A stretch of 64,000 nt of DNA from an uncultured archaeon. GTDB taxonomy: Archaea; Altiarchaeota; Altiarchaeia; IMC4; SCGC-AAA252-I15. Shown here piece by piece: positions 1-64,000 of this stretch. Below the pieces are notes generated by a model. It saw nothing but the letters and a program-made list of their open reading frames with translations, was not told the DNA's origin and made no database searches. The stretch covers positions 316-64,315 of the forward strand of contig CABMCB010000092.1 in the NCBI GenBank assembly GCA_902384455.1, written 5' to 3'. Position 1 is the first letter of the stretch, and each line of letters starts with the position of its first letter. A program made the translations under genes and the position numbers.

Positions 1-1021
1 TTGTTTCGTCTAGTATTTCTACTGTTGCGCCTGTTGCTTTGGCGCGTTCGTATAGGTCGTCTATTTGTTCGTCGGGTAGTGCTTCTGATATGAATAGGGT
101 GTCTATTGCGTTTGCGGCAAGGGCTGTTTCTACGTCTGCGCCGTATGCGACTGGTCCGTCTTTGACTAGGATTTTTAGGAATCTTTGCATTCCTACGCGG
201 TGGCGTATTAGTTCGACTTCTTTCAGGTCGTCTGATGATGCGTCTATTAGTTCGCGTATTCCGCTTTCGTCTGTATATGTGATGTCTTTGACTGCGAGTA
301 TTTTCTTTTTGATTTCGTGGTGGAGGTAGTCTCCTTCAAGGAATTCTTCTTTGGTTGCGGCGGGTCCTCCGACGATTAGTCCTCGGATGTCTTTTATTGC
401 GGGCAGGAACACTTCGGTTGCTGCGTCTCCGATTCTTTTTTTGAATTCGTGGCTTTGCTCTTCGACTATGCGGGCGAACCTCATTGCGGATTGTCCTCCT
501 GCGCGTTGTTTTCCGCTGTAGCCGCTTGTGAGGCGCTTGTGTATTATGTAGTTGTCTCCTTTGAGCGTCGCAATGGTCGCTTCCTTGTTGTCCATGGCGA
601 TGAGGCCATATGCGTCTTTGGGTGCGACTAGTTGTTCGAGTGGTTCTGTTATGAATATTTGGTCGCATCTGTAGATTCGGTTTGTGATTGGTTCTGGGGG
701 TTCGATGCTCCATATTTTGAAGTCGGGTACTCCTTCTCGTTCGCTTACGTTTCCGCAGAATACTGCGAGTCCGTTTTTTGGCGTTTGTTTGAATAGGCGT
801 AGGTGTTGGACTGTTTTTTCGAGTGCTGTGGTGACGTTTTTGCGGGTGTTGGTGCTTTTTATGTTTGTTGCCGTGCCTTGTTCTTGGAGTATTTGGCTCA
901 TTACGTTGTTGAGGTCGTATCCTGCTGGCACGTATACTGAGACTAGTTCTGTGTGGCGGCCGCGGCAGTTTTTGAGTTCGCGGATGAGTTTTCTTAGGTG
1001 GTGGGCGTCTTTCGGGTCCAT
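1..1021 (-). CDS. prf1: Peptide chain release factor aRF1 (eRF1 homolog), truncated at the window edge
   Basis: Manual reverse-complement translation from ATG at 1019-1021 gives MDPKDAHHLRKLIRELKNCRG...TATNIKS...GKQRAGGQSAMRFARI... with no stop before position 1. It has the NIKS stop-codon recognition motif and the GGQ catalytic motif. It is absent from the ORF track, presumably because no stop lies inside the window. The start is 9 nt downstream of the pheT stop, in the same frame. Confidence 0.85.
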   Translation of the reverse strand, partial: MDPKDAHHLRKLIRELKNCRGRHTELVSVYVPAGYDLNNVMSQILQEQGTATNIKSTNTRKNVTTALEKTVQHLRLFKQTPKNGLAVFCGNVSEREGVPDFKIWSIEPPEPITNRIYRCDQIFITEPLEQLVAPKDAYGLIAMDNKEATIATLKGDNYIIHKRLTSGYSGKQRAGGQSAMRFARIVEEQSHEFKKRIGDAATEVFLPAIKDIRGLIVGGPAATKEEFLEGDYLHHEIKKKILAVKDITYTDESGIRELIDASSDDLKEVELIRHRVGMQRFLKILVKDGPVAYGADVETALAANAIDTLFISEALPDEQIDDLYERAKATGATVEILDET

Positions 1022-1030
1022 TGGAGAAGG

Positions 1031-1957
1031 TCAGATTAGGTCGAGGTCGGCTTCGAATGCTGCGGCTGGTGTTTCTATGTTGAAGTTTGCGAGTACGTGG
1101 GGGTGTATTTCGCCGTATATTATTAGGGGTTTTGTGGGGTCGCGGGGGGAGGGTATTTTTGCGCAGCGGCCTTGTATGAAGCTTTTGTGGTTGTAGGGTT
1201 GGGGTTTTTGGTTGTCTAGTTTTAGTGAGTGTAGGATGCCGTTTATGTCTGATTGTATGCTGCTGTATGTTGCGGTTGGGGATGCTACTGCGGCTGCGAG
1301 GCGGTGGTTGTTTTTTCCTTTGGGTGTTACTGCGTCGCCTATTTCGAATATGCGTTGCGGGTATTCTCTGTTTCTGTTTTTTTCTAGGACGGAGAGTAGG
1401 TTTGGCAGGAGCCATGTGCGTGCGGCGGTGTGTTCGCTGCTTACTGAGCTTTTTGTTTCTACTGCGTCTTCGTCTGGTAGGTTCATGCGCGCGTACTGGT
1501 GTTCTTTGTTTGTGAGTATGAGCGTCATCACTTCGGTGTAGGATTGGCCGGTAAGTAGGTCGCGCAGTTGTTCGTCTCTTGTTTCTGTTGGGGATTGCGC
1601 TCCTGATGTGTATATGTTGGGTACTTGGGGAGTGAATTTTTCGTAGCCGTATGCTATTGCGACGTCTTCGACTATGTCGATTGGGTGTAGTATGTCTGTG
1701 CGGTACGGTGGGATTTGGACTGTGATTGTTTTTTTGTCTGGTGTTGCGTCGTACCTCATTTTTTTCAGCAGGTCGACGATTTCTTTTGGCGGTAGCGTTA
1801 GTCCTAGGAGGCGGTTGACGTATTCTGCTTCGACTGTGAGTGAGCGCGGCGTGAGGTCTGGGCGTATGAGCGTTCGGGCGTTTGTTGAGTGTTCTTCCGC
1901 GTGGTTCTGTCTGGCTTGCGTGGTTTTGTTTTGCGGGGGTGACGTAGTGCGTTTCAT
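1031..1957 (-). CDS. pheT: Phenylalanine--tRNA ligase beta subunit, C-terminal half (B5 domain plus catalytic-like core)
   Basis: The 308 aa product has a B5-domain signature (PPYRTDILHPIDIVEDVAIAYGY) followed by an archaeal PheT class II-like core (RIFEIGD, FIQGRCAKI). It lacks the roughly 250 aa N-terminal B1 and B3/4 domains. The upstream gene ends at 1984, so there is no room for them. Confidence 0.8.
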   Translation of the reverse strand: MKRTTSPPQNKTTQARQNHAEEHSTNARTLIRPDLTPRSLTVEAEYVNRLLGLTLPPKEIVDLLKKMRYDATPDKKTITVQIPPYRTDILHPIDIVEDVAIAYGYEKFTPQVPNIYTSGAQSPTETRDEQLRDLLTGQSYTEVMTLILTNKEHQYARMNLPDEDAVETKSSVSSEHTAARTWLLPNLLSVLEKNRNREYPQRIFEIGDAVTPKGKNNHRLAAAVASPTATYSSIQSDINGILHSLKLDNQKPQPYNHKSFIQGRCAKIPSPRDPTKPLIIYGEIHPHVLANFNIETPAAAFEADLDLI

Positions 1958-1983
1958 CTGCGGGTTAAGATGGGTAGGTTCGG

Positions 1984-3921
1984 TTAATATACGCGGTAGA
2001 CTGCGGTTTCTTCGTCTTCGTAAACTGCCGGGTAGTCTCTGAAGAATCCGGGCAGGAGGGTTTGGCCGGGCAGGTCAGAGTTGTTTATCATGTCTTTGTG
2101 GATTATTACGTATTTGATTTTGTCGCGCCACAGAGTGCTTGGGCTTATGGAGTATGACGTAGGGGCGGATTCCGGGTCGGTGAGGTATTTGTATGGCTCT
2201 GTTTTTTCAAGGTAGATGATGGCTTCTTGGGGCTCCCTGCTTATGTAGCCGCCGACTATCGGGTGGTGATGGAGCGTCTGGTAGTAGGGGTATTTCGCGT
2301 ATGCGTTTTGGAATATGGTTTTGTTTTTCACCAAATGAATCGGGGAAAGGGGGATTTCGAGTATTGCGCCTTCAGGGTCCTTGGCTAATTCAGCGTAGTA
2401 TGCGGGTATCGACGCGTCTGTTGTGGCTGTTGGAGCGGGAAACAATTCTATGAGCAGAAGGACTACTATCAAACAGGTTAATTGCGGCCTTTTTCTGCTT
2501 ATGGCCGCTACTGTTTGGCTTGCGAGCACTGTGGCCGAGATTGTTGTGAGTAGCAGGAATCTGTAGGGTGTTCCTAGGAACATCATTGGGGGTATTGCGT
2601 ATACGAAGAGGTATGGGCCGGGTGCTACTGGGGTGCTGTTGATGCTGATTATCATTCCCATGCTGATGAGCGCAGACCATATGAATAGGCCGTGCCATAT
2701 GGGTAGTGTTCGTGTTTGATGTAGGTGTATTAGTAGTAGGATTGTGAGGAAGATTGTTGCGTCTCCTATGTAGCCTATTGGTGTTTTGTATGGTGAGGAT
2801 GCGTATGCGGCTATGGCAAGTAGGAGTAGGGGGAATATTATGATTGGGTCGCGTTTTTTCAGGCGCATTGTTGCTTGGTGCGTTAGGTGTTTGATTTCTG
2901 CGCGTAGTTTAGTTGATTCGGTTCCGAATAGTAGGGTTGCAAGTGCTAGTGTTAGGGTGACGTATCCTATGGGGGAGAATGCTGGGTTTGGGGAGAGTGG
3001 GTTTAGGTATATGTTTCGTATCAGGTAGTTGTGGGGGGTAGGCAGGATGAATGTCATTAGGTCTACGCCGTAGTAGAGGGGGTTTCTTGACACCATCTGG
3101 GTTGGGGTGTTGATTATCGCAGTCAGCGTGATTAGGATTAGAGGCAGCATGAGTGCGGCGGTTATTGCGGCGGCGGTGATCAGGGGTTTCCACGGCAGTT
3201 TTGATTTGGGGGCTAAGTCGCTTTTGCGGTATTGGACTGCGAGGACGTATCCGCAGGCAATCAGGGTGTAGATGAACGTTTGTATGCATGTGTATGCTTG
3301 AAGCGTGAGGATGACTGCAAGGGCGACTACGGTGGATGTCGTCCGGGTAGCCGCAGATTTTTTTGCCTCGATTATTTCAAGGAGAAGAAGCAACGCAAGG
3401 GGAAGCATGAATGTCGTCAGAAGATTCAGGTGGCCGTTGTATATCGCAGTCATTGCGTATGTGCTTAGGCCGTATGATATTCCCATGAAGTATGCGGCTG
3501 TTTCGTTGTTTTTTATTAGGCGGCGGGCGAGTATGTGGGCGGTTAGGCAGGAGGCTGCTATGTTGAATAGTATGAGTAGGTTGTATTGTGCGGCAAGGGG
3601 TAGGAATATCAGCGGGAGAGTTAGAAGGCCGAGTGTTAGGTCGAGTGTGTGGTAGGCGAGTGTTGTTCCTGCGGGGTAGAATTGTAGTTGGGTGAAGTAG
3701 GGGTTTTTCAGGTGGAGGATGCTTTCGTGTATCCACCATAGGTTCCATATTGCTACTGGGGTGTCGAAGGGGCCGCCGATGTAGCGTGTTGAGAGTGTGA
3801 GTATTGCGGGGTATGTTGCTGCGAATGCGAGTAGGGTGTAGATGAGTGAGGGGATTAGTATTCGGTGTATCGTTGATTTGTGGTTGTTCATGTAGTGTTT
3901 CTCTCCATTGCCAAATCGCAT
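1984..3921 (-). CDS. Large polytopic membrane protein, probably a GT-C-fold glycosyltransferase (YfhO/DUF-like)
   Basis: 645 aa with about 13 predicted TM helices and a C-terminal soluble domain. It sits in a cluster of glycosyltransferase genes. Confidence 0.35.
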   Translation of the reverse strand: MRFGNGEKHYMNNHKSTIHRILIPSLIYTLLAFAATYPAILTLSTRYIGGPFDTPVAIWNLWWIHESILHLKNPYFTQLQFYPAGTTLAYHTLDLTLGLLTLPLIFLPLAAQYNLLILFNIAASCLTAHILARRLIKNNETAAYFMGISYGLSTYAMTAIYNGHLNLLTTFMLPLALLLLLEIIEAKKSAATRTTSTVVALAVILTLQAYTCIQTFIYTLIACGYVLAVQYRKSDLAPKSKLPWKPLITAAAITAALMLPLILITLTAIINTPTQMVSRNPLYYGVDLMTFILPTPHNYLIRNIYLNPLSPNPAFSPIGYVTLTLALATLLFGTESTKLRAEIKHLTHQATMRLKKRDPIIIFPLLLLAIAAYASSPYKTPIGYIGDATIFLTILLLIHLHQTRTLPIWHGLFIWSALISMGMIISINSTPVAPGPYLFVYAIPPMMFLGTPYRFLLLTTISATVLASQTVAAISRKRPQLTCLIVVLLLIELFPAPTATTDASIPAYYAELAKDPEGAILEIPLSPIHLVKNKTIFQNAYAKYPYYQTLHHHPIVGGYISREPQEAIIYLEKTEPYKYLTDPESAPTSYSISPSTLWRDKIKYVIIHKDMINNSDLPGQTLLPGFFRDYPAVYEDEETAVYRVY

Positions 3922-5852
3922 TGTCCGCCGGTAATTTCTTCTAGCACTACTTTTTCCCCGCTAAACGTGTGTCCATTGCCGCATCGGAGAGTATGGACTG
4001 TGTTTTCCCATGTCGCGTTTATTGGCCTTGTTTTTTTGTCGGAGGTGAGCATGGCGTACACGTACGCTGGTCGTCCGTTGTTTAGGTATTCGTCTAGTAT
4101 CTGCGTGACTTCTTCTTTTGTGGTGTATTTTATTATGTCTGTTTGTGTGCATGTTTTTGCTGGGGCTGCTTCGAGCGCGTCAATTTGTGTGTTGATTAGC
4201 AGCAGACTTCCGTTTGGGATTAAGCCGCATATTTCTTTTGTTGCCGCGTTTTGGTCGGCTCTGTTTTTGAGGTCTGTTTGCAGGTCGGTTTGGTCTGCGG
4301 TGAATGAGTACGCGAATGAGGTTAGGAAGATTAGGGTGAGGAGTGTTGCGGTCGTCCTGTTTTGGCGGAGCACAAAAATTAAGGTTGATGTGAAAGTTAG
4401 AGCTGCTAGTAGGAGGGGGTATGTGTGGATGTATGAGGCGTTCAGTTCGCCGGTGCTGTTGACGAATAGGAGGGGTGCTGTTGCGGCTGAAATGATGAAT
4501 ACGGCAGTTGCCGATGAGAGTAAAATCGCCGGCGGGATTCTGAATGTGCGCAGAGCATCTATCAGAGGTATGACAGAGAAGGCAACAAGATAGGGCAGTC
4601 CCTCAAGGAAGTATCTCATTGTGAACGTTGCTCCGCCGTGGGAGTTTACCCGTAAGCTGTAGAAGACGACGGGCATAAGCCCCAGAGCAATAAGGTACGT
4701 TGTCTGCGCGTTTAGTGCGCGTTTGCGCGTAAGCAGAATGATAGCCGCGGGAAGTGCGGCGATGTAGGGGGCGGACTGTAAAAGAGCCTTCTTGAATGTT
4801 GGAGGAGGGTCGTCGGGGTAAGTCTGTATGTCGATTGTTTCCGCGTAAAGCACTTGAGCGCTTTTTACTATTCCGTTGCGCGCAGGGGAGTATAATGCTG
4901 CGGCAGCAACCAGCACCATAAAAATTGCCGCGAAAATATTTTTCCGTTGATGCGAATTTTTGTTTTTAAAAAGCAGGAGTATCGCCGCGGCATATATTAA
5001 CGCAGGCAGAACAACGTAGGCTGCTCCTCCGAATTCTCCCCCGAAATTTTTGTATCCCGTGGTGAGCGCGCCGAAAACAGTTATTTGATTGTGCAGAAGA
5101 AACAACGCGAAAGGAAGCGCGCCCAAGATGAAGGCGGGGAGTAAGCGGCGTTTAGCAAGAAGTATGTATACCGTCGATAATGCGGCCGGAAGCAGCACTC
5201 CGTATCGGACTGTGACTGCGGCTCCGAAAAGCAGTCCCGCAGTGAGCAGCGGGGCTTTGGAGTTTTTGGTGACGGCAATGTACGCAGCTAAAGTTGATAA
5301 TGCCACAGTAAGAGAGTGGGGCCATACTGCGACTGCGTAGGGTACTATGTAGCTGAACAGCCCGTACGCCGCCATCGAGATTAATCCCAAATTTTTGTCT
5401 TTGAGTACGTGGACGGATAGTTTGTATATTATCAGTAGTGTTGCGGCGTATGACAGGACTGAAATGAGTATGAATCCTTTGATGCCCATCGCCGCATAGA
5501 ATGGTGCCGCTATTATGGTGTAGCCGGGAGGGTACTGCGGGTATATTCTGCCGTATGCGGGGGTTAACGAGTAGAGGAATAGGAAGGGTGCTTGAGGTAG
5601 TTTGGGGTTTAGCGTGTGGATTGAGTATGACCCTGTTTTGACGTAGGCGTCTGTGGCCAGCAGGTATGCTACTTCGTCCGTGACTGCTACGCCGGGTTGA
5701 GAGGCCGCGTAAAGGAGTGTTGCAGTTAGAACTGTGAAGATGGCTGCGAGGGTGTCGGGGAATTTTGTGGGGCGCGGCGGATTGGGCTCTGTCTTTTTGG
5801 ATGCTTTTTGTTTTTTTGTTTTCTTTGCGCTGTCTGATTTGTGGGGAGTCAT
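3888..5852 (-). CDS. GT-C glycosyltransferase, ArnT/PMT (GT39/GT83)-like, dolichyl/undecaprenyl-phosphate-sugar dependent
   Basis: 654 aa polytopic protein with an AVTDEVAY (DE) motif in the first extracytoplasmic loop, typical of ArnT/PMT_2. It has a Lys-rich N-terminus. Confidence 0.6.
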   Translation of the reverse strand: MTPHKSDSAKKTKKQKASKKTEPNPPRPTKFPDTLAAIFTVLTATLLYAASQPGVAVTDEVAYLLATDAYVKTGSYSIHTLNPKLPQAPFLFLYSLTPAYGRIYPQYPPGYTIIAAPFYAAMGIKGFILISVLSYAATLLIIYKLSVHVLKDKNLGLISMAAYGLFSYIVPYAVAVWPHSLTVALSTLAAYIAVTKNSKAPLLTAGLLFGAAVTVRYGVLLPAALSTVYILLAKRRLLPAFILGALPFALFLLHNQITVFGALTTGYKNFGGEFGGAAYVVLPALIYAAAILLLFKNKNSHQRKNIFAAIFMVLVAAAALYSPARNGIVKSAQVLYAETIDIQTYPDDPPPTFKKALLQSAPYIAALPAAIILLTRKRALNAQTTYLIALGLMPVVFYSLRVNSHGGATFTMRYFLEGLPYLVAFSVIPLIDALRTFRIPPAILLSSATAVFIISAATAPLLFVNSTGELNASYIHTYPLLLAALTFTSTLIFVLRQNRTTATLLTLIFLTSFAYSFTADQTDLQTDLKNRADQNAATKEICGLIPNGSLLLINTQIDALEAAPAKTCTQTDIIKYTTKEEVTQILDEYLNNGRPAYVYAMLTSDKKTRPINATWENTVHTLRCGNGHTFSGEKVVLEEITGGQCDLAMERNTT

Positions 5853-5911
5853 CTGCTAACTAATAATTAGTATATAGTTATAGGGGGTCATCCATTTCTT
5901 AACGTATTCTT

Positions 5912-6817
5912 ATGGAAGTGTCGGCTGTCATTCCGGTGTGCAATGAGGAGAGGGCTTTGCAGAATGTTCTTTCTGGGCTTAAGGAGGCGCTGCTGAACAT
6001 CGGCGTATCCCATGAGATTATTGTGGTGGACGACGGCTCGTCCGACGGGAGCGCGGTCATAGCGCGGAAGTTCGGGGCGAAAGTCATATCTCACCGCAGA
6101 AGCAGGGGTTACGGCGCCTGCGTCAAGAGCGCGCTTAAGCAGGCTAACGGCACGTACATCGTGGTGGTGGACGCCGACGTCACATACCCAGTTGAAGCCC
6201 TGCCCGAGCTTTGGAAGCTGAGGAAAGAGTACGACATGGTGGTTGGCGCAAGGGACCCGAAGGCACTCGGCGGACTAAACCGAAGGTCAATGGGCAGAGA
6301 GGCGGTAAGACGGTTCGCGCAGTGGGCGACAGGCGAAAGCATCCCCGACGTCAACACCGGGTTCAGGCTTTTCAAGAAAGTCGACGCCTTAAAGTTCGCC
6401 CACCTTTACCCGGAAGGATTCTCCCAAGTCACAACAATAACAGTCTCATACCTGTACAGCGGACTCACCATAGGGTACGTTCCCATAGAATACAGGACGC
6501 GGGTGGGAAAGTCTAAGATTAAGGTGAACCTTGACGGATTCAACTTCCTCTTTCTTGTCCTACGGCTTATTGCCTACTTCAGGCCGCTTAAGATTTTCAT
6601 TCCGGTTTCTTTGATTCTTCTTTTTGCTGCCGCGGCAGTTTTTGCTCAGGGCGTGTTTTCCGCAGGCAAGTTTTTCAGCGTCACATGGCTTATTCTTCTC
6701 CTTGCTTCTTTGGGCGTTTTCCTTCTTGGGCTTGTTGCGGACGCCGTAAGCAGACGCAGGTGGGAGCACGCGGATTACGCTCAGAAGGCGGATAGCCCAG
6801 ACGAAGAAGAGGACTGA
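5912..6817 (+). CDS. GT2 family polyprenol-phosphate glycosyltransferase (Dpm1/GtrB/ArnC-like)
   Basis: The N-terminus shows the GT-A signature VIPVCNEE...VVDDGSSDGS...VVDAD and the C-terminus has two TM helices. The stop codon is TGA. Confidence 0.8.
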   Translation: MEVSAVIPVCNEERALQNVLSGLKEALLNIGVSHEIIVVDDGSSDGSAVIARKFGAKVISHRRSRGYGACVKSALKQANGTYIVVVDADVTYPVEALPELWKLRKEYDMVVGARDPKALGGLNRRSMGREAVRRFAQWATGESIPDVNTGFRLFKKVDALKFAHLYPEGFSQVTTITVSYLYSGLTIGYVPIEYRTRVGKSKIKVNLDGFNFLFLVLRLIAYFRPLKIFIPVSLILLFAAAAVFAQGVFSAGKFFSVTWLILLLASLGVFLLGLVADAVSRRRWEHADYAQKADSPDEEED

Positions 6818-6882
6818 TTTGTAGCCGGCCGATTTATGGCTGGTCGTTTGATATAGTAAACGGGAGGTTTCCTGTTTGGGGT

Positions 6883-8439
6883 ATGGACCGTAGGCTTTTG
6901 GTTGTGCTTCTTTTGGCGCTTGTGTTGCGGACTGTTAATGTTGAGACTATTCCTTACTGGCATTGGGATGAGGGGGTAAATCTTCATCTTGCGTGGAATC
7001 TCGCTCACGGGGAGAGCAGGTGGTTTGCGCTCGCTTATCGTTGGGTTCCGCATCCTCCGTTGTATTTCATGGTTCTTGGTTTGGTGCTTCGTCTTGCGGG
7101 GTACACCATTCTGGTGGGCAGACTGTTTAATGTGGCGTTGTCGCTTGCGACTTGTTTTGTCGTTTACCTTCTTGGCCGCGAGGTTGATGATGAGCGTACT
7201 GGTTTGGTTGCGGCTTTGGCTTATGCTGTTTCTCCTTTTGCCGTTTATTGGGGGCGCTTAAGTTACAGCAACAATCTTGTTTCTTTGATTGCTGCGTTAA
7301 GCCTGTTTTTGCTTTTGACTTACTTTAGGACTAAGAATCCGGTGCGGCTTTATGTTGCGGCGTTCGTTTCGGGTCTTGCGGCGGTCACAGGCTACAACGG
7401 GTTTTTCGTTCCTTTGTCTTTGGGCGCAGTCATCCTTCTTACTGAAAAAAGAAGTTTTCCTGCGGTCATTATTATTTCGTCGCTTCCGTTCCTCGCCTTC
7501 GCGGCGGTAATGTTTCGCTTTGACTTAGCGGGCTTCATCCACGACTTAAATTACCAGTTTTTCAGGTTCGGAGGACCTTCGCCTCTATGGAGGTTCCTTC
7601 TGCTTTTTGCGGTTGCGTATTACATCAGGAAAACTAAGCTCGCCGGTTTTTTTGTGGAAATCTGGAAGATGATAGTAAGGGATGCGCCGGTTTATTGGGC
7701 GGCTTATGCGGTGCTTCTGGTTTACCCGCACACTGACGACAGCTTCCTAATGGGCTTTGACCCTTATTTCATTGGAGCATTAGGTTTGGTAAGCCATCCG
7801 TCCACATTCAAGAAATTCGGCATGAGAACCTACTTTGCTTTCGCCTTCCTCATGGCTTTCGCATTAAACCGGGTTGACCACATGCTCATACCGCTGCACC
7901 CGCTTCTGGCACTGGGCGTCGGCAGAATCGCAGTCGACGCGTACGGCTTAAACAGCAGGTACGTCCGCAGGCTAAGCAACGCGGGAACCGTTGCGTTACT
8001 CCTGACGTCAATACCTTTTGCTGCGGCGGCCCTATCCGACGTAGCGCTTGTAGGCTTCGGGTACCGCGTTGAGCATCAGAACCTTGACGGCTTCTTCGGC
8101 GCTGCCGCGCGCGTGAGGGAGATTACTCGGCCTGGCGATGTCGTTCTTACTTACAGTCAGATGGATTACCTTCTTCCGGATACTTTGAACGGGGAACTTG
8201 TGCAGTCTGTTCCGTACAACGGCGTTGCGGTGACTTATTATGCCGGCGATTTCCCTCCGGAACGTTGGTTGTTTAACACAAGCATCCAGAACGCCCGTGC
8301 CGTAGTGTTGTCTAACGGCACGTTGAAGTGGGCGAATGAGACTGCCGGCTTTGAGGATGTTTACGCGGAGATTTCAAAGTGGCCCCGCGAGGACGTCGGG
8401 CAGTACCTTATTCTTTTGAATCCGCGCAAACGTGTATGA
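6883..8439 (+). CDS. GT-C glycosyltransferase, ArnT/PMT-like, paralog A
   Basis: 518 aa polytopic protein with a WDEGVNLHLAWNLAHGESRWFALAYRWVPHPPLYF motif. It is clearly paralogous to the next gene. Confidence 0.55.
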   Translation: MDRRLLVVLLLALVLRTVNVETIPYWHWDEGVNLHLAWNLAHGESRWFALAYRWVPHPPLYFMVLGLVLRLAGYTILVGRLFNVALSLATCFVVYLLGREVDDERTGLVAALAYAVSPFAVYWGRLSYSNNLVSLIAALSLFLLLTYFRTKNPVRLYVAAFVSGLAAVTGYNGFFVPLSLGAVILLTEKRSFPAVIIISSLPFLAFAAVMFRFDLAGFIHDLNYQFFRFGGPSPLWRFLLLFAVAYYIRKTKLAGFFVEIWKMIVRDAPVYWAAYAVLLVYPHTDDSFLMGFDPYFIGALGLVSHPSTFKKFGMRTYFAFAFLMAFALNRVDHMLIPLHPLLALGVGRIAVDAYGLNSRYVRRLSNAGTVALLLTSIPFAAAALSDVALVGFGYRVEHQNLDGFFGAAARVREITRPGDVVLTYSQMDYLLPDTLNGELVQSVPYNGVAVTYYAGDFPPERWLFNTSIQNARAVVLSNGTLKWANETAGFEDVYAEISKWPREDVGQYLILLNPRKRV

Positions 8440-8489
8440 CGGGGTGTTTTATAGACGGCGCCCGATATAGGTAAGGGATTTATTGGCAT

Positions 8490-10070
8490 ATGGACCGCAG
8501 GATTTTCCTGATACTTCTTGTCGCTTTTTTCCTGCGGGCGATAAACTTGGAGACCGTCCCTTTTTGGCAGTGGGACGAAGGAGTCAACAACCATATCGCG
8601 TGGAACCTCGCTCACGGGGAAAGCAGGTGGTTTGCGCTAGCATACAGGTGGGTGCCTCATCCGCCGCTTTATTTCGCGCTGCTTGGCATAGCCCTCAGAC
8701 TCTTAGGGTACTCAATAATCGTAGGCCGCCTCTTTAATGTGGGGCTGTCGATTGCCACGTGTTACCTCACTTACCGCATCGGCCGCGAAATAGACGATGA
8801 GAAGACGGGGCTTTTGGCGGCGGCGGCTTATGCGGTTTCGCCTTATGCGGTTTATTGGGGGCGGCTTACGTACAGCAACAATCTAGTTGCGTTGCTTACG
8901 GCAGCAAGCTTGCTTATGGTTCTTGAACACATTAGGCGGAAGTCTTCGGTCGCGCTTTATGCGGCTTCGTTGTTTTCGGGGCTGGCTTTTGGGGCGGGAT
9001 ACAACGGGTTCGCCGCTTGTTTGGCTTTGCTTATCGTCGTGGCTAAGATTGAGAGGAACAAGCTGATTCGTGCGGCGGCAATCATGGCCGCGCCGTATCT
9101 TGTTTTTTCTGCGGTAATGCTTGCGTGGGATGCGCAAGGGTACGTTCACGATTTGGATTACCAGTTCTTCAGGTTTGGCGGGGGAGACGCTTTCGTCCTG
9201 CATAAAATCGTCGCCTTACTTTTCGTGTTCTATTTATGCGGCAGAACGCGCCGAGGAGAAAGCGTCTATATGACTTACGCGGAAACAATCACTAAAGGAG
9301 CGGCAGCATTCTGGGCGGCGTCTACGCTGTTGTTTCTTTACCCTATCACCGACAGCACTGTGCTTACGGGACTCGACCCTTACTGGATAGGTGTTGCCGG
9401 CTTGCTCTGGCACGTGTCGGGAAAAAAACAGACTGCGATGAGATGGTATCTCTTCTCCATAATTCTTGTCGTACTCGCTTTGAACCGCTTAGACCACATG
9501 CTCATCCCCATCCAACTCCTACTTTCAGTCGGCCTGGCGCGCGCCGCCCTCACAGTCCACGCAAGGACATTAGCTACTCTTAATTCTAAGCATTTCGCTT
9601 ACGCTACGGCTGCTGCTTTGATTGTTGCTTCGCTCCCTTTTGCTGCGGCATCAATACGCTCCTCAGCCTTAACCCAAGGATACGGCATCGCTAAGTATAC
9701 GCCATCAGACGATGCATTGCTCGCTGCGCGCGTGCAGCAGATTACTAAGGACGGAGACGTCATCGTCATCTTCCCTTACCTTGATTCTCTTTTCCCCCGG
9801 ACAAAAAACACCAAAGTCCTCCAAGTCATCTCTTACTCAGGGAAGGCCATAGCGTATTACCCCGGAGATTTCCCTAAAGAAAGGTGGCTATATAACGTAA
9901 GCCAAGACAACGTGCGACTAATGATACTAACCAACGGCACAATCCAGTGGATGAAGGAGGAACCGGCCATCAATGACGTCTACGAAAAAACGTCAAAGTG
10001 GAAGGCCGAAGACGTTGGGAGATACCGCGTCCTAATAAACCCTCGTCCAGTTGACGGTAGCCTTGCTTGA
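8490..10070 (+). CDS. GT-C glycosyltransferase, ArnT/PMT-like, paralog B
   Basis: 526 aa. Its N-terminus is nearly identical in motif content (WDEGVNNHIAWNLAHGESRWFALAYRWVPHPPLYF) to 6883..8439. Confidence 0.55.
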   Translation: MDRRIFLILLVAFFLRAINLETVPFWQWDEGVNNHIAWNLAHGESRWFALAYRWVPHPPLYFALLGIALRLLGYSIIVGRLFNVGLSIATCYLTYRIGREIDDEKTGLLAAAAYAVSPYAVYWGRLTYSNNLVALLTAASLLMVLEHIRRKSSVALYAASLFSGLAFGAGYNGFAACLALLIVVAKIERNKLIRAAAIMAAPYLVFSAVMLAWDAQGYVHDLDYQFFRFGGGDAFVLHKIVALLFVFYLCGRTRRGESVYMTYAETITKGAAAFWAASTLLFLYPITDSTVLTGLDPYWIGVAGLLWHVSGKKQTAMRWYLFSIILVVLALNRLDHMLIPIQLLLSVGLARAALTVHARTLATLNSKHFAYATAAALIVASLPFAAASIRSSALTQGYGIAKYTPSDDALLAARVQQITKDGDVIVIFPYLDSLFPRTKNTKVLQVISYSGKAIAYYPGDFPKERWLYNVSQDNVRLMILTNGTIQWMKEEPAINDVYEKTSKWKAEDVGRYRVLINPRPVDGSLA

Positions 10071-10196
10071 GAAGGTTACAGTAGGTATCCGCTTGCGAAG
10101 ACGAACCAAGTCCAAACTATAAGAAATGCTATTAATGCCAGGAAGAGCAGCACATCTTTCCTTGTCACATCCTCGCGGATCTGTAATTGCATCGTA

Positions 10197-10204
10197 TTTA
10201 TATA
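10197..10204 (+). promoter_or_regulatory. TATA-box-like element (tttatata) upstream of the first pilin gene
   Basis: An AT-rich octamer about 63 nt upstream of ATG 10267. A 6-bp-stem hairpin lies at 10233-10249 and an aggtg SD-like motif at 10256-10260. Confidence 0.3.
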
Positions 10205-10266
10205 CCGGAGATTAAGTTATAAACACGTATAATTCGTCCCTGAGACGAACTTTACAGGTGCTATAA

Positions 10267-10617
10267 ATGGAAGGAAAAAAGAGCTTAACGCTCATGGTAA
10301 CAGTTGCCTTGTTTGTTTTTTTGGCCCAGTCTGTTTTGGCCATCACCGGCACTGAAGCCCAGTCTAGTGCGACAAACGCAATCTGCAACATACTTAATAC
10401 GCTGAGGAACCTGCTTTTCCTGATAGCAGGTGGTGTGGCCGCTTTGGTCATAACCATGCAGGGCATTAAGTGGGCCGGCAGCGCCGATGACCCGGGTGCC
10501 CGCAAGCAAGCCAAGTCTGGAATTGTTAACGCAATCATCGGGCTGGTTATCGTTTTGCTTGCAGTCTGGGTAGTCCTTATGGTGTTCTCCAAGGGCTGCA
10601 ATCTGACTAACCCGTAG
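10267..10617 (+). CDS. VirB2/TrbC-like pilin, T4SS-type pilin subunit 1
   Basis: 116 aa with a Sec-type signal peptide (cleavage near SVLA|ITG). The mature part has two hydrophobic helices separated by a short polar loop (..GIKWAGSADDPGARKQAKSGIVNAIIGLV..), the VirB2/TrbC topology. It is paralogous to 24089 and 24452. Confidence 0.55.
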   Translation: MEGKKSLTLMVTVALFVFLAQSVLAITGTEAQSSATNAICNILNTLRNLLFLIAGGVAALVITMQGIKWAGSADDPGARKQAKSGIVNAIIGLVIVLLAVWVVLMVFSKGCNLTNP

Positions 10618-10628
10618 GTTATCTGATG

Positions 10629-10673
10629 GCGCACGGGACACCGTGCGTCACCCCTATTTTTATTTCTTCTTTT
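10629..10673 (+). terminator. Hairpin plus oligo-T tract after the pilin gene
   Basis: A gcgcacgg-gaca-ccgtgcg stem-loop is followed by the T-rich run ctatttttatttcttctttt. Confidence 0.4.
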
Positions 10674-10715
10674 GCCGTTTTTTAGGTTCTATCGCCAGTA
10701 AATTATTGGTTTACC

Positions 10716-13700
10716 GTGGGCTCTCTACCTTTATTCCGCAGGCGCTTTGCGCGGAAGTTGGTGGCCGTCGTCTTTCTAGTTCTTTTGCTGTCTCAAAACA
10801 CTTTGGCTTTCTGTGTTTCATGGAGTTGCATCAAAACAGGCTATTCTAACACGGTAGAGTACATCAACTGCGTAAGGACTGACTCGGCGCAGGAGGGTGC
10901 GGTTTTGGCCGTGATTTCGTGTACGGCGAATAAGGCGTGGCAGCTTTTGCTGAGTTTTATTACTGGTGTGGCGAAGGCTATGGTTGAGGGTCTTATGGCG
11001 GCTTTTGAGTATATGTTGACGATTAATCCTTGCTTTTATAATGGGGGCATAGGTGGGATTGGGTGTACTGATCTTTTTGGCCAGCAGGTTCAGCCGAGGC
11101 CTATGGTGTTGGTGCTTGTGGGTACGTTGATTATGGTTTTGTATCCGATTTACGTTGTTTTGCTTTTGCTTGCGGGTTTTTCTTTTATTATTTCGGCTGA
11201 TGATCCTCAGCAGAGGAATATGGCGAAGGAGCGTTTTTATAAGTTGGTTATTTCGATGATTCTTGTTTCTTTGTCTCCGGTCATTTTCCAGTTGTTCCTT
11301 AATTTGGAGGTGGCTTTGGTTGAGGCTGTTTTCGGGATGATTTCTGCGGAGGTTAATAATATGACTGCTTTGTCGGGGGTGACGATTTTTGCGACTATTG
11401 CCATGATTATTGGCGCTTCGTTTGTTCAGACGTCTATTGGCGCCACTTTTGCCCTCATTGTGATTGCGGTTATTGTTGTTATGGGGATCAGGTATCTTAT
11501 GACTACGGTTTTGGGTTGTATGTTTCCCGTTACGTTGTTCTGTTATTTCTGGGAGCCTACTAGGAATTTCGGCAGGGGTTTTGTGACGAAGACTATGATG
11601 TGGATTTTTATTCCTGTTGTTCAGTCGGTTTTTCTGGCGTTGACTATCATCAGTCTTATGAGCATTGGCGGCGGAGGCGCGGCTTCAATAAACAAGATTA
11701 AGAGCAATGCTGTATCTGGGTCTATTACTGAGATCCTGATTCCTATGACGATGATAGGCGCTGGTCTTATCGGCATGATTGTGTCTCCTTTTGTGATGTC
11801 TGGGATGCTGCAGTACATCGGCGGCGCAGTCGCTGCTACTGGGATGGGCATGAGCACTAAGGAGGGAGCTACGAAGGTTCAGAGGGTGAAGGGTTTTGGA
11901 TTGATGGTGGGCGGTGCGAGTCTGATGGGGCAGGGAGTGGGCCCCAGCGCCCAGTACGCAGCCTCGACCGCAGCTTATCTTCAGTCGAGTTTTGGTCAAA
12001 GCGACGAGAGCGCTAACCTTCTCCCGTCTTCATGGAGCGGTTTTAAGCAGGAGGTAAGGGACGTTGGCACGAGCATAGGCAGGGGCGCTAGTAGGGTGAG
12101 GAGAGGCGGCAATTTCTTTAGCGCTACTCCGCCTCGCGCGGGAGGCGCTGCTTGGGGGACTCCGTGGCAGGGACGTTTTAGGGCGCCTTTCCGGCAAGCT
12201 ACCGCCCCTGTTGTAGGTATGTTAGATTCGTTGTCTCAGGATAGCGTTAACCAGCAGGAGGCCCTTAGGATGGTGGGCAAGAACAGGGGGGGCACTGCTG
12301 AGGAGGGTGAAGGTTTTGAGGGCACTAGTCTTGCCGAGAGGAATACTCCGCCTAAGTCTCCTATGTGGAAGTTTTGGGCGCCGGGAACTCCTGAAGGCGG
12401 GTACAGCGACATGTATAATACAGTCGACCAGGAGAACCGCATGAAGGGCGAAGGCAACCTGCCTCTGTTCATGTTTCCGTGGGAGTGGAGTAAGCGCGGC
12501 CAAAGTTTAGGTACGGCGTCCACTCGGCTCGCTGAGGCATTAGCCGGCAGGGAGGCGGTTGTGGAGGGGAAAGGCGGAAAGGCTCTAAGCGGCGGAGAAC
12601 GATGGATGCGCGCAGGAGCAAGCCTGGGCCATCTTGCTTTGGCGTTTAAGCCTGTTAGCCCGCTTTACCCCATCCGCCACATGGGCAGGATTCTTTACGA
12701 CATTGCCGTTGAGCTTGCTCCGCCTACCGGCCCCCTCTGGCTTATGGTGCCGCCGCGGCCAATACAGCCGTGGAAGGACTCTGATAGTAGATGGAAACGG
12801 GGCTTAGGTAAATTTATTTACGGTGCGACTACTGTCGCCCACTATGGCGCCAGGCCTTTTATGCCGCTTGCGTTGCTTCCCACTCAGGAGCGGCTTCATA
12901 GTGCCGGTTTATTCTTGAGCGGACTGGGTTTCCGCCAAGTGTATAATGGTATTGAATGGAAGCGCCAATGTAAGGGCCACGAAGCGGAATGGAAGAGAGC
13001 CCACTCGGACTATGAGGCCGCAAAAGCTTCTGGGGATTCTGCTGGGATGGCTGCAGCCCAAACGAGGAAGGATGATGCTGCGGCGAAGTACGCTTCTTTG
13101 ATGGTTAAGGTCGGCGGCCAAGGCGGGAGTAAAGGCACCCGTTTCATGGGCGAGGACGTTAAGAATCCTGCTTTCCATCGTCAGGAGGAGGAGCGCATAT
13201 CTGAGAGTAATCCTGCTTTCTACGAGCATTACCTTAGGACGGCGAGGTTAAGCAGCAAACCTATGAAGGAGGTTGATGAGGCGATTGCGGCCGGAGGCAA
13301 GTCCGCTAAGAATGCTTTTGTTACTCGGGCTATTGATGAGTTGCTTGAGGAGAGGGGTTTTTCAACGAAGGGTTTGTCATCTGGTGCTGCTGCTAGGGCT
13401 CGCGCTGCTGCTGTTGCTGAGTTCACTGTGGAGGATAAGAGGAGGATTGCTGAGGAAGCGTATTTGATGGCTTCCGCCAGCACCGCAACTGAGGGGAAGT
13501 TTGTTCCCACCAAGCAGGAGCGGCAGGAATACCGGGAGACTCAGGCCAGAAACGGATTGAATCTTTTTGAGTGGGACTCAGGCAACACTGAAATGCAGGT
13601 GCTTGCTTACGGCGTACTGGAGGGTAAGTGGCGGCAGATTGCTTTGGCCAACGAGACTCTTCTGGTGAACAACAGCGAGAACCCCATGCAGTCCATTTAC

Positions 13701-16202
13701 CATGAGGCGTACTACAGGGAGCTTGTGGCGGCAATTAAGGCTACAGGAACGGACGCCCGCCTGAAGCTTGGCGCCCTCCCGGAATCTCCGTCAGAGGCTA
13801 TGTACGAGGCGGTTGGAGGTTGGCGCAAGGAACTTAGCGAGGGAGACCAGCAGAAGGCCCGGGCAGCCCACGACAAGGCGATGGCTGCTGTTGAGGGGAT
13901 AGCGAGGGGTGTTCTTTCCGAGTCTGAGATTAAAGCCTGCGAGCAGAGGGCTGCAGAGCAGGCTAAGGTCACAAACATTCCTCTTAGGCGAGGCAGCCAA
14001 GGCCGCATCTACGCTAGGTTGGATTATGTTGCGTATGTTCAGCAGTTGGGCAAGTACAACGGCGAAGCTAATGAGATGGATGAGTTGGGCGTTGGGATGC
14101 GCGCCGGGTACAGGATGAGGAAGTTGACTGACGATGAGCTTAGGGGAGAAACCGCCATTCCAATGATTTCGAGAGGCAGGAGTGCTCACATAATATACAG
14201 GGATGACGGTGCCTACGTGATAGAGATGTATCATAACGCCGATGCCGTAGATCCTGGCTTAGGCCAGTGGATGCATCCCGGAGGAGCGATTGGTCCTGCC
14301 GGTAATTTCACGCGGGTGGGCAACGAGCCGTTGGAGGAGGCGGAGGTAGTAAACAAGACGGCCGAGCGTAGGGCTAAAGTCTTTGATCATTATGAGGGGG
14401 TTGAGAAGGATTTGGTGGGTTTTGATGTTTCGGCTGACGGTCAGCTTGTGGCTTTGACAAGCGACGGTAAACGCGTGGAATTGAGCGGCGACAGCTATTT
14501 GGTGGACCAGTCGCTTTTTGCTCAGGCGACAAACGGGGGTTTGTCTTCTCAGGAGGCGGATATAGCGCTTAGGGATTACATGCACCGTCTGAAGCAGCAG
14601 GGCGTGCCTGACGATGACGCCATGATGAGGAGCATGCAAAATACTAGGTTGAGGCGGGCTCTTATGACGGACGGAGTGTCTGACGATGTCGCAAGGGACT
14701 TTGCGAGAGTCCCCATGACAAGAGCCCCTCCGGGAGGAGTCCAACGTGAGGAGGAATTGTTTAATTTCGCGGCGATACACGCAGGCGACTACAACCCGCA
14801 AACCCGCCAGAACACCAGGTTGACTGCTGAACAATACATGACGGGAGAAAATGCCAAAAAAGTGTTCACTTCAATGAGGGAGGCAGGCAAGAGGCGGGTC
14901 CAGGAAAAAGACTTGGCCACCGCAGACGCCGAAAGACAGGCTCAAGAACGGCACAGGCAAGCCGCAGGCAGAGTGCAGATTGACGGCGAAGAACTGCTGC
15001 GCCACCCCCCCGTGATATACGACCCCAACAACAGCGAACACGTCAGACTGTACGGGCGGCCTTACGATCCTGTTAAAAATCCTGACGGCAAGAGAGCCGG
15101 CGAACGTCTTGAGCCTTTGAGGTATGATCCGACTAATCCTCATCATAGGGCTTTAGGTTGCGTAGTGTACGACCACGCTAATCCTGAGCATATCCGGTTG
15201 TACGGCAGGGGTTACAGCGACGGGGACGTGGTTTTGCAGCGGTATAAGCCCGGCGAACTGGTGGAAATGCATACTCAGGAGGAGATTGACGAACTTAAGG
15301 TAGCCGTTGATGAGGTCGCGCGTAATGCGGAAGCTGCGACTTCAAGAAGAGTCAGCGTTCCAGACCCCAGTAATCCTGCGGCAACGGTGGACGTGCTTAT
15401 GGGCGGAGAGCACCTTGACGGCGTAAGAATTGTGGCTGAAGGAGGGTGGCCTCCTGTTAACGCTGAAACCCGCGATTCGGGCACTACTTTGGTCATCGAC
15501 ATTGACGCCCAGAGGATTGTGTTGGATCCGACTACAGGGGACCCTGTGCGTGACTCCAACGGAAATTTTGTGCGGGAAAAATACACTTTAGCCGAGCTTA
15601 CGGATATGGTCAGAAACTTTTCTGCAGGCCACGAGTACACTCATTCGGCTTTGCTCAAGCAGGCCGGAGCCACTGAGAGCGTTACAGGCGACGCGGAAGG
15701 CACACGGCGGCTGGCGGACCATGTGATGGCGGACCGGAAGGCTGCTACTGAAAGAGGTTCGGACGGGGTTGTAAGAGACGTGGATTACTTTTCCGGCCTT
15801 GATGCTGTTAGAGGCGATGCGAGGGCTAGGAGGCTGTACAATGCTACTGGGGGGCAGTTTGGTCTTCTTGTGGCTGAGTCTGCTGCTAACTCGTGGCAGC
15901 CAAGCGCCGGCGACCCTAACGTAAGCATATTCGGCGAGACGCGGGCAGATTTCAACCAGCATGTAAGCCAGGCTGCTGCTCAGGTTGCTGCGGCAAACGA
16001 GAACAGACGGTTGAATCGCCGTGACGTAATGGTGCTTGCCAACTTGGCGGAGGCGGCTGAGAGGGCAGGAGACGCAGCGGTTGCCGCAAGAATAGACGGC
16101 ATGATCGCAGCCCCGACAAACGCGGCGTTATTGTCGGACTACAGGGAGGCCAGGCACGTGTCCGGGCTGGTTCACGACAACGTACGGTTTAAGACGCCGT
16201 AA
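10716..16202 (+). CDS. Giant VirB6/TrbL-like polytopic membrane protein with a roughly 1400 aa C-terminal extension
   Basis: 1828 aa. The N-terminal ~430 aa hold at least 7 TM helices. The block FWEPTRNFGRGFVTKTMMWIFIPVVQSVF matches LFEPTRSWGEKYLRKAVKWIFIPVFQAFW in 17078..19825. The remainder is soluble with coiled-coil-like Ala/Glu/Lys stretches and internal repeats (NxEHxRLYGRxY twice). I recognised no enzymatic domain. Confidence 0.5.
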   Translation: MGSLPLFRRRFARKLVAVVFLVLLLSQNTLAFCVSWSCIKTGYSNTVEYINCVRTDSAQEGAVLAVISCTANKAWQLLLSFITGVAKAMVEGLMAAFEYMLTINPCFYNGGIGGIGCTDLFGQQVQPRPMVLVLVGTLIMVLYPIYVVLLLLAGFSFIISADDPQQRNMAKERFYKLVISMILVSLSPVIFQLFLNLEVALVEAVFGMISAEVNNMTALSGVTIFATIAMIIGASFVQTSIGATFALIVIAVIVVMGIRYLMTTVLGCMFPVTLFCYFWEPTRNFGRGFVTKTMMWIFIPVVQSVFLALTIISLMSIGGGGAASINKIKSNAVSGSITEILIPMTMIGAGLIGMIVSPFVMSGMLQYIGGAVAATGMGMSTKEGATKVQRVKGFGLMVGGASLMGQGVGPSAQYAASTAAYLQSSFGQSDESANLLPSSWSGFKQEVRDVGTSIGRGASRVRRGGNFFSATPPRAGGAAWGTPWQGRFRAPFRQATAPVVGMLDSLSQDSVNQQEALRMVGKNRGGTAEEGEGFEGTSLAERNTPPKSPMWKFWAPGTPEGGYSDMYNTVDQENRMKGEGNLPLFMFPWEWSKRGQSLGTASTRLAEALAGREAVVEGKGGKALSGGERWMRAGASLGHLALAFKPVSPLYPIRHMGRILYDIAVELAPPTGPLWLMVPPRPIQPWKDSDSRWKRGLGKFIYGATTVAHYGARPFMPLALLPTQERLHSAGLFLSGLGFRQVYNGIEWKRQCKGHEAEWKRAHSDYEAAKASGDSAGMAAAQTRKDDAAAKYASLMVKVGGQGGSKGTRFMGEDVKNPAFHRQEEERISESNPAFYEHYLRTARLSSKPMKEVDEAIAAGGKSAKNAFVTRAIDELLEERGFSTKGLSSGAAARARAAAVAEFTVEDKRRIAEEAYLMASASTATEGKFVPTKQERQEYRETQARNGLNLFEWDSGNTEMQVLAYGVLEGKWRQIALANETLLVNNSENPMQSIYHEAYYRELVAAIKATGTDARLKLGALPESPSEAMYEAVGGWRKELSEGDQQKARAAHDKAMAAVEGIARGVLSESEIKACEQRAAEQAKVTNIPLRRGSQGRIYARLDYVAYVQQLGKYNGEANEMDELGVGMRAGYRMRKLTDDELRGETAIPMISRGRSAHIIYRDDGAYVIEMYHNADAVDPGLGQWMHPGGAIGPAGNFTRVGNEPLEEAEVVNKTAERRAKVFDHYEGVEKDLVGFDVSADGQLVALTSDGKRVELSGDSYLVDQSLFAQATNGGLSSQEADIALRDYMHRLKQQGVPDDDAMMRSMQNTRLRRALMTDGVSDDVARDFARVPMTRAPPGGVQREEELFNFAAIHAGDYNPQTRQNTRLTAEQYMTGENAKKVFTSMREAGKRRVQEKDLATADAERQAQERHRQAAGRVQIDGEELLRHPPVIYDPNNSEHVRLYGRPYDPVKNPDGKRAGERLEPLRYDPTNPHHRALGCVVYDHANPEHIRLYGRGYSDGDVVLQRYKPGELVEMHTQEEIDELKVAVDEVARNAEAATSRRVSVPDPSNPAATVDVLMGGEHLDGVRIVAEGGWPPVNAETRDSGTTLVIDIDAQRIVLDPTTGDPVRDSNGNFVREKYTLAELTDMVRNFSAGHEYTHSALLKQAGATESVTGDAEGTRRLADHVMADRKAATERGSDGVVRDVDYFSGLDAVRGDARARRLYNATGGQFGLLVAESAANSWQPSAGDPNVSIFGETRADFNQHVSQAAAQVAAANENRRLNRRDVMVLANLAEAAERAGDAAVAARIDGMIAAPTNAALLSDYREARHVSGLVHDNVRFKTP

Positions 16203-16216
16203 TTAACAACAGTCAA

Positions 16217-16600
16217 ATGAACATGATAAAACTTAAGGACGCGGAAGGAGGCAAGCAGTCTCCTGAAAATGAGATAAATCTGAAGGAGATTAACCCTGTA
16301 AGCGAGCGGCCTTCGGGGTTGAGTTTCGGCAGGTTGATTTCAGGGGCTGCTTTGGGGTTGAGTCTCGCCTGTTTGACTCCTGGTTGCGCTCAGGCGGCTT
16401 CTGCGCCGAGTCCTGGTGTTGCCGAGAAAATATTTGATGTGGCGGTTTATGCGGCAAGCACTATTGTTGCGTGGGAATTTTTCGCCACAATCTCAAAGGC
16501 TGTATCGACGCATTATAAACCAAGCGACTTGTTTCGTGCAGGGTGGTTGAGGTTGAGATACGGAAGAAAACAGAATAAGGAGGGAGAGGATGGCGACTAA
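16217..16600 (+). CDS. Hypothetical small protein with a central hydrophobic segment (locus accessory)
   Basis: 127 aa ORF co-directional with the cluster and overlapping the next ORF by 11 nt. A hydrophobic stretch (LISGAALGLSLACL) may be a TM or lipoprotein-like segment. Confidence 0.4.
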   Translation: MNMIKLKDAEGGKQSPENEINLKEINPVSERPSGLSFGRLISGAALGLSLACLTPGCAQAASAPSPGVAEKIFDVAVYAASTIVAWEFFATISKAVSTHYKPSDLFRAGWLRLRYGRKQNKEGEDGD

Positions 16601-17081
16601 GGGCACGGCAGGTGAAGGCAGTTCCCCTAAAGGGTCTAAGGGGAAAACTAGGGTTAGCGAGGCAGACGCGTTAAAAATCCTGAAGGAATTGGCTTGGCGT
16701 AAACTGGAGCTCTACAAATCCGACTCACTGGATGCGATACGAGGGATTGTATTGCAAAGAAGCAAAATCCGCGGAGCAAACCTCGACCCCGGAAAAATAA
16801 GCTGGGAGGAACTTTTCAAGACTAACGTATGCCCCAACTGCCGCGGAAGACTAACTTTACTGGGCGAACGCTACCTATGCGACACATGCCTGATCGAGAT
16901 TCCCGCCAACGTATACGAGGCCGCTGAAAAGCAGTATTACGGTGAGACTAAGCTTTTGGACGATGAACAGCAGGCCACACAGAATCTTTTAGATGCTGGG
17001 TACAGCATGAACGAACTGGTAGAGCTCTACGCGAAAGCGGAAAAGGAGGCGTTAACCGAACCTAGATGGGATAAGAGATGA
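16590..17081 (+). CDS. Hypothetical zinc-ribbon protein
   Basis: 163 aa with a CPNCRG...CDTC (CxxC-x14-CxxC) motif. It overlaps the next gene by 4 nt, so the two are probably translationally coupled. Confidence 0.45.
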   Translation: MATKGTAGEGSSPKGSKGKTRVSEADALKILKELAWRKLELYKSDSLDAIRGIVLQRSKIRGANLDPGKISWEELFKTNVCPNCRGRLTLLGERYLCDTCLIEIPANVYEAAEKQYYGETKLLDDEQQATQNLLDAGYSMNELVELYAKAEKEALTEPRWDKR

Positions 17082-19825
17082 AACCACGCATTTTACTGGC
17101 TGCGGCGTTGATACTTGTTATTTCAGCTGCGGCCTTGCATGCGCAGATGCCCGACGAGCCGGAGGAGGTTAGCCCGCCTTTTTGGGATATGGTGGCTAGA
17201 GGCTTGAACAGTTTGGCGATAGCGGAGATACATCTGCTTGTGTTGTGGACTGCTTTCAATCCGCAACTTTTTTGTTTCCCCGCGTACGCTCACTGCCATG
17301 TGACAGGTGGCGTGGACAAGTTGCTTCCAGCGTTCATATCGGTCTTGATACCGCTTTACATTCTTGCCTTGATTATAACCGGATTTTTCACCATAGTCCG
17401 GGCTGGTTCTCCGCACGGAAGAGCTAGGGCGCGAACCATGTTCAACAAACTCATCCTCAGCATGCTTCTTGTGATTCTTTCGCCGGTGCTGTACCAGCTG
17501 ATGATAGACACGTCCCAGTCCATGACTAAAGCCATAGTGTACGGCTCCGACGTGGACTTGGTTTTCATCCAAATACCCATGCCGACAAGCGCCAACCTCG
17601 ACATGCTGGAGAAGACTTCCACCACCAAGGTAATCGGAATCCTCATATTATCGGCCATGACTTTGTTTGCCGCCGCAATAGGCATCGTAATAGCCATAAT
17701 CCGATGGTTCTACGTCTACATCTACGGCATCGTGTTTCCGTTCATAATATTCCTGTATCTTTTCGAGCCCACCCGCTCTTGGGGAGAAAAATACCTGCGC
17801 AAGGCAGTAAAATGGATTTTCATCCCCGTCTTCCAGGCATTCTGGCTCTCGTTCGCCGTGGCAGTACTGGCGGCAGCCGGAACATACTCGCTGGTTCCCG
17901 TATGGCAGGGGGGAATACCAGCCAGCGCACAGTCGCTAATAGACGAATTCTTCGGCGTACTCATAACCTACTTTATGGTGGGCGCTTCAATCTGGATGTA
18001 CATACTTTCACCCTACGCCATAGCCAAACTTATGACATGGTTCGGCAACGGAATGATATCATACGGCTACGCAAGCCACCAAGCATGGCCCATAACATGG
18101 GGCGGAATAATGGCCGGCTCAGGCGACTCAAGCCTGCTTTCCGCCCACGCCGAATGGAACCGTGAAAGAGCCTTCGAACACTACCAGATGGTCGCAAACG
18201 GCGGACTCATGGGCACGCGCATGGGAGCCACAGCCAGCCGCAGAGGAGGAGTCGAAAGCGGAATGTACGGCGGCGTAGGAGGAGGACCAACCGGCTCAAG
18301 CGCCGCACCCGCAACACCCGGCGGACCAGACTACGGCCCAGTGTTTGGAGGAAGCAGCGGAGGGTATCCGACAGCTGGCCAACCAGATTACCCCGAACAA
18401 AGAAGCGGAAGCGCATTTCCTACATCTGGCCGACCAGATTATCCTGAGCGAACAGGTCAAGGAAACGCTCCTCAGAGCCCGTACAGCTCTGCGGCAATGG
18501 GCGTTGGACAGTGGGGTGTGAACGAAGGAGAAAATGCCGGCGAGCAACCAAACGCAGGCGTGCGAGCGAGAGCAGGCAGCAGTAGTACTGCAGCTTCTTC
18601 GGCTAGAACCTCGGACGAAGGAGGAGGACTGCCGAGACTACAAGGCCCCGCCAGGACTCAACCGGATGAGCAGGCACGCTTCGATGAGAGTTATGAACCA
18701 GACCAAGTCGTCACGTCCACGCAGAAGGGTGGAACCGGCACAGGATATGATGCGGGAAGCACTCAAGGATACGGTGATGACGCACAAGAGGGGGGGGAGG
18801 ATGCTGAATATAGTAATACTCCAACAGGTACGAACGCAACCGGCGGCCGGACGTATAGTCAGGTTCGTTCTGCTGCGGCAGCCGCGCGCAGGCCTGGAAC
18901 TGCTTCGCCGACTGAGTTTGATGCTCCTGGCGAGAATCAACTGGTTTCATCGCGTGATGATGTTCCTGGCGACCCCGGAGGCACTAAAGAAGGTGACGCA
19001 GGGCCCGACGCAACTGTAGACGCAGGAGGTGGAGTTGCTTCAGGCAGAGCCCGAAGGACGAGAGAAGCAGATACTTCAAGCAGAACCGGACGCGTTAGAG
19101 AAGCCGACTCCGGCGACCAACGGGCAAGGAAACGGAAAAAAACGGATTATTTCGACGACGTTGAAACCGGGCCTAAAGAGGATAGGAGTAGTACAGACAG
19201 GACTGCAACAGACGATAGGACTGCCACAGATTGGGGTGCTTCAAGGCTGAAAGCACCCCCACGGGGGGTAGAACCAGTACAGCAGACGGAATCCAACCAG
19301 CAGGCTAGGGATGATTCCTCATACAACGATACTGCTTCCGCATTAGGAGAAAGTAGACTAGCAGAAGAGGACTCGGATGCGGCAACGGATGCAGGAAAGG
19401 ATGAGGATGTGTTAGCTATAATCCGCAGAGAAAGTAAGAAGGCCAAGCAGGAGGGGAGAAAAGGCGGCTTCGATAAAGACTTCCTTAAGGAAGAGCTCGA
19501 CCAAATCAACAAACAAAAACAAGGAACGGACAAAAGATTTGACTGGGAAACACAAGGAGACGACACCGCGATTAAAGAAGGCGAAAACAAAGTTTATTCC
19601 GCAGTCGACAAACGAGCAACAGCCCGCAAACTTGAGGCCGACAACGCGGCTGCAAACTTGGACGAAGCAAAAAGGTTTACGGCATCTGAAAAAGAGAAGG
19701 AAAAAGGCAGAATACAGGACACTAATAAGAATATAGTTACAGCCAAAGCAGATGCGAAAAGCCAAAAACAAATCGCCAAAGACCAGGCGAAATTCCAACC
19801 TAAAGGCAAATCAGGAGAAAGTTAA
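17078..19825 (+). CDS. VirB6/TrbL-like polytopic membrane protein paralog with a disordered low-complexity C-terminal tail
   Basis: 915 aa. It has a signal peptide and at least 6 TM helices homologous to the N-terminal part of 10716..16202. The C-terminal ~550 aa are G/S/P/D/E/R/T-rich with short tandem repeats (GQPDYPEQR / GRPDYPERT; TDRTATDDRTATD). Confidence 0.5.
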   Translation: MKPRILLAAALILVISAAALHAQMPDEPEEVSPPFWDMVARGLNSLAIAEIHLLVLWTAFNPQLFCFPAYAHCHVTGGVDKLLPAFISVLIPLYILALIITGFFTIVRAGSPHGRARARTMFNKLILSMLLVILSPVLYQLMIDTSQSMTKAIVYGSDVDLVFIQIPMPTSANLDMLEKTSTTKVIGILILSAMTLFAAAIGIVIAIIRWFYVYIYGIVFPFIIFLYLFEPTRSWGEKYLRKAVKWIFIPVFQAFWLSFAVAVLAAAGTYSLVPVWQGGIPASAQSLIDEFFGVLITYFMVGASIWMYILSPYAIAKLMTWFGNGMISYGYASHQAWPITWGGIMAGSGDSSLLSAHAEWNRERAFEHYQMVANGGLMGTRMGATASRRGGVESGMYGGVGGGPTGSSAAPATPGGPDYGPVFGGSSGGYPTAGQPDYPEQRSGSAFPTSGRPDYPERTGQGNAPQSPYSSAAMGVGQWGVNEGENAGEQPNAGVRARAGSSSTAASSARTSDEGGGLPRLQGPARTQPDEQARFDESYEPDQVVTSTQKGGTGTGYDAGSTQGYGDDAQEGGEDAEYSNTPTGTNATGGRTYSQVRSAAAAARRPGTASPTEFDAPGENQLVSSRDDVPGDPGGTKEGDAGPDATVDAGGGVASGRARRTREADTSSRTGRVREADSGDQRARKRKKTDYFDDVETGPKEDRSSTDRTATDDRTATDWGASRLKAPPRGVEPVQQTESNQQARDDSSYNDTASALGESRLAEEDSDAATDAGKDEDVLAIIRRESKKAKQEGRKGGFDKDFLKEELDQINKQKQGTDKRFDWETQGDDTAIKEGENKVYSAVDKRATARKLEADNAAANLDEAKRFTASEKEKEKGRIQDTNKNIVTAKADAKSQKQIAKDQAKFQPKGKSGES
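18361..18470 (+). repeat. Imperfect tandem coding repeat (~28 nt unit, spaced 50 nt) encoding G(Q/R)PDYPE(Q/R)
   Basis: ctggccaaccagattaccccgaacaa is read against ctggccgaccagattatcctgagcga. Confidence 0.4.
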
Positions 19826-19849
19826 AATAAACCCCCAGCTAACTAATAA

Positions 19850-20794
19850 TTGAATAACCACATGACAAGCGAAGAAAAAGAAGGCCGACGAAGGATACTG
19901 CAGGACTTGGAGAGGGACGTAATCCAAAGCCCCCGCGAACAAGAGGAACTCCGAAGAGAAATACGAACCCAAGACGCCGACGACATCGCAATCAAAGACC
20001 GCATACTACGCCAAGCAGAACGCATAAGAACCACGGCACCACCACCCGGCACACACGTAAGACAAACAACCTCAGCAGCCGGAGGCTCAGGAGGAAGCGG
20101 AGACGACATAGTGCAAATACCACTCAGAGACGAACGCCTACGCGACATGAGCGTCGGAGAAATACAAAACAGAATACCACCCGGCGCAACAGTAACAATG
20201 AGCAACGACGGAATAACCGTCGGCCTACACAGAAGCGACATAACAGAAATACTCATCGACCACATTTTCATCGCGGCCGCAGGCCCCACTAAAAAAGGGA
20301 AGTCTATGCTTAAGCCAGCTGGCGCCCCATGGGCATCGGAGGCCGTGAGCATGGAGCTCGCAAGCAAAGGCGTGCGTCCGGTATGGCACCGCATAACTAA
20401 ATACGAGCTTATGGATGACTACTCCAGGTACTATCTCCTGTGGGAGTGGGACCATCAGCTGCTTCGTATCCAAAACGGACTAGCCGCAGGATACCAACCC
20501 AGCGCACCCCGCACATGGTGGAAGAAAAAAATCAAAAGCGACGTAGACGCCATGATAGACGACCTCAACAGAGACCTGTCTTATGAAGGCCAATACATGA
20601 AGAGAGTCAAAGGCAGGATGGAGCAACACGCAAAAGACCATGCTGCGGCCAAAGCAGCCTTAGACCATTGGGAAGAGGACCTTAGGGGATACGACAGGTT
20701 CACGACTGAAGAGGAAAAAAGGATAGCGGACTACACAAAAGGCGCGATGGAGCAGGCAATGGCCGCCGAGAAGATAGAGGAAATATCCGACTAA
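19850..20794 (+). CDS. Hypothetical soluble protein (locus accessory)
   Basis: The 314 aa ORF is predicted from a TTG start. A more likely start is the ATG at 19862 (MTSEEKEGRR...). The N-terminus is charged. I recognised no domain. Confidence 0.4.
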   Translation: MNNHMTSEEKEGRRRILQDLERDVIQSPREQEELRREIRTQDADDIAIKDRILRQAERIRTTAPPPGTHVRQTTSAAGGSGGSGDDIVQIPLRDERLRDMSVGEIQNRIPPGATVTMSNDGITVGLHRSDITEILIDHIFIAAAGPTKKGKSMLKPAGAPWASEAVSMELASKGVRPVWHRITKYELMDDYSRYYLLWEWDHQLLRIQNGLAAGYQPSAPRTWWKKKIKSDVDAMIDDLNRDLSYEGQYMKRVKGRMEQHAKDHAAAKAALDHWEEDLRGYDRFTTEEEKRIADYTKGAMEQAMAAEKIEEISD

Positions 20795-20832
20795 ACAGAA
20801 CTTAAACATACAAACTAACACTTAACCACATT

Positions 20833-21759
20833 ATGCCGTACGCAATACCTAAAAACATCCGGTACGAGGAGAAGCTCCTAGGCCCCCTCACCGTCAAGCA
20901 GACTGCTTACGTCGGAGTAGGCGCGTCAATAGCCGGCTACATTTACATGATGAGCGGCCTGCAGGACGAAATCAAGACCGCCGCGGTACTGGTCGTGGGG
21001 TTGCTGACGATAGGGTTTGCCATGTTCAACCTCGACACCCTACTTCGGACGTACGTGGGCTTCATGCGGGCGACTAAAAAGAGCAGTTGGATATCGCCTG
21101 CAGCACGAGAACTCCTTAACATCCAAAGCATCCGCGCAGACGCAGTCTACCTGAAAGACAAGAGGATACTTGGGCTGCTCAAGGTTAGGCCCATAAACTT
21201 CGGCGTCCTTTCCGCGCACGACCAAGACACCGTCATCTACGGCTTCCTTGAGTTCCTCAACAGCCTCAACTTCAGCATACAGATTACAATGCGAAGCGTC
21301 AACCTCGACCTTGAGGATTATCTTCGGCACCTTAAACGCCGCATAGTGCACAGAGATGACAAGGTGGCTCTGGCGTACTACGAACACTTCGCAGAGTACA
21401 TGCGCACATACATCAAAGTGAACAGAATCAACGACCGGCACTTCTACGTGGTCGTGCCGGCCGCAAAAGGAAAAGACGAAAAAACAACCGTATTAGACCT
21501 GGAAAAAAGATGCGAACTAATATCGGCTACTTTAGGCTTGAGCGGGATAGTTAGCGAACGGATGGACACCCATGCGTTAATCAATTTTTACAGCAGCTAC
21601 TTCACGGAAACATTCGAGATATTCGAGTCATACATAAGCCCCATCACACTGTACAGGAAGATGTGGAAGCAGGCGCCAAAACACGTGTTAAACCAAGCAG
21701 GACCCGGAGTTTCTCCGACTGCGCCGGCACAACAACCGCAGGCGAAGCCGCCGGAATAA
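20833..21759 (+). CDS. VirB3-like two-TM segment fused to a VirB4 N-terminal domain
   Basis: 308 aa. Two N-terminal TM helices (VGVGASIAGYIYMM; AAVLVVGLLTIGFAMF) are followed by a region resembling the N-terminal domain of VirB4/TrbE/TraC (..LLKVRPINFGVLSAHDQDTVIYGFLEFLNSLNFSIQITMRSVNLD..). It ends 4 nt before the next gene, in a different frame. Confidence 0.45.
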   Translation: MPYAIPKNIRYEEKLLGPLTVKQTAYVGVGASIAGYIYMMSGLQDEIKTAAVLVVGLLTIGFAMFNLDTLLRTYVGFMRATKKSSWISPAARELLNIQSIRADAVYLKDKRILGLLKVRPINFGVLSAHDQDTVIYGFLEFLNSLNFSIQITMRSVNLDLEDYLRHLKRRIVHRDDKVALAYYEHFAEYMRTYIKVNRINDRHFYVVVPAAKGKDEKTTVLDLEKRCELISATLGLSGIVSERMDTHALINFYSSYFTETFEIFESYISPITLYRKMWKQAPKHVLNQAGPGVSPTAPAQQPQAKPPE

Positions 21760-21763
21760 TACC

Positions 21764-24058
21764 ATGGGACTAGCTGACTTACTACCTTTCGGAGGCAAAA
21801 AGAAGGAGACGACGGGAGCCGGCAACGAGACATACTCAGAATACGAAGACCGCCTCATAGAATACCTGACAAGCCCCTCCACGATCATCCAGCACAAGGA
21901 AGACATACAAATCAGCAAATACCACCGCGTAGTCGCAGCAATAGACTTCCCCCGCATCGTAGACCCAGGCTGGCTAACCCGGCTCATAGAAATGAACCTG
22001 GACTTCGACCTGTCGATGCACATAAACCCCTACAACGTAGACTCCACAATCAAACTGCTGGAGAACGAGATAAAGAAGCAGAAAACAGACCTCTACGCGC
22101 TCGAATCAGAAGGAAAAATAGTGCCCCAAGCCCTCATACAACAGCACCAAGACACACTCGCACTACTACAACTCGTACAGGAAGGCACTGAAAAAATGTT
22201 CGACGTCTCCCTCTACATAGACGCCAAAGCATACGCCTCAGAAGAACTGGACTCAAACGCCAAACAAATAATGACGACGATGAACAGCATCATGGTAACC
22301 CCAAAAATACCAAGCTACCAGATGTACAAAGGCCTCAAAAGCATCCTCCCCATCGCCGACGACCAATTGAGGGTGACGCGCAACATCACAAGCTCAGCAC
22401 TCGCCGCCTGCTTCCCGTTTGCCATAACAAGCCTGGAAACTCACGCCACAGGCATACTACTGGGGTTCAACGAATACAACAGCATCCCCATCATAATAGA
22501 CCCCTTCAACTACACCAACCCCAACGTGCTCGTCCTTGGAACCAGCGGAGGCGGAAAAAGCTACACCCTAAAACTCATGATAATGCGGGAATTCATGGAA
22601 GGAGTATCAGTCAACATGATAGACCCGCAAGCCGAATACACCGACCTCGTCAAGACTTTCAATGGGAAGACCATCAGAATCGCCCCCGACAGCGACAGCA
22701 TAATCAACCCCTTCGACCTCATGGGACAGACACTCGACGAAAAGAAACTATCATTGCTCGCATTCTTCCGCGTCCTCTTGGGCGAACTGACCGAACCAGA
22801 ACGCGCCATACTCGACGACGCCATAGACAGAACATACGAAGAAAAAGGCATAACAAACGACCCAAAAACATGGAGCAAAAGACCGCCGCTACTCGAAGAC
22901 CTATACAACGAAGTCCTACCCCTAACACGAAGCAGCAAAGACATAGTCTACAAACCGGCAATGGCCATAGTCAACCAAATGAAAAGCTACGTGTTCGGCC
23001 CCATGAAGTTCTTGAACCAGCAGACTAAGATTGACCTAAGCAACCGGATGATCAATTTCGACATCCGGGACGCACCCGACATAGGCAAAGGAGTCATAAT
23101 GTTCCTGATTCTCGAGTACGTCTACACCCAGATGAAGAAGAGCAAGACCAGAAAGATGCTCGTCATCGACGAAGCCTGGACGGTGCTCTCGGCAGGAGAC
23201 CAGGCCGAGTACATACTGCGGCTCGTCAAGACGTGCAGGAAATTCAACCTAAGCTTGTGCATGATAACCCAAGACGTAGAGGACGTGCTGGTCAGCCGCG
23301 CAGGCCGCGCCGTGCTCACCAACACCGCAACCAAACTGCTTCTGAAGCAGGACACCAGCGTCATAGACCAGATTGCGGACAAATTCCACCTAAACGAAAA
23401 CGAAGTCCGTTTCCTAAAGACCGCCCGCGCAGGACACGCTCTGCTCATCGCAGAAAACACGCGCGTCCCCATCTTCATCCAAGCAAGCCCCGAGGAACAC
23501 CGCGTAATCACCACCAAACCAGACGAACTCATACAGCTGGAGCAGGTAATGCGGCCTATGGGCGACGACATCGTGCCTGAATTCGACATCAACAAGAAGA
23601 TACACCAGAAGGCGGAACTCACGGACGACCAGATTAAGATACTGCAGGACAGAGACTTCGACGAAACCCGCATCACCACGCTAACGGGAGACAACGAACT
23701 GTTCATCATAAAGAACGAGACTGAAGAATCCGACGAACACTTCGTGCTCCAACACCTGATACTGGAAGAAACCAAAAAACACACCGATAAAGGACTGTCC
23801 CACCACACCCAGCTGCCGGACGTAACGTTCGAAGCAGGAGGAGGACGCCTCGTCGCAGTCGAAGTCGAGACGGAGGGAGGACTCAAGAGGGCGCTTGAAA
23901 ACATGGACACCAAACTCCCAGTCATGAAGAAGTACGACGACTACTTCTACGTAGTCACAAGCCCCACCATCAAAAGAGACTACGCAGACAGATTCGGCGG
24001 ACCCGAAAAAGTCATTATGCGGGACGAAGCAGCAGCCAAAATCGCCTCATACTTCTGA
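21764..24058 (+). CDS. VirB4/TrbE/CagE-family T4SS ATPase with a C-terminal Hjc/PD-(D/E)xK-like nuclease domain
   Basis: 764 aa with Walker A VLGTSGGGKS (about residues 257-266) and Walker B KMLVIDEAW. The C-terminal ~160 aa (EHFVLQHLILEE...PDVTFEAGGGRLVAVEVETEGGLKR...KRDYADRFGGPEKVIM) resemble archaeal Holliday-junction resolvase Hjc (E...VDLVA...IEVK...[20 protein letters not shown]). Confidence 0.6.
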   Translation: MGLADLLPFGGKKKETTGAGNETYSEYEDRLIEYLTSPSTIIQHKEDIQISKYHRVVAAIDFPRIVDPGWLTRLIEMNLDFDLSMHINPYNVDSTIKLLENEIKKQKTDLYALESEGKIVPQALIQQHQDTLALLQLVQEGTEKMFDVSLYIDAKAYASEELDSNAKQIMTTMNSIMVTPKIPSYQMYKGLKSILPIADDQLRVTRNITSSALAACFPFAITSLETHATGILLGFNEYNSIPIIIDPFNYTNPNVLVLGTSGGGKSYTLKLMIMREFMEGVSVNMIDPQAEYTDLVKTFNGKTIRIAPDSDSIINPFDLMGQTLDEKKLSLLAFFRVLLGELTEPERAILDDAIDRTYEEKGITNDPKTWSKRPPLLEDLYNEVLPLTRSSKDIVYKPAMAIVNQMKSYVFGPMKFLNQQTKIDLSNRMINFDIRDAPDIGKGVIMFLILEYVYTQMKKSKTRKMLVIDEAWTVLSAGDQAEYILRLVKTCRKFNLSLCMITQDVEDVLVSRAGRAVLTNTATKLLLKQDTSVIDQIADKFHLNENEVRFLKTARAGHALLIAENTRVPIFIQASPEEHRVITTKPDELIQLEQVMRPMGDDIVPEFDINKKIHQKAELTDDQIKILQDRDFDETRITTLTGDNELFIIKNETEESDEHFVLQHLILEETKKHTDKGLSHHTQLPDVTFEAGGGRLVAVEVETEGGLKRALENMDTKLPVMKKYDDYFYVVTSPTIKRDYADRFGGPEKVIMRDEAAAKIASYF

Positions 24059-24088
24059 TTTTTAGTTACTGCCGGAGAGTATGTAACA

Positions 24089-24424
24089 ATGGGCCGGACA
24101 ACGTTCATTTTATGCGGCGTAATGCTCGCTTTTGCGGTCGCGGACTGCTCGGCGCAGTTCACAAGCATACCCTCCAGCTGCGTCGTCGGCGGAGGCAACC
24201 TTGGTTACACTATCGCGCTAGGCAACTTCGACCTTTTAAACACTGAAATAATGAGCGTCGCCAGCGCCGCAGCAGTCGTGATGATTGGTATGCAGGCGCT
24301 AAAGTGGACCACGGAAACAGACCCGGCAGGCCGCGAGAGCGCGCGCAAGGGAATTATTTACGTAGTGTTGGGTTTGGCGTTGATGATGAGCGCCGGCGGC
24401 ATTGTGGGTTTCCTTCTCTGCTGA
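24089..24424 (+). CDS. VirB2/TrbC-like pilin paralog 2
   Basis: 111 aa with a signal peptide, two hydrophobic helices and a conserved loop IGMQALKWTTETDPAGRESARKGIIYVVLGLAL. This compares with pilin 1, MQGIKWAGSADDPGARKQAKSGIVNAIIGLV. Confidence 0.5.
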   Translation: MGRTTFILCGVMLAFAVADCSAQFTSIPSSCVVGGGNLGYTIALGNFDLLNTEIMSVASAAAVVMIGMQALKWTTETDPAGRESARKGIIYVVLGLALMMSAGGIVGFLLC

Positions 24425-24451
24425 TTTTTATCCGCTATTGCCCAGTAGGTT

Positions 24452-24796
24452 ATGATGAAGGCGACGGTGTTGTTTGCTGCGACGTTCATTGTGTTTTGTT
24501 TTGCGAGTTTTGCGGCTGGAGCTCCTTGTTCTGTATCTGGTGCAGGTCCGATTACTGCGGCAGGCAGCACTTTTTACGACATGATTTGCGACCTTGTTGA
24601 GATTGCTTCCGCATTGGGGACTCTTATGATTGCGATTCAGGGCCTAAGGTGGGCTGTCGCGGACGGCGCTTCCGAGCGCAATGAGGCGAAGAAGGGTATT
24701 ATGTACGTTGTGATTGGTTTGGCTTTGGTTGTGAATGCGCCAACTATCGTTGACACAATTTACTGGAACAACATTCCGCCGGCGTATAAACCATAA
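24452..24796 (+). CDS. VirB2/TrbC-like pilin paralog 3
   Basis: 114 aa with the same architecture and the loop IAIQGLRWAVADGASERNEAKKGIMYVVIGLAL. Confidence 0.5.
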   Translation: MMKATVLFAATFIVFCFASFAAGAPCSVSGAGPITAAGSTFYDMICDLVEIASALGTLMIAIQGLRWAVADGASERNEAKKGIMYVVIGLALVVNAPTIVDTIYWNNIPPAYKP

Positions 24797-24838
24797 AACT
24801 GCGGCCGTATATCAATAAAAGACTTTCTTCGGCGCGGC

Positions 24839-25312
24839 TTATTCTTCTTTTCGGTTTTCCCGTTCGGTTTCAGAGTAGGCGTCGCTTATTTCCATGCGGG
24901 CTTTTTCCCGTATGAGAAGGTGCAGTTCAGGTTCTACGCGCACTATGTCTGATTCGGTGATTATTCCCGCTATCTTGTTTTTCTGGGTGACTATCAACCG
25001 GCGTATCGAGTTGTCGCGCATTAGGCGGGCGGCGTTGTCTACCGAGGACTCCGGGGAAACCGTTATGAGGGGATGAGACATCACAGTTGACACGGGCGTC
25101 TTTGACGCGTCCTTGCTGTCCGCGACTACCTTGCATATTATGTCGCGTTCGGTCAAAACGCCTATGCCTTCGCCTTTCTGCAAGACGAGCAGCGCGGAAA
25201 TCTCGTATTTCTTCATGACTTCAGCCGCCTTCTTGACTGGGTCGTCCACGTTTACTGTTATGACGCCTCGCGTCATCACGTCGCCGACTGTCAGCTCTTC
25301 GATTTCCTTCAC
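24839..25312 (-). CDS. Tandem CBS-domain protein
   Basis: Two CBS repeats (VGDVMTRGVITV...; VSTVMSHPLITV...). Confidence 0.75.
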   Translation of the reverse strand: MKEIEELTVGDVMTRGVITVNVDDPVKKAAEVMKKYEISALLVLQKGEGIGVLTERDIICKVVADSKDASKTPVSTVMSHPLITVSPESSVDNAARLMRDNSIRRLIVTQKNKIAGIITESDIVRVEPELHLLIREKARMEISDAYSETERENRKEE

Positions 25313-25357
25313 GTTAAAGTATTGAGAAAAGGCTTAAATAACGGGGATTGTTCAGCC

Positions 25358-25762
25358 TTATTTTTTATCTTTAAGGAATTCTTCCGTGGCCGGACAGAAA
25401 CTCACAACCTTCATGTATTCCATTCCGTACATGCAAAAGAAGGGGAATTCGCCGCATATTTCGGGGCGATACGACTCCTTGTGTATGCTGCATTTGTCGT
25501 CTTTAAGGAAGACGCATTTGCCGTTCACCCGCCGCATTTTGTCTCCGATGTAGGCGTCCGGGAATCCTGCCGCATCAAGCTTTTTTTTGTCCTCGACGGT
25601 CACCTCTATTTCCCTTAGGCGGCAGCAGTTTCCGCACACGTGGCATTTCCATTTTTTCTTGTTCCTGGCGAGCATTACTCCTCGGATATACATGTAGTAC
25701 GCCGGTATGCCCGCAAAGAATGCGGCGACGATCACGCCCGTCATGAACTCTGAGTACGCCAC
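25358..25762 (-). CDS. YkgJ/UPF0153-like zinc/iron-binding protein
   Basis: CHVCGNCC motif with additional Cys residues and an N-terminal TM helix. Confidence 0.55.
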   Translation of the reverse strand: MAYSEFMTGVIVAAFFAGIPAYYMYIRGVMLARNKKKWKCHVCGNCCRLREIEVTVEDKKKLDAAGFPDAYIGDKMRRVNGKCVFLKDDKCSIHKESYRPEICGEFPFFCMYGMEYMKVVSFCPATEEFLKDKK

Positions 25763-25783
25763 GGTTAGGTTAGGAAGAGGGAA

Positions 25784-26611
25784 TTAAAGAGACTGCCTGT
25801 TCACGCACGCTTCTTTCTCAATCAGCGACTCTATCATGCTGCCTGTTCTGTACCCTGAGACGTCGAGCGTCACATAGACGAACCCGGCGTTCCTCAGGTT
25901 TTCCGTTACGTCCTGCCTTTTAGACAGCAGCATCTGGAAGTCGTCCGGCCTGACTTCTATCCGCGCTATGTCTCCGTGGCTTCTAACTCGCACCTGCTTT
26001 ATTCCAAGGGACTTGAGGTAAGCCTCAGATTCCTCTATCCGCTCCAGCTTTTTAGGGGTAATCTCTTCGCCGAAAGGTATTCTGCTTGCCAGACACGCGT
26101 CCGACGGCTTTGCCGCCACAGGCAGACGAAGCTTCTTGGCCAGACGGCGAACTTCCTCCTTGGTGAAACCGATTTCTGCGAGAGGAGACAAAACGCCCCT
26201 CTCCTTTACCGCGTCGAATCCGGGCCTGTGACCGTTAAGCTCATCGGCGTTTGTCCCTTCCACTATGGCGTTGAATCCTCCGGATATGGCAAGAAGCCGC
26301 ATTTCATCTGAAAGCATCCCCTTGCAATGGTAGCATCGGTCAGTCGGATTCCTTGCGAAATCAGGGTTCTTGAGCTCGTTGTGCTTCAGCACAGTATGCC
26401 TTATGCCAATTGACGCCGCCACCTCACGCGCCTCAGCAAGAGCGATTTTAGACAAAGTAGGAGAATCCAACGTCGCAGCAACAGCGTTATCGCCCAACTC
26501 CTCATGAGCTATTTTAGCCAAAACGCTGCTGTCAACTCCGCCGCTAAAAGCCACAATAACACGGCCTAAACCTCCTATTTTTTTGCGCAGCGCCTTCTCT
26601 TTTACGTCCAT
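25784..26611 (-). CDS. PP-loop ATP pyrophosphatase, LarE/TIGR00268-like
   Basis: SGGVDSS PP-loop motif, with downstream Cys residues as in LarE-like sulfur transferases. Confidence 0.65.
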   Translation of the reverse strand: MDVKEKALRKKIGGLGRVIVAFSGGVDSSVLAKIAHEELGDNAVAATLDSPTLSKIALAEAREVAASIGIRHTVLKHNELKNPDFARNPTDRCYHCKGMLSDEMRLLAISGGFNAIVEGTNADELNGHRPGFDAVKERGVLSPLAEIGFTKEEVRRLAKKLRLPVAAKPSDACLASRIPFGEEITPKKLERIEESEAYLKSLGIKQVRVRSHGDIARIEVRPDDFQMLLSKRQDVTENLRNAGFVYVTLDVSGYRTGSMIESLIEKEACVNRQSL

Positions 26612-26664
26612 TACTGTTTTTTACCTCGCGGATTATTGTTTATGTAGTCGCAACTAAAAGCAGA

Positions 26665-27927
26665 ATGGCCAACTCTCGACTTTCCGGCTTCTACAAGCTT
26701 CCGCCGCATGAACGATTGTCGCTCGTAGTCAAAGAGTGCGCTCTCACGAAGGAGGAGTCGGATTCGCTGTCCGGCATAGGACTGTCTGTTTCACAGGCAG
26801 ACCGGATGATTGAAAACGTGGTGGGCCTCTACAGTCTTCCAGTCGGGATTGCCACGAATTTTCTCATTAACGGCCGGGATTATATTGTGCCGATGGTTGT
26901 GGAGGAGCCGTCTGTGGTTGCTGCGGCGAGCAATTCGGCGCGCATAGCGCGCGAGGGGGGAGGTTTTAAGGCTGAGACGACTGACCCGGTGATGATAGGC
27001 CAGATTCAGGTTATAGGATTGGTTGATGCTAAGGAGGCTGCTGAAATTGTTTTGTCGCATAAGCAGGAGATTGTTGATTTCTGCAATCAGCAGGACAGCA
27101 TCCTTGTGAAGTTCGGCGGAGGTTGCCGGGACGTGGAGGCCCGCGTGATTGACACTAAAGGCGGGAAGATGCTTATAGTCCATATTCTTGTGGACGTCCG
27201 CGACGCCATGGGCGCAAACGCCATTAACACTATGGCCGAGCGTGTGGCGCCTAAGATTGAGGAGTGGACGGGCGGAAAGGTTCTTTTGAGGATTATAAGC
27301 AACCTTGCAGTCTATCGTCTTGCTCGCTCTAAAGCGGTGTTTCCGGCGAAGGAGTTGGGCGGGGAGGAAGTCGTGGACGCGATACTTAACGCTTACTGGT
27401 TCGCTGAAGCAGACCCCTTCAGGGGCGCAACGCACAACAAGGGGATTATGAACGGGATTTCAGCTGTGACAGTCGCAACAGGCAACGACTGGAGAGCGGT
27501 TGAGGCCGGAGCGCACTCGTACGCTTCATTCAAACACCACAGGTACACGACTCTTTCTCATTATGAGAAGGACAAGAACGGAGACCTCGTCGGCACTATA
27601 GAGCTTCCTCTTGCGGTGGGGCTTGTTGGCGGCGCAACCAAAATTCATCCGACAGCGCGCGCAAACGTCAGGATACTCGGCGTCAAAAGCGCGGCTGAAC
27701 TATCTCAAGTCATCGCCTCAGTCGGGCTCGCTCAAAACCTTGCGGCACTTCGCGCGCTCGCGACTGAAGGCATACAGAAGGGCCATATGAGATTGCACGC
27801 GCGCAACGTTGCTGCGACCGCAGGCGCCGAAGGCGACGACGTGGAGGAAGTGGCGCGTTTAATCTACGAAGCCAAGAAGGTGAACGTGGAGTACGCCAAA
27901 GAAGTTCTCGCCAACCTGAAGAAGTGA
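26665..27927 (+). CDS. hmgA: HMG-CoA reductase, class II type
   Basis: 420 aa, with the length and motifs of class II HMGR (PVGIATNF, EEPSVVAAASN, GGGxRD). Confidence 0.8.
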   Translation: MANSRLSGFYKLPPHERLSLVVKECALTKEESDSLSGIGLSVSQADRMIENVVGLYSLPVGIATNFLINGRDYIVPMVVEEPSVVAAASNSARIAREGGGFKAETTDPVMIGQIQVIGLVDAKEAAEIVLSHKQEIVDFCNQQDSILVKFGGGCRDVEARVIDTKGGKMLIVHILVDVRDAMGANAINTMAERVAPKIEEWTGGKVLLRIISNLAVYRLARSKAVFPAKELGGEEVVDAILNAYWFAEADPFRGATHNKGIMNGISAVTVATGNDWRAVEAGAHSYASFKHHRYTTLSHYEKDKNGDLVGTIELPLAVGLVGGATKIHPTARANVRILGVKSAAELSQVIASVGLAQNLAALRALATEGIQKGHMRLHARNVAATAGAEGDDVEEVARLIYEAKKVNVEYAKEVLANLKK

Positions 27928-28265
27928 AGTACCATATTGAAGAGACGTACAAAGGAGCAGGCTCCTGGATATGCGGCGACGGAATAAGAGGCCTCCATGA
28001 GTTGGCTAAACGCGTGGATGAGGCAGGCATATCAGACATCGGGGATTTGCCTGAGCCGCTTGCTTTCAGGAAACTTAGTATCAGGAAAACGCGGTTCACG
28101 CCGCCTGAATCTGGCCTTCCGCTTAACGCCCTGCAGGTGTCAAGCGAGGGCAAGGATCTTTATTACGTCGTGAAATCGGAAAGAGGGTTGGGGGTCTACT
28201 TGCGCATAGAGGAACTTGACAAGCCGGTCAAGATTGCGGAAGTCGTCCCTAAGGAGTCTCATTGA
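27924..28265 (+). CDS. Hypothetical protein
   Basis: The 113 aa ORF overlaps the hmgA stop by 4 nt. I recognised no domain. Confidence 0.35.
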   Translation: MKYHIEETYKGAGSWICGDGIRGLHELAKRVDEAGISDIGDLPEPLAFRKLSIRKTRFTPPESGLPLNALQVSSEGKDLYYVVKSERGLGVYLRIEELDKPVKIAEVVPKESH

Positions 28266-28301
28266 CTTATTAACTTTTTCCCCCAAAATTAGCCTCACAT
28301 T

Positions 28302-29744
28302 ATGCAGCCTAAGACTTTGTTTGAGAAAATCTGGGACGCTCATGCGGTAACTGAGGTGGACGGCGAGACCTTGCTCTACGTCGACACTCACCTGGTGCAC
28401 GAAGTAACAAGCCCGCAGGCATTCGACGGGCTGCGCGCAAACCACAGGAAAGTCCGCCGGCCAGACGCGACTTTCGCAGTTCAAGACCATAACGTCCCCA
28501 CGATAAACCGCGACAAGCCAATCGCAGACCCAATAAGTCGCGCTCAAATCGAGGCCTTAAGGAAAAACTGCAAAGACTTCGGAGTCCGCCTGTTCGACTT
28601 GGACGACGTACGGCAGGGAATAATACACGTCATAGGCCCCGAACAAGGAATCACATTGCCTGGGACGACAATAGTCTGCGGGGATTCCCATACCGCAACC
28701 CACGGAGCATTCGGCTCAATCGCATTCGGCATTGGCACAAGCGAAGTGGAACACGTCCTAGCCACGCAAACCATAATCGAAGAGCAGCCTGAAACCATGG
28801 CCATAAACATTGACGGCGAACTGGACGCAGGCGTCACACCCAAAGACGTCATATTGAACATAATCGGCGCCATAGGAACAGACGGAGCAACAGGCTACGC
28901 CGTGGAATACCAAGGCGAAACAATACAGAAAATGAGCATGGAAGGGCGGATGACAGTCTGCAACATGACAATAGAAGCCGGCGGAAGATTCGGTTTGATT
29001 GCACCCGACGAAACAACATTCAACTACCTATATGGGAGGCCTTTCGCGCCTAACGGCGATTTGTGGGAGAATGCGGTTTCTTACTGGAGGGCTTTGCCTT
29101 CAGATGATGAGGCGGAGTTTGACCGCCAGATTTTCTTGCGCGCAGAGGAGATGGCGCCTATGGTCACTTGGGGTACTAATCCCGCGCAGGTTATGCCTAT
29201 AGACGGCAGCGTGCCAGACCCATCGATTTTCACCAACCCTGCGGACCGTGAGACTGCGATTCGCGCGTTGAAGTACATGGACTTGAAGCCCGGCACACCC
29301 ATGGAAGACATCAGGATAGACCGCGTATTCATAGGAAGCTGCACTAATGCCCGAATAGAAGACTTGAGGGAAGCCGCCGAATACTTGAAAGGCAAAACCG
29401 TCGCCAAAGGAGTGGATGCTATGGTGGTGCCAGGAAGCGGTTTGGTGAAAAAGCAAGCTGAAAAAGAAGGCTTGGATAAAATATTCAAGGACGCGGGTTT
29501 CAGCTGGCGCGAAGCAGGATGCAGCATGTGCCTATGAATGAACCCGGACATACTAAAGCCGGGACAACGCTGCGCCGCAACAAGCAACAGAAACTTCGAA
29601 GGACGCCAAGGAAAAGGAGGAAGAACACACCTAGTCTCACCCATAATGGCGGCGGCAGCAGCGGTCGCAGGCCGCTTCGTCGACGTAAGGCAGAAAGCAA
29701 AGCAGAAGAAGCCGGACAAAAAACTGGAGGCTTCGGGGTACTAA
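28302..29744 (+). CDS. leuC: 3-isopropylmalate dehydratase / homoaconitase large subunit, interrupted by an in-frame TGA at 29535-29537
   Basis: The aconitase-family large subunit is intact across two contiguous same-frame ORFs (28302..29537 and 29538..29744): ...GCSMCL[TGA][35 protein letters not shown].... The stop replaces the conserved small residue (Gly/Ala) of the CSMCLxMN motif. Confidence 0.75.
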
Positions 29745-29745
29745 A

Positions 29746-30354
29746 ATGGAACCATTCACTTCGCACACGGGGAAGGCCGCGCCGCTACTTAAGGCGAACG
29801 TGGACACAGATCAGATTATTCCCAAACAATTCCTCAAGCGCCTGACTAAAACCGGCTATGAAGACGGATTGTTTTACGACTGGCGATTTAAGGAAGACGG
29901 AAAAACCCTCAACCCCGATTTCGTCCTAAATAAGCCGCAGTTCAAGAACGCAAGTATTCTCATCGCAGGCGAAAATTTCGGAGGCGGAAGCAGCCGGGAA
30001 CACGCAGTCTGGGCGCTAAAAGACTACGGATTCAAAACAGTCATCGCACCCGAATTCGCAGACATATTCCATAACAACAGCACAAAAAACGGCCTACTAC
30101 TAATCACACTACCCGTCGAAGAAGTTGAGGAATTGGCGTACCAAGCAGAAAAAGGCCTGACATTGACAATAGACCTACCCAACCAGACAGTCAAAACACC
30201 AAACAAAACCATTTCATTCCAAATCGACGAAAACACCAAACACAAAATCCTCACAGGCGAAGACGAAATAGCCTCCACACTAAAACACGCCAACGAAATA
30301 GAAGCCTTTGAAGCGGAACACAAAAAGAAAGAACCGTGGGTTTTCGGAAGATAA
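29746..30354 (+). CDS. leuD: 3-isopropylmalate dehydratase small subunit, long bacterial-type form
   Basis: 202 aa beginning MEPFTSHTGKAAPLLKANVDTDQIIPKQFLK, which resembles the long LeuD of bacteria rather than the ~165 aa archaeal form. Confidence 0.8.
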   Translation: MEPFTSHTGKAAPLLKANVDTDQIIPKQFLKRLTKTGYEDGLFYDWRFKEDGKTLNPDFVLNKPQFKNASILIAGENFGGGSSREHAVWALKDYGFKTVIAPEFADIFHNNSTKNGLLLITLPVEEVEELAYQAEKGLTLTIDLPNQTVKTPNKTISFQIDENTKHKILTGEDEIASTLKHANEIEAFEAEHKKKEPWVFGR

Positions 30355-30468
30355 GTCATTAGTAAAATACGCTCAGGGAACTCCTTTTGTGCATGAGGGA
30401 ATTTTTAGGCGAAGCCGCCTAATCGCCAAGATTTAAATACGCGGGTATATTACGCTTAGTGGTAGAAG

Positions 30469-31137
30469 ATGACCCCCTTAAAATTTCTAAGACGGCATTG
30501 GCACGATATTGGTATTTTTTCGGCAGTGGCCGCAGGGGCCTACCTGATATCTGCGTGGAATGAGCTGGTCTTTTTACAAAAACTTCTTATTCTCAACTTT
30601 ATTGCCGTTCTTATCCACCAATTTGAAGAATACAGTTGGCCGGGCGGATTTCCGGCGATTGCGAATAAAGTTTTTATGCCAAGTTTAAAATTAGACCGCT
30701 TTCTGAACCCGCTGAACCAGAATTCGTCCATGGTGGCTAACCTTATTTTTGCATACGGGTTCTTCTTGCTTCCAGTGTTTTTCCCAAACGTGATTTGGCT
30801 AGGTTTAGCGCCTGTCCTTGTCGGCTTTGTTCAATTCATCGGCCACGCCATTTATGTAAACCTGAAGCTAAAATCTTTCTATAGCCCTGGCGTTGCCTCC
30901 ATTATTTTTGGTTGGATCCCAATCGGCGTGGTATACATATATTACATTCAAGCAAACAGTATGGTGAACTTGTGGGATTGGCTGCTTGCAGTGGTGTGGG
31001 CGGCTGTCTCCATGCTCCTCATTTTTTATATAATTGAACAAAAATTGCTCGGCAGCAAAAACTCGCCTTATCCCTTCGACCCAGATGAAATGAAACGCTT
31101 CGACGTTGAGAAGAAACTTGAGCTTGCCAGACGATAA
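30469..31137 (+). CDS. HXXEE-domain membrane protein
   Basis: Multi-TM protein with an IHQFEEY motif. Confidence 0.55.
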   Translation: MTPLKFLRRHWHDIGIFSAVAAGAYLISAWNELVFLQKLLILNFIAVLIHQFEEYSWPGGFPAIANKVFMPSLKLDRFLNPLNQNSSMVANLIFAYGFFLLPVFFPNVIWLGLAPVLVGFVQFIGHAIYVNLKLKSFYSPGVASIIFGWIPIGVVYIYYIQANSMVNLWDWLLAVVWAAVSMLLIFYIIEQKLLGSKNSPYPFDPDEMKRFDVEKKLELARR

Positions 31138-31160
31138 TGGGATAAAAGAAAAAATAAAGC

Positions 31161-32162
31161 ATGAAAGTTGTCTCAATCAATAATCTGTCAAAAGACTTTA
31201 ACGGTTTAAAGGCTGTCGACAACATCAGCTTTAGCGTTGAAGAGGGAGATGTTTTCGGCTTTCTCGGACCGAACGGAGCAGGCAAGACAACCACGATTTC
31301 TATGCTGGTGACATTGCTCAAGCCAACTTCGGGAGACGCGTTTGTAAATGGTTTCAACATTAATACTGAGAAAGATGGCGTGCGAAAATCAATTGGAATC
31401 GTCTTCCAAGACCCAAGTCTCGATGAGGAGTTAACGGCATATCAAAACATGGACTTCCACGGCAGGTTGTACAAGATTCCGAAAGAAGTCCGTGAGAGAC
31501 GGGTTCTTGAACTATTAAAGCTGGTCGAGCTTGACAATCGGAAGAACGACCTTGTTAAGACGTTTTCAGGCGGCATGCGGCGTCGCCTTGAGATTGCAAG
31601 GGGTTTACTTCACGAGCCTAAAGTGCTGTTTCTGGATGAACCCACGCTTGGGCTTGACCCGCAGACTCGAAATCACATTTGGGAGTACATACAAAAGCTT
31701 AACGAACGCAAGAAGACCACCATTATCCTGACTACTCATTATATGGACGAAGCCGACCGGTTGTGCAATCGCGTGGCAATCATTGATCACGGCAGAATAA
31801 TCGCCGTGAACACTCCGCAGCATCTGAAGGAGAGTATCGGAGGCGATGTCATAACCATTCGAACTCATGATGGCAGCAGGCTTCTAACAATCGTGGAGAA
31901 TGCCAAATGGGTGACCGGCGCTAAAGAGCATGATGGGCATGTAACGCTTAATGTAAAAGACGCTGAAGAGGATGTTGCAAAACTCATAACTCTTCTAGGC
32001 GACAAAAAAATCAGAATCATGTCAGTAACCATCAACAAGCCGACGCTTGAAGACGTGTTCTTGCACTACACAGGCAACACCATCCGCGAGGAGGAGATGA
32101 CTGGAACAGATGCAGTTCACATGAGATACCACATGTGGCAAAGTATCAATAGGAATAAATAA
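31161..32162 (+). CDS. ABC transporter ATP-binding protein (ABC-2/DrrA-like)
   Basis: Walker A GPNGAGKTT, signature FSGGMRRRL and Walker B LFLDEPT. Confidence 0.85.
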   Translation: MKVVSINNLSKDFNGLKAVDNISFSVEEGDVFGFLGPNGAGKTTTISMLVTLLKPTSGDAFVNGFNINTEKDGVRKSIGIVFQDPSLDEELTAYQNMDFHGRLYKIPKEVRERRVLELLKLVELDNRKNDLVKTFSGGMRRRLEIARGLLHEPKVLFLDEPTLGLDPQTRNHIWEYIQKLNERKKTTIILTTHYMDEADRLCNRVAIIDHGRIIAVNTPQHLKESIGGDVITIRTHDGSRLLTIVENAKWVTGAKEHDGHVTLNVKDAEEDVAKLITLLGDKKIRIMSVTINKPTLEDVFLHYTGNTIREEEMTGTDAVHMRYHMWQSINRNK

Positions 32163-32163
32163 A

Positions 32164-32919
32164 ATGCTGGATGTAATTTATGTGTTATGGCTTAGGAACG
32201 TGCTTCGTTACATACAGTCTAAAAGCAGAATCATCGCACTCCTCGGAATGCCACTTTTCTTCCTCATCATCCTAGGGTTTGGATTGAATCCGGTCATGAA
32301 CATACCAGTCCAACAAAACGGCTACAAAGGATTTGTGATTCCCGGAGTTGTTGCCATGAGCGTCCTCTTCATGTCCATATTTTCAGGCGTACAAATTATC
32401 TGGGACAAGCAAGTCGGATTCATAAAGGAAACCCTCATAGCCCCGGTCACAAGGCTAGAAATCATGGTCGGCCAGACGCTCGGCGGCGCCACAACTGCAA
32501 TAATACAAGGACTTCTGACTCTCATCATAGCCGTCTTATTCTCAGGAATCACCGTTTTTTCGCCATACGGATTCTGCGTTGCACTAGTATTCATGATGCT
32601 TGTCGGCATATCGTTCACAGCGCTCGGCATAGCATTCTCATCGCAGATGGAAGACACACAAGTATTCCAACTTATAATGAGCTTTGTCATCTTCCCCATC
32701 TTCGGCCTTTCAGGAGCCCTCTTCCCCATAAGCACGCTACCCTCCTGGATGAAGTTTCTCACCTACCTTGACCCCCTCACCTACGGCGTGGAAGGAATAA
32801 GATGGGGCCTCTTCGGGCAGTCTGCAATAAACCCGGTCACAAGCTTTATCGTCCTTTCGGCTTTCACAGCAGTCACGGTGACAGTAGGGCAACACCTCTT
32901 CAAGAGCATAAAAATATAA
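32164..32919 (+). CDS. ABC-2 type transporter permease
   Basis: 251 aa with six TM helices. Its start is 2 nt after the ATPase stop. Confidence 0.8.
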   Translation: MLDVIYVLWLRNVLRYIQSKSRIIALLGMPLFFLIILGFGLNPVMNIPVQQNGYKGFVIPGVVAMSVLFMSIFSGVQIIWDKQVGFIKETLIAPVTRLEIMVGQTLGGATTAIIQGLLTLIIAVLFSGITVFSPYGFCVALVFMMLVGISFTALGIAFSSQMEDTQVFQLIMSFVIFPIFGLSGALFPISTLPSWMKFLTYLDPLTYGVEGIRWGLFGQSAINPVTSFIVLSAFTAVTVTVGQHLFKSIKI

Positions 32920-32981
32920 AACAATAAGGCTTGTGTCAAACTGCTGTTGAATTTAATATTATGCTGTGGAAGCAATTTTTC

Positions 32982-33257
32982 TTAGTTTTGTGATTGTTTG
33001 TATATGTTGTCGTGGTGGTCATAATCCTCTATTACGACGGTTTTTGTTTTTTCGTTGATTGAGTATGTGAGGACGAAGTTTTTGTCTATGTGAACTCTTT
33101 TGAGGTTTTGAAGTGGGGCTTTGAGGTTTTTATAGTGCTGCGGGTTTATGCGGATTTCCTCTATCTTTTTCCCTATTATTTCAAGTTGCTTCGGATTCTT
33201 TTTAGAAAGCTTGCGAAAGATTTCTTCGACACTTTTGCGAATTTCACAGGAGTACAT
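32982..33257 (-). CDS. RelE/ParE-superfamily type II toxin
   Basis: 91 aa with a KNFVLTYSINEKTKTVVIEDYDHH RelE/YoeB-like C-terminal fold motif. It lies immediately downstream of a small partner gene. Confidence 0.65.
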   Translation of the reverse strand: MYSCEIRKSVEEIFRKLSKKNPKQLEIIGKKIEEIRINPQHYKNLKAPLQNLKRVHIDKNFVLTYSINEKTKTVVIEDYDHHDNIYKQSQN

Positions 33258-33258
33258 A

Positions 33259-33492
33259 CTATTTCAGGCCGAATTGCTTCTTGAAGTCGGTTACTTTCAC
33301 AGTCGGCTCTTTCTGGCGGGCCATCATCTTTTCTATGAACTCGGGCCTAAGTTGCGGCTCAAGTAGGGAGGCGCCGTATTCCAATACGACGTATTCTATA
33401 GCCTGCGACTTATCCTTAAGGTTGTGTTTCGCTTTCACAACGTTCAGCACTTGATTCGCGTCCTTTGATATGTTCACCATAGCTTGAACCAT
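33259..33492 (-). CDS. Putative antitoxin
   Basis: 77 aa. Its stop is 1 nt from the toxin start, the classic antitoxin-toxin operon order. Confidence 0.5.
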   Translation of the reverse strand: MVQAMVNISKDANQVLNVVKAKHNLKDKSQAIEYVVLEYGASLLEPQLRPEFIEKMMARQKEPTVKVTDFKKQFGLK

Positions 33493-33585
33493 ATATTACA
33501 CCTATATTTGGTATATATTCTATGTATATAAATGTGCTGCGGGGACTTCTAGCAGCCCGTCACATGAACGCTGTTAATGCCGGAG

Positions 33586-33951
33586 TTATTTCTTTTGTTT
33601 CCATTTTCCGGCGGCCAAGGGTAGGATGAACGTTAATGCGTAGTATATGTATACGTCTATTTTGTAGTATCCGTCTGTTGGGTTGAGCATCTTGATTATG
33701 AAGAGGTAGTCGAGTACGACGGCGATTAAAGTCCAGAAGACTGCGAGTTTTAGGTAGTATTTGAGGTCTGTTGCTTTGATTTTCGCAAGCAGCACCCAGA
33801 GAGTTATTATTGTGCCTATCGGGAGTATGGCCCAGCCGATTAGTTGAGTGGGCAGTAGGAAGTAGAATATGAATCCGAGTATGTAGCCTATGAGCCAGAG
33901 CAGTATTCCCCAACCTAACTTGTCCTTAAGGATTTGCTTGTTGAGTGCCAC
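33586..33951 (-). CDS. Hypothetical 4-TM membrane protein
   Basis: 121 aa, strongly hydrophobic. Confidence 0.4.
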   Translation of the reverse strand: MALNKQILKDKLGWGILLWLIGYILGFIFYFLLPTQLIGWAILPIGTIITLWVLLAKIKATDLKYYLKLAVFWTLIAVVLDYLFIIKMLNPTDGYYKIDVYIYYALTFILPLAAGKWKQKK

Positions 33952-34064
33952 GTTAATTCTGCGGCAGACGCAGGTAAAAGCCGATTAATGAGACGGTCGC
34001 GTGGTTTTTTAAGGGCTTACAGCAGAAGGTAATACGGGTTAAACGTTGTTTACCCGCGGAGAAA

Positions 34065-34826
34065 ATGAAAATTAATTACGGTTGGATTACGCCCGCTTTG
34101 GCGGTCGCCTTGTTTTGTCTTTCAGTTGCTGCATCAGCTTCAATGATTATTCCGGCAAACGACAACGCGAAGGAGAATTCACGAGGTCCTGCGCACTCCC
34201 CGGTTATAGACGACCAATGGAGCCTTGAGAGGGTGGATTTTATACACTACGCTAAGCCTCCGCAGCAGGGCGGCGGGCCTAAAACTGACGTCTGCTATAA
34301 GTTGATGGGTGTGAAGTGGACTTCTCTTCCTGCGACATACATTATTAACCCCACCAATCCGCAGGGTTTGATGCCTGCGTTTGTGACTTCCGCGGTATCT
34401 GCGGGGGCTGAAACATGGGATGCGGCCACTTCAACCGAGTTGTTTAACAATGCGTATTCAATTGATTCTTCCGTTCAATATGGCGTCCAGGATTACAAGA
34501 ACGCCATCGCGTTTGGGGATTACCCTGACGGCAATGTGATTGCCATAACTTCAGTCTGGTTCACCAGAAAAGGAAGTAAAATCGTCGAGTTCGACATGCT
34601 CTTCAACACAAAATACGTCTGGGGCGACTCCGCGGTCAACCCCTCCGTCATGGACCTTGAGAACATAGCCACACACGAGCTGGGCCACAGCATAGGCTTA
34701 AGCGACATCTACAGCACCTCCTGCAGCACTGTGACGATGTACGGTTACTCGAATTACGGAGAAACGCAAAAGAGGTCTCTTGAGCAGGCGGACGTTACGG
34801 GACTGCAAAAGATGTACGGAGCATAA
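34065..34826 (+). CDS. Secreted matrixin-like zinc metalloprotease (metzincin, M10-like)
   Basis: Signal peptide, the HELGHSIGLSD (HExxHxxGxxH) motif and a Met-turn (TMYGY). Confidence 0.75.
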   Translation: MKINYGWITPALAVALFCLSVAASASMIIPANDNAKENSRGPAHSPVIDDQWSLERVDFIHYAKPPQQGGGPKTDVCYKLMGVKWTSLPATYIINPTNPQGLMPAFVTSAVSAGAETWDAATSTELFNNAYSIDSSVQYGVQDYKNAIAFGDYPDGNVIAITSVWFTRKGSKIVEFDMLFNTKYVWGDSAVNPSVMDLENIATHELGHSIGLSDIYSTSCSTVTMYGYSNYGETQKRSLEQADVTGLQKMYGA

Positions 34827-34862
34827 ATACCGGATAAACGAAAGGTATAGGAAGGTGATTTA

Positions 34863-35441
34863 ATGGCTAAGTCGTTGAAGGGAACACAAACGGAAAAGAA
34901 CTTGCTTGCCGCTTTCGCCGGCGAGTCTCAGGCTCGAAACAGATACACTTATTTTGCGGGCGCGGCCAGGAAGGCTGGTTTTGAGCAGATAGCCAACGTC
35001 TTTATGGAGACCGCTGAGAATGAGAGGGAGCACGCTAAGGTTTTCTTTAAGTTGCTTGAGGGAGGAGACGTTTCATTCACTGCGTCCTATCCCGCCGGAG
35101 TTATCGGCGACACCAAAGCGAATTTGCTTGCCGCCGCTAACGGCGAAAATATGGAGTGGACGACTATTTACTCCGACTTCGCCAAAACAGCAAGAAACGA
35201 AGGGCTTAATGAGGCGGCGGTTGCGTTTGAGCAGATTAGTAAAGTCGAAAAGTTTCATGAGGCGCGTTACCGTTCGCTTCTTGCGAGCGTTGAAAAAGAC
35301 GCGATCTTCAGGAAGCAGGAGGTGGTTAAGTGGCATTGCCTCAACTGCGGCTACGTTCACGAGGGAACAACTGCGCCCACGCAATGCCCCGCATGCAAGC
35401 ATCCGCAGGCGTTCTTCGAAGTCCTCGCGGAAAACTATTAA
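34863..35441 (+). CDS. rbr: Rubrerythrin
   Basis: A ferritin-like diiron domain (EAENEREH..) plus a C-terminal rubredoxin-like CxxC..CxxC (WHCLNCGY...CPACKHP). Confidence 0.85.
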   Translation: MAKSLKGTQTEKNLLAAFAGESQARNRYTYFAGAARKAGFEQIANVFMETAENEREHAKVFFKLLEGGDVSFTASYPAGVIGDTKANLLAAANGENMEWTTIYSDFAKTARNEGLNEAAVAFEQISKVEKFHEARYRSLLASVEKDAIFRKQEVVKWHCLNCGYVHEGTTAPTQCPACKHPQAFFEVLAENY

Positions 35442-35466
35442 GGCTAAACAGTTCGCGCAGGCAAGA

Positions 35467-36063
35467 ATGGCAATAACTAAAAAATCTTTGGGGCCCAAGG
35501 CGGTTGTTTTTCCAACGCCGGTGTTTGTGGTAGGAACATACGATAAGCTGGGCAGGCCAAACGTTATGACTGCGGCCTGGGGCGGCATATGCTGCTCCAG
35601 TCCTCCGGCTGTTTGCGTGTCTTTGCGCAAGGCGACTTACTCTTACCGCAACATACTTGAGAAGAAGGCGTTTACGGTGAACATTCCTTCGGAGGAGCTG
35701 ATGAAGGAGGCCGATTTTTTCGGTTTGACTTCTGGGAGGGATGTTGATAAGTTTTCTGCCGCTGGAATCAAGCCGGTAAGAAGCGATTTGGTTGATGCGC
35801 CCTACATACAGGAGTTTCCTCTCACGCTGGAATGCAAGCTGGTAAACTTCACTGATTTGGGGTTGCACACTCAGTTTGTAGGGGAGGTTATGGACGTCAA
35901 AGCGGACGAGCGCATAATGGAGAAAGGCAAATTGAGCATTGAAAAGATTAAGCCGCTTGTTTTCGACCCTGAGGCAGGCAGGTATTACGCTTTGGGGAAG
36001 TACGTGGGGAAAGCATTCAAGACGGGGGAGATATTCAGCATGCCGCGCGATAAGATGGAGTAG
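35467..36063 (+). CDS. Flavin reductase-like domain protein (flavoredoxin family)
   Basis: The real start is the ATG at 35467 (MAITKKSLGPKAVVFPTPVFVVGTYD...). The listed ORF 35020..36063 has a 149 aa N-terminal extension that overlaps rubrerythrin in another frame. Confidence 0.7.
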   Translation: MAITKKSLGPKAVVFPTPVFVVGTYDKLGRPNVMTAAWGGICCSSPPAVCVSLRKATYSYRNILEKKAFTVNIPSEELMKEADFFGLTSGRDVDKFSAAGIKPVRSDLVDAPYIQEFPLTLECKLVNFTDLGLHTQFVGEVMDVKADERIMEKGKLSIEKIKPLVFDPEAGRYYALGKYVGKAFKTGEIFSMPRDKME

Positions 36064-36080
36064 TGATGGCGGCAGGTTGC

Positions 36081-36284
36081 TTATTTTCCGGTTAATTCTT
36101 TTTTCTGTTTTTCGTATTCTTTTTTTGTCAGTTCTCCTTTTGCGTATTTTTTCTTCAGTTTTTCCAGGGGTGTTTCTTCAGGGGATTTGTTTGATGCCGG
36201 CCTGAAGTACCAGATTATGAGGATTATGAGGCCTATGAGGAAGAGGATCCATGTTAGCGGAGTTATGGCGTCGAGTATGTTCAT
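36081..36284 (-). CDS. Membrane-anchored SHOCT-domain protein
   Basis: An N-terminal TM helix plus a C-terminal KGELTKKEYEKQKKEL SHOCT motif. Confidence 0.55.
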   Translation of the reverse strand: MNILDAITPLTWILFLIGLIILIIWYFRPASNKSPEETPLEKLKKKYAKGELTKKEYEKQKKELTGK

Positions 36285-36332
36285 GCGTTTGTATTAGGCG
36301 CCTTTTTTATTTAGTTTCGTTAATGGGTTGTT

Positions 36333-36713
36333 ATGAAATGGGTTTTCCTTGTTTGTTTGGTTTTTTTGTGCGGTTGCTTGGATGGTTCTTCGCCTCAGAC
36401 GCAGCAGACTCCGTCGGGCGTTGCTGATAACTGCAGCACTTGCGTTGTTCCGGCTGTTGGCGCTGTGGTGAACGTTGACGTTAAGGATTTTGCTTTTAGT
36501 CCGCAGGATGTGCGGGTGAAGGTTAATGACGTCGTCGTCTGGACCAACAGGGACTCAGTGCCTCACGCTATTGTTTCCGATTCCGGCGGCGAACTTAACT
36601 CCGCTCTTTTGAATAACGGCGAAACGTTTTCGCATTTGTTCAAGTCAGCGGAGGTTGTTAACTACCATTGCTCTGTGCATCCTTCGATGAAGGGTACTGT
36701 GACTGTTGAGTGA
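36333..36713 (+). CDS. Cupredoxin (plastocyanin/halocyanin-like blue copper protein), probable lipoprotein
   Basis: Type 1 copper ligands in the ...H...CSVHPSMKG pattern. The N-terminus has a signal and Cys (LVFLCGC). Confidence 0.7.
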   Translation: MKWVFLVCLVFLCGCLDGSSPQTQQTPSGVADNCSTCVVPAVGAVVNVDVKDFAFSPQDVRVKVNDVVVWTNRDSVPHAIVSDSGGELNSALLNNGETFSHLFKSAEVVNYHCSVHPSMKGTVTVE

Positions 36714-36714
36714 C

Positions 36715-37560
36715 TTATTTCCTTTTGAAGTAGGCAACAACCTTTGGCAGAAGAGGAAGCGTTAGCAGTGCCGCAGTTGCGATTTCAGGAATTTCCGCGT
36801 TTGACGCTAGAAAGAAGATTGTGGTCATAGCCGCTGGCACCGAAAGCAAGTCGGAGAATTTTTTGGGCACGAATCCGTTTAACGTCGGGATTATGAAGAG
36901 GAATGACGCGGCAATAAAAATCAACGCTAGGCAGTGCCCTATTTGCTCTGTTAGCAGGCCGATTGTTTGCGCTTGCGTGATTAGTCCCATGCTCGTAAGT
37001 ATGACGCTCCAGTCGTGGGTTTGAGGCGTTAATGCGATGCCGCCGAACCCTGTTCCGTATGGGTTTTCCGCGGACTGCATGTACTGCCCTGCGTGCTGAA
37101 TCGACAGTGCGGCGCACAAGAGAAAGACGGCTGCGGCGTAATTCGTCTTTTTGTTTGTGAACAGTATTGCCGCAGGAACCAGTGTCGCCAGAAGCTCCGT
37201 GAGTGTTCCGCTCAGGCTGCATATGAATCCGCCGCCGGTTAAGGCGCAGGATATTCCGTGCCCCGCCTCATGCACCCAGACGATTATCATGTTGTAGAAG
37301 AAGCCCACTGGGGCGTTTACGAGGGAAGTGAATGCCGCGGGAAATGCGAAGGCCAAGAATAGTATTCCGGACAGCAGGATGTTTTCCTGGCTCTGCTTTT
37401 CTTTTTCCTTTAGTTCCAACGCACTGTTGAAAGTAGAGTACCTCTTTTTCTGCGCGTCTACTTCATCTTCCCTAAGTTCCGGCGGAACCCAGTCTTCCAC
37501 GCCCAGCTCTTTAACCGAAGGAATCGGCGTCGGCACAGTTAAGTATTCTAAGGAACACAA
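36715..37560 (-). CDS. Polytopic membrane protein with an intramembrane HExxH motif (putative metalloprotease)
   Basis: WVHEAGHGISCALTGG lies within a TM helix. 281 aa with multiple TMs. Confidence 0.4.
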   Translation of the reverse strand: MCSLEYLTVPTPIPSVKELGVEDWVPPELREDEVDAQKKRYSTFNSALELKEKEKQSQENILLSGILFLAFAFPAAFTSLVNAPVGFFYNMIIVWVHEAGHGISCALTGGGFICSLSGTLTELLATLVPAAILFTNKKTNYAAAVFLLCAALSIQHAGQYMQSAENPYGTGFGGIALTPQTHDWSVILTSMGLITQAQTIGLLTEQIGHCLALIFIAASFLFIIPTLNGFVPKKFSDLLSVPAAMTTIFFLASNAEIPEIATAALLTLPLLPKVVAYFKRK

Positions 37561-37602
37561 TTAAGCGGTATTTTTATCTGAGCCCACACACTTTTTTATA
37601 GG

Positions 37603-38358
37603 ATGGCCAACCGAAGCATTCTGACGTTGATGCTTTCGTTCTTACTTATCATGCCTTCGCTTGCTTGCGCAGACTTGGGGCCTAAGCCTACAATGGACTT
37701 TAGTCTGGTTTATGAGACGTCGAAGCAGGTTCAACTTTTGGGCGGGGAACAGTTTGAGTGCGAGGACGCTAACTGCGCAGACATTAAGCCGCTTCTGCAG
37801 GTTGGGCCACAAAGGTTTACTTGCGAAAGCGAGTCTTGCCGAAGCATGGCCTACGGGTATTCTCGCTATCAGAAGCTTGTGTTGAATTTTTCAGACAGAA
37901 CTCGGGAAAGCAACGTGTTTAAGTCGGGCGCATTTTCTTCTAATTACGTTGTAAGGGTGAGGGATGACGGCCTTTTTGTGGAGGATATGACGCCGCCTTC
38001 CGTGGGGAGGTTTCTTTTGTTCTGCGTTTCCCTCCTGGTTACGCTCGTTTTGGAGTCGGTGGCCGCGTTAGTTTTCGTCGTTTTCCTTAAGCTTCCTAGA
38101 GGTAGGATTGTTGCATTTGTCGCTGTCGCAAACATAATTTCGCTCCCCATAGTGTGGCTTGTTTTCCCACTGCTAGGCAATGCGATTCTGGTGATTTTGC
38201 TTTCAGAAGCGTTCGCGGTATTGTTTGAGGCCGCTTTTATCCATCTTTTGAACAAGAAGATTCTGTCTCTTAGATTGGCGTTGGCGTTGAGCATCGTGAC
38301 CAATCTCATGAGCTTCGTTGTTGGCAACATCCTTCTTTGGCTGAGCCTTAGTATGTGA
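37603..38358 (+). CDS. Hypothetical membrane protein with a Cys-rich extracytoplasmic N-domain
   Basis: A signal peptide and six Cys in the first 90 aa, then 3-4 TM helices. Confidence 0.4.
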   Translation: MANRSILTLMLSFLLIMPSLACADLGPKPTMDFSLVYETSKQVQLLGGEQFECEDANCADIKPLLQVGPQRFTCESESCRSMAYGYSRYQKLVLNFSDRTRESNVFKSGAFSSNYVVRVRDDGLFVEDMTPPSVGRFLLFCVSLLVTLVLESVAALVFVVFLKLPRGRIVAFVAVANIISLPIVWLVFPLLGNAILVILLSEAFAVLFEAAFIHLLNKKILSLRLALALSIVTNLMSFVVGNILLWLSLSM

Positions 38359-38382
38359 GCCGGTTTTATTTGCTGTTGCTTA

Positions 38383-39525
38383 ATGGTTTCTGGTATGGCA
38401 CACAAGATTGCTGTCGTTCCCGGAGACGGAATAGGGCCGGAGATAATTGGGGAAGGCCGGAAGGTGCTGGACGCCGCCGCCGAAAAACACGGCTTCAAAA
38501 TCAAGTGGGAGGAGTTTCCTTACGGAGCAGACCACTATTTCGCCACAAAAGAGCTTCTGCCGGACGAAGGATTGAAGAGGCTCTCCAAGAACGAGGCCAT
38601 TTACCTTGGAGCGTTAGGAGACCCGCGCGCAACACCGGGAGTGCTCGAAAAAGGGATACTTCTGAAGATGAGATTCTACTTCGACGAATACGTGAATCTT
38701 CGCCCAATCCGCCTTCTTGAAGGCGTAGACTGCCCATTGAAAGGCAAGAAGCCGGGCGACATAAACTTCACAATAATCAGGGAAAACACCGAAGACTTTT
38801 ACGTAGGAATAGGCCACCGAGCAAAGCAAGGCAAAAACAAGCAGGAGCTTGAAGTAATACGCGACCTGTACCGCGTCAAATTCGGCCTGGACGTTGACGT
38901 GGACGGGGACGAAATCGCATACCAAATCGGCGTCATAAGCAAAAAAGGGTCGGAAAGAATCATACGGTACGCATTCGAGTACGCCAAAAAGAAGGGGAAG
39001 ACTAAGGTTACTGCGGTCGACAAAGCGAACGTATTGGACAAAGTATACGGCCTGTGGCGCGAGCAAGTTGAAGCAGTAGCCAAGGATTACCCGGAAATCC
39101 AGTATGAATTCAATTTCGTGGACGCAATCACAATGTGGTTCGTCAAGCAGCCGGAATACTACCAAGTCGTCGTGACGCCCAACATGTTCGGCGACATCAT
39201 AAGCGACCTAGGAGCGATGATTCAAGGCGGATTGGGGCTTGCGCCAGGCGGCAACATCAACCCCGACGGCGTCAGCATGTTCGAGCCAATACACGGCAGC
39301 GCCCCGAAATACAAGGGAATGAACGTGGCCAATCCTCTTGCCACTATTTGGGCGGGAGCTTTGCTTCTCGACGAAATCGGACAGGAGAAGGCCGCTGAAG
39401 ACGTTGTCCGCGCTGTTGAGTCCGTGCTTAGGGAAGGTAAGGTTAGGACGAAGGATTTGGGCGGCACAAACACCACCTCAGACATGGGTGACGCTGTCGC
39501 CAAAAAGGTTTTGGGTAAGGGATGA
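38383..39525 (+). CDS. leuB: Isocitrate/isopropylmalate dehydrogenase family enzyme (probably 3-isopropylmalate dehydrogenase)
   Basis: [14 protein letters not shown]-terminus and a ~370 aa beta-decarboxylating dehydrogenase family protein. It lies near leuCD. Confidence 0.7.
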
Positions 39526-39923
39526 AAGGCAGTTGGGTTTACGTTGCGGTGGCGCTTGCTGCGGCTGCTTACGTTGGGGGATGCCTTGGCGGCCAGGACA
39601 GCAATCTTAATTCGAATGCTACTTACGTCATCTTGTCTGCGCCCGACTTCAAGGCTTTGATTGAGGGGGGAAACGTCTTTCTCTTGGACGTCTACGTGCC
39701 TAAGCAGACGCAACTGATAGGCACTGACGCCACCATACCTTACGACAAGATTAAGGAGAACGCCGAGAGGCTGCCGCAAAAATCGGCTACAATCGCGGTG
39801 TACTGCAAAAGCGGCGAGATGGCCAAGCTTGCCGCCAAAGACTTGGTTGATTTAGGTTACACGAACGTCTACGTCCTAGAGGGTGGAACAGACGCTTGGA
39901 GAGCCGCAGGATACGACATCTGA
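39522..39923 (+). CDS. Rhodanese-domain sulfurtransferase
   Basis: [14 protein letters not shown] active-site Cys loop and a signal/TM N-terminus. Confidence 0.65.
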
Positions 39924-39925
39924 CA

Positions 39926-40819
39926 TTATAATCGCGTGGTGACAATCACTTTGTCCGGCAGAATAACGCTCGTGTGCTCGAACTGGGTTACGACGCCTTT
40001 AGACTTGTCTGAAAGCACAGGGTAACCGCGGATTACGCCCTGCTGCATAAGATGCAGCAACGCCTGATTCAAACGCAGCTCAGGAAGCAAATCCGCAAAC
40101 CAACGGGCTGCGAAAGGCAGACTGCCCCGCTCATAAACCGCGTCAAGAAGTAAACGCGCGTCCTTAGGCCGCACCGGCCGGTCGTTTTGCAAAGAGAAAA
40201 TCTCGACCCTGCGGCTCTCAACAACGCGGCCTGCTCCGTTTGTTGCGAATGGTTCTATTGCGACTGCGGTTCCTGGGTGTATTGTTGTTTTTGAGTTGAG
40301 GGGTATGTTTGGTATTGCTATTCCGGCGTGCAGGTCGTATTGGCGCACTTCGTGGCCTGTCAGGTTTTCTATTGGGCGGAATCCTGCGTCTGCGAGCGTT
40401 TTTTGCACGAGTGCCCCCAGTTCGCTCACGTTCAATCCTGCGGAAAGCATCGCAAGCTCCCCGTCTAACGCTCTTTTGTTGGCTTCGATCATCCGCCCGT
40501 GTTTTTGGGACAAGTCGATTGTTGCTGCGGTGTCTCCTATGTAGCCGTCCACGTGCACTCCCACGTCGACTTTGACGACGTCGTTTTCGGTGAAAATGCG
40601 TTCGTCGTCGGCTGCTGGAGTATCGTGGGCTGCTGCTTCGTTGAGGCTTATGTTCACCGGGAATGCTATGCCTGCGCCCGACTTTAGTATTAGGGTTTCC
40701 ACTTCTTGCGCAACAGAAAGAAGCGTTTCACCTGTTTTGACTCTAGAGACTCCATGCTTAAGCGCTTCAGCCGCTATCCGGCCTGCTTCCACGTATTTTT
40801 CTATTTCCTCCTGTTCCAT
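39926..40819 (-). CDS. map: Methionine aminopeptidase, type 2 (archaeal)
   Basis: 297 aa pita-bread fold (DVVKVDVGVHVDGYIGDTAAT; HGIG-like HEVRQYDLHAG). Confidence 0.85.
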   Translation of the reverse strand: MEQEEIEKYVEAGRIAAEALKHGVSRVKTGETLLSVAQEVETLILKSGAGIAFPVNISLNEAAAHDTPAADDERIFTENDVVKVDVGVHVDGYIGDTAATIDLSQKHGRMIEANKRALDGELAMLSAGLNVSELGALVQKTLADAGFRPIENLTGHEVRQYDLHAGIAIPNIPLNSKTTIHPGTAVAIEPFATNGAGRVVESRRVEIFSLQNDRPVRPKDARLLLDAVYERGSLPFAARWFADLLPELRLNQALLHLMQQGVIRGYPVLSDKSKGVVTQFEHTSVILPDKVIVTTRL

Positions 40820-40898
40820 TTGGCGTTACTTGTTGGTGTGGTGCGGCTAAAAACCCATTATAGGATGGCTTTTATCCCGACGATTCCCGTATTAATGT

Positions 40899-42239
40899 AT
40901 GTCGGCCAAGCATGTCGTAGCCGGGGATCCGGCGGCTGTAGGAGCACAAGATTCTGTTTTGCCTGCGTCTGTTTCTGCGGGCAGCCCGCCGTTTGTGAAA
41001 AGGGTTACTGGCAACGCTGATTTGATGCTTTCTCTTGAGGCGATTTTGGGACCTCAAGATAGCGTTCCTGCCGTTGAATCCGCTTTGGCCAGGATTGGTG
41101 AAGATAGGGTTTATGCTTTGGCTTCGCGCCTGCCGGCTGTAAATCCCAAAGGCACTCGGTATCCCGGGAACGCCAAAGGCAGCGACATGGCCGAAGTCAC
41201 ATTGTTCACCACTGACCCGCGGCTTAATCCGGAGAAGGTGCTTCCGGTTCTCCAACTTAAGGCATCAGCTGAACCATCAACTGCGGAAGACAAAGTGGAA
41301 ATGAGGGGAGTCGCTTATTCCCTACAGCACACGCCCCAGGCAATGAAAGCATGGTCTTCTTTCCTGCCTAAAGACGCCTCGCACGAACCCGACGCCATCG
41401 CCACAAGACTCGAAAGGCTAACTCCCACAGAATGGAAGGTGCTGCGCGCAGTCGCAGAAGAAGGCCTCCACGACTCGATGGGCGACGTGGATTTGATGGG
41501 ACTGCTTGCTGAGGGAGTTGGAGTTGACTCTGCCGCTTCCGCCGCTCATATCGCTCACCGAGCCATAGCCGTATTAAACAACAGAGCCCGCGTCACCGTC
41601 GACCCTGCTGTCGGGCGCGAAATAGACAATCTAGCTACTGAAGGCGCTAGATTGGTGGCGGCCAGAAGCAGGTTGGATGAGCAGCATGACGCGTCGCGCG
41701 CGGAATTCGAGGTTCATTTCGCTCAAGCGTTCCCCGGCCACATAAACAGGCCTGCCGTGGAAGCTGCGGCGAAACGAGGAGTCGTGCCTGCGGAAGCTAA
41801 AACCAATCCTCTTGTTTTGGCTGAACAACTTTCGATTCAAGACAAACGTGACTTACTTGCCCACCTCGAAGAAAAGGGGTACAGCGAGGCTCGCGAAGTC
41901 CTTCTTAGGTCTAGGGCAATAGTTGCTCCAGACGACCCTGAATCAAGGTTGGCGTATGCAAGGAGCGCTATAGAGAGGATAGCGGAATCAGGAAGGAAGG
42001 TTTTCGTCACCCATGCTCCTTCAGCCGGAAGATACAAGTCCGACGAAATGGGTTGGATTCTTGCCGCGAGGTATCCGCGTCAGGGAGACCAGAAGACGCA
42101 GGAAGAAACAGCCCAACAGATGACTGAATATACAAAAGGGCAGAAGAAGTACACGGTACAAGATGTGGATCAGATGGAGAAGGTGCTGCTTAGGGAGATG
42201 GCGGGATACACGTTCCTGCTCCCCGCCGGACAGAAATGA
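40899..42239 (+). CDS. Hypothetical Ala-rich soluble protein
   Basis: 446 aa ORF with no recognisable motif. The start is uncertain. Confidence 0.4.
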   Translation: MSAKHVVAGDPAAVGAQDSVLPASVSAGSPPFVKRVTGNADLMLSLEAILGPQDSVPAVESALARIGEDRVYALASRLPAVNPKGTRYPGNAKGSDMAEVTLFTTDPRLNPEKVLPVLQLKASAEPSTAEDKVEMRGVAYSLQHTPQAMKAWSSFLPKDASHEPDAIATRLERLTPTEWKVLRAVAEEGLHDSMGDVDLMGLLAEGVGVDSAASAAHIAHRAIAVLNNRARVTVDPAVGREIDNLATEGARLVAARSRLDEQHDASRAEFEVHFAQAFPGHINRPAVEAAAKRGVVPAEAKTNPLVLAEQLSIQDKRDLLAHLEEKGYSEAREVLLRSRAIVAPDDPESRLAYARSAIERIAESGRKVFVTHAPSAGRYKSDEMGWILAARYPRQGDQKTQEETAQQMTEYTKGQKKYTVQDVDQMEKVLLREMAGYTFLLPAGQK

Positions 42240-42243
42240 TAAG

Positions 42244-43254
42244 TCAACGGCGACCGTTTATTATGTTTCCTTCTGCTTTGATGTTTAGTTTGAACTGGCG
42301 TGCTACGTCCATGTTTGTTTCGCAGTGTCGGGTGATTTTGGCCGCCTGGATTTCTCCGCCGTACAGTGCTATGTAGGGTATTATTTGGTCTGCGAGGTGC
42401 GAGTCGACTGCTGCGCCAGAGTTTAGTTCGCAAGTAAGTAAGTTTGCGGCTTCCAAGCCTACTGTTTCAGAGCTTATGTTTTGGCCGCCGAGAGCGCATG
42501 CGCCTATGGTTGAGTTTTTGCAGACGCCCCAGAGGGTTATTCCGCTGCCTAAAGACAGCGAGTCAACGTACTGGTTAGCTAAAGAAGGGGCCATGTGGAA
42601 TGAGTTGTATAGGGGCGTGCGGGCGGATTTGCTTTGGCGCTCTGCGACAGACCTTTTCGCAAGTTCCTTGTGCGCGTGGGATACTCCGTGAATGGACTCT
42701 ATGTTTCCTCTTTCAAGCAGGACTAACGGTTTGGGGTCAGTTAGCGGCTGGATTTCCGCCTCAATGATACCTCCTCCGGCGGGATAGTATCCGCGGCGTT
42801 TCACTTTGAACTCCACGTTCGCGCCGAAGTTTGATAATAGTGGAAGAAAAACTTTTTCGACGTAATCCGACGAAGGAGCATGAGACACGTCGGTGCCGCC
42901 TATTAGGGTTAATGACACGGGTTGGGGCGCAGACAGAGCCACAGGCAAAATGGCCTGAAAAAGAAGTGGTGTTGAACCCGCGGTGCCCACGTCAAAACGG
43001 AAGTGTCCGCCGATTATTTTCCGGGGAGTAAAAGAAACCTCCGTCGAACCCACCTCAAGCCCTTCAACCTTTGCGTCTGACATTTGGGCTGCCGCTTTGG
43101 CTGCGGTCAGATGCTGCGGGCGCAGTCCCGGATTTTCTCTTTTAGACCTTATGTTGAATATTCGGACTGGTTCGCCGGTTACTGCTGAGAGCGCCACACT
43201 TGTTCTTAGCATCTGGCCGCCTCCTTCTCCTTTGCTTCCGTCGATGTTTATCAC
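42244..43254 (-). CDS. rtcA: RNA 3'-terminal phosphate cyclase
   Basis: N-terminal IDGSKGEGGGQMLRTSVALSAV and 336 aa length. Confidence 0.85.
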   Translation of the reverse strand: MINIDGSKGEGGGQMLRTSVALSAVTGEPVRIFNIRSKRENPGLRPQHLTAAKAAAQMSDAKVEGLEVGSTEVSFTPRKIIGGHFRFDVGTAGSTPLLFQAILPVALSAPQPVSLTLIGGTDVSHAPSSDYVEKVFLPLLSNFGANVEFKVKRRGYYPAGGGIIEAEIQPLTDPKPLVLLERGNIESIHGVSHAHKELAKRSVAERQSKSARTPLYNSFHMAPSLANQYVDSLSLGSGITLWGVCKNSTIGACALGGQNISSETVGLEAANLLTCELNSGAAVDSHLADQIIPYIALYGGEIQAAKITRHCETNMDVARQFKLNIKAEGNIINGRR

Positions 43255-43297
43255 AATGTAGATTACTTAAGGTTTGGATTGGAAATAGGTTGATGTT

Positions 43298-43858
43298 ATG
43301 TTTATTGTTTTGGAGGGCGTTGACGGTTGCGGCAAGTCTACTCAGGCTAAGTTGCTTGGGGAGTATTTGAAGGGTTTGGGTAAGCTGGTTGTTTTGACTG
43401 CCGAACCCAGCAAAAGCATGGTTGGCGTTGCGTTGAGGCAGATTTTGAGGGGGGACGCTGAGGTTGACGCTAGGACTCTTGCGCTTCTGTTTACTGCGGA
43501 CCGGATGGAGCATCTTAAGGCTGAGATTCTGCCTGCTTTGGAGTCCGGCAAGATTGTTGTGTGCGAACGGTATGTTTTGAGCACCGTAGCTTATCAGGCC
43601 GCTCAGGGTGTGGATGCGCAGTGGATTCTTGAGTTGAACAGGTTTGCGCCAAAGCCCGACGTCTCTTTCCTTTTGGAAGCGGACCCTAAGACGGCTGCTG
43701 CCCGCGCCAAGTCCGGCGAAATATTCGAGCGCGAAGACTTCCTAAAGCGCGTCACTCAGAATTACTACGCTTACGGCGGAGAACTGATAAGGATTCCGCC
43801 TCAGAGTGTCGATAAGGTTCAGGCCGCAATTAGGAAGGTCGTTGCGGGGCGGATTTAA
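43298..43858 (+). CDS. tmk: Thymidylate kinase
   Basis: FIVLEGVDGCGKSTQ P-loop, 186 aa. Confidence 0.85.
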   Translation: MFIVLEGVDGCGKSTQAKLLGEYLKGLGKLVVLTAEPSKSMVGVALRQILRGDAEVDARTLALLFTADRMEHLKAEILPALESGKIVVCERYVLSTVAYQAAQGVDAQWILELNRFAPKPDVSFLLEADPKTAAARAKSGEIFEREDFLKRVTQNYYAYGGELIRIPPQSVDKVQAAIRKVVAGRI

Positions 43859-44032
43859 GTCTGTTTGGCGGGCCCCTGGATTTTCGGCATAAGGTAGATT
43901 ATTAGTAGCCCGAAGAACACGGGGTAAAGCTGCCATGTGATTACGTAGGGAGAGAACGTGTTTATCGCCCAGAATACGAGGGCCACTATTATTGCAGAAC
44001 CTACGACAACCTTTATTCCGCTGTTGTCTTCC
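43853..44032 (-). CDS. Possible unannotated small membrane protein (59 aa)
   Basis: Manual translation gives MEDNSGIKVVVGSAIIVALVFWAINTFSPYVITWQLYPVFFGLLIIYLMPKIQGPAKQT*. It falls just below the 60 aa ORF-track cutoff and has two hydrophobic segments. Confidence 0.3.
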
Positions 44033-44071
44033 ATGCCGTTAATATCTGTGGTCGCCTTATTAAAAAAGAGG

Positions 44072-45238
44072 TTAGGCCGTCAGGTATTTGTTTGCTTGGA
44101 ATCCTTTGATTGTCCGGTGTTCTGGCGGCGCTATGAAGTATATTTGGAGTCGTTCTGCCTCGTTTTGCTCAAGGGAGCGGGCGAGGCCGCTTACTTCGTC
44201 TATGCGGCGTAGTTTTTGGTCGTATTCTACTTTGACGCGGTATTCGCTTAGTTTTGGTTCGGGTATGTCTATTATTAGGTTTCCGTTTGGGATTTGGTTT
44301 TCTTTGGCTGCTTTTTTTTCTGTTTTTGCTATGTTTTTGATTGTTTTTGCGCGTCTTTTTTCTGGTAGTGTTGAGTATTTTTCTGTGTGGAATATTTTGA
44401 ATAGGCGTCGTTGGTCGAGGCGTTTTATCATGTCTGATACGTATCCTGGTGTTTGGCGCATGTGGTGTATTAGTTCTGCGTCGTCCATTTTTTGGATTTC
44501 GTTTGGCTGTTGGTTTTCGAGGAATTTTGTTAGTGCGCGGGAGAACATTGCTTCTGCGATTCTTTTTGTGTGGTGGCGGTATACGGTCTGGTACATTAGT
44601 GAGCGGGCTATGAGCAGGCTTTCCGCGGCTTCTATTCCGCCTTCCCCTACGACGAGTTCTTTTCCGGTCCACGATAGCCGAAGAAGGATTCTTTCCACGT
44701 CTATTACTCCGTAAGTTACGCCTGCGTAGTATGCGTCGCGGACGAGGTAGTCCATTTTGTCGGCGTCTATCTCGCTTGAGATTATTCTGCTTAATGAGCC
44801 TTCTCCCAATACGAGGCCGGCCACTTTTTTAGGGTTGAGTCCGTGTTCCAACAATATGTCTGATATTTCAGTTTTGCGTATTATGCGGGCGCTTTCTTTT
44901 TCGTGGGGGTAGGAAAGCGGAGCAAGCACCGCGTCTGTCGTGTGGCTTAACGGAGGATGCCCTACGTCGTGGAGTAAGGCGGCGGCTGTGACCAGTTTCT
45001 GCTCGTCAGGCGGCAACTCCAGGTGTTCGGCTATCTGGCGGGCCACGTGCATAGTGCCTATGCTGTGTTCGAACCGTGTGCTGTTCATCGCAGGGTAAAC
45101 AAGGTAGCATAAGCCGTTTTGCTTTATTCCCCTTAGCCGCTGCATGTAGGGTGTGTCTACTAGGGATATGCTTAGGTCGTCGAAGGGGATGTTGCCGTGT
45201 ATTGGGTCGCGTATGACTTTGGTTTTATGGGCCCGCAC
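44072..45238 (-). CDS. HD-domain dNTP triphosphohydrolase (dGTPase/SAMHD1-like)
   Basis: IRDPIHGNIPF...HSIGTMHVARQ...LLHDVGHPPLSHTTD motifs. The listed ORF extends to 45505, but the likely start is the GTG at 45238 (VRAHKTKVIRDPIHG), which removes the overlap with the 45275 gene. Confidence 0.7.
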   Translation of the reverse strand: MRAHKTKVIRDPIHGNIPFDDLSISLVDTPYMQRLRGIKQNGLCYLVYPAMNSTRFEHSIGTMHVARQIAEHLELPPDEQKLVTAAALLHDVGHPPLSHTTDAVLAPLSYPHEKESARIIRKTEISDILLEHGLNPKKVAGLVLGEGSLSRIISSEIDADKMDYLVRDAYYAGVTYGVIDVERILLRLSWTGKELVVGEGGIEAAESLLIARSLMYQTVYRHHTKRIAEAMFSRALTKFLENQQPNEIQKMDDAELIHHMRQTPGYVSDMIKRLDQRRLFKIFHTEKYSTLPEKRRAKTIKNIAKTEKKAAKENQIPNGNLIIDIPEPKLSEYRVKVEYDQKLRRIDEVSGLARSLEQNEAERLQIYFIAPPEHRTIKGFQANKYLTA

Positions 45239-45274
45239 GTATTTTATTTCGGGGGACTGCGTTAATAAGAAGAG

Positions 45275-46129
45275 ATGGAGAAAAAACGTGATGCCAGTAG
45301 CTGGAAGTGGCGGGCTCTTGCTATAGGGGCCGTCGTCTTGGCGGCGTACGTTTGGCTGAGCCATACGGGAAGCGAAGCGGACGTATCCGTTGGCAGCGCA
45401 ATAAATCCCGCGCACCTTATCTCTTTGATGGGGGCTGCCGTATACGATGTTGACGCGTACAAGTTTAACGTCAGCTTCGTTGACAGGGTCTACGGAACAA
45501 ACCAAGGAGGATACGTTAACGCTGTCATGGGAGTGCAGACTAAGGGCGTAGCAAACGTTAAGACACGTTGGCTGGCTTCCGACGTACTCACAGGGATGCT
45601 TTGGTTCGAGGGGAACACTTCATCAGACCAGGAAAAGAACATCACAATATACGTGATTGACAACAGCATGTATTCTAAGCCCCAAGACATCTGGTTCAAG
45701 CAGAATATTACGCCCAAAAAACTCATATGGAACAACCTCACACACCCCCAACAGCATTTCAACCTCCTTAAGGGATCGGAAATGAACATATCAGGCCCCA
45801 CATACGTCGGCGGCCACACAGTCTGGGTTGTTGACGCCAAACCGCGCAAGGAGGCCGTTATGGGGTATTTGGAGCAGGCCACGAGCGGGGGGGGAATAGG
45901 AGGTTCTGTGGAGGGGGCTCAGACTATAAGGGACGTCAGGTTGTGGATGTGGGTTGATGCCGAAAGGAATCTGCCTTTACGGTCGGACATTATGGTGCAG
46001 TTCGTTGACGGGGATGTTACTTCGCAGGCGGAGGTAATCACTGACTTGTTTGATTACGGCGGCTTGGGAGCGATTACTGTTCCGCCTGAAGTAGAGGATG
46101 CTATAGAAGACCCAAGCGAGATTAATTAA
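45275..46129 (+). CDS. Hypothetical exported protein with an N-terminal TM anchor
   Basis: 284 aa with a signal-anchor (ALAIGAVVLAAYVWL). No recognised domain. Confidence 0.45.
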   Translation: MEKKRDASSWKWRALAIGAVVLAAYVWLSHTGSEADVSVGSAINPAHLISLMGAAVYDVDAYKFNVSFVDRVYGTNQGGYVNAVMGVQTKGVANVKTRWLASDVLTGMLWFEGNTSSDQEKNITIYVIDNSMYSKPQDIWFKQNITPKKLIWNNLTHPQQHFNLLKGSEMNISGPTYVGGHTVWVVDAKPRKEAVMGYLEQATSGGGIGGSVEGAQTIRDVRLWMWVDAERNLPLRSDIMVQFVDGDVTSQAEVITDLFDYGGLGAITVPPEVEDAIEDPSEIN

Positions 46130-46419
46130 TTGGCGGCAGCAGATTTTGTAGGCCGCATTTTCCATATCGCTAATGCGGCTATTGTCACGAATATGAATGT
46201 GGCTGTTGTTGTTGTGGGGTTTGCCGGCACTTCGAACGTCTTGCTGAGGAAGTATAGTATGAGTGGGGGTGTTAGGCCGAGTATGAAGCTGTATCCTAGG
46301 CGTTCTAGGACGTCTAGGTCTTGTTTTCTTGGGAATATTGCGTATGAGATGGCTATGCCCGGTATTAGTAGCAGTGCCATAAGGACTATAGTGCCTTTTA
46401 CTGCGGTGACTGCGTCCAT
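46126..46419 (-). CDS. Small hypothetical membrane protein
   Basis: 97 aa, three hydrophobic helices. Confidence 0.35.
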   Translation of the reverse strand: MDAVTAVKGTIVLMALLLIPGIAISYAIFPRKQDLDVLERLGYSFILGLTPPLILYFLSKTFEVPANPTTTTATFIFVTIAALAIWKMRPTKSAAAN

Positions 46420-46455
46420 GGGTTAATACGTTCCCTTGAGCCCTTAAAAATGCGG

Positions 46456-47553
46456 TTAGAACAGGTCGAGGAAGAAGCCGGGCGCGTTTGATAATGCGGT
46501 GAACGTCAGGTGCGGGTCCTTTATCAGGCTGCTTATTGTTTTTGACGCAAGGTCCATGTCCCCTTTTTCCTCCAGGTTCGTTGCGTGTTCCGACAGTATC
46601 CGTATTAGGCGGTCCATGTTTTTTGGCGGCAGCCTTCCCATTAAGCGGTGGACTGTCAGATGCAGCCGGAGTTCTTTTTCTATGTCGGCCCTCCACGCTT
46701 TGTCGTATTGCGGGTCGTTTGCGTGAGTGGCCGCTTGGCATCCCATTATTACTCCTCCTCCTGTTGTCGCCTTGACTTGCCCTGCGCAGTCGCCGACCAT
46801 TATGAAGCGCCCTTTTTGCGTGGGAAGCCTATGTTCGAATATGGGTATTGCGCCCCAAGTTTTTTCAGCTATTGAGCCGGCCTTTACTCGGCCTTCCCGC
46901 TTCAGTCGGCTTATGAACGCTTCCAAGTGGGGCGTGGGGTTTTGGTATGTTGCAGTGCCTATGCGCACGGTGCCGTCGCCTTTCGGTATTATCCACGAGA
47001 AGAATCTGGGGACTGTGAAATGTAGTTCCACCATGTCCAAGTCACATTCTATTTTCATTTCGTATTGAGCGCCGACAAGATGATTCTTTGGGACTCTAAA
47101 CCCCGCCTGAAGAGGCAGACGATAATTGGTTCCGGTGGCGAGGACTATTTTTTCGGCCGCTAGTTCCCCTGACGGGAGGGTCACTTTGGGGGTTACGTCG
47201 ATTGCGCGCTCGTTGATTAGCACTGCGCCAAAGTCGACCGCTTCATCCTGCATGCGCGCGTCTAATGTGCGTCGGTCATAAACGAAAGCCTTATACTTCT
47301 TGGGGCGTATTTCCGCCGTTTCCCCTCCCGGCGAAACGAGCTTCGCCCCCCGTATTCGATTGAGTACTATGTCGTCTGCTTTTACGCCTAAACGCCCCAT
47401 CCCGCTGACGCTTATGAGCCCGCTACATTGAACCGGCTGCGCATCCTTCTTATGTTCCTCAACGAGCACGACGGCGTTGCCCGCCTTCGCCATAAACTTC
47501 GCCGCCATAGAACCAGCAGGCCCGCCTCCGACTACGGCCGCGTCGTAGCGCAT
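46456..47553 (-). CDS. Geranylgeranyl reductase family FAD-dependent oxidoreductase (digeranylgeranylglycerophospholipid reductase-like)
   Basis: YDAAVVGGGPAGSMAA FAD-binding N-terminus, CSGLIS, and a C-terminal GDCAG motif. Confidence 0.8.
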   Translation of the reverse strand: MRYDAAVVGGGPAGSMAAKFMAKAGNAVVLVEEHKKDAQPVQCSGLISVSGMGRLGVKADDIVLNRIRGAKLVSPGGETAEIRPKKYKAFVYDRRTLDARMQDEAVDFGAVLINERAIDVTPKVTLPSGELAAEKIVLATGTNYRLPLQAGFRVPKNHLVGAQYEMKIECDLDMVELHFTVPRFFSWIIPKGDGTVRIGTATYQNPTPHLEAFISRLKREGRVKAGSIAEKTWGAIPIFEHRLPTQKGRFIMVGDCAGQVKATTGGGVIMGCQAATHANDPQYDKAWRADIEKELRLHLTVHRLMGRLPPKNMDRLIRILSEHATNLEEKGDMDLASKTISSLIKDPHLTFTALSNAPGFFLDLF

Positions 47554-47556
47554 AAT

Positions 47557-48276
47557 TCACGGACCTCTGCCGTCTTTCCGTCTTTTTAGCGCAGCTAGCA
47601 AATGGGGGGTGGCTATGAACGTCGGGTCCGGGCTTTTGGGGTCGCTTATTTCCAGGAGGTTTTTTGCGGCGAGAGCGTCGGCCCATTTGCGTATGAGGTC
47701 TTTGTCTGTGTCAAGGATTATGCCGACGTCTATGAATTTTATCCGCCCCAAACGCACGAGGAGTTCTATGAAGTCTTGCATTCCTTTCTTTTTGCGTGCT
47801 TCGGAGTGGGGGCTTAAATCCAAGAGGTCTTCGTCGAACAGTTTTTCTTCCTGACGTTTCTCCCAGTCTGAATTTATTCCGGGCGAGGATACTAGAAGGT
47901 CTTTTTCCGCCTGAAGGCGAGTCTCGTGCTCTGCAGTCAGGTTGTTTCTTAAGCCTTCGATTTCGGTTTTTGCTTCGTCCAGCTTCTTCTTAAGACCCTC
48001 AACCTCTTTTTCCAGGGACGCTATGGTCTCCTGCGCTTTAGGCAGCTCCCTTTGGCAGGCCAAATGCTCGGTGTGCTCTTTAAGCAGCTGCCGGCTTAAA
48101 GTCTCAACCTGTATGCTCTGTATTCTCTGAGGGTCAGAGCTCTGCTTGGTCGCCTCCTTGTAGATTTCATTGTAGGCACGCTGGGCGTTGGAGGCTTCCT
48201 CCTGGCTTTTGCCGAGCTCTTCCTTGAGGCGCTGGTTTTCCTCTTTTAGTTTGCGGACTTCTTCGTCACTCGCCAT
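47557..48276 (-). CDS. Coiled-coil protein with a C-terminal winged-helix-like domain
   Basis: The N-terminal 130 aa are heptad-rich (EE/KK/LK). The C-terminus reads DFIELLVRLGRIKFIDVGI... Confidence 0.4.
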   Translation of the reverse strand: MASDEEVRKLKEENQRLKEELGKSQEEASNAQRAYNEIYKEATKQSSDPQRIQSIQVETLSRQLLKEHTEHLACQRELPKAQETIASLEKEVEGLKKKLDEAKTEIEGLRNNLTAEHETRLQAEKDLLVSSPGINSDWEKRQEEKLFDEDLLDLSPHSEARKKKGMQDFIELLVRLGRIKFIDVGIILDTDKDLIRKWADALAAKNLLEISDPKSPDPTFIATPHLLAALKRRKDGRGP

Positions 48277-48312
48277 ATGTTGAAAGATTGGGGCTTGCGC
48301 TTAAATGGTGGA

Positions 48313-49395
48313 TTATTTCCTCAGGTCAATCAGGTCTTCGGAGTTTGGCCCTGTAGAAATGAGTGTTACCGGTACGCCGACTTTCTTCGCTATTGCGTCC
48401 ACGTGACTGCGCGCTTCCTTCGGCAAATCCGCGATTTGGGTTGCGCCCTGACTTTCAGGGAACAGCCGGTCTAAGCATGTGACCGCAATCTGTGTTGCGC
48501 CGTTCAATCTTGCGCTATACCTTGCCAGCTCGAAGTCGAAGTCGCCCATGCGGCGAGGCCTTCCTGTGACCGTGCCTTTTTCGCTGAAGAAAAATGCTAT
48601 CCGCTCTTTGAGCGCCCCTTCCTTGAATCCGGCTTTCTCTGCTTTAGCGAGTATCCCACTCCACATGGGGTTTTTCCTTATTTTTTCGTCGGTAAGCTCA
48701 GTTGCGAAAGGGCCTTCTCCCACGCGCGTCGTGTATGCCTTGTAGACTACTATTACATCTTTGACTTTTGTCGGCCCTATCCCCACGTCCGCTGCCGCCT
48801 GGCTTGCTGTCGTGTCTTTGCTTGTGACGTAGGGGTAGATTCCGTAGTAGAGTGAGAGACCGAACCCTTGACTTGCTTCAACGAGGACTTTCTTGTTCTT
48901 ATCCAGTGCGTCGTTTAGTTCAAGCGGAACGTCCGTCAGGTACGGGCTCAATTCTTTGACTGATTCCGCAAGACTTATGGTCCGCATTGCACGTTCAGCC
49001 GCGGCGGGCCCACATCCAGTCCCAGTAGAACCCACCTTCCCCTTAAGGTGCGGATTAGTCTTGTCGAGTTCACAGTGAGTCTGAGTGATTATGGCGCACC
49101 TTCGATCCACGCCGAACCTCTTTGCGACACCCGTCACCTCAATCTCCCTTAGCATGACTTCCGGGTTCACAAGCACTCCCGCACCAACAAGAAGCCGAGC
49201 CTTATCATAGACGAAACCGCACGGCAGCATCCTCAGCCCAAACTTCTTCCCGTCCTTATAGACGGTGTGGCCGGCGTTCGGACCTATCCCTGCGCGGGCA
49301 ATCACGTCCGGTTTGTCGTTTAAGGCCAAGTATGCGACTACTTTTCCTTTGCCTTCGTCTCCGTAGTGTCCGCCGGTTATTACTGTAGCTGGCAT
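48313..49395 (-). CDS. purA: Adenylosuccinate synthetase (short archaeal form)
   Basis: The [14 protein letters not shown]-loop, GIGPNAGH and TGTGCGPA motifs; 360 aa. Confidence 0.85.
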
Positions 49396-49483
49396 GTTGG
49401 GTGTAGGTTGGAATAGACTTTTGATAGGGGGGTATTAAATGCTTTAGGATTTTATTCGGGTCGTTCGATAGTGTAGTATCAAC

Positions 49484-51529
49484 ATGCCAGTCGCTTCGCT
49501 TATGCAGATTAAGGGCGTCGGAAAGAAGATGGCCGACTCCCTGATTAAGGCTTACGGCAGCGAAGAAGCCGTTCTTTCCGCGCTGGCTTTAGGCGACGTC
49601 GACGGGCTGTCGGCGGTGCCGGGCGTTGGAGGCGGCCGCGCTTTGAGTCTTGTGCGGGCTTTTAGGGTGGGTGGCGGAGGTTGGCCTTTGAAGACTGAAG
49701 CGGCGAATGAGGTTTTTGAGCGTCTATTGGAGGTTATTAGGAGGTATCCTGTGACTGACGGTGGCCGCCGCAGCGTTAATGCGCTTGTTGTTTATTCGGA
49801 TTTGGATGGTGTTTCACGGGGTTTTTCGCGCGTTAAAGACAGCGTTTCTTTGCCTGAGGGTACTGTTGCGTCGGTTAGGGATGCTCTTTCGCGGGTTTGC
49901 GCCCTTAAGCCAGTCAAACGGCCTTTTTTTGACGATAGGGTTGTCGGGGCTTTTTCTGAATCTGCTTTTGAGCGTGCTCATTCTCTCTTGTCAAAGTACG
50001 TTTCTGTGGCGCTTTGGGACGGCCCGGATGATTTGAGGAGGCAGGAAGGTAAGAAGGTTTTTTTGGTGACTGACGGGCAAGAGGATGTTTCCGCGGGGGA
50101 CGATGTTACTGTTGTTTCGGGTGAGCAGCTTAACGTGCCGGACGTTGTGCCTGAGGCGGTTCTGCTGCCGTTCGTCCAAAACAAAGAGACTGTTGACGCC
50201 TTGAGGAAGGTGTCTGAGTGCGTGAGAAACGAACCTGCCTTATCCCGGTTCACTGCGGCATTTAACCTTGAGTTTCTTGCCGGCGTCTCACTTGACGAAT
50301 TCGACGAGGAAGGCCGCGTTAATGAGGGTGTTGTGCGTGAGGTTGATAAGGCGTTGAATGTTTCTTTGCGTTTGGTTGAGGCGGTTGAGCGGGAGACTAA
50401 GGCGATTAATGAGCGCGTGGGGCAGCGGCTAGAGGCGGAGAAAGTGACTGTTTCCGCTTCGGCCCTTTTGAACTTGGCGGCCGGAGGAAACATAGAGCAG
50501 GTGATGCCTGCTCTCGCTTCAATCGTCGAGGAGGAGATTGACGCCGCAGTAAGCCGGCTTAAGACTGAGTTTGACGGGCATGATTCTCTGATGGAGGCCG
50601 CAGAATGGTTCAACGAAACGTATCCTGTGAAGGCTAATTTGGAGGCTGCTGAAGCGGTCGCCGCGGCTTCTGCTGTTGAGGCGTCTGATGTTTGCTTTAG
50701 GAGGATTAGTTTTGCGGCGCGCAAGCTTGTTGGCAAGAGGAAGAGTGTTGATGAGGCGCTTGCCGCGACGTATGAGCTTGATTTGTTTGTGGCGCTGGGC
50801 GTTTTCGCCCGCGAAAACAATCTAACCGAACCCAAACCGGGAGAGGGTTTGGGTTTTGCTGGCGGACGAAACCTTTTCATCAAAGACGCCCGGCCAGTCA
50901 ACTACAGCTTAGGCTCAAAGTTAGGGCCGAATGAAAGGGTCGCCGTCCTTACCGGCGCAAACAGCGGCGGAAAAACAACGCTCCTCACGCTTCTCATGCA
51001 GGTTCAGCTTCTTGCCCAAATGGGGCTTTACGTCCCGGCAACTGAAGCGGAATTCAAATTGGTTGAGGAATTCTACTACATAACAAAACACAGGGGAACA
51101 ATGAACGCAGGCGCATTCGAAGAAAGCCTTAAGACGCTCGTGCCCCTTGCGTCGGCAGGAGTGCCCAGGATGGTGCTCGTAGACGAACTGGAGGCAGTCA
51201 CAGAACCAGGCGCAGCAGCAAGCGTCCTATCAGTGCTCCTCCACCTCCTTGCCGAATCAGGCTCACACGCAGTATTCGTCACACACCTCTCACAGGAAAT
51301 AGCAACAAGACTGCCAGCAGGAGTAAGAATAGACGGCATAGAAGCAGAAGGCCTCGACGAAAACCTCAACCTAATAGTAGACCGCCAACCCAAATACGGA
51401 GTAGTCGGAAGAAGCACGCCCGAACTAATAGTACGCCGACTATTCCACACCGCAGACGGACAAGAAAAAGAAGCCTACAGCCTCATACTGGAGACTATGA
51501 AAAAAGACGCGGCCGAAGCCAAAAAATAG
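49484..51529 (+). CDS. MutS2-family protein with N-terminal HhH motifs (archaeal MutS-like ATPase)
   Basis: N-terminal HhH motifs (IKGVGKKMADSL; VPGVGGGRAL) and a C-terminal MutS domain V (GANSGGKTTLL Walker A, VLVDELE Walker B). Confidence 0.7.
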   Translation: MPVASLMQIKGVGKKMADSLIKAYGSEEAVLSALALGDVDGLSAVPGVGGGRALSLVRAFRVGGGGWPLKTEAANEVFERLLEVIRRYPVTDGGRRSVNALVVYSDLDGVSRGFSRVKDSVSLPEGTVASVRDALSRVCALKPVKRPFFDDRVVGAFSESAFERAHSLLSKYVSVALWDGPDDLRRQEGKKVFLVTDGQEDVSAGDDVTVVSGEQLNVPDVVPEAVLLPFVQNKETVDALRKVSECVRNEPALSRFTAAFNLEFLAGVSLDEFDEEGRVNEGVVREVDKALNVSLRLVEAVERETKAINERVGQRLEAEKVTVSASALLNLAAGGNIEQVMPALASIVEEEIDAAVSRLKTEFDGHDSLMEAAEWFNETYPVKANLEAAEAVAAASAVEASDVCFRRISFAARKLVGKRKSVDEALAATYELDLFVALGVFARENNLTEPKPGEGLGFAGGRNLFIKDARPVNYSLGSKLGPNERVAVLTGANSGGKTTLLTLLMQVQLLAQMGLYVPATEAEFKLVEEFYYITKHRGTMNAGAFEESLKTLVPLASAGVPRMVLVDELEAVTEPGAAASVLSVLLHLLAESGSHAVFVTHLSQEIATRLPAGVRIDGIEAEGLDENLNLIVDRQPKYGVVGRSTPELIVRRLFHTADGQEKEAYSLILETMKKDAAEAKK

Positions 51530-51608
51530 GTATACGCGTCCCGGCCCTCTGGCGCAAGTCATTATTTAAACGGCCTTTTCCTTCCTTGATTACTGCGGGG
51601 AATAAGAT

Positions 51609-51857
51609 ATGGAAATATTCAACGTTGAAGTGCGGGTGATGCTTAAGAAAGGTATGACTGACGCGGAAGGAGACACCGTCCAGAAGTCGCTCGCACTACT
51701 TGGGTTCAAAGTCCAGAAAGTCGACACAATAAAGACGTACGTCTTGCATGTGGAGGCCGCTTCCAAGGAGGCGGCTGTCGCGGAGGTTAGGAGGGCTTGC
51801 GAGAAGCTTATTGCTAATCCGGTGATACACGATTTCAAGGTTACTGTTCTTTCATGA
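51609..51857 (+). CDS. purS: Phosphoribosylformylglycinamidine synthase subunit PurS
   Basis: 82 aa of the PurS family (VRVMLKKGMTDAEGDTV). It overlaps the purL start by 4 nt. Confidence 0.8.
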   Translation: MEIFNVEVRVMLKKGMTDAEGDTVQKSLALLGFKVQKVDTIKTYVLHVEAASKEAAVAEVRRACEKLIANPVIHDFKVTVLS

Positions 51858-54160
51858 AGCAACTTTACAGACCGTATTCGGATGGCGTCGTGGAAATCGA
51901 TTTGGTTGGCGCAGACGACGCGACTCTTGAGCGCATCTCCAAGGAGAGGGTGCTTGGGTTGAGTTTGAGCGAGATGAAGCTTGTTCAGGCGCACTTCAAG
52001 AAGGAAGGCAGGAATCCGCGCGACATAGAGCTTGAGGCTTTTGCGCAATCGTGGAGCGAACACTGCTGTTACAAAAGCAGCAGACCAGTGCTTAAGCGCA
52101 CGGTCTTTGGCATAGAAGCGCCACAAAACATAAACGTAATCTCTGAAGACGCAGGCGTCGTAGACTTCGACAAAGACCACGCTTACGTCGTAGGATTCGA
52201 AAGCCACAACCACCCAAGCGCACTCGACCCCTACGGAGGCTCATCCACAGGAGTAGGCGGAATACTAAGAGACGTAGTCTGCATGGGCGGACAACCAATC
52301 GCGCTCACAGACCCACTGTTTTTCGGGCCCCTAAACATCAAAGACAAGGAAGTGCCGGAAGGAACAAAACACCCCAGATACCTGTTTGGGGGAGTCGTTT
52401 CGGGAATAGCAGACTACGGAAACCGCGTGGGCATTCCAACAGTATCCGGGCAAGTCACATTCCACAAAGGATACGTCACCAACTGCTTAGTCAACGCAGG
52501 ATGCGTGGGGATAATAAGAAAAAGCAACGTCATACATAGCCGCGTAGGAGCAGTAGGCGACATCTACATTATGGCCGGGGGCAGGACAGGCCGAGACGGA
52601 ATCCATGGAGTAAGCTTCGCTTCGGCGCAGCTGGATGAGAAGAGCGACGAAGAAAGCCGGCCTGCCGTGCAGTTGGGTTACGCTAATGTTAAGGAGCCTT
52701 TGATTCACGCGTGCCTTGAGGCAAACGAGCGGGGGCTTCTGACCGGCATGAAAGACTTCGGAGGAGGCGGTTTGTCTTGCGTTTCCGCCGAGATGGCGCA
52801 TTCCGCAAAGTTGGGCGGAGTGATAGACCTTGACAAGGTGCCTTTGAAGGAGGAGGGGCTTAGTCCCTGGGAAATCTGGGTTTCAGAAAGCCAGGAGCGG
52901 ATGATGGTCACAGTCAAGCCGGAGAATGTGGAGAAGGTTCTTGAGGTGTTCAGGTTCTGGGACGTCGAGGCGACTGTCGTAGGATCAGTTGAAAAGTCGA
53001 ATAGAATCCGCGCAATGCACAAAGGAAAAGAAGTCCTCAACCTAGACCTTGAGTTCCTCATCGCAGGAGTGTCATACAACAGGCCAGCAGTTTACTTGGA
53101 ACGCGACGAAAGCGACCCCACGTACAAGACGCCTAACCTTTCCGAAATCGCAAAGAAGCTTCTTGCCAACCCAAACATAGCAAGCAAAGAAGGAGTCATA
53201 CGCCGCTACGACCACGAAGTACGCGGCTCCACAATAATAAAACCCATGCAAGGAGCAATCAACCACTCGACACACGGCGACGCAGCAGTGCTCAAACCGC
53301 TCAAAGACAGCAACCGCGGACTCGCAATAGCCACGTCAGTAAACCCCTACTATTGCGAAATAAACCCCTACTGGGGAGCGGCCTCCGCTGTCGACGAAGC
53401 AGTAAGAAACCTCGTCGCAGTAGGCGCCGCACCGCACAGCCTAGCAGACTGCCTAAACTTCGGCAACCCAGAAAAAACAGACCGCATGGCAGACTTCATC
53501 AAGGCGTGCGAAGGGCTTAGGTACGCTGCGGTAGCATACAAGGTGCCTTACGTTTCGGGGAACGTCAGCTTGTACAACGAGGGGACTACAGGCGCAATAC
53601 CGCCGACACCCTCAATACTTGCCGTTGGAATAATAGAGGACGTACGTAAAGCGGTGACAAGCGACCTCAAGAAAGCAGGCAACATACTCTACCTAGTCGG
53701 AAACACCCGCAAAGAAATGGGAGGAAGCCAATACTACCAGGAACTCGGCCTCACCGGAGGACAGGTTCCCATAGTCGTCCCAGAAGAGACTAAACAGGGA
53801 ATGGACGGCCTTCTTTCCGCAATGAAAAAAAGCCTTGTCGCAAGCTGCCACGACCTATCCGACGGCGGACTGTTTGTTGCCGCATGCGAGATGGCATTCG
53901 GCGGAAAACTAGGCGTCAAAATAAACCTCGACGCCGCAGCCGAAAACCTTCCCGCAGACGTAACTCTCTTCTCAGAAAGCAACGGCCGATGGCTCACAGA
54001 AGTCCCCGCAGGCAAGACAACAGAATTCGAGAAAACAGTGAAGGCCCGGCGAATCGGCGTCGTGTCTGAGTCCCGGATTGTTTTTGAGTCGCAAGGCAAG
54101 AAGGTTCTTGATGAGGACGCTGAAGCGCTTTACGGAATCTGGTCTAACGCCTTAAGGTAA
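51854..54160 (+). CDS. purL: Phosphoribosylformylglycinamidine synthase II
   Basis: 768 aa AIR-synthase-related tandem domains (EAFAQSWSEHCCYKSS; GGILRDVVCMGGQPIAL). Confidence 0.85.
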   Translation: MKQLYRPYSDGVVEIDLVGADDATLERISKERVLGLSLSEMKLVQAHFKKEGRNPRDIELEAFAQSWSEHCCYKSSRPVLKRTVFGIEAPQNINVISEDAGVVDFDKDHAYVVGFESHNHPSALDPYGGSSTGVGGILRDVVCMGGQPIALTDPLFFGPLNIKDKEVPEGTKHPRYLFGGVVSGIADYGNRVGIPTVSGQVTFHKGYVTNCLVNAGCVGIIRKSNVIHSRVGAVGDIYIMAGGRTGRDGIHGVSFASAQLDEKSDEESRPAVQLGYANVKEPLIHACLEANERGLLTGMKDFGGGGLSCVSAEMAHSAKLGGVIDLDKVPLKEEGLSPWEIWVSESQERMMVTVKPENVEKVLEVFRFWDVEATVVGSVEKSNRIRAMHKGKEVLNLDLEFLIAGVSYNRPAVYLERDESDPTYKTPNLSEIAKKLLANPNIASKEGVIRRYDHEVRGSTIIKPMQGAINHSTHGDAAVLKPLKDSNRGLAIATSVNPYYCEINPYWGAASAVDEAVRNLVAVGAAPHSLADCLNFGNPEKTDRMADFIKACEGLRYAAVAYKVPYVSGNVSLYNEGTTGAIPPTPSILAVGIIEDVRKAVTSDLKKAGNILYLVGNTRKEMGGSQYYQELGLTGGQVPIVVPEETKQGMDGLLSAMKKSLVASCHDLSDGGLFVAACEMAFGGKLGVKINLDAAAENLPADVTLFSESNGRWLTEVPAGKTTEFEKTVKARRIGVVSESRIVFESQGKKVLDEDAEALYGIWSNALR

Positions 54161-54167
54161 GATTATT

Positions 54168-54497
54168 ATGCCGCTTAAACGCCTGAAGGAGAAGACTACG
54201 ACTGAGAACCTTTGGCTCTACATCTTAGCTTTGCTCATAAAGAAGCCGGTTTACGCCTATGAGATACGCGACAGAATCAGCGAGGAATTCGGGTTCGACA
54301 TAGGCAACGTCACCGCCTACATAGTCCTCTACCGCCTGGAAAAAGACGGTTACGTCACGACCGAATGGAAGAGTGGAGTGCACGAGAGAAAGTACTACCG
54401 CATAACCCCAAAAGGCAGGGAAGCATTAGACGACGGCATAAACCACCTTAAGGAACTCGTCAAAATGCTTTCTCCTAAAAAAACAATCCGACAATAG
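54168..54497 (+). CDS. PadR-family transcriptional regulator
   Basis: YAYEI...YIVLYRLEKDGYVTTEW winged-helix motif, 109 aa. Confidence 0.7.
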   Translation: MPLKRLKEKTTTENLWLYILALLIKKPVYAYEIRDRISEEFGFDIGNVTAYIVLYRLEKDGYVTTEWKSGVHERKYYRITPKGREALDDGINHLKELVKMLSPKKTIRQ

Positions 54498-54684
54498 ACG
54501 CAGAAACCGTCTTCACAGCCGTGCTTGCGGGTGTTGCGAATTCATAGTGGTAACCGAAAAGCCACCACAACACCAGGACAATCAGGATTAAGAGAATCGC
54601 ACCAAACAGTATCGTAAGCTCAATAACAGGTATCCTTATTTCGTGGTCCACTTATCTTAATTACGCGCGCTCATCATAAAAAAC

Positions 54685-55557
54685 ATGGAAAGCGGGCTTT
54701 CACACACGGTTCTCGCACGATACCCCTTCCTAACGGAAGCCAAAGCTTACGTCGCCGGATTAGGCCTCACTCTGGACGAGATAGTGAAGCACCCGGTATA
54801 CAGCATTGCGGTCGAAAAAGCGGGGCAGCGCCTTGAAGGATGCGTCAAGGGGGGGTACGTGCCGGCAACAGACTCCGACGTCGACCGCGACATAGCGCTC
54901 CTGTCTTATCCGCTTGCGAGAGTCGCCGCAAACCTGTCTGGAAGCCCGTGGGTTATTGAAAAATACGCCGCCGGAGAAGCGGAAACAACGCTGCACTACC
55001 TCACCGAAGACGACAACAAAAACCCCAGAACCGTTGACGCCATAGCGGCAGAAATGGGGCTCGAATTCAATGCGGGAAAAATACACATCCTGACGTACCT
55101 AAAATCCACGGCAACGCTTGCCAGGTCAGACCCAAACTGGAAGCTCGCCAACCGGCAGGTGAACAACGGATTCGTCGAAATAACCCGCCAGGAATTCAGG
55201 AAGATGATTGCGGAAGAAGTCCGCAAAAAAATAATGGAGCCGACTCCAATCGCCGACGCCCCACCGCAACTGAAGAGAATAGGGGAAGCAGCCAAACTAC
55301 TCAACGCGCAAATGCAGCCGCGAAGAACAGGCGGCAAAGTCACCCTCGACAGCCTACCAAAAAAATACAAGCACCTCGCCGCAGGAGTCGGCGAAGGCCA
55401 GCGCGACAACGCGCTCACGTCCCTTATCGGAGTCCTTAAGGCAGTGGGACTCACCAAAGAAGAGGCACTTAAGGAAGCGACGGAATTCTGCAGAAGATGC
55501 ACCCCGCCCATCGAAGAAAAAATAGCTCAAGAAAAAATCAACCGACTGATGAAGTAA
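54685..55557 (+). CDS. Hypothetical protein (helical; primase large-subunit N-domain-like?)
   Basis: 290 aa ORF without the Fe-S Cys cluster. The assignment is not supported beyond weak N-terminal resemblance. Confidence 0.35.
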   Translation: MESGLSHTVLARYPFLTEAKAYVAGLGLTLDEIVKHPVYSIAVEKAGQRLEGCVKGGYVPATDSDVDRDIALLSYPLARVAANLSGSPWVIEKYAAGEAETTLHYLTEDDNKNPRTVDAIAAEMGLEFNAGKIHILTYLKSTATLARSDPNWKLANRQVNNGFVEITRQEFRKMIAEEVRKKIMEPTPIADAPPQLKRIGEAAKLLNAQMQPRRTGGKVTLDSLPKKYKHLAAGVGEGQRDNALTSLIGVLKAVGLTKEEALKEATEFCRRCTPPIEEKIAQEKINRLMK

Positions 55558-55560
55558 ACA

Positions 55561-56091
55561 ATGAAAGAAAACGCAACCAAACAAACAAAGAGAACCAACG
55601 TCATAATCGTGGCCGCAACAGTAATCGCCGCCGTAGGCTACTTTGTGGCGTATTTTACCCCGGAACTGGGCGCGTGGAATGCAGGCGCATTAGGCCTGTC
55701 AGTGCTTGCCATAGCGTACTTCACCAGCGCCCTTGCCTTTACCGCTTCAGTACTGTTTTCCGTCATCGCCTTTTTCACGGCCATGCCCGTAATCGGATAC
55801 GTTTATGTCGCAGTAATTTACACCGTATCTAAGACTATACAGTGGATTCTGCGTTTCATATTCAACCAGGTGCTGTACAGAATTCCGCTGTACAGAAGCG
55901 TTGAAAAGAAATTCAAAGCAAACTCCATAGTCCTCGGAACATACGACGCAGTAAACAAAATTATGGTTAAGGCCGGACTGAAGGAGTACCTGACTCTGTC
56001 AGTGCTTGAGATGAGGATGTGCCCGTTTTGCGGCGAAGACACCCCTGCCGGCGGAAACTACTGCTTCGCATGCGGAAACAAACTCAAGTAA
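55561..56091 (+). CDS. Membrane protein with a C-terminal zinc-ribbon
   Basis: 3-4 TM helices plus CPFCGEDTPAGGNYCFACGNKLK. Confidence 0.45.
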   Translation: MKENATKQTKRTNVIIVAATVIAAVGYFVAYFTPELGAWNAGALGLSVLAIAYFTSALAFTASVLFSVIAFFTAMPVIGYVYVAVIYTVSKTIQWILRFIFNQVLYRIPLYRSVEKKFKANSIVLGTYDAVNKIMVKAGLKEYLTLSVLEMRMCPFCGEDTPAGGNYCFACGNKLK

Positions 56092-56120
56092 AGCCGAGTA
56101 AACGTCTTGCGGGCTTAGGT

Positions 56121-57395
56121 TTATTTTCCCTTCCAATACGCAAGCGCCTGCGCCAGTTCCTTATGCGATTTGGAGTAGGACTCAAGAGACTGCCGCTTAA
56201 TGCAGGCGTCCACCGCCTGGCGCATCGCTGTTGCTCCTGCCTTAGTTCCTTTGGGGTGGCCGTGTATTCCTCCTCCGGCTTGCACTACGAAGTCGTTTCC
56301 GAATAACTTCATTAGTTGGGGGACTCCGCTCGGGTCTAGTCCGCCGCTTGCGACAGGCATGACCGGCTTGATTGAGCCCCATTCCTGAGGCAGAAACACC
56401 GGGCCTTTTTTGACTTCTTTCTCTCGGACTTCGTTGATGATTGCTTTGGTTTCTGCTGGTCCGCCTTCCATTTTGCCTACTTCGCCGGTGCCTACGTGCA
56501 GGGTGTCGACTCCTATTAGACGGTATATTTTGGCGAGCGCGAGCATCGTCATTCCGTGGCGGGGGTTGCGAGTTATCATTCCGTGCATTGCGCGGTGGGC
56601 GTGTAGCGGCAGCCCCAAATCGGCCTCCCTGAGGGATTGGACTGCTGCGAATCCTGCGGTCAATACGTCTATCATAAGGTAGTTTGCTCCCAGCTTCTTG
56701 GCGAGCTTTGCGCGCCTGATCATCTCGCCGGTTTCTGCCGTCACGTTGATTAGGTACGCCTTCTTTTCCCCCGTCTTTTTCTCGGCTTTCTTCATGAGCG
56801 CAAGCGTTGCTTTGGCGCGCTTCTCAAACGGGTTGAAAGACTGGCTCGTAAGATTCTCGTCGTCCTTCACCACGTCGCAGCCGCCAACCCAGGCGTCATA
56901 CGCGACCTTAGCGTGCTTCTGGTAAGGCAACCCCAGCTTCGGCTTTATAATCGTGCCCACAAAAGGGCGCTTCTCTATGCCGAATCTTTTTCTGAGACCG
57001 TCAATCCCGTACTCCGGCCCGCGATGCGCCTTAAGGAGCGCCGGCGGAAACTGTATGTCCAAAAGCCGAAGGTTCTCCACTGCTTTCATCCCGAATATGT
57101 TTCCTGCGATGCTCGACATTATTCCAGGGACGTTCTCGAACTCGAAAAGTTCCGGCGGATAAGCGACAGCAAAAACACCCTTCTTTTTGTCTATCTTGCA
57201 TATGTGAGGCGCAAGTCCACCGATAGAATCCTTGCTTGTGACTACGTCGGTCCACGTGCCCACGCTGCTTTCGCCAGCGACGTGCTCCGCAGTCCACTCA
57301 AGGGTTTTCCCTCTGGGAGATTCAGCGTAAAACAAGCAGACGACTTCCTTCCTTTTTGGAGTATAATCCGTGTTGACGAAACCCACGTAGGCCAT
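56121..57395 (-). CDS. rbcL: Ribulose-1,5-bisphosphate carboxylase large subunit, form III (archaeal)
   Basis: 424 aa with the GGCDVVKDDENL, GGLDPSG and GGGIHGHP motifs characteristic of form II/III RuBisCO. Confidence 0.85.
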   Translation of the reverse strand: MAYVGFVNTDYTPKRKEVVCLFYAESPRGKTLEWTAEHVAGESSVGTWTDVVTSKDSIGGLAPHICKIDKKKGVFAVAYPPELFEFENVPGIMSSIAGNIFGMKAVENLRLLDIQFPPALLKAHRGPEYGIDGLRKRFGIEKRPFVGTIIKPKLGLPYQKHAKVAYDAWVGGCDVVKDDENLTSQSFNPFEKRAKATLALMKKAEKKTGEKKAYLINVTAETGEMIRRAKLAKKLGANYLMIDVLTAGFAAVQSLREADLGLPLHAHRAMHGMITRNPRHGMTMLALAKIYRLIGVDTLHVGTGEVGKMEGGPAETKAIINEVREKEVKKGPVFLPQEWGSIKPVMPVASGGLDPSGVPQLMKLFGNDFVVQAGGGIHGHPKGTKAGATAMRQAVDACIKRQSLESYSKSHKELAQALAYWKGK

Positions 57396-57432
57396 GATAG
57401 AGAATCGTATGCCGGATTAATTAGCTGAGGAT

Positions 57433-60400
57433 TTACGCGGCCTTAAGGTTAGTTGCGACCGCTTCGCTGCTGTGAGGCACGACCTTGCTGAACAAAGGAA
57501 GGAAGTGACTCCAGTTCTCCAAAATCTCGGCTGCCCTCGGGCTTCCAGTTACCTCCAGGTGGCGTTGAATCATCTTCTGAAGCAGCGCCTCGTCTTCCGC
57601 GTCAAGGACGGGTTCAAGGGCGATAAGCTGAGGGTTTATGCGCTTCTCCAAGTCGTCTCTCTCGTTGAGGACGTACGCAATTCCGCCGGTCATACCGGCG
57701 CCGAAGTTTCTGCCCACGTCCCCCAAAATGACGACGGTCCCGCCGGTCATGTACTCGCACCCGTGGTCGCCCACCCCTTCTATGACCGCGTTTCCTCCGG
57801 AATTCCTGACGCAAAAACGCTCCCCAGCCCGACCTGCCGCATACAACGACCCTCCGGTTGCGCCGTACATTACGGTGTTGCCTACTATGACGTTCTCATG
57901 AGTCCTGAAAGAGCTTTCCTGCGGCGGGCGGACAATTATTTCCCCGCCGTTCATTCCTTTGCCTACGTAGTCGTTTGCTTCACCGGCTAGTATGAGGCGT
58001 ACGCCGTTTATTAGGAATGCTCCGAAGCTTTGGCCTGCGCTTCCGATGAAGCTGCATTCTATTGTTCCTTCAGGGAGGCTTTTGTTTTGGTGCTTGCGCG
58101 CTATTTCGCCGGAGATTTTTGCGCCAACCGTGCGGTTTATGTTGCGGATTGATTTGGACGTTTTTACTGGTTTACCCCAGTCGATAGAACTGCTGGTTTC
58201 ATCCAGTATGGAGTCGTCTAATGACGTCGCTTTGGACATTTCATTTCGGATTTTCATGTTGCGCAGGTGCTTTTTCCCCGTCGAATCCGGGCTGGCAAGA
58301 ACACCCGCCAAGTCCATATTACGGGTCTTTGAGTAATGGACCCCGTCCTTCAATTCCAAGAGTTCCACGCGCCCTATGATTTCATCCAGACTGCGGCACC
58401 CTAATGAAGCCAGAATCTCGCGGACATCGTTGGCCACGAACATCATATAGTTCATCACCCATTCGGGTTTGTTTGGGAACTTAGCGCGGAATTCCGGATT
58501 CTGCGAAGCAACTCCCACCGGGCAATTATTGTTGTGGCATTGGCGCGCCATGACGCACCCAGCCGCAACCAAAGCGCAAGTCCCGAACCCATATTCCTCA
58601 GCGCCCAAAAGCGCAGCTATCACTACGTCGCGGCCGGTCTTTAATCCGCCGTCCACCCTGACTACGACGCGTTCCCTCAAGTCGTTTCTCACAAGAACCT
58701 GCTGGACTTCCGCGAGCCCCAGCTCCCAAGGTATGCCTGCGTGCTTTATTGAGCCCAGCGGAGACGCGCCTGTTCCCCCGTCTGCTCCGCTTACGTGTAT
58801 GACGTCCGCGTAAGCTTTTGCCACCCCTGCGGCGACAGTTCCAATGCCCGCCTCAGACACCAGTTTCACTGCGACCTTAGCTTGGGGGTTAACCTGCTTT
58901 AGGTCGTAAATCAGCTGCGACAAATCCTCTATGCTGTATATGTCGTGGTGAGGCGGCGGCGAAATCAACGTGACACCAGGAGTAGAGTGCCTGATTGCCG
59001 CAATCTCGTCGGTGACTTTATGCCCTGGAAGCTGACCTCCCTCGCCGGGCTTGCTTCCCTGAGCGACCTTGATTTCCAGTTCCTTAGCGCTAACAAGATA
59101 AGACGGAGTGACTCCGAAACGACCTGAAGAAACCTGCTTTATGGCGCTGTTGCTTGAGTCGCCGTTAGATAGCGGAGCATAACGAGAAGGGTCTTCCCCG
59201 CCTTCTCCGCTGTTGCTTTTAGCGCCCAAGCGGTTCATCGCTACCGCCACCGTCATATGCGCCTCCTTGCTCAAAGCGCCGTGCGACATCGCAGACGCAG
59301 AAAACCTTTTGATTATCGACTCCGCAGACTCCACCTCATCAATGGGAACAGGACTCGACTCCTTGAACTTCAGCAAGTCCCGCAGATTAATCAGCTCACG
59401 ATTCTCCACCAAAGAAGAAAACACCTTGTACTCCTGCATGCTGTTGCTTCGCACGGCCTTATGCAGCGCCGTGAAGAACTTCGGGGCGAACGCGTGCTCT
59501 TCCTTGCCTGAGATGAATCGGTAGTAGCCCATGTTTTCCAGTTGGGCGTGGCCTTCCGGTTCAAACGCCTCTTTGTGGAAGCGCAGGACGTCTGACGCAA
59601 TTTCTTTGAAGGATACTCCGCCTATCCTTGACGGAGTGCCGGGGAAGCACTCGTCTATGACTTCGGAGGAAAGTCCTACTGCCTCCAGTAGTTTTGAGCC
59701 GCGGTAGCATGATAGGGTGCAGACGCCCATTTTGGACATTATTTTAAGTATTCCTGTTTCGACTGCGCGGCGGTAGTTGAGCAATGCTTGCTTTGGGGTT
59801 AGCTCGGGGAAGTATCCGCTAAGCATGTCGTGGATTGTGGAGTACGTCAGATAAGGGTAAATGCAGTTTGCCCCGTACGCCAGTAAGCATGCGAAATGGT
59901 GGTCTTCCCTCGGCTCGCCGCTTTCCACCACAATGCTGCACTTCAATCTAAGCCCGTTTTTAATCAGGGCATGGTGGACTGCGCTTACTGCAAGAAGCAT
60001 GGGAACTGGGGCGTTATTCTTGTTGACGCCCAAATCCGAAATGAACAGCACCGAAGTGCCGGATTCTGCCGCCGACACCGACTCTTTGCACAGGCGGTCC
60101 ACCGCCTTTTTTAGTCCGGCCGTTCCTTCGGACACTGGGAATGTGGCTTTTAGTTCGCATGATTTGAATTCTGGGTCGCGGTTGGTGCGTATCCAGTCCA
60201 TCTCAAAGTGGGTGAGGATGGGGCTGTTGAATTTTATGAGTTTGGCGCTGCCCGGCTCCTCAAGTAGTATGCTTCGCCTTCTGCCGAGCGCTGTGTGCAA
60301 AGACATCACAAGCTTTTCGCGGTACGGGTCAATGGGGGGGTTGGTGACTTGCGCGAAGCGCTGCTTGAAGTAATCGCATATGTTCCTTGGAAACTTTGAG

Positions 60401-61944
60401 AACACTGGAAGAGGCGTGTCGTCGCCCATGGACCCGACCGGCTCCTTGCCTTCCTTCGCCATCGGAAGGATTATGCGCTCAATCTCCTCCAACGTGTATC
60501 CGAACGCCTTCTGCTGGCGGACAATCTCGCCGTTGAACGGGCTGCCAATAGACCCCTCACCGCGCTTGTCAATCTGAAGCGCAGACGCCCTAACCATATA
60601 CCTCTCAATCCACTGCTTGTACGGCATCCTAGAAGCGTGCATCTGCTTTATGTCGTCGTTCTTAAGGAAAACGCCCTCGTCGATGTCGACGGCAATCATC
60701 TGGCCAGGACCCAAACGGCCCTTTTCCGCCACGTCAGACGGCTCAATGTCCACAACGCCGACTTCGCTTGCAAGCACCAGTAAACCGCTTTTAGTCAATG
60801 TGTAGCGGGCTGGCCTTAGGCCGTTTCTGTCTAGTGCCGCGGCGACGTATCGTCCGTCAGTGAATGCGAGTGCCGCTGGGCCGTCCCATGGTTCTGTGAG
60901 GCAGGCGTGGTATTCGTAGAAGCTTCTTAGGTTTGGGTCCATATGGGGCATGTTTTGGTGGGCTTCTGGTATGAGCATCATCATTGTGTGTAGTCCTGTT
61001 CTGCCGGAGAGCACTAGCAGTTCGTATACGTTGTCGAGGCTCATTGAGTCGCTTCCGCCGGGCTGTATTACGTTTTTGACGTCTTTGATTCTTTCGCCCC
61101 ATACGTCGCTTGAGAACTCGAATTCGCGGGCTTGCGTCCAGTGCCTGTTTGAGTCCAATGTGTTTATTTCTCCGTTGTGGCCAAGGCAGCGGAACGGCTG
61201 GGCAAGTTGCCATGTGGGGAATGTGTTGGTGCTGTATCGTTCGTGGAATATGGCAAACGCTGTTTCATAGTCGGGGTTCTTCAGGTCGGGGTAGAATTCC
61301 GCCAGACGAGGTGAAACCACCAGTCCCTTGTAGACTATCGTCTTGCACGAGAATGACGGGGAGTAAAATTCCGTTATCCCTTCGTTCAAGGCGGCTTTCT
61401 CCATCGCCTTGCGGGACAGGTAAAGCTTCCACTGGAACCCGGCGTCGTCCACCCCAAACGGCCGTCTGACGAGTACTTGCTGTATGTCTAGTTGGGATTC
61501 TGCCGCTCTTTTTCCGAGCGCTGAGGGGTTTACGGGGACTTTACGCCAGCCGATTAGTTCCAGTCCTTCGTCTTTAATCGCTTTTTCTATTAGGTGCTTG
61601 CACACATCCCGTTGGACGGGATTGTTTTGGGGCATGAAGAATACGCCTACCGCAAAGTCTTCGTCGCGTTTTATGTGCGTGCCTAGTTTTGCGGCCTCCT
61701 TTCTGAAGAGTTTAACTGGAATTTGGGTTAGGACTCCTGAGCCGTCGCCGGATGCGTAGTCTGCGGATACTGCTCCGCGGTGAGTCAGGTTTTTCACCGC
61801 AGACAATGCCTTAGTGAGTATGCTGTGGCTGCGCTCGCCCGAGACGTTCACTACGAACCCTACTCCGCAGCTGTCATGCTCGAATGAGGGGTCATATAGG
61901 GTGCGCGTTGGCGCGCCTGATTCCGAATTTGGCGATTTAGGCAT
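57433..61944 (-). CDS. gltB: Glutamate synthase large subunit (single-chain, bacterial-type)
   Basis: 1503 aa. It begins with an Ntn amidotransferase Cys (..HDSCGVGFV), continues through the FMN/Fe-S central domain and ends in a GXGXG domain. Confidence 0.9.
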   Translation of the reverse strand: MPKSPNSESGAPTRTLYDPSFEHDSCGVGFVVNVSGERSHSILTKALSAVKNLTHRGAVSADYASGDGSGVLTQIPVKLFRKEAAKLGTHIKRDEDFAVGVFFMPQNNPVQRDVCKHLIEKAIKDEGLELIGWRKVPVNPSALGKRAAESQLDIQQVLVRRPFGVDDAGFQWKLYLSRKAMEKAALNEGITEFYSPSFSCKTIVYKGLVVSPRLAEFYPDLKNPDYETAFAIFHERYSTNTFPTWQLAQPFRCLGHNGEINTLDSNRHWTQAREFEFSSDVWGERIKDVKNVIQPGGSDSMSLDNVYELLVLSGRTGLHTMMMLIPEAHQNMPHMDPNLRSFYEYHACLTEPWDGPAALAFTDGRYVAAALDRNGLRPARYTLTKSGLLVLASEVGVVDIEPSDVAEKGRLGPGQMIAVDIDEGVFLKNDDIKQMHASRMPYKQWIERYMVRASALQIDKRGEGSIGSPFNGEIVRQQKAFGYTLEEIERIILPMAKEGKEPVGSMGDDTPLPVFSKFPRNICDYFKQRFAQVTNPPIDPYREKLVMSLHTALGRRRSILLEEPGSAKLIKFNSPILTHFEMDWIRTNRDPEFKSCELKATFPVSEGTAGLKKAVDRLCKESVSAAESGTSVLFISDLGVNKNNAPVPMLLAVSAVHHALIKNGLRLKCSIVVESGEPREDHHFACLLAYGANCIYPYLTYSTIHDMLSGYFPELTPKQALLNYRRAVETGILKIMSKMGVCTLSCYRGSKLLEAVGLSSEVIDECFPGTPSRIGGVSFKEIASDVLRFHKEAFEPEGHAQLENMGYYRFISGKEEHAFAPKFFTALHKAVRSNSMQEYKVFSSLVENRELINLRDLLKFKESSPVPIDEVESAESIIKRFSASAMSHGALSKEAHMTVAVAMNRLGAKSNSGEGGEDPSRYAPLSNGDSSNSAIKQVSSGRFGVTPSYLVSAKELEIKVAQGSKPGEGGQLPGHKVTDEIAAIRHSTPGVTLISPPPHHDIYSIEDLSQLIYDLKQVNPQAKVAVKLVSEAGIGTVAAGVAKAYADVIHVSGADGGTGASPLGSIKHAGIPWELGLAEVQQVLVRNDLRERVVVRVDGGLKTGRDVVIAALLGAEEYGFGTCALVAAGCVMARQCHNNNCPVGVASQNPEFRAKFPNKPEWVMNYMMFVANDVREILASLGCRSLDEIIGRVELLELKDGVHYSKTRNMDLAGVLASPDSTGKKHLRNMKIRNEMSKATSLDDSILDETSSSIDWGKPVKTSKSIRNINRTVGAKISGEIARKHQNKSLPEGTIECSFIGSAGQSFGAFLINGVRLILAGEANDYVGKGMNGGEIIVRPPQESSFRTHENVIVGNTVMYGATGGSLYAAGRAGERFCVRNSGGNAVIEGVGDHGCEYMTGGTVVILGDVGRNFGAGMTGGIAYVLNERDDLEKRINPQLIALEPVLDAEDEALLQKMIQRHLEVTGSPRAAEILENWSHFLPLFSKVVPHSSEAVATNLKAA

Positions 61945-62072
61945 CCGGATGATATTTGATGGAACGCTTAAAAAATCAGCTGACGAGTATGGAATTAAAT
62001 AAAAATATGTTTGAACTCAAATGAATGGTAAAGTCTTCCTACCGAAATAATGAGAAAAATAGCAAATCCTTA

Positions 62073-62660
62073 CTAAAGGACTCCTTTGGTGCTGGGCACT
62101 GCATCCCCAGAAACGCGCACCGCCTCCTTAAGCGCCCGCGCCAACGCCTTAAACGAAGCCTCCGCCTTATGATGGTCGTTTCTACCTTCCGTCTTCATAT
62201 GCAGATTGAACTTGCCGTTAACGCTAAAAGACTCCAAAAAATGCTCGATATTCTCCTTGCTCACATCCCCAACCCTAGAATCCTTGAAATTACTCCACCC
62301 GATATCGATCACGCTATAAGGCCGCCCAGACAAATCCACCGCAACAGTCGACTTGGAATCATCCATCGGAGCAATGAAGTAAGCCATGCGGACTATGCCT
62401 TTCTTGTCTCCGAGCGCTGTGACAAGGGCATGACCCAACGTTATTCCCACATCCTCCACCAGATGATGATCATCCACATGCACGTCTCCTCTGGCCGAAA
62501 CCTTCAAGTCGAAGCCCGAATGCTTCGCTAAAGACTCCAACATATGGTTGAGGAAATTAAGAGGAGTTCTTACGGCCGCTTTTCCGCTTCCGTCGAGGTT
62601 CAACTCCACCTTAATTAACGTTTCCTTAGTCTTCCGCTCTATGCGCGCCTTCCTTGCCAT
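62073..62660 (-). CDS. hisB: Imidazoleglycerol-phosphate dehydratase
   Basis: 195 aa (RIERKTKETLIKVELNLDG..; DDHHLVEDVGI). Confidence 0.85.
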   Translation of the reverse strand: MARKARIERKTKETLIKVELNLDGSGKAAVRTPLNFLNHMLESLAKHSGFDLKVSARGDVHVDDHHLVEDVGITLGHALVTALGDKKGIVRMAYFIAPMDDSKSTVAVDLSGRPYSVIDIGWSNFKDSRVGDVSKENIEHFLESFSVNGKFNLHMKTEGRNDHHKAEASFKALARALKEAVRVSGDAVPSTKGVL

Positions 62661-62769
62661 GCAGTTAGAGTATCGTGTTATGTAAAAAAAAAGCGATGGA
62701 TACCGGATTGCTTATATTCGCGCAGGCCGTATAGTAAATCGCACCAATTGTGTGATTAAATCCGCTATA

Positions 62770-62785
62770 ACACTACCTATTGTGT
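62770..62785 (+). promoter_or_regulatory. Possible NrdR-box-like imperfect palindrome upstream of nrdR
   Basis: acactacctattgtgt (ACAC-TA..TA-TTGTGT ends are palindromic) lies about 10 nt upstream of the nrdR ATG in the divergent hisB/nrdR intergenic region. Confidence 0.25.
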
Positions 62786-62792
62786 CCAACCC

Positions 62793-63239
62793 ATGAATTG
62801 CCCGTACTGCACCCACACTGAAACTTCCGTCGTAGACATAAGAAAAAGCGAAGGCGGGATAGTAAACCGCAGACGCAGAGAATGCGAGAAATGCGGGAAA
62901 AGATTCACCACATACGAACGCACAGAACTGCTGACGATCACGGTAATCAAAAAAGACGGCCGAAAAGAGCCTTTCAACCGGGAGAAAATCGTGTCCGGAA
63001 TCAGGAAGGCGTGCGAGAAGAGGCCTGTGACGGAAGATAGGATTCAGGAAGTGGCCGACGACATCGAAAGGAAGATTAGGCGCAGAAAGAGTACTGAGAT
63101 ACAAAGCCGCGAGATAGGTGAGATAGTCATGAAACGCCTTAAGACTCTTGACGCCGTGGCATACGTGCGGTTCGCCTCGGTTTACCGCGAATTCGACGAC
63201 GTAAAGAAATTCAAGGACGAAATAAAGTCGATAACTTAA
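62793..63239 (+). CDS. nrdR: Transcriptional repressor NrdR
   Basis: N-terminal zinc ribbon CPYC...CEKCG plus an ATP-cone domain; 148 aa. Confidence 0.8.
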   Translation: MNCPYCTHTETSVVDIRKSEGGIVNRRRRECEKCGKRFTTYERTELLTITVIKKDGRKEPFNREKIVSGIRKACEKRPVTEDRIQEVADDIERKIRRRKSTEIQSREIGEIVMKRLKTLDAVAYVRFASVYREFDDVKKFKDEIKSIT

Positions 63240-63262
63240 ACGCCTTCGTATCTTGGAAGCCC

Positions 63263-63961
63263 TTAATCCGCAGGACCGGCGTTTGAATGCCCGTATGCGA
63301 CAAACGATTTTGTGAGTCCGAAGAACTTTTCCGTGTAGAGTGATGCTTGAGGGAACATAGCTAGCAGTTCTTTCTTTGAGAGTGGGCGTATGCTTTCGAC
63401 GTGAGAGCGCGCTTCTGTTTTGCTTGAGCGGCGTCCCCCCCACAGCCAGGTAGAGTACTGGGCGAAGAACACTTTTAGGAACAACGGAAGAAAAGGAAAG
63501 AAGGGTATGAGGAAATGGGGTTCAATCGGGAAATTCCTGTTAGGCGTCTGAATAAAAAACCGCTTTCCCACCCTCAACATCTCAGCTGCCGCCTTCCTTT
63601 GGCCGTCAGATGAGGGTATGTGCTCTATCATTGAGTTGGAGAAAACGACGTCGAACTCCTTATCCGAGAACATCCGCATGTCACGCGCGTCGCCTACGAC
63701 GCAAGTGACGGAAGGATACTTAGGCTCAACGGAGGACAGATTTAGCACTGTTATGCGGAGGGTGTTTCCCGGCAGAAACCCGGTCCGCTCCCAGAACTCG
63801 ACACTTCCACCCACGTCAAGGACACGCACCGGCCGCGGCAAAGACTTTATGAACTCCTTGAAGAACTCCATCCGCCGCCTGCGAAACTTAAGCGACAGAG
63901 AACCATCCCGCATGAAATCCCACTTCTTCCGCACACACGCTCCAAACCCCAGCATATCCAC
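63263..63961 (-). CDS. Class I SAM-dependent methyltransferase
   Basis: VLDVGGS motif I and DVVFSNSMIEHI; the start is uncertain. Confidence 0.6.
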   Translation of the reverse strand: MDMLGFGACVRKKWDFMRDGSLSLKFRRRRMEFFKEFIKSLPRPVRVLDVGGSVEFWERTGFLPGNTLRITVLNLSSVEPKYPSVTCVVGDARDMRMFSDKEFDVVFSNSMIEHIPSSDGQRKAAAEMLRVGKRFFIQTPNRNFPIEPHFLIPFFPFLPLFLKVFFAQYSTWLWGGRRSSKTEARSHVESIRPLSKKELLAMFPQASLYTEKFFGLTKSFVAYGHSNAGPAD

Positions 63962-64000
63962 CGTACCGACATTACGAATACGAAGCAGACCGCTTAACTA

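What the first reader, a model, noticed from the sequence alone, without database searches (positions are those of the whole stretch)
10716..19825. Two paralogous giant VirB6-like proteins with huge C-terminal extensions
The 1828 aa and 915 aa proteins share a homologous polytopic N-domain (FWEPTRNFG...MWIFIPVVQSVF against LFEPTRSWG...KWIFIPVFQAFW) and then diverge. One has a ~1400 aa mostly helical, repeat-containing soluble region. The other has a ~550 aa G/S/P/D/E/R-rich disordered tail with short tandem repeats. Extended VirB6 paralogs are otherwise best known from obligate intracellular Rickettsiales, where the extensions are surface-exposed. Seeing the same pattern here hints at a cell-cell interaction role. 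Internal repeats lie at about 15029-15224 (NxEH[VI]RLYGRxY) and 18361-18470.
Basis: partly seen in the sequence, partly recalled or inferred. Interest (0 to 1): 0.7.

Follow-up and report, generated by a model that had tools for sequence, protein, structure and literature searches.

The report
Two extended VirB6 proteins, archaeal secretion locus
Two very large membrane proteins in this uncultured archaeon (most likely an Altiarchaeota) are duplicated, extended versions of VirB6, the core platform protein of conjugation-type secretion machines. They sit in a conserved chromosomal operon with pilins and the VirB4 motor, and the larger one carries a previously unnoticed protease-like HExxH module.

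Summary
ORF1 (10716-16202, 1828 aa) and ORF2 (17078-19825, 915 aa) are real ORFs. Their polytopic N-domains are paralogous (BLASTP E 2e-33), and both reported repeats exist.

The VirB6 reading is supported:
- Weak Pfam TrbL hits recur in family members, and one homologue carries a precomputed TrbL_3 hit.
- The genes lie in an operon-like run with three VirB2-like pilins, a PrgI/TraC-like gene and VirB4.

The whole cluster, with one long and one short VirB6 paralogue, recurs in every Altiarchaeota MAG locus that has enough context. Housekeeping genes flank it, and no integrase, relaxase or coupling protein was seen, so it looks like a resident Ced/Ted- or Patescibacteria-like minimal T4SS.

New here: 22 of 31 long paralogues carry an HExxH motif (1.4 expected by chance), with a conserved upstream strand and a downstream Glu. 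This is a gluzincin-like signature fused to VirB6. Fold searches did not confirm it.

The short paralogue has a low-complexity tail with a charged end. Location and function of both extensions are inferred, not shown. I rate this a new variant of a known kind.

The parts
10267..10617 (+). VirB2-like pilin gene A (116 aa), the first gene of the cluster. A TTTATATA box lies upstream and a T-rich stretch follows the gene.
   Evidence: Pfam T4SS_pilin PF18895 at E 5e-14 and TrbC at 2e-6. Intergenic sequence read. Orthologues at 54-59% identity sit in the same position in L002 and L005.
10716..16202 (+). ORF1, the long extended VirB6-like paralogue (1828 aa)
   Evidence: ORF list and translation. 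The only 100% database match is P0001, 'uncultured archaeon'. Long-type orthologues of 1627-2025+ aa occupy the same position in L001, L002, L005 and L014.
10983..11900 (+). ORF1 VirB6-like polytopic N-domain (aa 90-395). It contains the pilin-like helix-loop-helix (aa 127-211, loop SADDPQQRNMAKERF at 11193-11237) and the FWEPTRNFG motif (11547-11573).
   Evidence: BLASTP against the ORF2 N-domain, E 2e-33. Pfam T4SS_pilin on aa 136-194, 28.9 bits, above the gathering score. Profile search finds 441 relatives. hhalign of locus pilins against the N-domain profile: probability 87%, E 3.6e-6.
11901..12395 (+). ORF1 G/S/P-rich linker (aa 396-560)
   Evidence: Composition: G+S+P is 0.29-0.34. Poorly conserved among long paralogues.
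12453..12785 (+). ORF1 block aa 580-690 (...PVSPLYPIRHMGRILYDIAVELAPP...). Apart from the HExxH module, this is the only part of the extension shared by many long paralogues.
   Evidence: BLASTP hits to 15 or more long-type proteins fall in aa ~560-870. Consensus PxSPFxPxRxxGR...LPP in alignment A5. No Pfam match.
15030..15215 (+). ORF1 short repeats: (V)YDxxNxEH[VI]RLYGRxY twice (aa 1439-1450 and 1489-1500), with a degenerate copy between them
   Evidence: Regex and sequence. Not conserved in homologues.
15276..16199 (+). ORF1 C-terminal HExxH (gluzincin-like) module: predicted beta-sheet 15348-15518, helix 15588-15662 bearing HEYTH (15630-15644), and the candidate third ligand Glu1721 in ESAAN (15876-15890)
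   Evidence: HExxH occurs in 22 of 31 long-type extensions against 1.36 expected. It is aligned with an upstream [IV]N[LMV][GSA] strand and a Glu conserved in at least 90% of sequences downstream. In the AF2 model, residues 100-160 have pLDDT 72-92, a sheet plus the HExxH helix. Fold and profile searches do not confirm a zincin.
16217..16600 (+). Small ORF (127 aa, one hydrophobic segment). It is not found in the other loci.
16590..17081 (+). Conserved small CxxC...CxxC zinc-ribbon protein (163 aa). It always lies immediately upstream of the short paralogue and overlaps the ORF2 start (ATGA).
   Evidence: tblastn hits in L001-L010 and L012, directly upstream of the short paralogue. Sequence. 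Weak Zn_ribbon Pfam hit.
17078..19825 (+). ORF2, the short extended VirB6-like paralogue (915 aa)
   Evidence: Orthologues of 644-700 aa at 29-34% identity in the same position in all loci.
17249..18130 (+). ORF2 VirB6-like N-domain (aa 58-351), with the family-typical basic loop GSPHGRARAR (17405-17434) and LFEPTRSWG (17759-17785)
18131..19822 (+). ORF2 low-complexity tail (aa 352-915): a G/S/P-rich part with two 17-aa tandem repeats (18351-18452), a KGGFDKDFLKEE motif (19460-19495) and a K/E-rich C-terminal ~115 aa
   Evidence: Composition. DNA repeat. No BLAST similarity to any other tail. The same kind of tail, ending in K/R runs, occurs in most short-type homologues. GGF[ST]PxD[LV]-type motif in 7 of 88 tails against 0.2 expected.
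19850..20794 (+). Conserved soluble protein (314 aa) of unknown role
   Evidence: No Pfam hit. Weakly conserved in L001, L002, L005 and L011.
20833..21759 (+). PrgI/VirB3-like plus TraC-like protein (308 aa, one TM)
   Evidence: Pfam PrgI at E 5e-7. 61-64% identical in the other loci. The homologue in L014 carries PF26593 TraC-like.
21764..24058 (+). VirB4-type ATPase (764 aa)
   Evidence: Pfam TraG P-loop 7e-29, AAA_10, DUF87. 72-74% identical in Altiarchaeota loci. About 30% identical to monoderm 'VirB4-like, CD1110 family' plasmid genes.
24089..24796 (+). Two further VirB2-like pilin genes (24089-24424, 111 aa; 24452-24796, 114 aa)
   Evidence: Pfam T4SS_pilin at 2e-8 and 3e-11, TrbC at 3e-7. 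Syntenic in all loci.

Best explanation
ORF1 and ORF2 are two anciently duplicated, extended members of the VirB6/TrbL family. They belong to a resident chromosomal, minimal type IV secretion / conjugative-pilus-like machine conserved in Candidatus Altiarchaeota. The machine comprises three VirB2-like pilins, two VirB6-like proteins, a VirB3/TraC-like protein and a VirB4 ATPase.

Shown:
- paralogy of the two N-domains;
- a VirB6-type fold;
- pilin-like nature of the first helix-loop-helix;
- operon-like context;
- synteny across MAGs;
- absence of mobile-element hallmark genes near the cluster.

Inferred by homology with R388 TrwI and DotA:
- After signal-peptide-dependent insertion, the pilin-like hairpin anchors each protein in the cytoplasmic membrane, with its basic loop facing the cytoplasm.
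- The remaining hydrophobic helices oligomerise, probably as pentamers, into the central platform or protochannel. VirB4 drives polymerisation of the VirB2-like pilins on this platform, and the substrate passes through it.
- The C-terminal extensions would then lie on the extracytoplasmic side.

Inferred from motif conservation only:
- The long paralogue adds a conserved middle block and a C-terminal gluzincin-like HExxH...E module.
- I take this module to be an envelope- or pilin-processing metalloprotease built into the machine. It would be the counterpart of the separate cell-wall hydrolase (VirB1/PrgK, or the PG metalloendopeptidase) of bacterial relatives.
- The short paralogue adds a flexible, fast-evolving tail with a charged C-terminus that could bind a partner or nucleic acid.

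The substrate is unknown. With no relaxase or coupling protein in the cluster, chromosomal DNA exchange as in Ced/Ted, or a contact-dependent exchange as in Patescibacteria, is more likely than plasmid conjugation.
For: Paralogy: BLASTP E 2e-33.

Family: 441 representatives at E<=1e-3. They split into long (1300-2260 aa, no PRGRARAR loop) and short (550-850 aa, G[ST]PRGRARAR loop) types.

Sequence: Pfam TrbL on ORF2 at E 2.2e-4 and on 10 of 32 members, best 3e-6. Precomputed TrbL_3 on P0041 and P0043.

Pilin-like hairpin: Pfam T4SS_pilin above the gathering score on ORF1, and on 7 of 32 and 11 of 27 members. hhalign probability 87%. This matches the published relationships between CedA and CedA1 and between VirB6 and VirB2 (PMC9905601).

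Context: pilins, PrgI-like and VirB4 on one strand, with gaps of 40 nt or less or overlaps.

Synteny in Altiarchaeota MAGs and metagenomes: VirB4 is 72-74% identical, while the VirB6-likes are only 24-34% identical.

Chromosomal setting: the flanks are tRNA synthetases, HMG-CoA reductase, LeuC and TGT. No family member was found on viral contigs.

HExxH enrichment and co-conserved positions. The AF2 core is a sheet plus the HExxH helix at pLDDT 72-92.

Analogy: the Pontibacillus plasmid locus with the closest VirB4 has the same parts plus a separate PG DD-metalloendopeptidase.

Topology precedent: only two N-proximal helices of R388 VirB6 are in the membrane and the bulk is periplasmic (PMC12857230).
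Against: - Neither ORF reaches Pfam's TrbL gathering score. ORF1 has no TrbL hit at all.
- Profile searches of PDB sequences find no VirB6.
- In ORF1 the otherwise conserved Asn of the upstream strand is Asp, and the ExxxD motif is ExxxN.
- 9 of 31 long paralogues lack HExxH.
- The side of the membrane on which the extensions lie was not determined. Classical topology mapping of Agrobacterium VirB6 put the C-terminus in the cytoplasm (my recollection, not checked), and the FEPTRxxGxKxxR loop is basic.
- The rest of the genome was not available, so a relaxase or coupling protein encoded elsewhere cannot be excluded.
Confidence: 0.72

Rival explanations
1. The cluster is the transfer module of an integrated conjugative element or plasmid rather than a domesticated cellular system. 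ORF1 and ORF2 would then be its mating-pore proteins, transferring the element's own DNA.
For: VirB4 is most similar to VirB4 genes of monoderm conjugative plasmids or megaplasmids, at about 30% identity. T4SS gene sets are typically mobile. The flanks differ between loci. A weak PriCT_1 primase-like ORF lies at 54685-55557, 30 kb away.
Against: No integrase, relaxase, coupling protein, replication gene or tRNA attachment site lies within at least 10 kb on either side in the window or in L001, L002, L005 and L014. Gene order is conserved, and VirB4 is 72-74% identical across Altiarchaeota MAGs whose named members are all from this phylum. Upstream genes are partly shared: PMT pair in L002, DUF63-like protein in L005. 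There are no hits on viral contigs and no BLAST relative of the ORF2 N-domain (E 0.2 at best) on 72,556 plasmids. GC content is not distinct from the surroundings.
Confidence: 0.12
2. The extensions are cytoplasmic, not surface-exposed. The tails would recruit substrate or ATPases on the inside, as proposed for C-terminal domains of Gram-positive VirB6 homologues. The HExxH module would act on cytoplasmic targets or be non-catalytic.
For: The positive-inside rule fits a model in which the basic FEPTRxxGxKxxR loop and the C-terminus are cytoplasmic (sequence). Short-type tails end in K/R-rich runs, and one homologue (P0042) carries two HhH DNA-binding motifs (HHH_5, E 7.9e-19) in its tail. N-glycosylation sequons are not enriched in either extension. 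Neighbouring cluster proteins o163 and o314 have no signal peptide or TM.
Against: In the homologous R388 TrwI/VirB6 structure only two N-proximal helices are in the membrane and the rest is periplasmic. The ORF2 N-domain model aligns with 206 of 261 TrwI residues. The hydrophobic stretch of about 47 residues is modelled as one continuous helix, too long for a single span. The VirB6-likes diverge much faster than VirB4 (24-34% against 72-74% identity), which is typical of exposed parts.
Confidence: 0.3
3. The HExxH motif and its neighbours are a structural or metal-binding feature with no peptidase activity, or a conserved interaction helix. The extension would be purely a scaffold or adhesin.
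Against: The motif is enriched 16-fold over expectation. It is aligned at a fixed place, with a preceding strand and a Glu conserved in at least 90% of sequences about 45-105 residues downstream, the arrangement of gluzincins. The best Foldseek hits, though not significant, are to MATCAP, which I recall from memory to be an HExxH metallocarboxypeptidase. One member has a weak hit to BSP peptidase.
Confidence: 0.35

Closest known systems
Extended-VirB6 subfamily of bacterial T4SS: Rickettsiales RvhB6/VirB6 paralogues, F-plasmid TraG, Legionella DotA, and MPF_FA VirB6 homologues of 700-900 aa
   Same: An N-terminal polytopic VirB6 domain followed by a large hydrophilic or unstructured C-proximal region (review PMC12857230). 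Several paralogues occur in one locus, as in Rickettsiales. The DotA and TrwI folds are the best structural matches.
   Different: The host is an archaeon. There is no detectable sequence similarity in the extensions. The long form reaches 1300-2260 aa and carries an HExxH...E module that I do not know from any VirB6 protein (from memory; the only text searched for it was the review read). The long/short pair is fixed across a phylum.
Archaeal Ced (Sulfolobales) and Ted (Thermoproteales) DNA-import systems: CedA/TedA, CedA1/TedC, CedB/TedB
   Same: A chromosomal, 'domesticated' set of VirB2-like pilin, VirB6-like membrane protein and VirB4-like ATPase without a relaxase. The N-terminus of the VirB6-like protein is homologous to the pilin (PMC9905601; reproduced here). 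The pilins have a cleavable-looking signal peptide, as TedC does.
   Different: According to that paper the Ced and Ted components show no recognizable sequence similarity to each other either. The system here has two VirB6 paralogues with giant extensions, three pilin genes and a PrgI/TraC-like gene, and is in a different phylum.
Patescibacteria (CPR) T4SS
   Same: The same Pfam signature set: VirB4, PrgI, VirB6 and PF18895 T4SS_pilin. It is usually without a relaxase and is related to the monoderm MPF_FATA class (PMC12102498).
   Different: That system is bacterial. Extended paralogous VirB6 proteins with HExxH do not appear in the passages of that paper that I read. Relatedness of the VirB4 proteins was not analysed phylogenetically here.
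Pontibacillus sp. ALD_SL1 megaplasmid T4SS locus (NZ_CP062975.1, 351.8-361.4 kb)
   Same: The closest plasmid VirB4 (30% identity). It has two PF18895 pilins, a 779-aa TrbL-like protein and a PrgI/TraL-like protein in the same order.
   Different: It has a single VirB6-like gene. The envelope hydrolase is a separate 1050-aa PG DD-metalloendopeptidase gene, not a domain fused to VirB6. hhalign of its VirB6-like protein to the archaeal family gives only 44% probability.

Membership tests
VirB6/TrbL family (Pfam clan of PF04610, TrbL_3, TrbL_4) | [quoted passage not shown] | tested here: met
   Hydropathy: a signal-like segment plus about 6 hydrophobic segments in both ORFs. The AF2 model of ORF2 aa 58-351 is all-helical with 8 helices.
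VirB6/TrbL family (Pfam clan of PF04610, TrbL_3, TrbL_4) | Sequence match to a TrbL/VirB6 profile at the curated threshold | tested here: not met
   ORF2: TrbL 21.5 bits against a cut-off of 25.9 (E 2.2e-4). ORF1: no TrbL hit. In the wider family, 10 of 32 members match TrbL, best 3.1e-6. P0041 and P0043 carry precomputed PF19590 TrbL_3 hits. So the family is linked to the clan, but the two window proteins themselves are below threshold.
VirB6/TrbL family (Pfam clan of PF04610, TrbL_3, TrbL_4) | Fold like solved VirB6 proteins (R388 TrwI, Legionella DotA) | tested here: met
VirB6/TrbL family (Pfam clan of PF04610, TrbL_3, TrbL_4) | Encoded with VirB4 and other T4SS core genes | tested here: met
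   Same-strand cluster with three VirB2-like pilins, a PrgI-like gene and VirB4. Conserved in 5 or more independent loci.
VirB6/TrbL family (Pfam clan of PF04610, TrbL_3, TrbL_4) | Pentameric central platform that nucleates the pilus or channel | not testable with these tools
   No multimer prediction or experiment was available.
Extended-VirB6 subfamily | VirB6 domain plus one or more large hydrophilic central or C-proximal domains | tested here: met
   ORF1 has about 1430 aa and ORF2 about 565 aa after the last hydrophobic helix. The definition is from PMC12857230.
Ced/Ted-type domesticated archaeal DNA-import T4SS | Chromosomal VirB2-, VirB6- and VirB4-like genes without a relaxase or coupling protein | tested here: met
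   The parts list and housekeeping flanks were seen, and no mobile-element genes were found in the window or related loci. Only 64 kb of this genome could be inspected.
Ced/Ted-type domesticated archaeal DNA-import T4SS | Sequence or profile homology to CedA/TedA, and DNA import activity | not tested
   CedA and TedA sequences were not in any searchable collection left to me. The function needs experiment.
Zincin (gluzincin-type) metallopeptidases | HExxH on a helix plus a third zinc ligand (Glu) on a downstream helix | tested here: met
   HEYTH at aa 1639-1643 on predicted helix 1625-1649. Glu1721 aligns with a Glu conserved in at least 90% of sequences, often in an ExxxD context. HExxH occurs in 22 of 31 long paralogues against 1.36 expected.
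Zincin (gluzincin-type) metallopeptidases | Zincin fold (mixed beta-sheet packed on the active-site helix) recognisable against known peptidases | tested here: inconclusive

The most novel reading that the evidence does not exclude
Altiarchaeota are among the few archaea with two membranes and a periplasm about 32 nm wide (PMC4460559). Their only T4SS parts are of the monoderm type: no VirB7, VirB9 or VirB10 was recognised in the cluster. The 1300-2260-aa extension of the long VirB6 paralogue, with its built-in HExxH protease-like module, could be a new solution for carrying a conjugative-type pilus or channel across a periplasm and an archaeal outer membrane. It would replace the bacterial outer-membrane core complex and the VirB1 hydrolase. 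The short paralogue would form the inner platform.
Probability: 0.2. Interest if true: 0.85.

Novelty: new variant of a known kind. Interest (0 to 1): 0.62.

Why it matters
T4SS-like machines in archaea are known experimentally only from Ced and Ted in Thermoproteota, plus a few conjugative plasmids. I found no paper linking Altiarchaeota to VirB4 or VirB6. The seven papers that mention both Altiarchaeota and type IV secretion were screened by title and abstract only, and none appears to describe such a system.

A phylum-wide chromosomal T4SS with a fixed pair of extended VirB6 paralogues would extend the 'domesticated conjugation machinery' idea to a deep-subsurface, biofilm-forming, double-membraned lineage. 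That lineage also hosts episymbionts (my recollection of Huberarchaeota, not checked here).

The function of VirB6 extensions is an acknowledged open question (PMC12857230). A conserved catalytic-looking module fused to VirB6 gives a concrete, testable handle on it.

Tried and rejected
- All three word-index protein searches were nearly useless. ORF1 found only itself. The full-length family alignment found 4 proteins. The N-domain-only alignment found none. Low-complexity and hydrophobic words appear to have swamped the 8000-candidate limit. The exhaustive HMMER search was what worked.
- Sequence searches against PDB with ORF1, ORF2, the family profile and the HExxH profile gave nothing relevant.
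Distribution is therefore undersampled and biased towards PRGRARAR-bearing short paralogues.
- Fold searches for the HExxH module were inconclusive. The AFDB library was unavailable.
- Exact look-ups of P0001 (the database copy of ORF1) and ORF2 in the contig index failed, so the sample of origin is unknown.
- tRNA and Rfam scans of the window were empty.
- Assembly chimera was considered and rejected (see the observation check).
- I considered that the pilin Pfam hit inside ORF1 might mean a mis-called fused pilin gene. I rejected this because the hairpin is continuous with the conserved N-domain in all 150 listed family members, and the same relationship is published for CedA/CedA1 and VirB6/VirB2.
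- I considered a functional link to the upstream PMT_2 glycosyltransferases (O-glycosylation of the S/T-rich tail). The pair is syntenic only in the window and L002, so I left this as a lead.
Full report
**What is there**

The ORF listing and translation confirm two long same-strand ORFs at exactly the reported coordinates: ORF1 at 10716-16202 (GTG, 1828 aa) and ORF2 at 17078-19825 (ATG, 915 aa).

BLASTP aligns ORF1 aa 134-376 with ORF2 aa 82-330 at 27% identity, E 2e-33. Nothing else aligns.

Each protein starts with a signal-peptide-like segment. It is then followed by a Cys-containing segment and about six hydrophobic helices. There are no hydrophobic segments after aa ~365 (ORF1) or ~311 (ORF2).

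The reported repeats are real but small:
- ORF1 has two copies of NxEH[VI]RLYGRxY at aa 1439 and 1489, with a degenerate copy between them.
- ORF2 has a 2 x 17-aa tandem at nt 18351-18452.
- Self-BLAST finds no larger internal repeats.

The ORF2 tail is poor in hydrophobic residues throughout: 0.06-0.11 per 100-residue block over aa 401-800, and 0.07-0.16 in the K/E-rich end. The first part is rich in G/S/P.

**Organism and neighbourhood**

The window is archaeal. It encodes an archaeal-type PheT, a type III RuBisCO, an archaeal PurA and a class II HMG-CoA reductase. The only database copy of ORF1 is labelled 'uncultured archaeon'.

ORF1 and ORF2 sit in a tightly spaced, same-strand run, in this order:
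1. a VirB2-like pilin (PF18895/TrbC);
2. ORF1;
3. two small ORFs;
4. ORF2;
5. a 314-aa protein;
6. a PrgI (VirB3)-like / TraC-like protein;
7. a VirB4 ATPase (TraG P-loop, DUF87);
8. two more VirB2-like pilins.

Upstream lie glycosyltransferases. Downstream lie CBS, PP-loop, HMGR and LeuCD genes. No integrase, relaxase, coupling ATPase or tRNA gene was found in the window.

**The family**

An exhaustive HMMER search with the two-sequence N-domain profile found 441 cluster representatives at E<=1e-3, of which 41 are at 1e-30 or better. Lengths are bimodal.
- Proteins of 1300-2260 aa score better against the ORF1 N-domain and lack the basic loop motif.
- Proteins of 550-850 aa score better against ORF2 and carry G[ST]PRGRARAR between the first two helices.

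The long/short duplication is therefore old and maintained. Every family member that carries a source name is from Candidatus Altiarchaeota. All five hits of a scan of species-representative genomes are Altiarchaeota/Altiarchaeales MAGs.

In the loci with enough context (L001, L002, L005, L009, L014) the order is the same: pilin, long paralogue, zinc-ribbon ORF, short paralogue, ORF, PrgI/TraC-like, VirB4, pilins.
- VirB4 is 72-74% identical to the window copy and the PrgI-like protein 61-64%.
- The VirB6-like proteins are only 24-34% identical.
- Flanks in those MAGs are tRNA synthetases, TGT, a subtilase and similar genes.
- The PMT pair (L002) and the DUF63-like gene (L005) are partly shared upstream.
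- No relative was found on viral contigs. On PLSDB plasmids, BLAST with the ORF2 N-domain gave nothing better than E 0.2.

I conclude that the window comes from an Altiarchaeota genome and that the cluster is a resident chromosomal system.

**Is it VirB6?**

By sequence the link is weak but recurrent.
- Pfam TrbL matches ORF2 at E 2.2e-4, below the gathering score. ORF1 has no TrbL hit.
- 10 of 32 family members match TrbL, best 3e-6, and one matches TrbL_4.
- Two Altiarchaeota homologues have precomputed TrbL_3 hits.

The first helix-loop-helix of the domain is pilin-like.
- Pfam T4SS_pilin is above threshold on ORF1 aa 136-194 and matches many members.
- hhalign of the locus's own pilins against the N-domain profile gives 87% probability, E 3.6e-6.
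- This is exactly the relationship reported between CedA and CedA1 and between VirB6 and VirB2 (PMC9905601).
- ORF1's loop (SADDPQQRNMAKERF) even resembles that of the adjacent pilin (GSADDPGARKQAKSGI).

**The extensions**

The extensions evolve fast. Apart from the N-domain, ORF1 shares with other long paralogues only a block at aa ~580-690 (up to 870) and a C-terminal module.

In the alignment of 27 long proteins a consensus HExxH appeared.
- 22 of 31 long-type extensions contain HExxH, against 1.36 expected from composition.
- 3 of 88 short-type tails contain it, against 0.52 expected.
- The motif (HEYTH, aa 1639-1643 in ORF1) is aligned with a preceding [IV]N[LMV][GSA] strand 22-45 residues upstream in most members (over 100 residues in three).
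- An independently conserved Glu (at least 90% of sequences; Glu1721 in ORF1) lies downstream, often as ExxxD. This is the gluzincin arrangement.

An AF2 model of aa 1479-1828 has low mean confidence (59.7). It does predict, at pLDDT 72-92, a beta-sheet followed by the helix that bears HExxH.

Confirmation failed:
- no Pfam family matches any long extension;
- no PDB profile hit;
- Foldseek's best hits, to the metallocarboxypeptidase MATCAP, are not significant at E 0.23;
- one of 18 segments weakly matches BSP peptidase.

I therefore treat the protease module as a well-supported motif-level inference, not a demonstrated fold.

Short-type tails share no alignable sequence but have a common design. 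A G/S/P-rich stretch is followed by a highly charged region that ends in K/R runs in most members. A GGF[ST]PxD[LV]-like motif occurs in 7 of 88 tails, including ORF2 aa 795-806. One homologue (P0042) has two helix-hairpin-helix motifs there (HHH_5, E 7.9e-19).

**How it probably works**

The parts list is that of minimal monoderm/archaeal T4SSs. The VirB4 is closest to monoderm 'CD1110-family' VirB4 proteins.

The Pontibacillus megaplasmid locus holding the best plasmid match has two PF18895 pilins, one 779-aa TrbL-like protein, a PrgI/TraL-like protein and VirB4. It also has a separate 1050-aa peptidoglycan DD-metalloendopeptidase.

In R388, only two N-proximal helices of VirB6 are in the membrane and the rest forms a periplasmic pentamer that nucleates the pilus (PMC12857230). 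By homology I infer the following:
- the pilin-like hairpin of ORF1 and ORF2 is the membrane anchor, with its basic loop inside;
- the remaining helices form the central platform or protochannel;
- the extensions emerge on the outer side.

The HExxH module of the long paralogue would then be the machine's own envelope- or pilin-processing enzyme, fused rather than separately encoded.

The substrate is unknown. No relaxase or T4CP was seen nearby, which points to Ced/Ted-like DNA exchange or a Patescibacteria-like contact function.

A cytoplasmic location of the tails remains a serious alternative. Supporting it are the positive-inside rule for the FEPTR loop, the K/R-rich ends, HhH motifs in one homologue, and no sequon enrichment.

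**Context that raises interest**

Ca. Altiarchaeum has two membranes, a periplasm about 32 nm wide, and no S-layer (PMC4460559). Yet no VirB7/9/10-type outer-membrane components are recognisable in the cluster. The giant extension might be how this lineage bridges the envelope. That is speculation, which I rate at about 0.2.

I found no paper connecting Altiarchaeota with VirB4. The papers that mention Altiarchaeota together with type IV secretion or with conjugation and pili were judged by title and abstract, and one was read in part. None appears to describe such a system.

**Verdict**

It is a new variant of a known kind: an extended VirB6 in an archaeal, chromosomally resident T4SS. Two features deserve follow-up. 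One is the phylum-wide long/short paralogue pair. The other is the HExxH module fused to VirB6.

Noticed in passing
window 10618-10715 and 10190-10266: A TTTATATA box lies about 50 nt upstream of the first pilin gene. A T-rich run (TTTTTATTTCTTCTTTTGCCGTTTTTT) lies between the pilin gene and ORF1. This looks like an archaeal promoter and a partial terminator that could set a high ratio of pilin to machinery.
   Followed up: no
window 5912-10070: A GT2 glycosyltransferase and two PMT_2 (dolichyl-phosphate-mannose protein mannosyltransferase-like) genes lie directly upstream of the cluster. The PMT pair is also upstream of the cluster in L002, but not in L001 or L005. A link to glycosylation of pilins or of the S/T-rich tail is possible.
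   Followed up: partly
P0042 aa 539-665 (family member, 738 aa): One short-type homologue carries two helix-hairpin-helix DNA-binding motifs (Pfam HHH_5, E 7.9e-19) in its tail. This hints that tails can contact nucleic acid.
   Followed up: partly
window 19460-19495 (ORF2 aa 795-806) and homologues P0015, P0017, P0019, P0021, P0037, P0058: A short linear motif GGF[ST]PxD[LV] (KGGFDKDFLKEE in ORF2) recurs, sometimes several times, in otherwise unalignable tails: 7 of 88 tails against 0.2 expected from shuffles.
   Followed up: partly
L001 1228-2565 and 2489-8566: In this Altiarchaeota MAG the long paralogue is split into two overlapping ORFs of 445 and 2025 aa. This could be a frameshift, a sequencing error or a genuine split between the N-domain and the extension.
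   Followed up: no
L013 (Pontibacillus sp. ALD_SL1 megaplasmid NZ_CP062975.1, 351.8-361.4 kb): A bacterial T4SS locus has the same parts and order: two PF18895 pilins (one annotated as Mbov_0395 family), a 779-aa TrbL-like protein, a PrgI/TraL-like protein and VirB4. It is followed by a 1050-aa PG DD-metalloendopeptidase and sits next to flagellar genes.
   Followed up: partly
window 1031-1957 (-): The PheT homologue is only 308 aa and matches positions 261-548 of the 551-position archaeal pheT model. The ORF upstream of it (1984-3921, 645 aa) has no Pfam match. The phenylalanyl-tRNA synthetase beta subunit may be truncated or split.
   Followed up: no
window 54685-56091: A 290-aa ORF has a weak PriCT_1 (primase C-terminal) hit, followed by a 176-aa ORF with a double zinc ribbon, next to type III RuBisCO and GltB. 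This may be a remnant of a mobile element.
   Followed up: no
window 1-6000 and 18000-24000: Strand composition is strongly skewed. AT skew is -0.51 to -0.15 where genes are on the minus strand and +0.32 to +0.41 where they are on the plus strand. GC skew reaches +0.38. Coding strands are markedly A-rich.
   Followed up: no
L014 13961-15448: In the MAG GCA_043820265.1 one of the downstream pilin-like genes is 495 aa, with a weak T4SS_pilin hit and a faint TSP_3 hit. It is a pilin with a large extra domain.
   Followed up: no

Follow-up and report, generated by a model that had tools for sequence, protein, structure and literature searches.

The VirB4-family ATPase encoded in the analysed window, a stretch of 64,000 nucleotides from an uncultured archaeon, is fused to a C-terminal module. 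The assignment of its last ~150 residues to the PD-(D/E)xK (restriction-endonuclease-like) superfamily, as an unannotated member, is supported by structure prediction, structural neighbours and the conservation of candidate active-site residues. In the literature searched, no earlier description of a domain with restriction-endonuclease (RE) fold on VirB4 was found; one may exist elsewhere. The features of the locus and of the protein are compiled in Table 1.

Table 1. Features of the VirB4 locus, with nucleotide positions counted from the first letter of the window and residue numbers of the VirB4 protein
Feature	Position	Strand	Basis or remark
First gene of the same-strand cluster, 1828 aa, T4SS_pilin-like multi-TM N-terminus	10716..16202	+	
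VirB6/TrbL-like polytopic membrane protein, 915 aa, at least 7 predicted TM segments	17078..19825	+	weak Pfam TrbL match, TM prediction
PrgI/VirB3-like TM segment and VirB4 N-terminal (TraC-like) domain, 308 aa	20833..21759	+	Pfam PrgI, NCBIfam VirB4_plasma positions 33-277
VirB4-family ATPase gene with C-terminal nuclease-fold extension	21764..24058	+	764 aa + stop
Canonical VirB4 P-loop ATPase domain, aa 229-587	22448..23524	+	4ag5 alignment, Pfam P-loop_TraG
Walker A GTSGGGKS, aa 259-266	22532-22564	+	
Walker B MLVIDEAW, aa 465-472	23150-23182	+	
Poorly conserved linker, aa 588-611 (~25 residues), predicted disordered	23525..23596	+	pLDDT, identity
N-terminal subdomain of the module, aa 612-655, strand-helix-strand-strand, ends in N651-E652-T	23597..23728	+	AF2 models
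PD-(D/E)xK / restriction-endonuclease-like core, aa 656-764	23729..24055	+	
H659, start of core helix 1, candidate metal or catalytic His	23738..23740	+	237/245
P685-D686, PD motif, N-terminus of core strand 2	23816..23821	+	P 212/245, D 243/245
E700-V-E702, core strand 3, (D/E)xK position without Lys	23861..23869	+	E700 242/245, and 3 D
K717, core helix 2, candidate relocated catalytic Lys (PD-EXX-K variant)	23912..23914	+	233/245
Two VirB2/TrbC-type pilin genes	24089-24424 and 24452-24796	+	Pfam T4SS_pilin and TrbC

The ATPase and its C-terminal extension

A record identical to the window protein is named 'AAA-like domain protein [uncultured archaeon]'. Among the matches listed, the full-length orthologues comprise ~750-780 aa, show 55-76% identity and belong nearly all to Candidatus Altiarchaeota/Altiarchaeales. 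The Pfam scan of the 764-aa protein placed P-loop_TraG (101 bits compared to a cut-off of 25.8), AAA_10 and DUF87 on aa 238-550, whereas its final 200 residues gave no Pfam match. In the solved VirB4 C-terminal domain (4ag5), residues 9-388 of 392 correspond to query residues 229-583 with an E of 8e-35, while TrwK/VirB4 of R388 (7o41) matched the ATPase with an E of 7e-5. With a P-loop domain homologous to VirB4 and both Walker motifs present, the protein belongs to the VirB4/TraC/TrbE ATPases. The NCBIfam profile of the CD1110-type VirB4 reached an E of 2.6e-91 and 307 bits, just short of the equivalog cut-off of 325, and the ATPase is nearest to this monoderm type. It is not a match to the NCBIfam equivalog models of CedB and CedD, with 57 bits vs 700 and 64.5 bits vs 600, respectively.

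Since query residue 581 already corresponds to position 747 of 752 in the CD1110-type profile and the 4ag5 alignment runs out there as well, the canonical VirB4 ends at approximately residue 587, which leaves ~177 extra residues. The C-terminal extension described in the earlier note is therefore real. It is carried by 118 of the 120 homologues among the matches listed, the two exceptions being fragments, and consequently it does not represent the tail of a chance ORF. The mean pairwise identity is 63% for the ATPase domain, 43% for the module and 31% for the linker, i.e. the module evolves faster than the ATPase and slower than the linker.

Fold of the module

The AlphaFold2 (AF2) model of the module, based on an alignment of 42 sequences, showed a mean pLDDT of 92.3 and a pTM of 0.84. 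Its secondary structure is repeated in the full-length model, in which residues 592-605 have a pLDDT below 50 and are therefore regarded as a flexible tether between ATPase and module. The strand-helix-strand-strand of the N-terminal subdomain spans residues 613-649 and is followed by N651, which is invariant in the 118 Altiarchaeal orthologues. In stand-alone homologues this subdomain is always present beside the RE core. The core itself comprises helix 1 (657-671), three strands (677-679, 687-690 and 696-702), helix 2 (707-721) and a further strand (726-731), i.e. the alpha-beta-beta-beta-alpha-beta core of restriction-endonuclease-like proteins with a four-stranded mixed sheet and helices. 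The presence of exactly this core, on which the earlier note had made its reading depend, was thus confirmed in the AF2 models. A helix (734-744), a strand (750-752) and another helix (753-762) follow.

The top ranks of the Foldseek search against the PDB were occupied by NucS/EndoMS, AF2093, Can2, YaeQ, SPO1766 and Hjc. TIP26 and AF1548 are further close structural neighbours. Against viral models, restriction endonucleases, VRR-NUC, PD-(D/E)XK nucleases and a 'competence protein' ranked highest. All three structure searches agree on the same fold. As no Foldseek match fell below an E of 1e-3, the family is remote from anything solved. Compared to Can2/Card1/VC1899 (DUF1887) and NucS/EndoMS, the identity amounts to 10-17%; these enzymes carry a canonical ExK, and the window protein comprises neither a CARF domain nor the N-terminal domain of NucS.

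At the level of sequence, every tie to known nuclease families falls below threshold. None of the Pfam, NCBIfam, PADLOC and PDB sequence models covers the module, and PDB searches with the C-terminal domain (CTD), with the 42-sequence profile and with the profile of the stand-alone family returned only spurious TAL-repeat or ubiquitin matches and no nuclease. Sub-threshold Pfam matches of some homologues include AHJR-like REase (5 members, best E 0.008), CoiA nuclease (3 members), HSDR_N_2 and Hjc (E 0.2), and PADLOC gave REase_II with an E of 0.008. These weak matches would be consistent with the PD-(D/E)xK superfamily, with no single family standing out. An assignment to a defense system was ruled out, as there was no PADLOC match.

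Candidate active site

Conservation was counted for 245 sequences on one profile, comprising 118 Altiarchaeal CTDs, 39 other VirB4-linked and 88 stand-alone representatives. H659, D686, E700 and K717 are each kept in at least 95% of these family members, and Y724 is Y in 217 and F in a further 20 of them. P685-D686 directly precede the strand 687-690, and D686 and E700 occupy the canonical PD and (D/E)xK positions. At position 702, E, I, V and S occur but K never does, i.e. the canonical lysine of the ExK motif is absent. While 121 of the 127 DPANN and stand-alone members have E702 (motif AIEVETGK), only 45 of the 118 Altiarchaeal orthologues do; 62% of the latter show I, V or S at this position, and 25 of the 118 lack an acid at both 702 and 704. 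This replacement could point to a decaying site in the Altiarchaeal proteins.

Both deviations from the canonical motif have documented counterparts in the superfamily, namely a catalytic Lys moved to core helix 2 (PD-EXX-K, e.g. Pa4535/1y0k) and a Glu in the position of the Lys (E-x-E, BamHI) (Steczkiewicz et al. 2012, PMC3424549). With these two groups the module shares the alpha-beta-beta-beta-alpha-beta core, the Asp starting strand 2 and the Glu in strand 3. K717 would fit the lysine relocation of the PD-EXX-K nucleases, as far as its placement in space can be read from the predicted topology, and in the window protein and the DPANN members a Glu replaces the Lys at +2, as in the E-x-E nucleases. 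From the same topology, H659, D686, E700 and K717 are expected to converge in space. His-containing PD-(D/E)xK sites with a helix-borne Lys occur in cap-snatching endonucleases. Unlike the PD-EXX-K and E-x-E nucleases, to which a sequence relationship is undetectable, the module has a near-invariant His at the start of helix 1, adds the N-terminal subdomain and lies close to the membrane, either via the VirB4 fusion or (usually) via TM helices of its own.

The motifs quoted in the earlier note exist (EHFVLQHL at 658-665, PDVTF at 685-689 and LVAVEVE at 696-702). The strand pair named there contains the near-invariant D686 and E700, whereas the proposed helix Glu, E658, is conserved within Altiarchaeota only (103 of 118), the residue of helix 1 conserved throughout the family being its neighbour H659.

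Relation to Hjc

The earlier note had read the extension as similar to the archaeal Holliday junction resolvase Hjc (PF01870; 1gef, 1hh1, 1ob8). The superfamily fold, the archaeal origin and the Asp/Glu on the strand 2/strand 3 pair are indeed common to both. However, the module comprises neither the ExK Lys nor a conserved helix-1 Glu, it is fused to an ATPase whereas Hjc is a free dimer of ~125 aa, and other RE-fold proteins are structurally closer. Pfam Hjc gave no match on the CTD, the best value among the homologues being an E of 0.2 and 12 bits compared to a cut-off of 21.1, and Hjc was absent from the results of the PDB searches with the module and wider-family profiles. The hhalign comparison with the single Pfu Hjc sequence (identical to 1gef) resulted in a probability of 2%, and that of the 167-sequence family alignment with 42 Thermococcales Hjc sequences in 9%. 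In the latter, helix 1 to strand 3 of Hjc falls on the N-terminal subdomain, and D33, E46 and K48 of Hjc stand opposite T639, N651 and T653. With the Pfam, PDB profile and hhalign comparisons failing and the tetrad E9/D33/E46/K48 out of register, membership in the Hjc family was rejected, and the supposed alignment of the motifs and catalytic residues with those of Hjc had to be dropped.

The tail KRDYADRFGGPEKVIM, which had likewise been compared to Hjc, is not homologous to it. Its GGPE is an insertion found in 1 of the 118 orthologues, and the segment 'RFGGPEKVIM' forms helix 3 and strand 5 of the model, located after the core, while the counterpart segment of Hjc is helix 2 and strand 4. 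Altogether, of the original reading as an Hjc/PD-(D/E)xK-like nuclease, the nuclease fold is supported by AF2 and Foldseek, whereas the part specific to Hjc finds no support in Pfam and hhalign.

Distribution of the family

When only the CTD served as query, a word-indexed search for homologues yielded no more than 4 fragments, and an exhaustive profile search was therefore needed. Among 1.84 billion cluster representatives, it detected 532 proteins with an E of at most 1e-3, 277 of them at E<=1e-10. The best 150 of the 532 include VirB4 fusions of 730-1430 aa, some named from Diapherotrites and Nanoarchaeota, and many ATPase-less proteins of 170-400 aa. Of the ATPase-less proteins, 46 are extended at the N-terminus by 60 aa or more, and 34 of these have predicted TM segments, usually two, which in the stand-alone proteins precede a basic, coiled-coil stretch. 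Thymidylate kinase and an HTH domain were observed as other fusion partners.

GTDB was scanned with one genome per species, using the seed peptide pattern [IYF]AIE[VI]ETG[KSL] and confirmation by tblastn. This resulted in 80 loci, nearly all from Nanoarchaeota, Woesearchaeota and Pacearchaeota; a few bins labelled Methanosarcinales or bacterial may result from mis-binning. VirB4 ends in this domain in 49 of the 80 loci, which places the fusion in the genomes of at least 49 DPANN species. Within 8 kb of the stand-alone copies no VirB4 was found (0 of 26 loci), which rules out that they are split-off T4SS subunits beside VirB4. A tyrosine-recombinase gene, with Pfam Phage_integrase found on several of the proteins, lies directly upstream on the same strand with a gap of at most 500 bp in 19 of these 26 loci, and the same recombinase family occurs within 5 kb of 11 VirB4-fused loci. 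The stand-alone copies are thus usually membrane-anchored and encoded directly downstream of tyrosine recombinases. No relatives of the CTD were found in PLSDB plasmids, INPHARED phages and IMG/VR contigs.

Gene neighborhood and related systems

Nine ORFs on the same strand span positions 10716-24796, with the ATPase gene as the seventh, followed only by the two pilin genes. Two small ORFs, of which one encodes a zinc ribbon, lie between the 1828-aa and the 915-aa genes, and a 314-aa soluble protein is encoded between the 915-aa VirB6/TrbL-like and the 308-aa PrgI/VirB3 genes. The latter ends 4 nt upstream of the ATPase gene, and PF26593 was detected on its counterpart next to an orthologue of the ATPase gene. 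Because the N-terminal VirB4 domain is encoded by this separate upstream gene, VirB4 is split into two genes in the window, while the DPANN counterpart is a single PrgI-VirB4-CTD polypeptide of 980-1040 aa. VirB2-, VirB3- and VirB6-like partners are encoded alongside VirB4 in the same arrangement at the orthologous and DPANN loci, and the operon is rich in pilin-like and giant surface proteins.

Housekeeping genes flank the cluster on both sides (glycosyltransferases, HMG-CoA reductase, an aconitase-family protein, isocitrate/isopropylmalate dehydrogenase, PurL, glutamate synthase and form III RuBisCO), the 64-kb window was found to lack tRNA genes as well as integrase, relaxase and VirD4, and an identical gene layout lies inside an Altiarchaeal contig of 1.56 Mb. 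The flanking genes and the lack of integrase, tRNA, relaxase and VirD4 rule out a mobile-element origin of the locus, which is a chromosomal, phylum-conserved T4SS-like machine and neither a plasmid nor an ICE.

In this respect it resembles the Ced/Ted importers of Crenarchaeota (CedB/TedB), which are chromosomal, domesticated T4SS with VirB2-, VirB6- and VirB4-like parts and no VirD4 or relaxase, and whose DNA processing is thought to fall to separate nucleases (HerA-NurA, ParB-like) (PMC9905601, PMC11868833). In contrast, the nuclease-fold domain of the window sits within the ATPase polypeptide itself. Giant surface proteins are also connected with a cytoplasmic, VirB4/TraG-like ATPase of the DPANN type in the nanohaloarchaeal SPEARE proteins, for which a cytoplasmic 'restriction endonuclease' with homologues in Altiarchaeales was proposed and a degradation of imported DNA was speculated (Hamm et al. 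2019, PMC6642349). La Cono et al. 2023 (PMC10266531) re-read this region as a VirB4/TraG ATPase and a coiled coil with no endonuclease domain, so that the endonuclease call, which had rested on a helicase/ATPase match, was rejected. While a coiled coil is described after the SPEARE ATPase, the ATPase of the window is followed by a separate, well-modelled RE-fold domain.

Proposed function and alternatives

Taken as a whole, our proposal is that the RE-fold module on VirB4 acts as a metal-dependent nuclease that cuts nucleic acid at the translocon, and we consider the arguments for and against it to be evenly balanced. The module hangs by the predicted disordered linker of ~25 residues from the cytoplasmic VirB4 ATPase of a chromosomal T4SS-like pilus system, which comprises pilins, VirB6, VirB3 and VirB4 and neither VirD4 nor a relaxase. 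The candidate site, formed by H659, D686, E700 (with E702) and K717, the Lys coming from the helix after strand 3, would bind a divalent metal (Mg2+/Mn2+) and cleave nucleic acid where the translocon opens into the cytoplasm, with up to six nuclease modules around the VirB4 hexamer. DNA would most likely be cut while entering, or leaving, the channel. Since the system shares its chromosomal location and its lack of VirD4 and relaxase with the Ced/Ted importers (PMC9905601, PMC11868833), we would favor a role in handling imported DNA, for recombination or salvage, over the production of an export substrate, the direction of DNA handling being the weakest step of the argument. The data demonstrate the fusion, its fold, the linker, the conserved residues, the operon context and the spread among taxa; catalysis, substrate and coupling to transport are what we infer here, and the functional coupling of the nuclease domain to DNA transport, as suggested in the earlier note, is plausible. 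A PD-(D/E)xK enzyme is unable to form the covalent 5'-phosphotyrosyl link of a relaxase. Therefore, the note's wording that the nuclease stands in place of the relaxase can only refer to the generation of ends or nicks and not to piloting.

The strongest alternative is an RE-fold without catalytic activity that would serve as a receptor for DNA or another substrate or as a docking platform, recruiting in place of the VirD4 absent from the locus. The missing ExK Lys and the degeneration of E702 in most Altiarchaeal orthologues fit this explanation, as does the nature of several top structural neighbors (TIP26, AF1548 and YaeQ), which are non-nuclease or uncharacterized RE-fold proteins and not proven nucleases. 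On the other hand, a conservation of four residues over such divergent sequences is typical of a working metal site and not of a binding surface, and the full H..PD..ExE(T)G..K signature is retained by the DPANN and stand-alone members, so that a dead binding module appears possible but clearly the less probable explanation. A domain unrelated to the substrate, with a regulatory or protein-interaction role (e.g. in oligomerization of the VirB4 hexamer or anchoring) in a pilus or protein-secretion machine, would agree with the abundance of pilin-like and giant surface proteins in the operon and with the roles in effector secretion and adhesion suggested for related DPANN systems in which giant surface proteins occur (PMC10266531); effector secretion or support of epibiosis was proposed for related systems of DPANN and Patescibacteria (PMC10266531; PMC12857230). 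As the conservation is focused on canonical nuclease positions and the domain family is tied to recombinases, an HTH domain and a nucleotide kinase, such a role is judged quite unlikely. A genuine Hjc-family resolvase, which would resolve Holliday junction intermediates with transferred DNA, is highly improbable, the family membership already being largely refuted by the comparisons described above.

The nuclease proposal can be extended to a T4SS motor that cuts and threads DNA with its own tethered nuclease, requiring no relaxase, covalent pilot or coupling protein. This extension is speculative and rather unlikely to hold in full.

Implications

For archaeal conjugative and DNA-exchange systems, no relaxase has been identified (PMC9905601; PMC12857230), and with the nuclease-fold domain borne by VirB4 a concrete and mutable candidate for the preparation or handling of DNA by archaeal T4SS-like machines is available. 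The finding also touches the disputed 'restriction endonuclease' assignment in the SPEARE/VirB4-like proteins of DPANN. Furthermore, it defines a new PD-(D/E)xK family (H..PD..ExE..K) that is missed by current domain libraries and whose membrane-anchored paralogues are tightly linked to tyrosine recombinases. The fusion spans Altiarchaeota as well as many lineages of DPANN, whose members are known to associate with other cells and to have reduced genomes, as are Altiarchaeota. If the extended proposal were true, T4SS of Altiarchaeota/DPANN would transfer or take up DNA in a distinct mode that is independent of a relaxase, and the membrane-anchored, recombinase-linked paralogues would be free-standing versions of the same nuclease at the membrane gate.

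VirB4 architecture and the T4SS cluster

In the window, VirB4 is encoded by two genes, the one for the N-terminal domain preceding the ATPase gene that carries the C-terminal nuclease-fold domain (CTD). In DPANN genomes the PrgI/VirB3-like, VirB4 N-terminal and ATPase parts form a single polypeptide, as for example at the CTD locus L014:5550-8504, and the same form was found in VirB4-CTD relatives of approximately 1100 residues such as P0114. Some of the orthologous VirB4 genes (P0111, P0113 and P0127) comprise an intein (PF14890); in P0127 (1426 aa), an insertion of about 650 residues separates the two ATPase halves.

The protein opening the T4SS cluster has a T4SS_pilin-like stretch within its N-terminal 350 residues and recalls the giant surface proteins that other DPANN-type archaea encode beside VirB4-like ATPases. 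The product of the zinc-ribbon ORF could serve the T4SS as a nucleic-acid-binding component or as a regulatory one.

Across the T4SS genes (18001-24000), the AT skew was strongly positive (+0.32 to +0.41), while it was near zero or negative in the rest of the window. The positive values presumably reflect a coding-strand purine bias of the T4SS genes. As chromosomal markers unrelated to the CTD finding, the window encodes a MutS2-like protein whose N-terminus has HhH motifs (49484-51529, +) and the large subunit of a form III-type RuBisCO (56121-57395, -).

Location of features in the window and at stand-alone CTD loci
Feature	Location	Strand	Remarks
Cluster-opening gene, 1828-aa protein	10716-16202	+	about 10 predicted TM segments
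Zinc-ribbon ORF, soluble, 163 aa	16590-17081	+	CPNC...CDTC; faint Pfam Zn_ribbon match
VirB4 N-terminal (TraC-like) domain with PrgI/VirB3-like TM segment	20833-21759	+	ends 4 nt before ATPase gene
N-terminal subdomain of the CTD module	23597-23728	+	aa 612-655; L..EQI..L...GF.E.R, then hairpin
Recombinase-paired stand-alone loci, first part	L008, L033, L037, L039, L044, L051, L054, L057, L060		CTD match at about position 8001 in most
Recombinase-paired stand-alone loci, second part	L061, L063, L069, L073, L075, L081-L083, L086		CTD match at about position 8001 in most
Further recombinase-linked stand-alone locus	L001:2-1784

Contexts of the CTD

The N-terminal subdomain of the CTD module resembles the helix-1/strand-1 sequence pattern of Hjc. 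The CTD-Hjc alignment preferred by hhalign uses this subdomain, where the catalytic residues mismatch, and the subdomain might be a degenerate duplicated half-unit.

Other fusion partners of the CTD among the representatives from the profile search are thymidylate kinase in P0169, an HTH_11 domain in P0253 and, in P0148, a weak integrase SAM-like N-terminus, which hints at nucleotide-salvage or DNA-binding contexts. The distant VirB4-CTD relative P0114 (1099 aa) showed a neighbourhood unlike the others (L006:10001-23300). The genes there include those for an XPB-type helicase and, adjoining it, DUF790 (Bax1-like nuclease), as well as for a serine resolvase and a Fic protein; with this content, the region might represent a mobile island or a defence island.

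Stand-alone CTD homologues in DPANN are membrane-anchored in most cases, and in 19 of their 26 loci a tyrosine recombinase gene lies directly upstream on the same strand (gap of at most 500 bp). The tyrosine recombinase and the nuclease-fold gene look like a conserved pair at these stand-alone loci. In 11 VirB4-fused loci, the same recombinase family was found within 5 kb.
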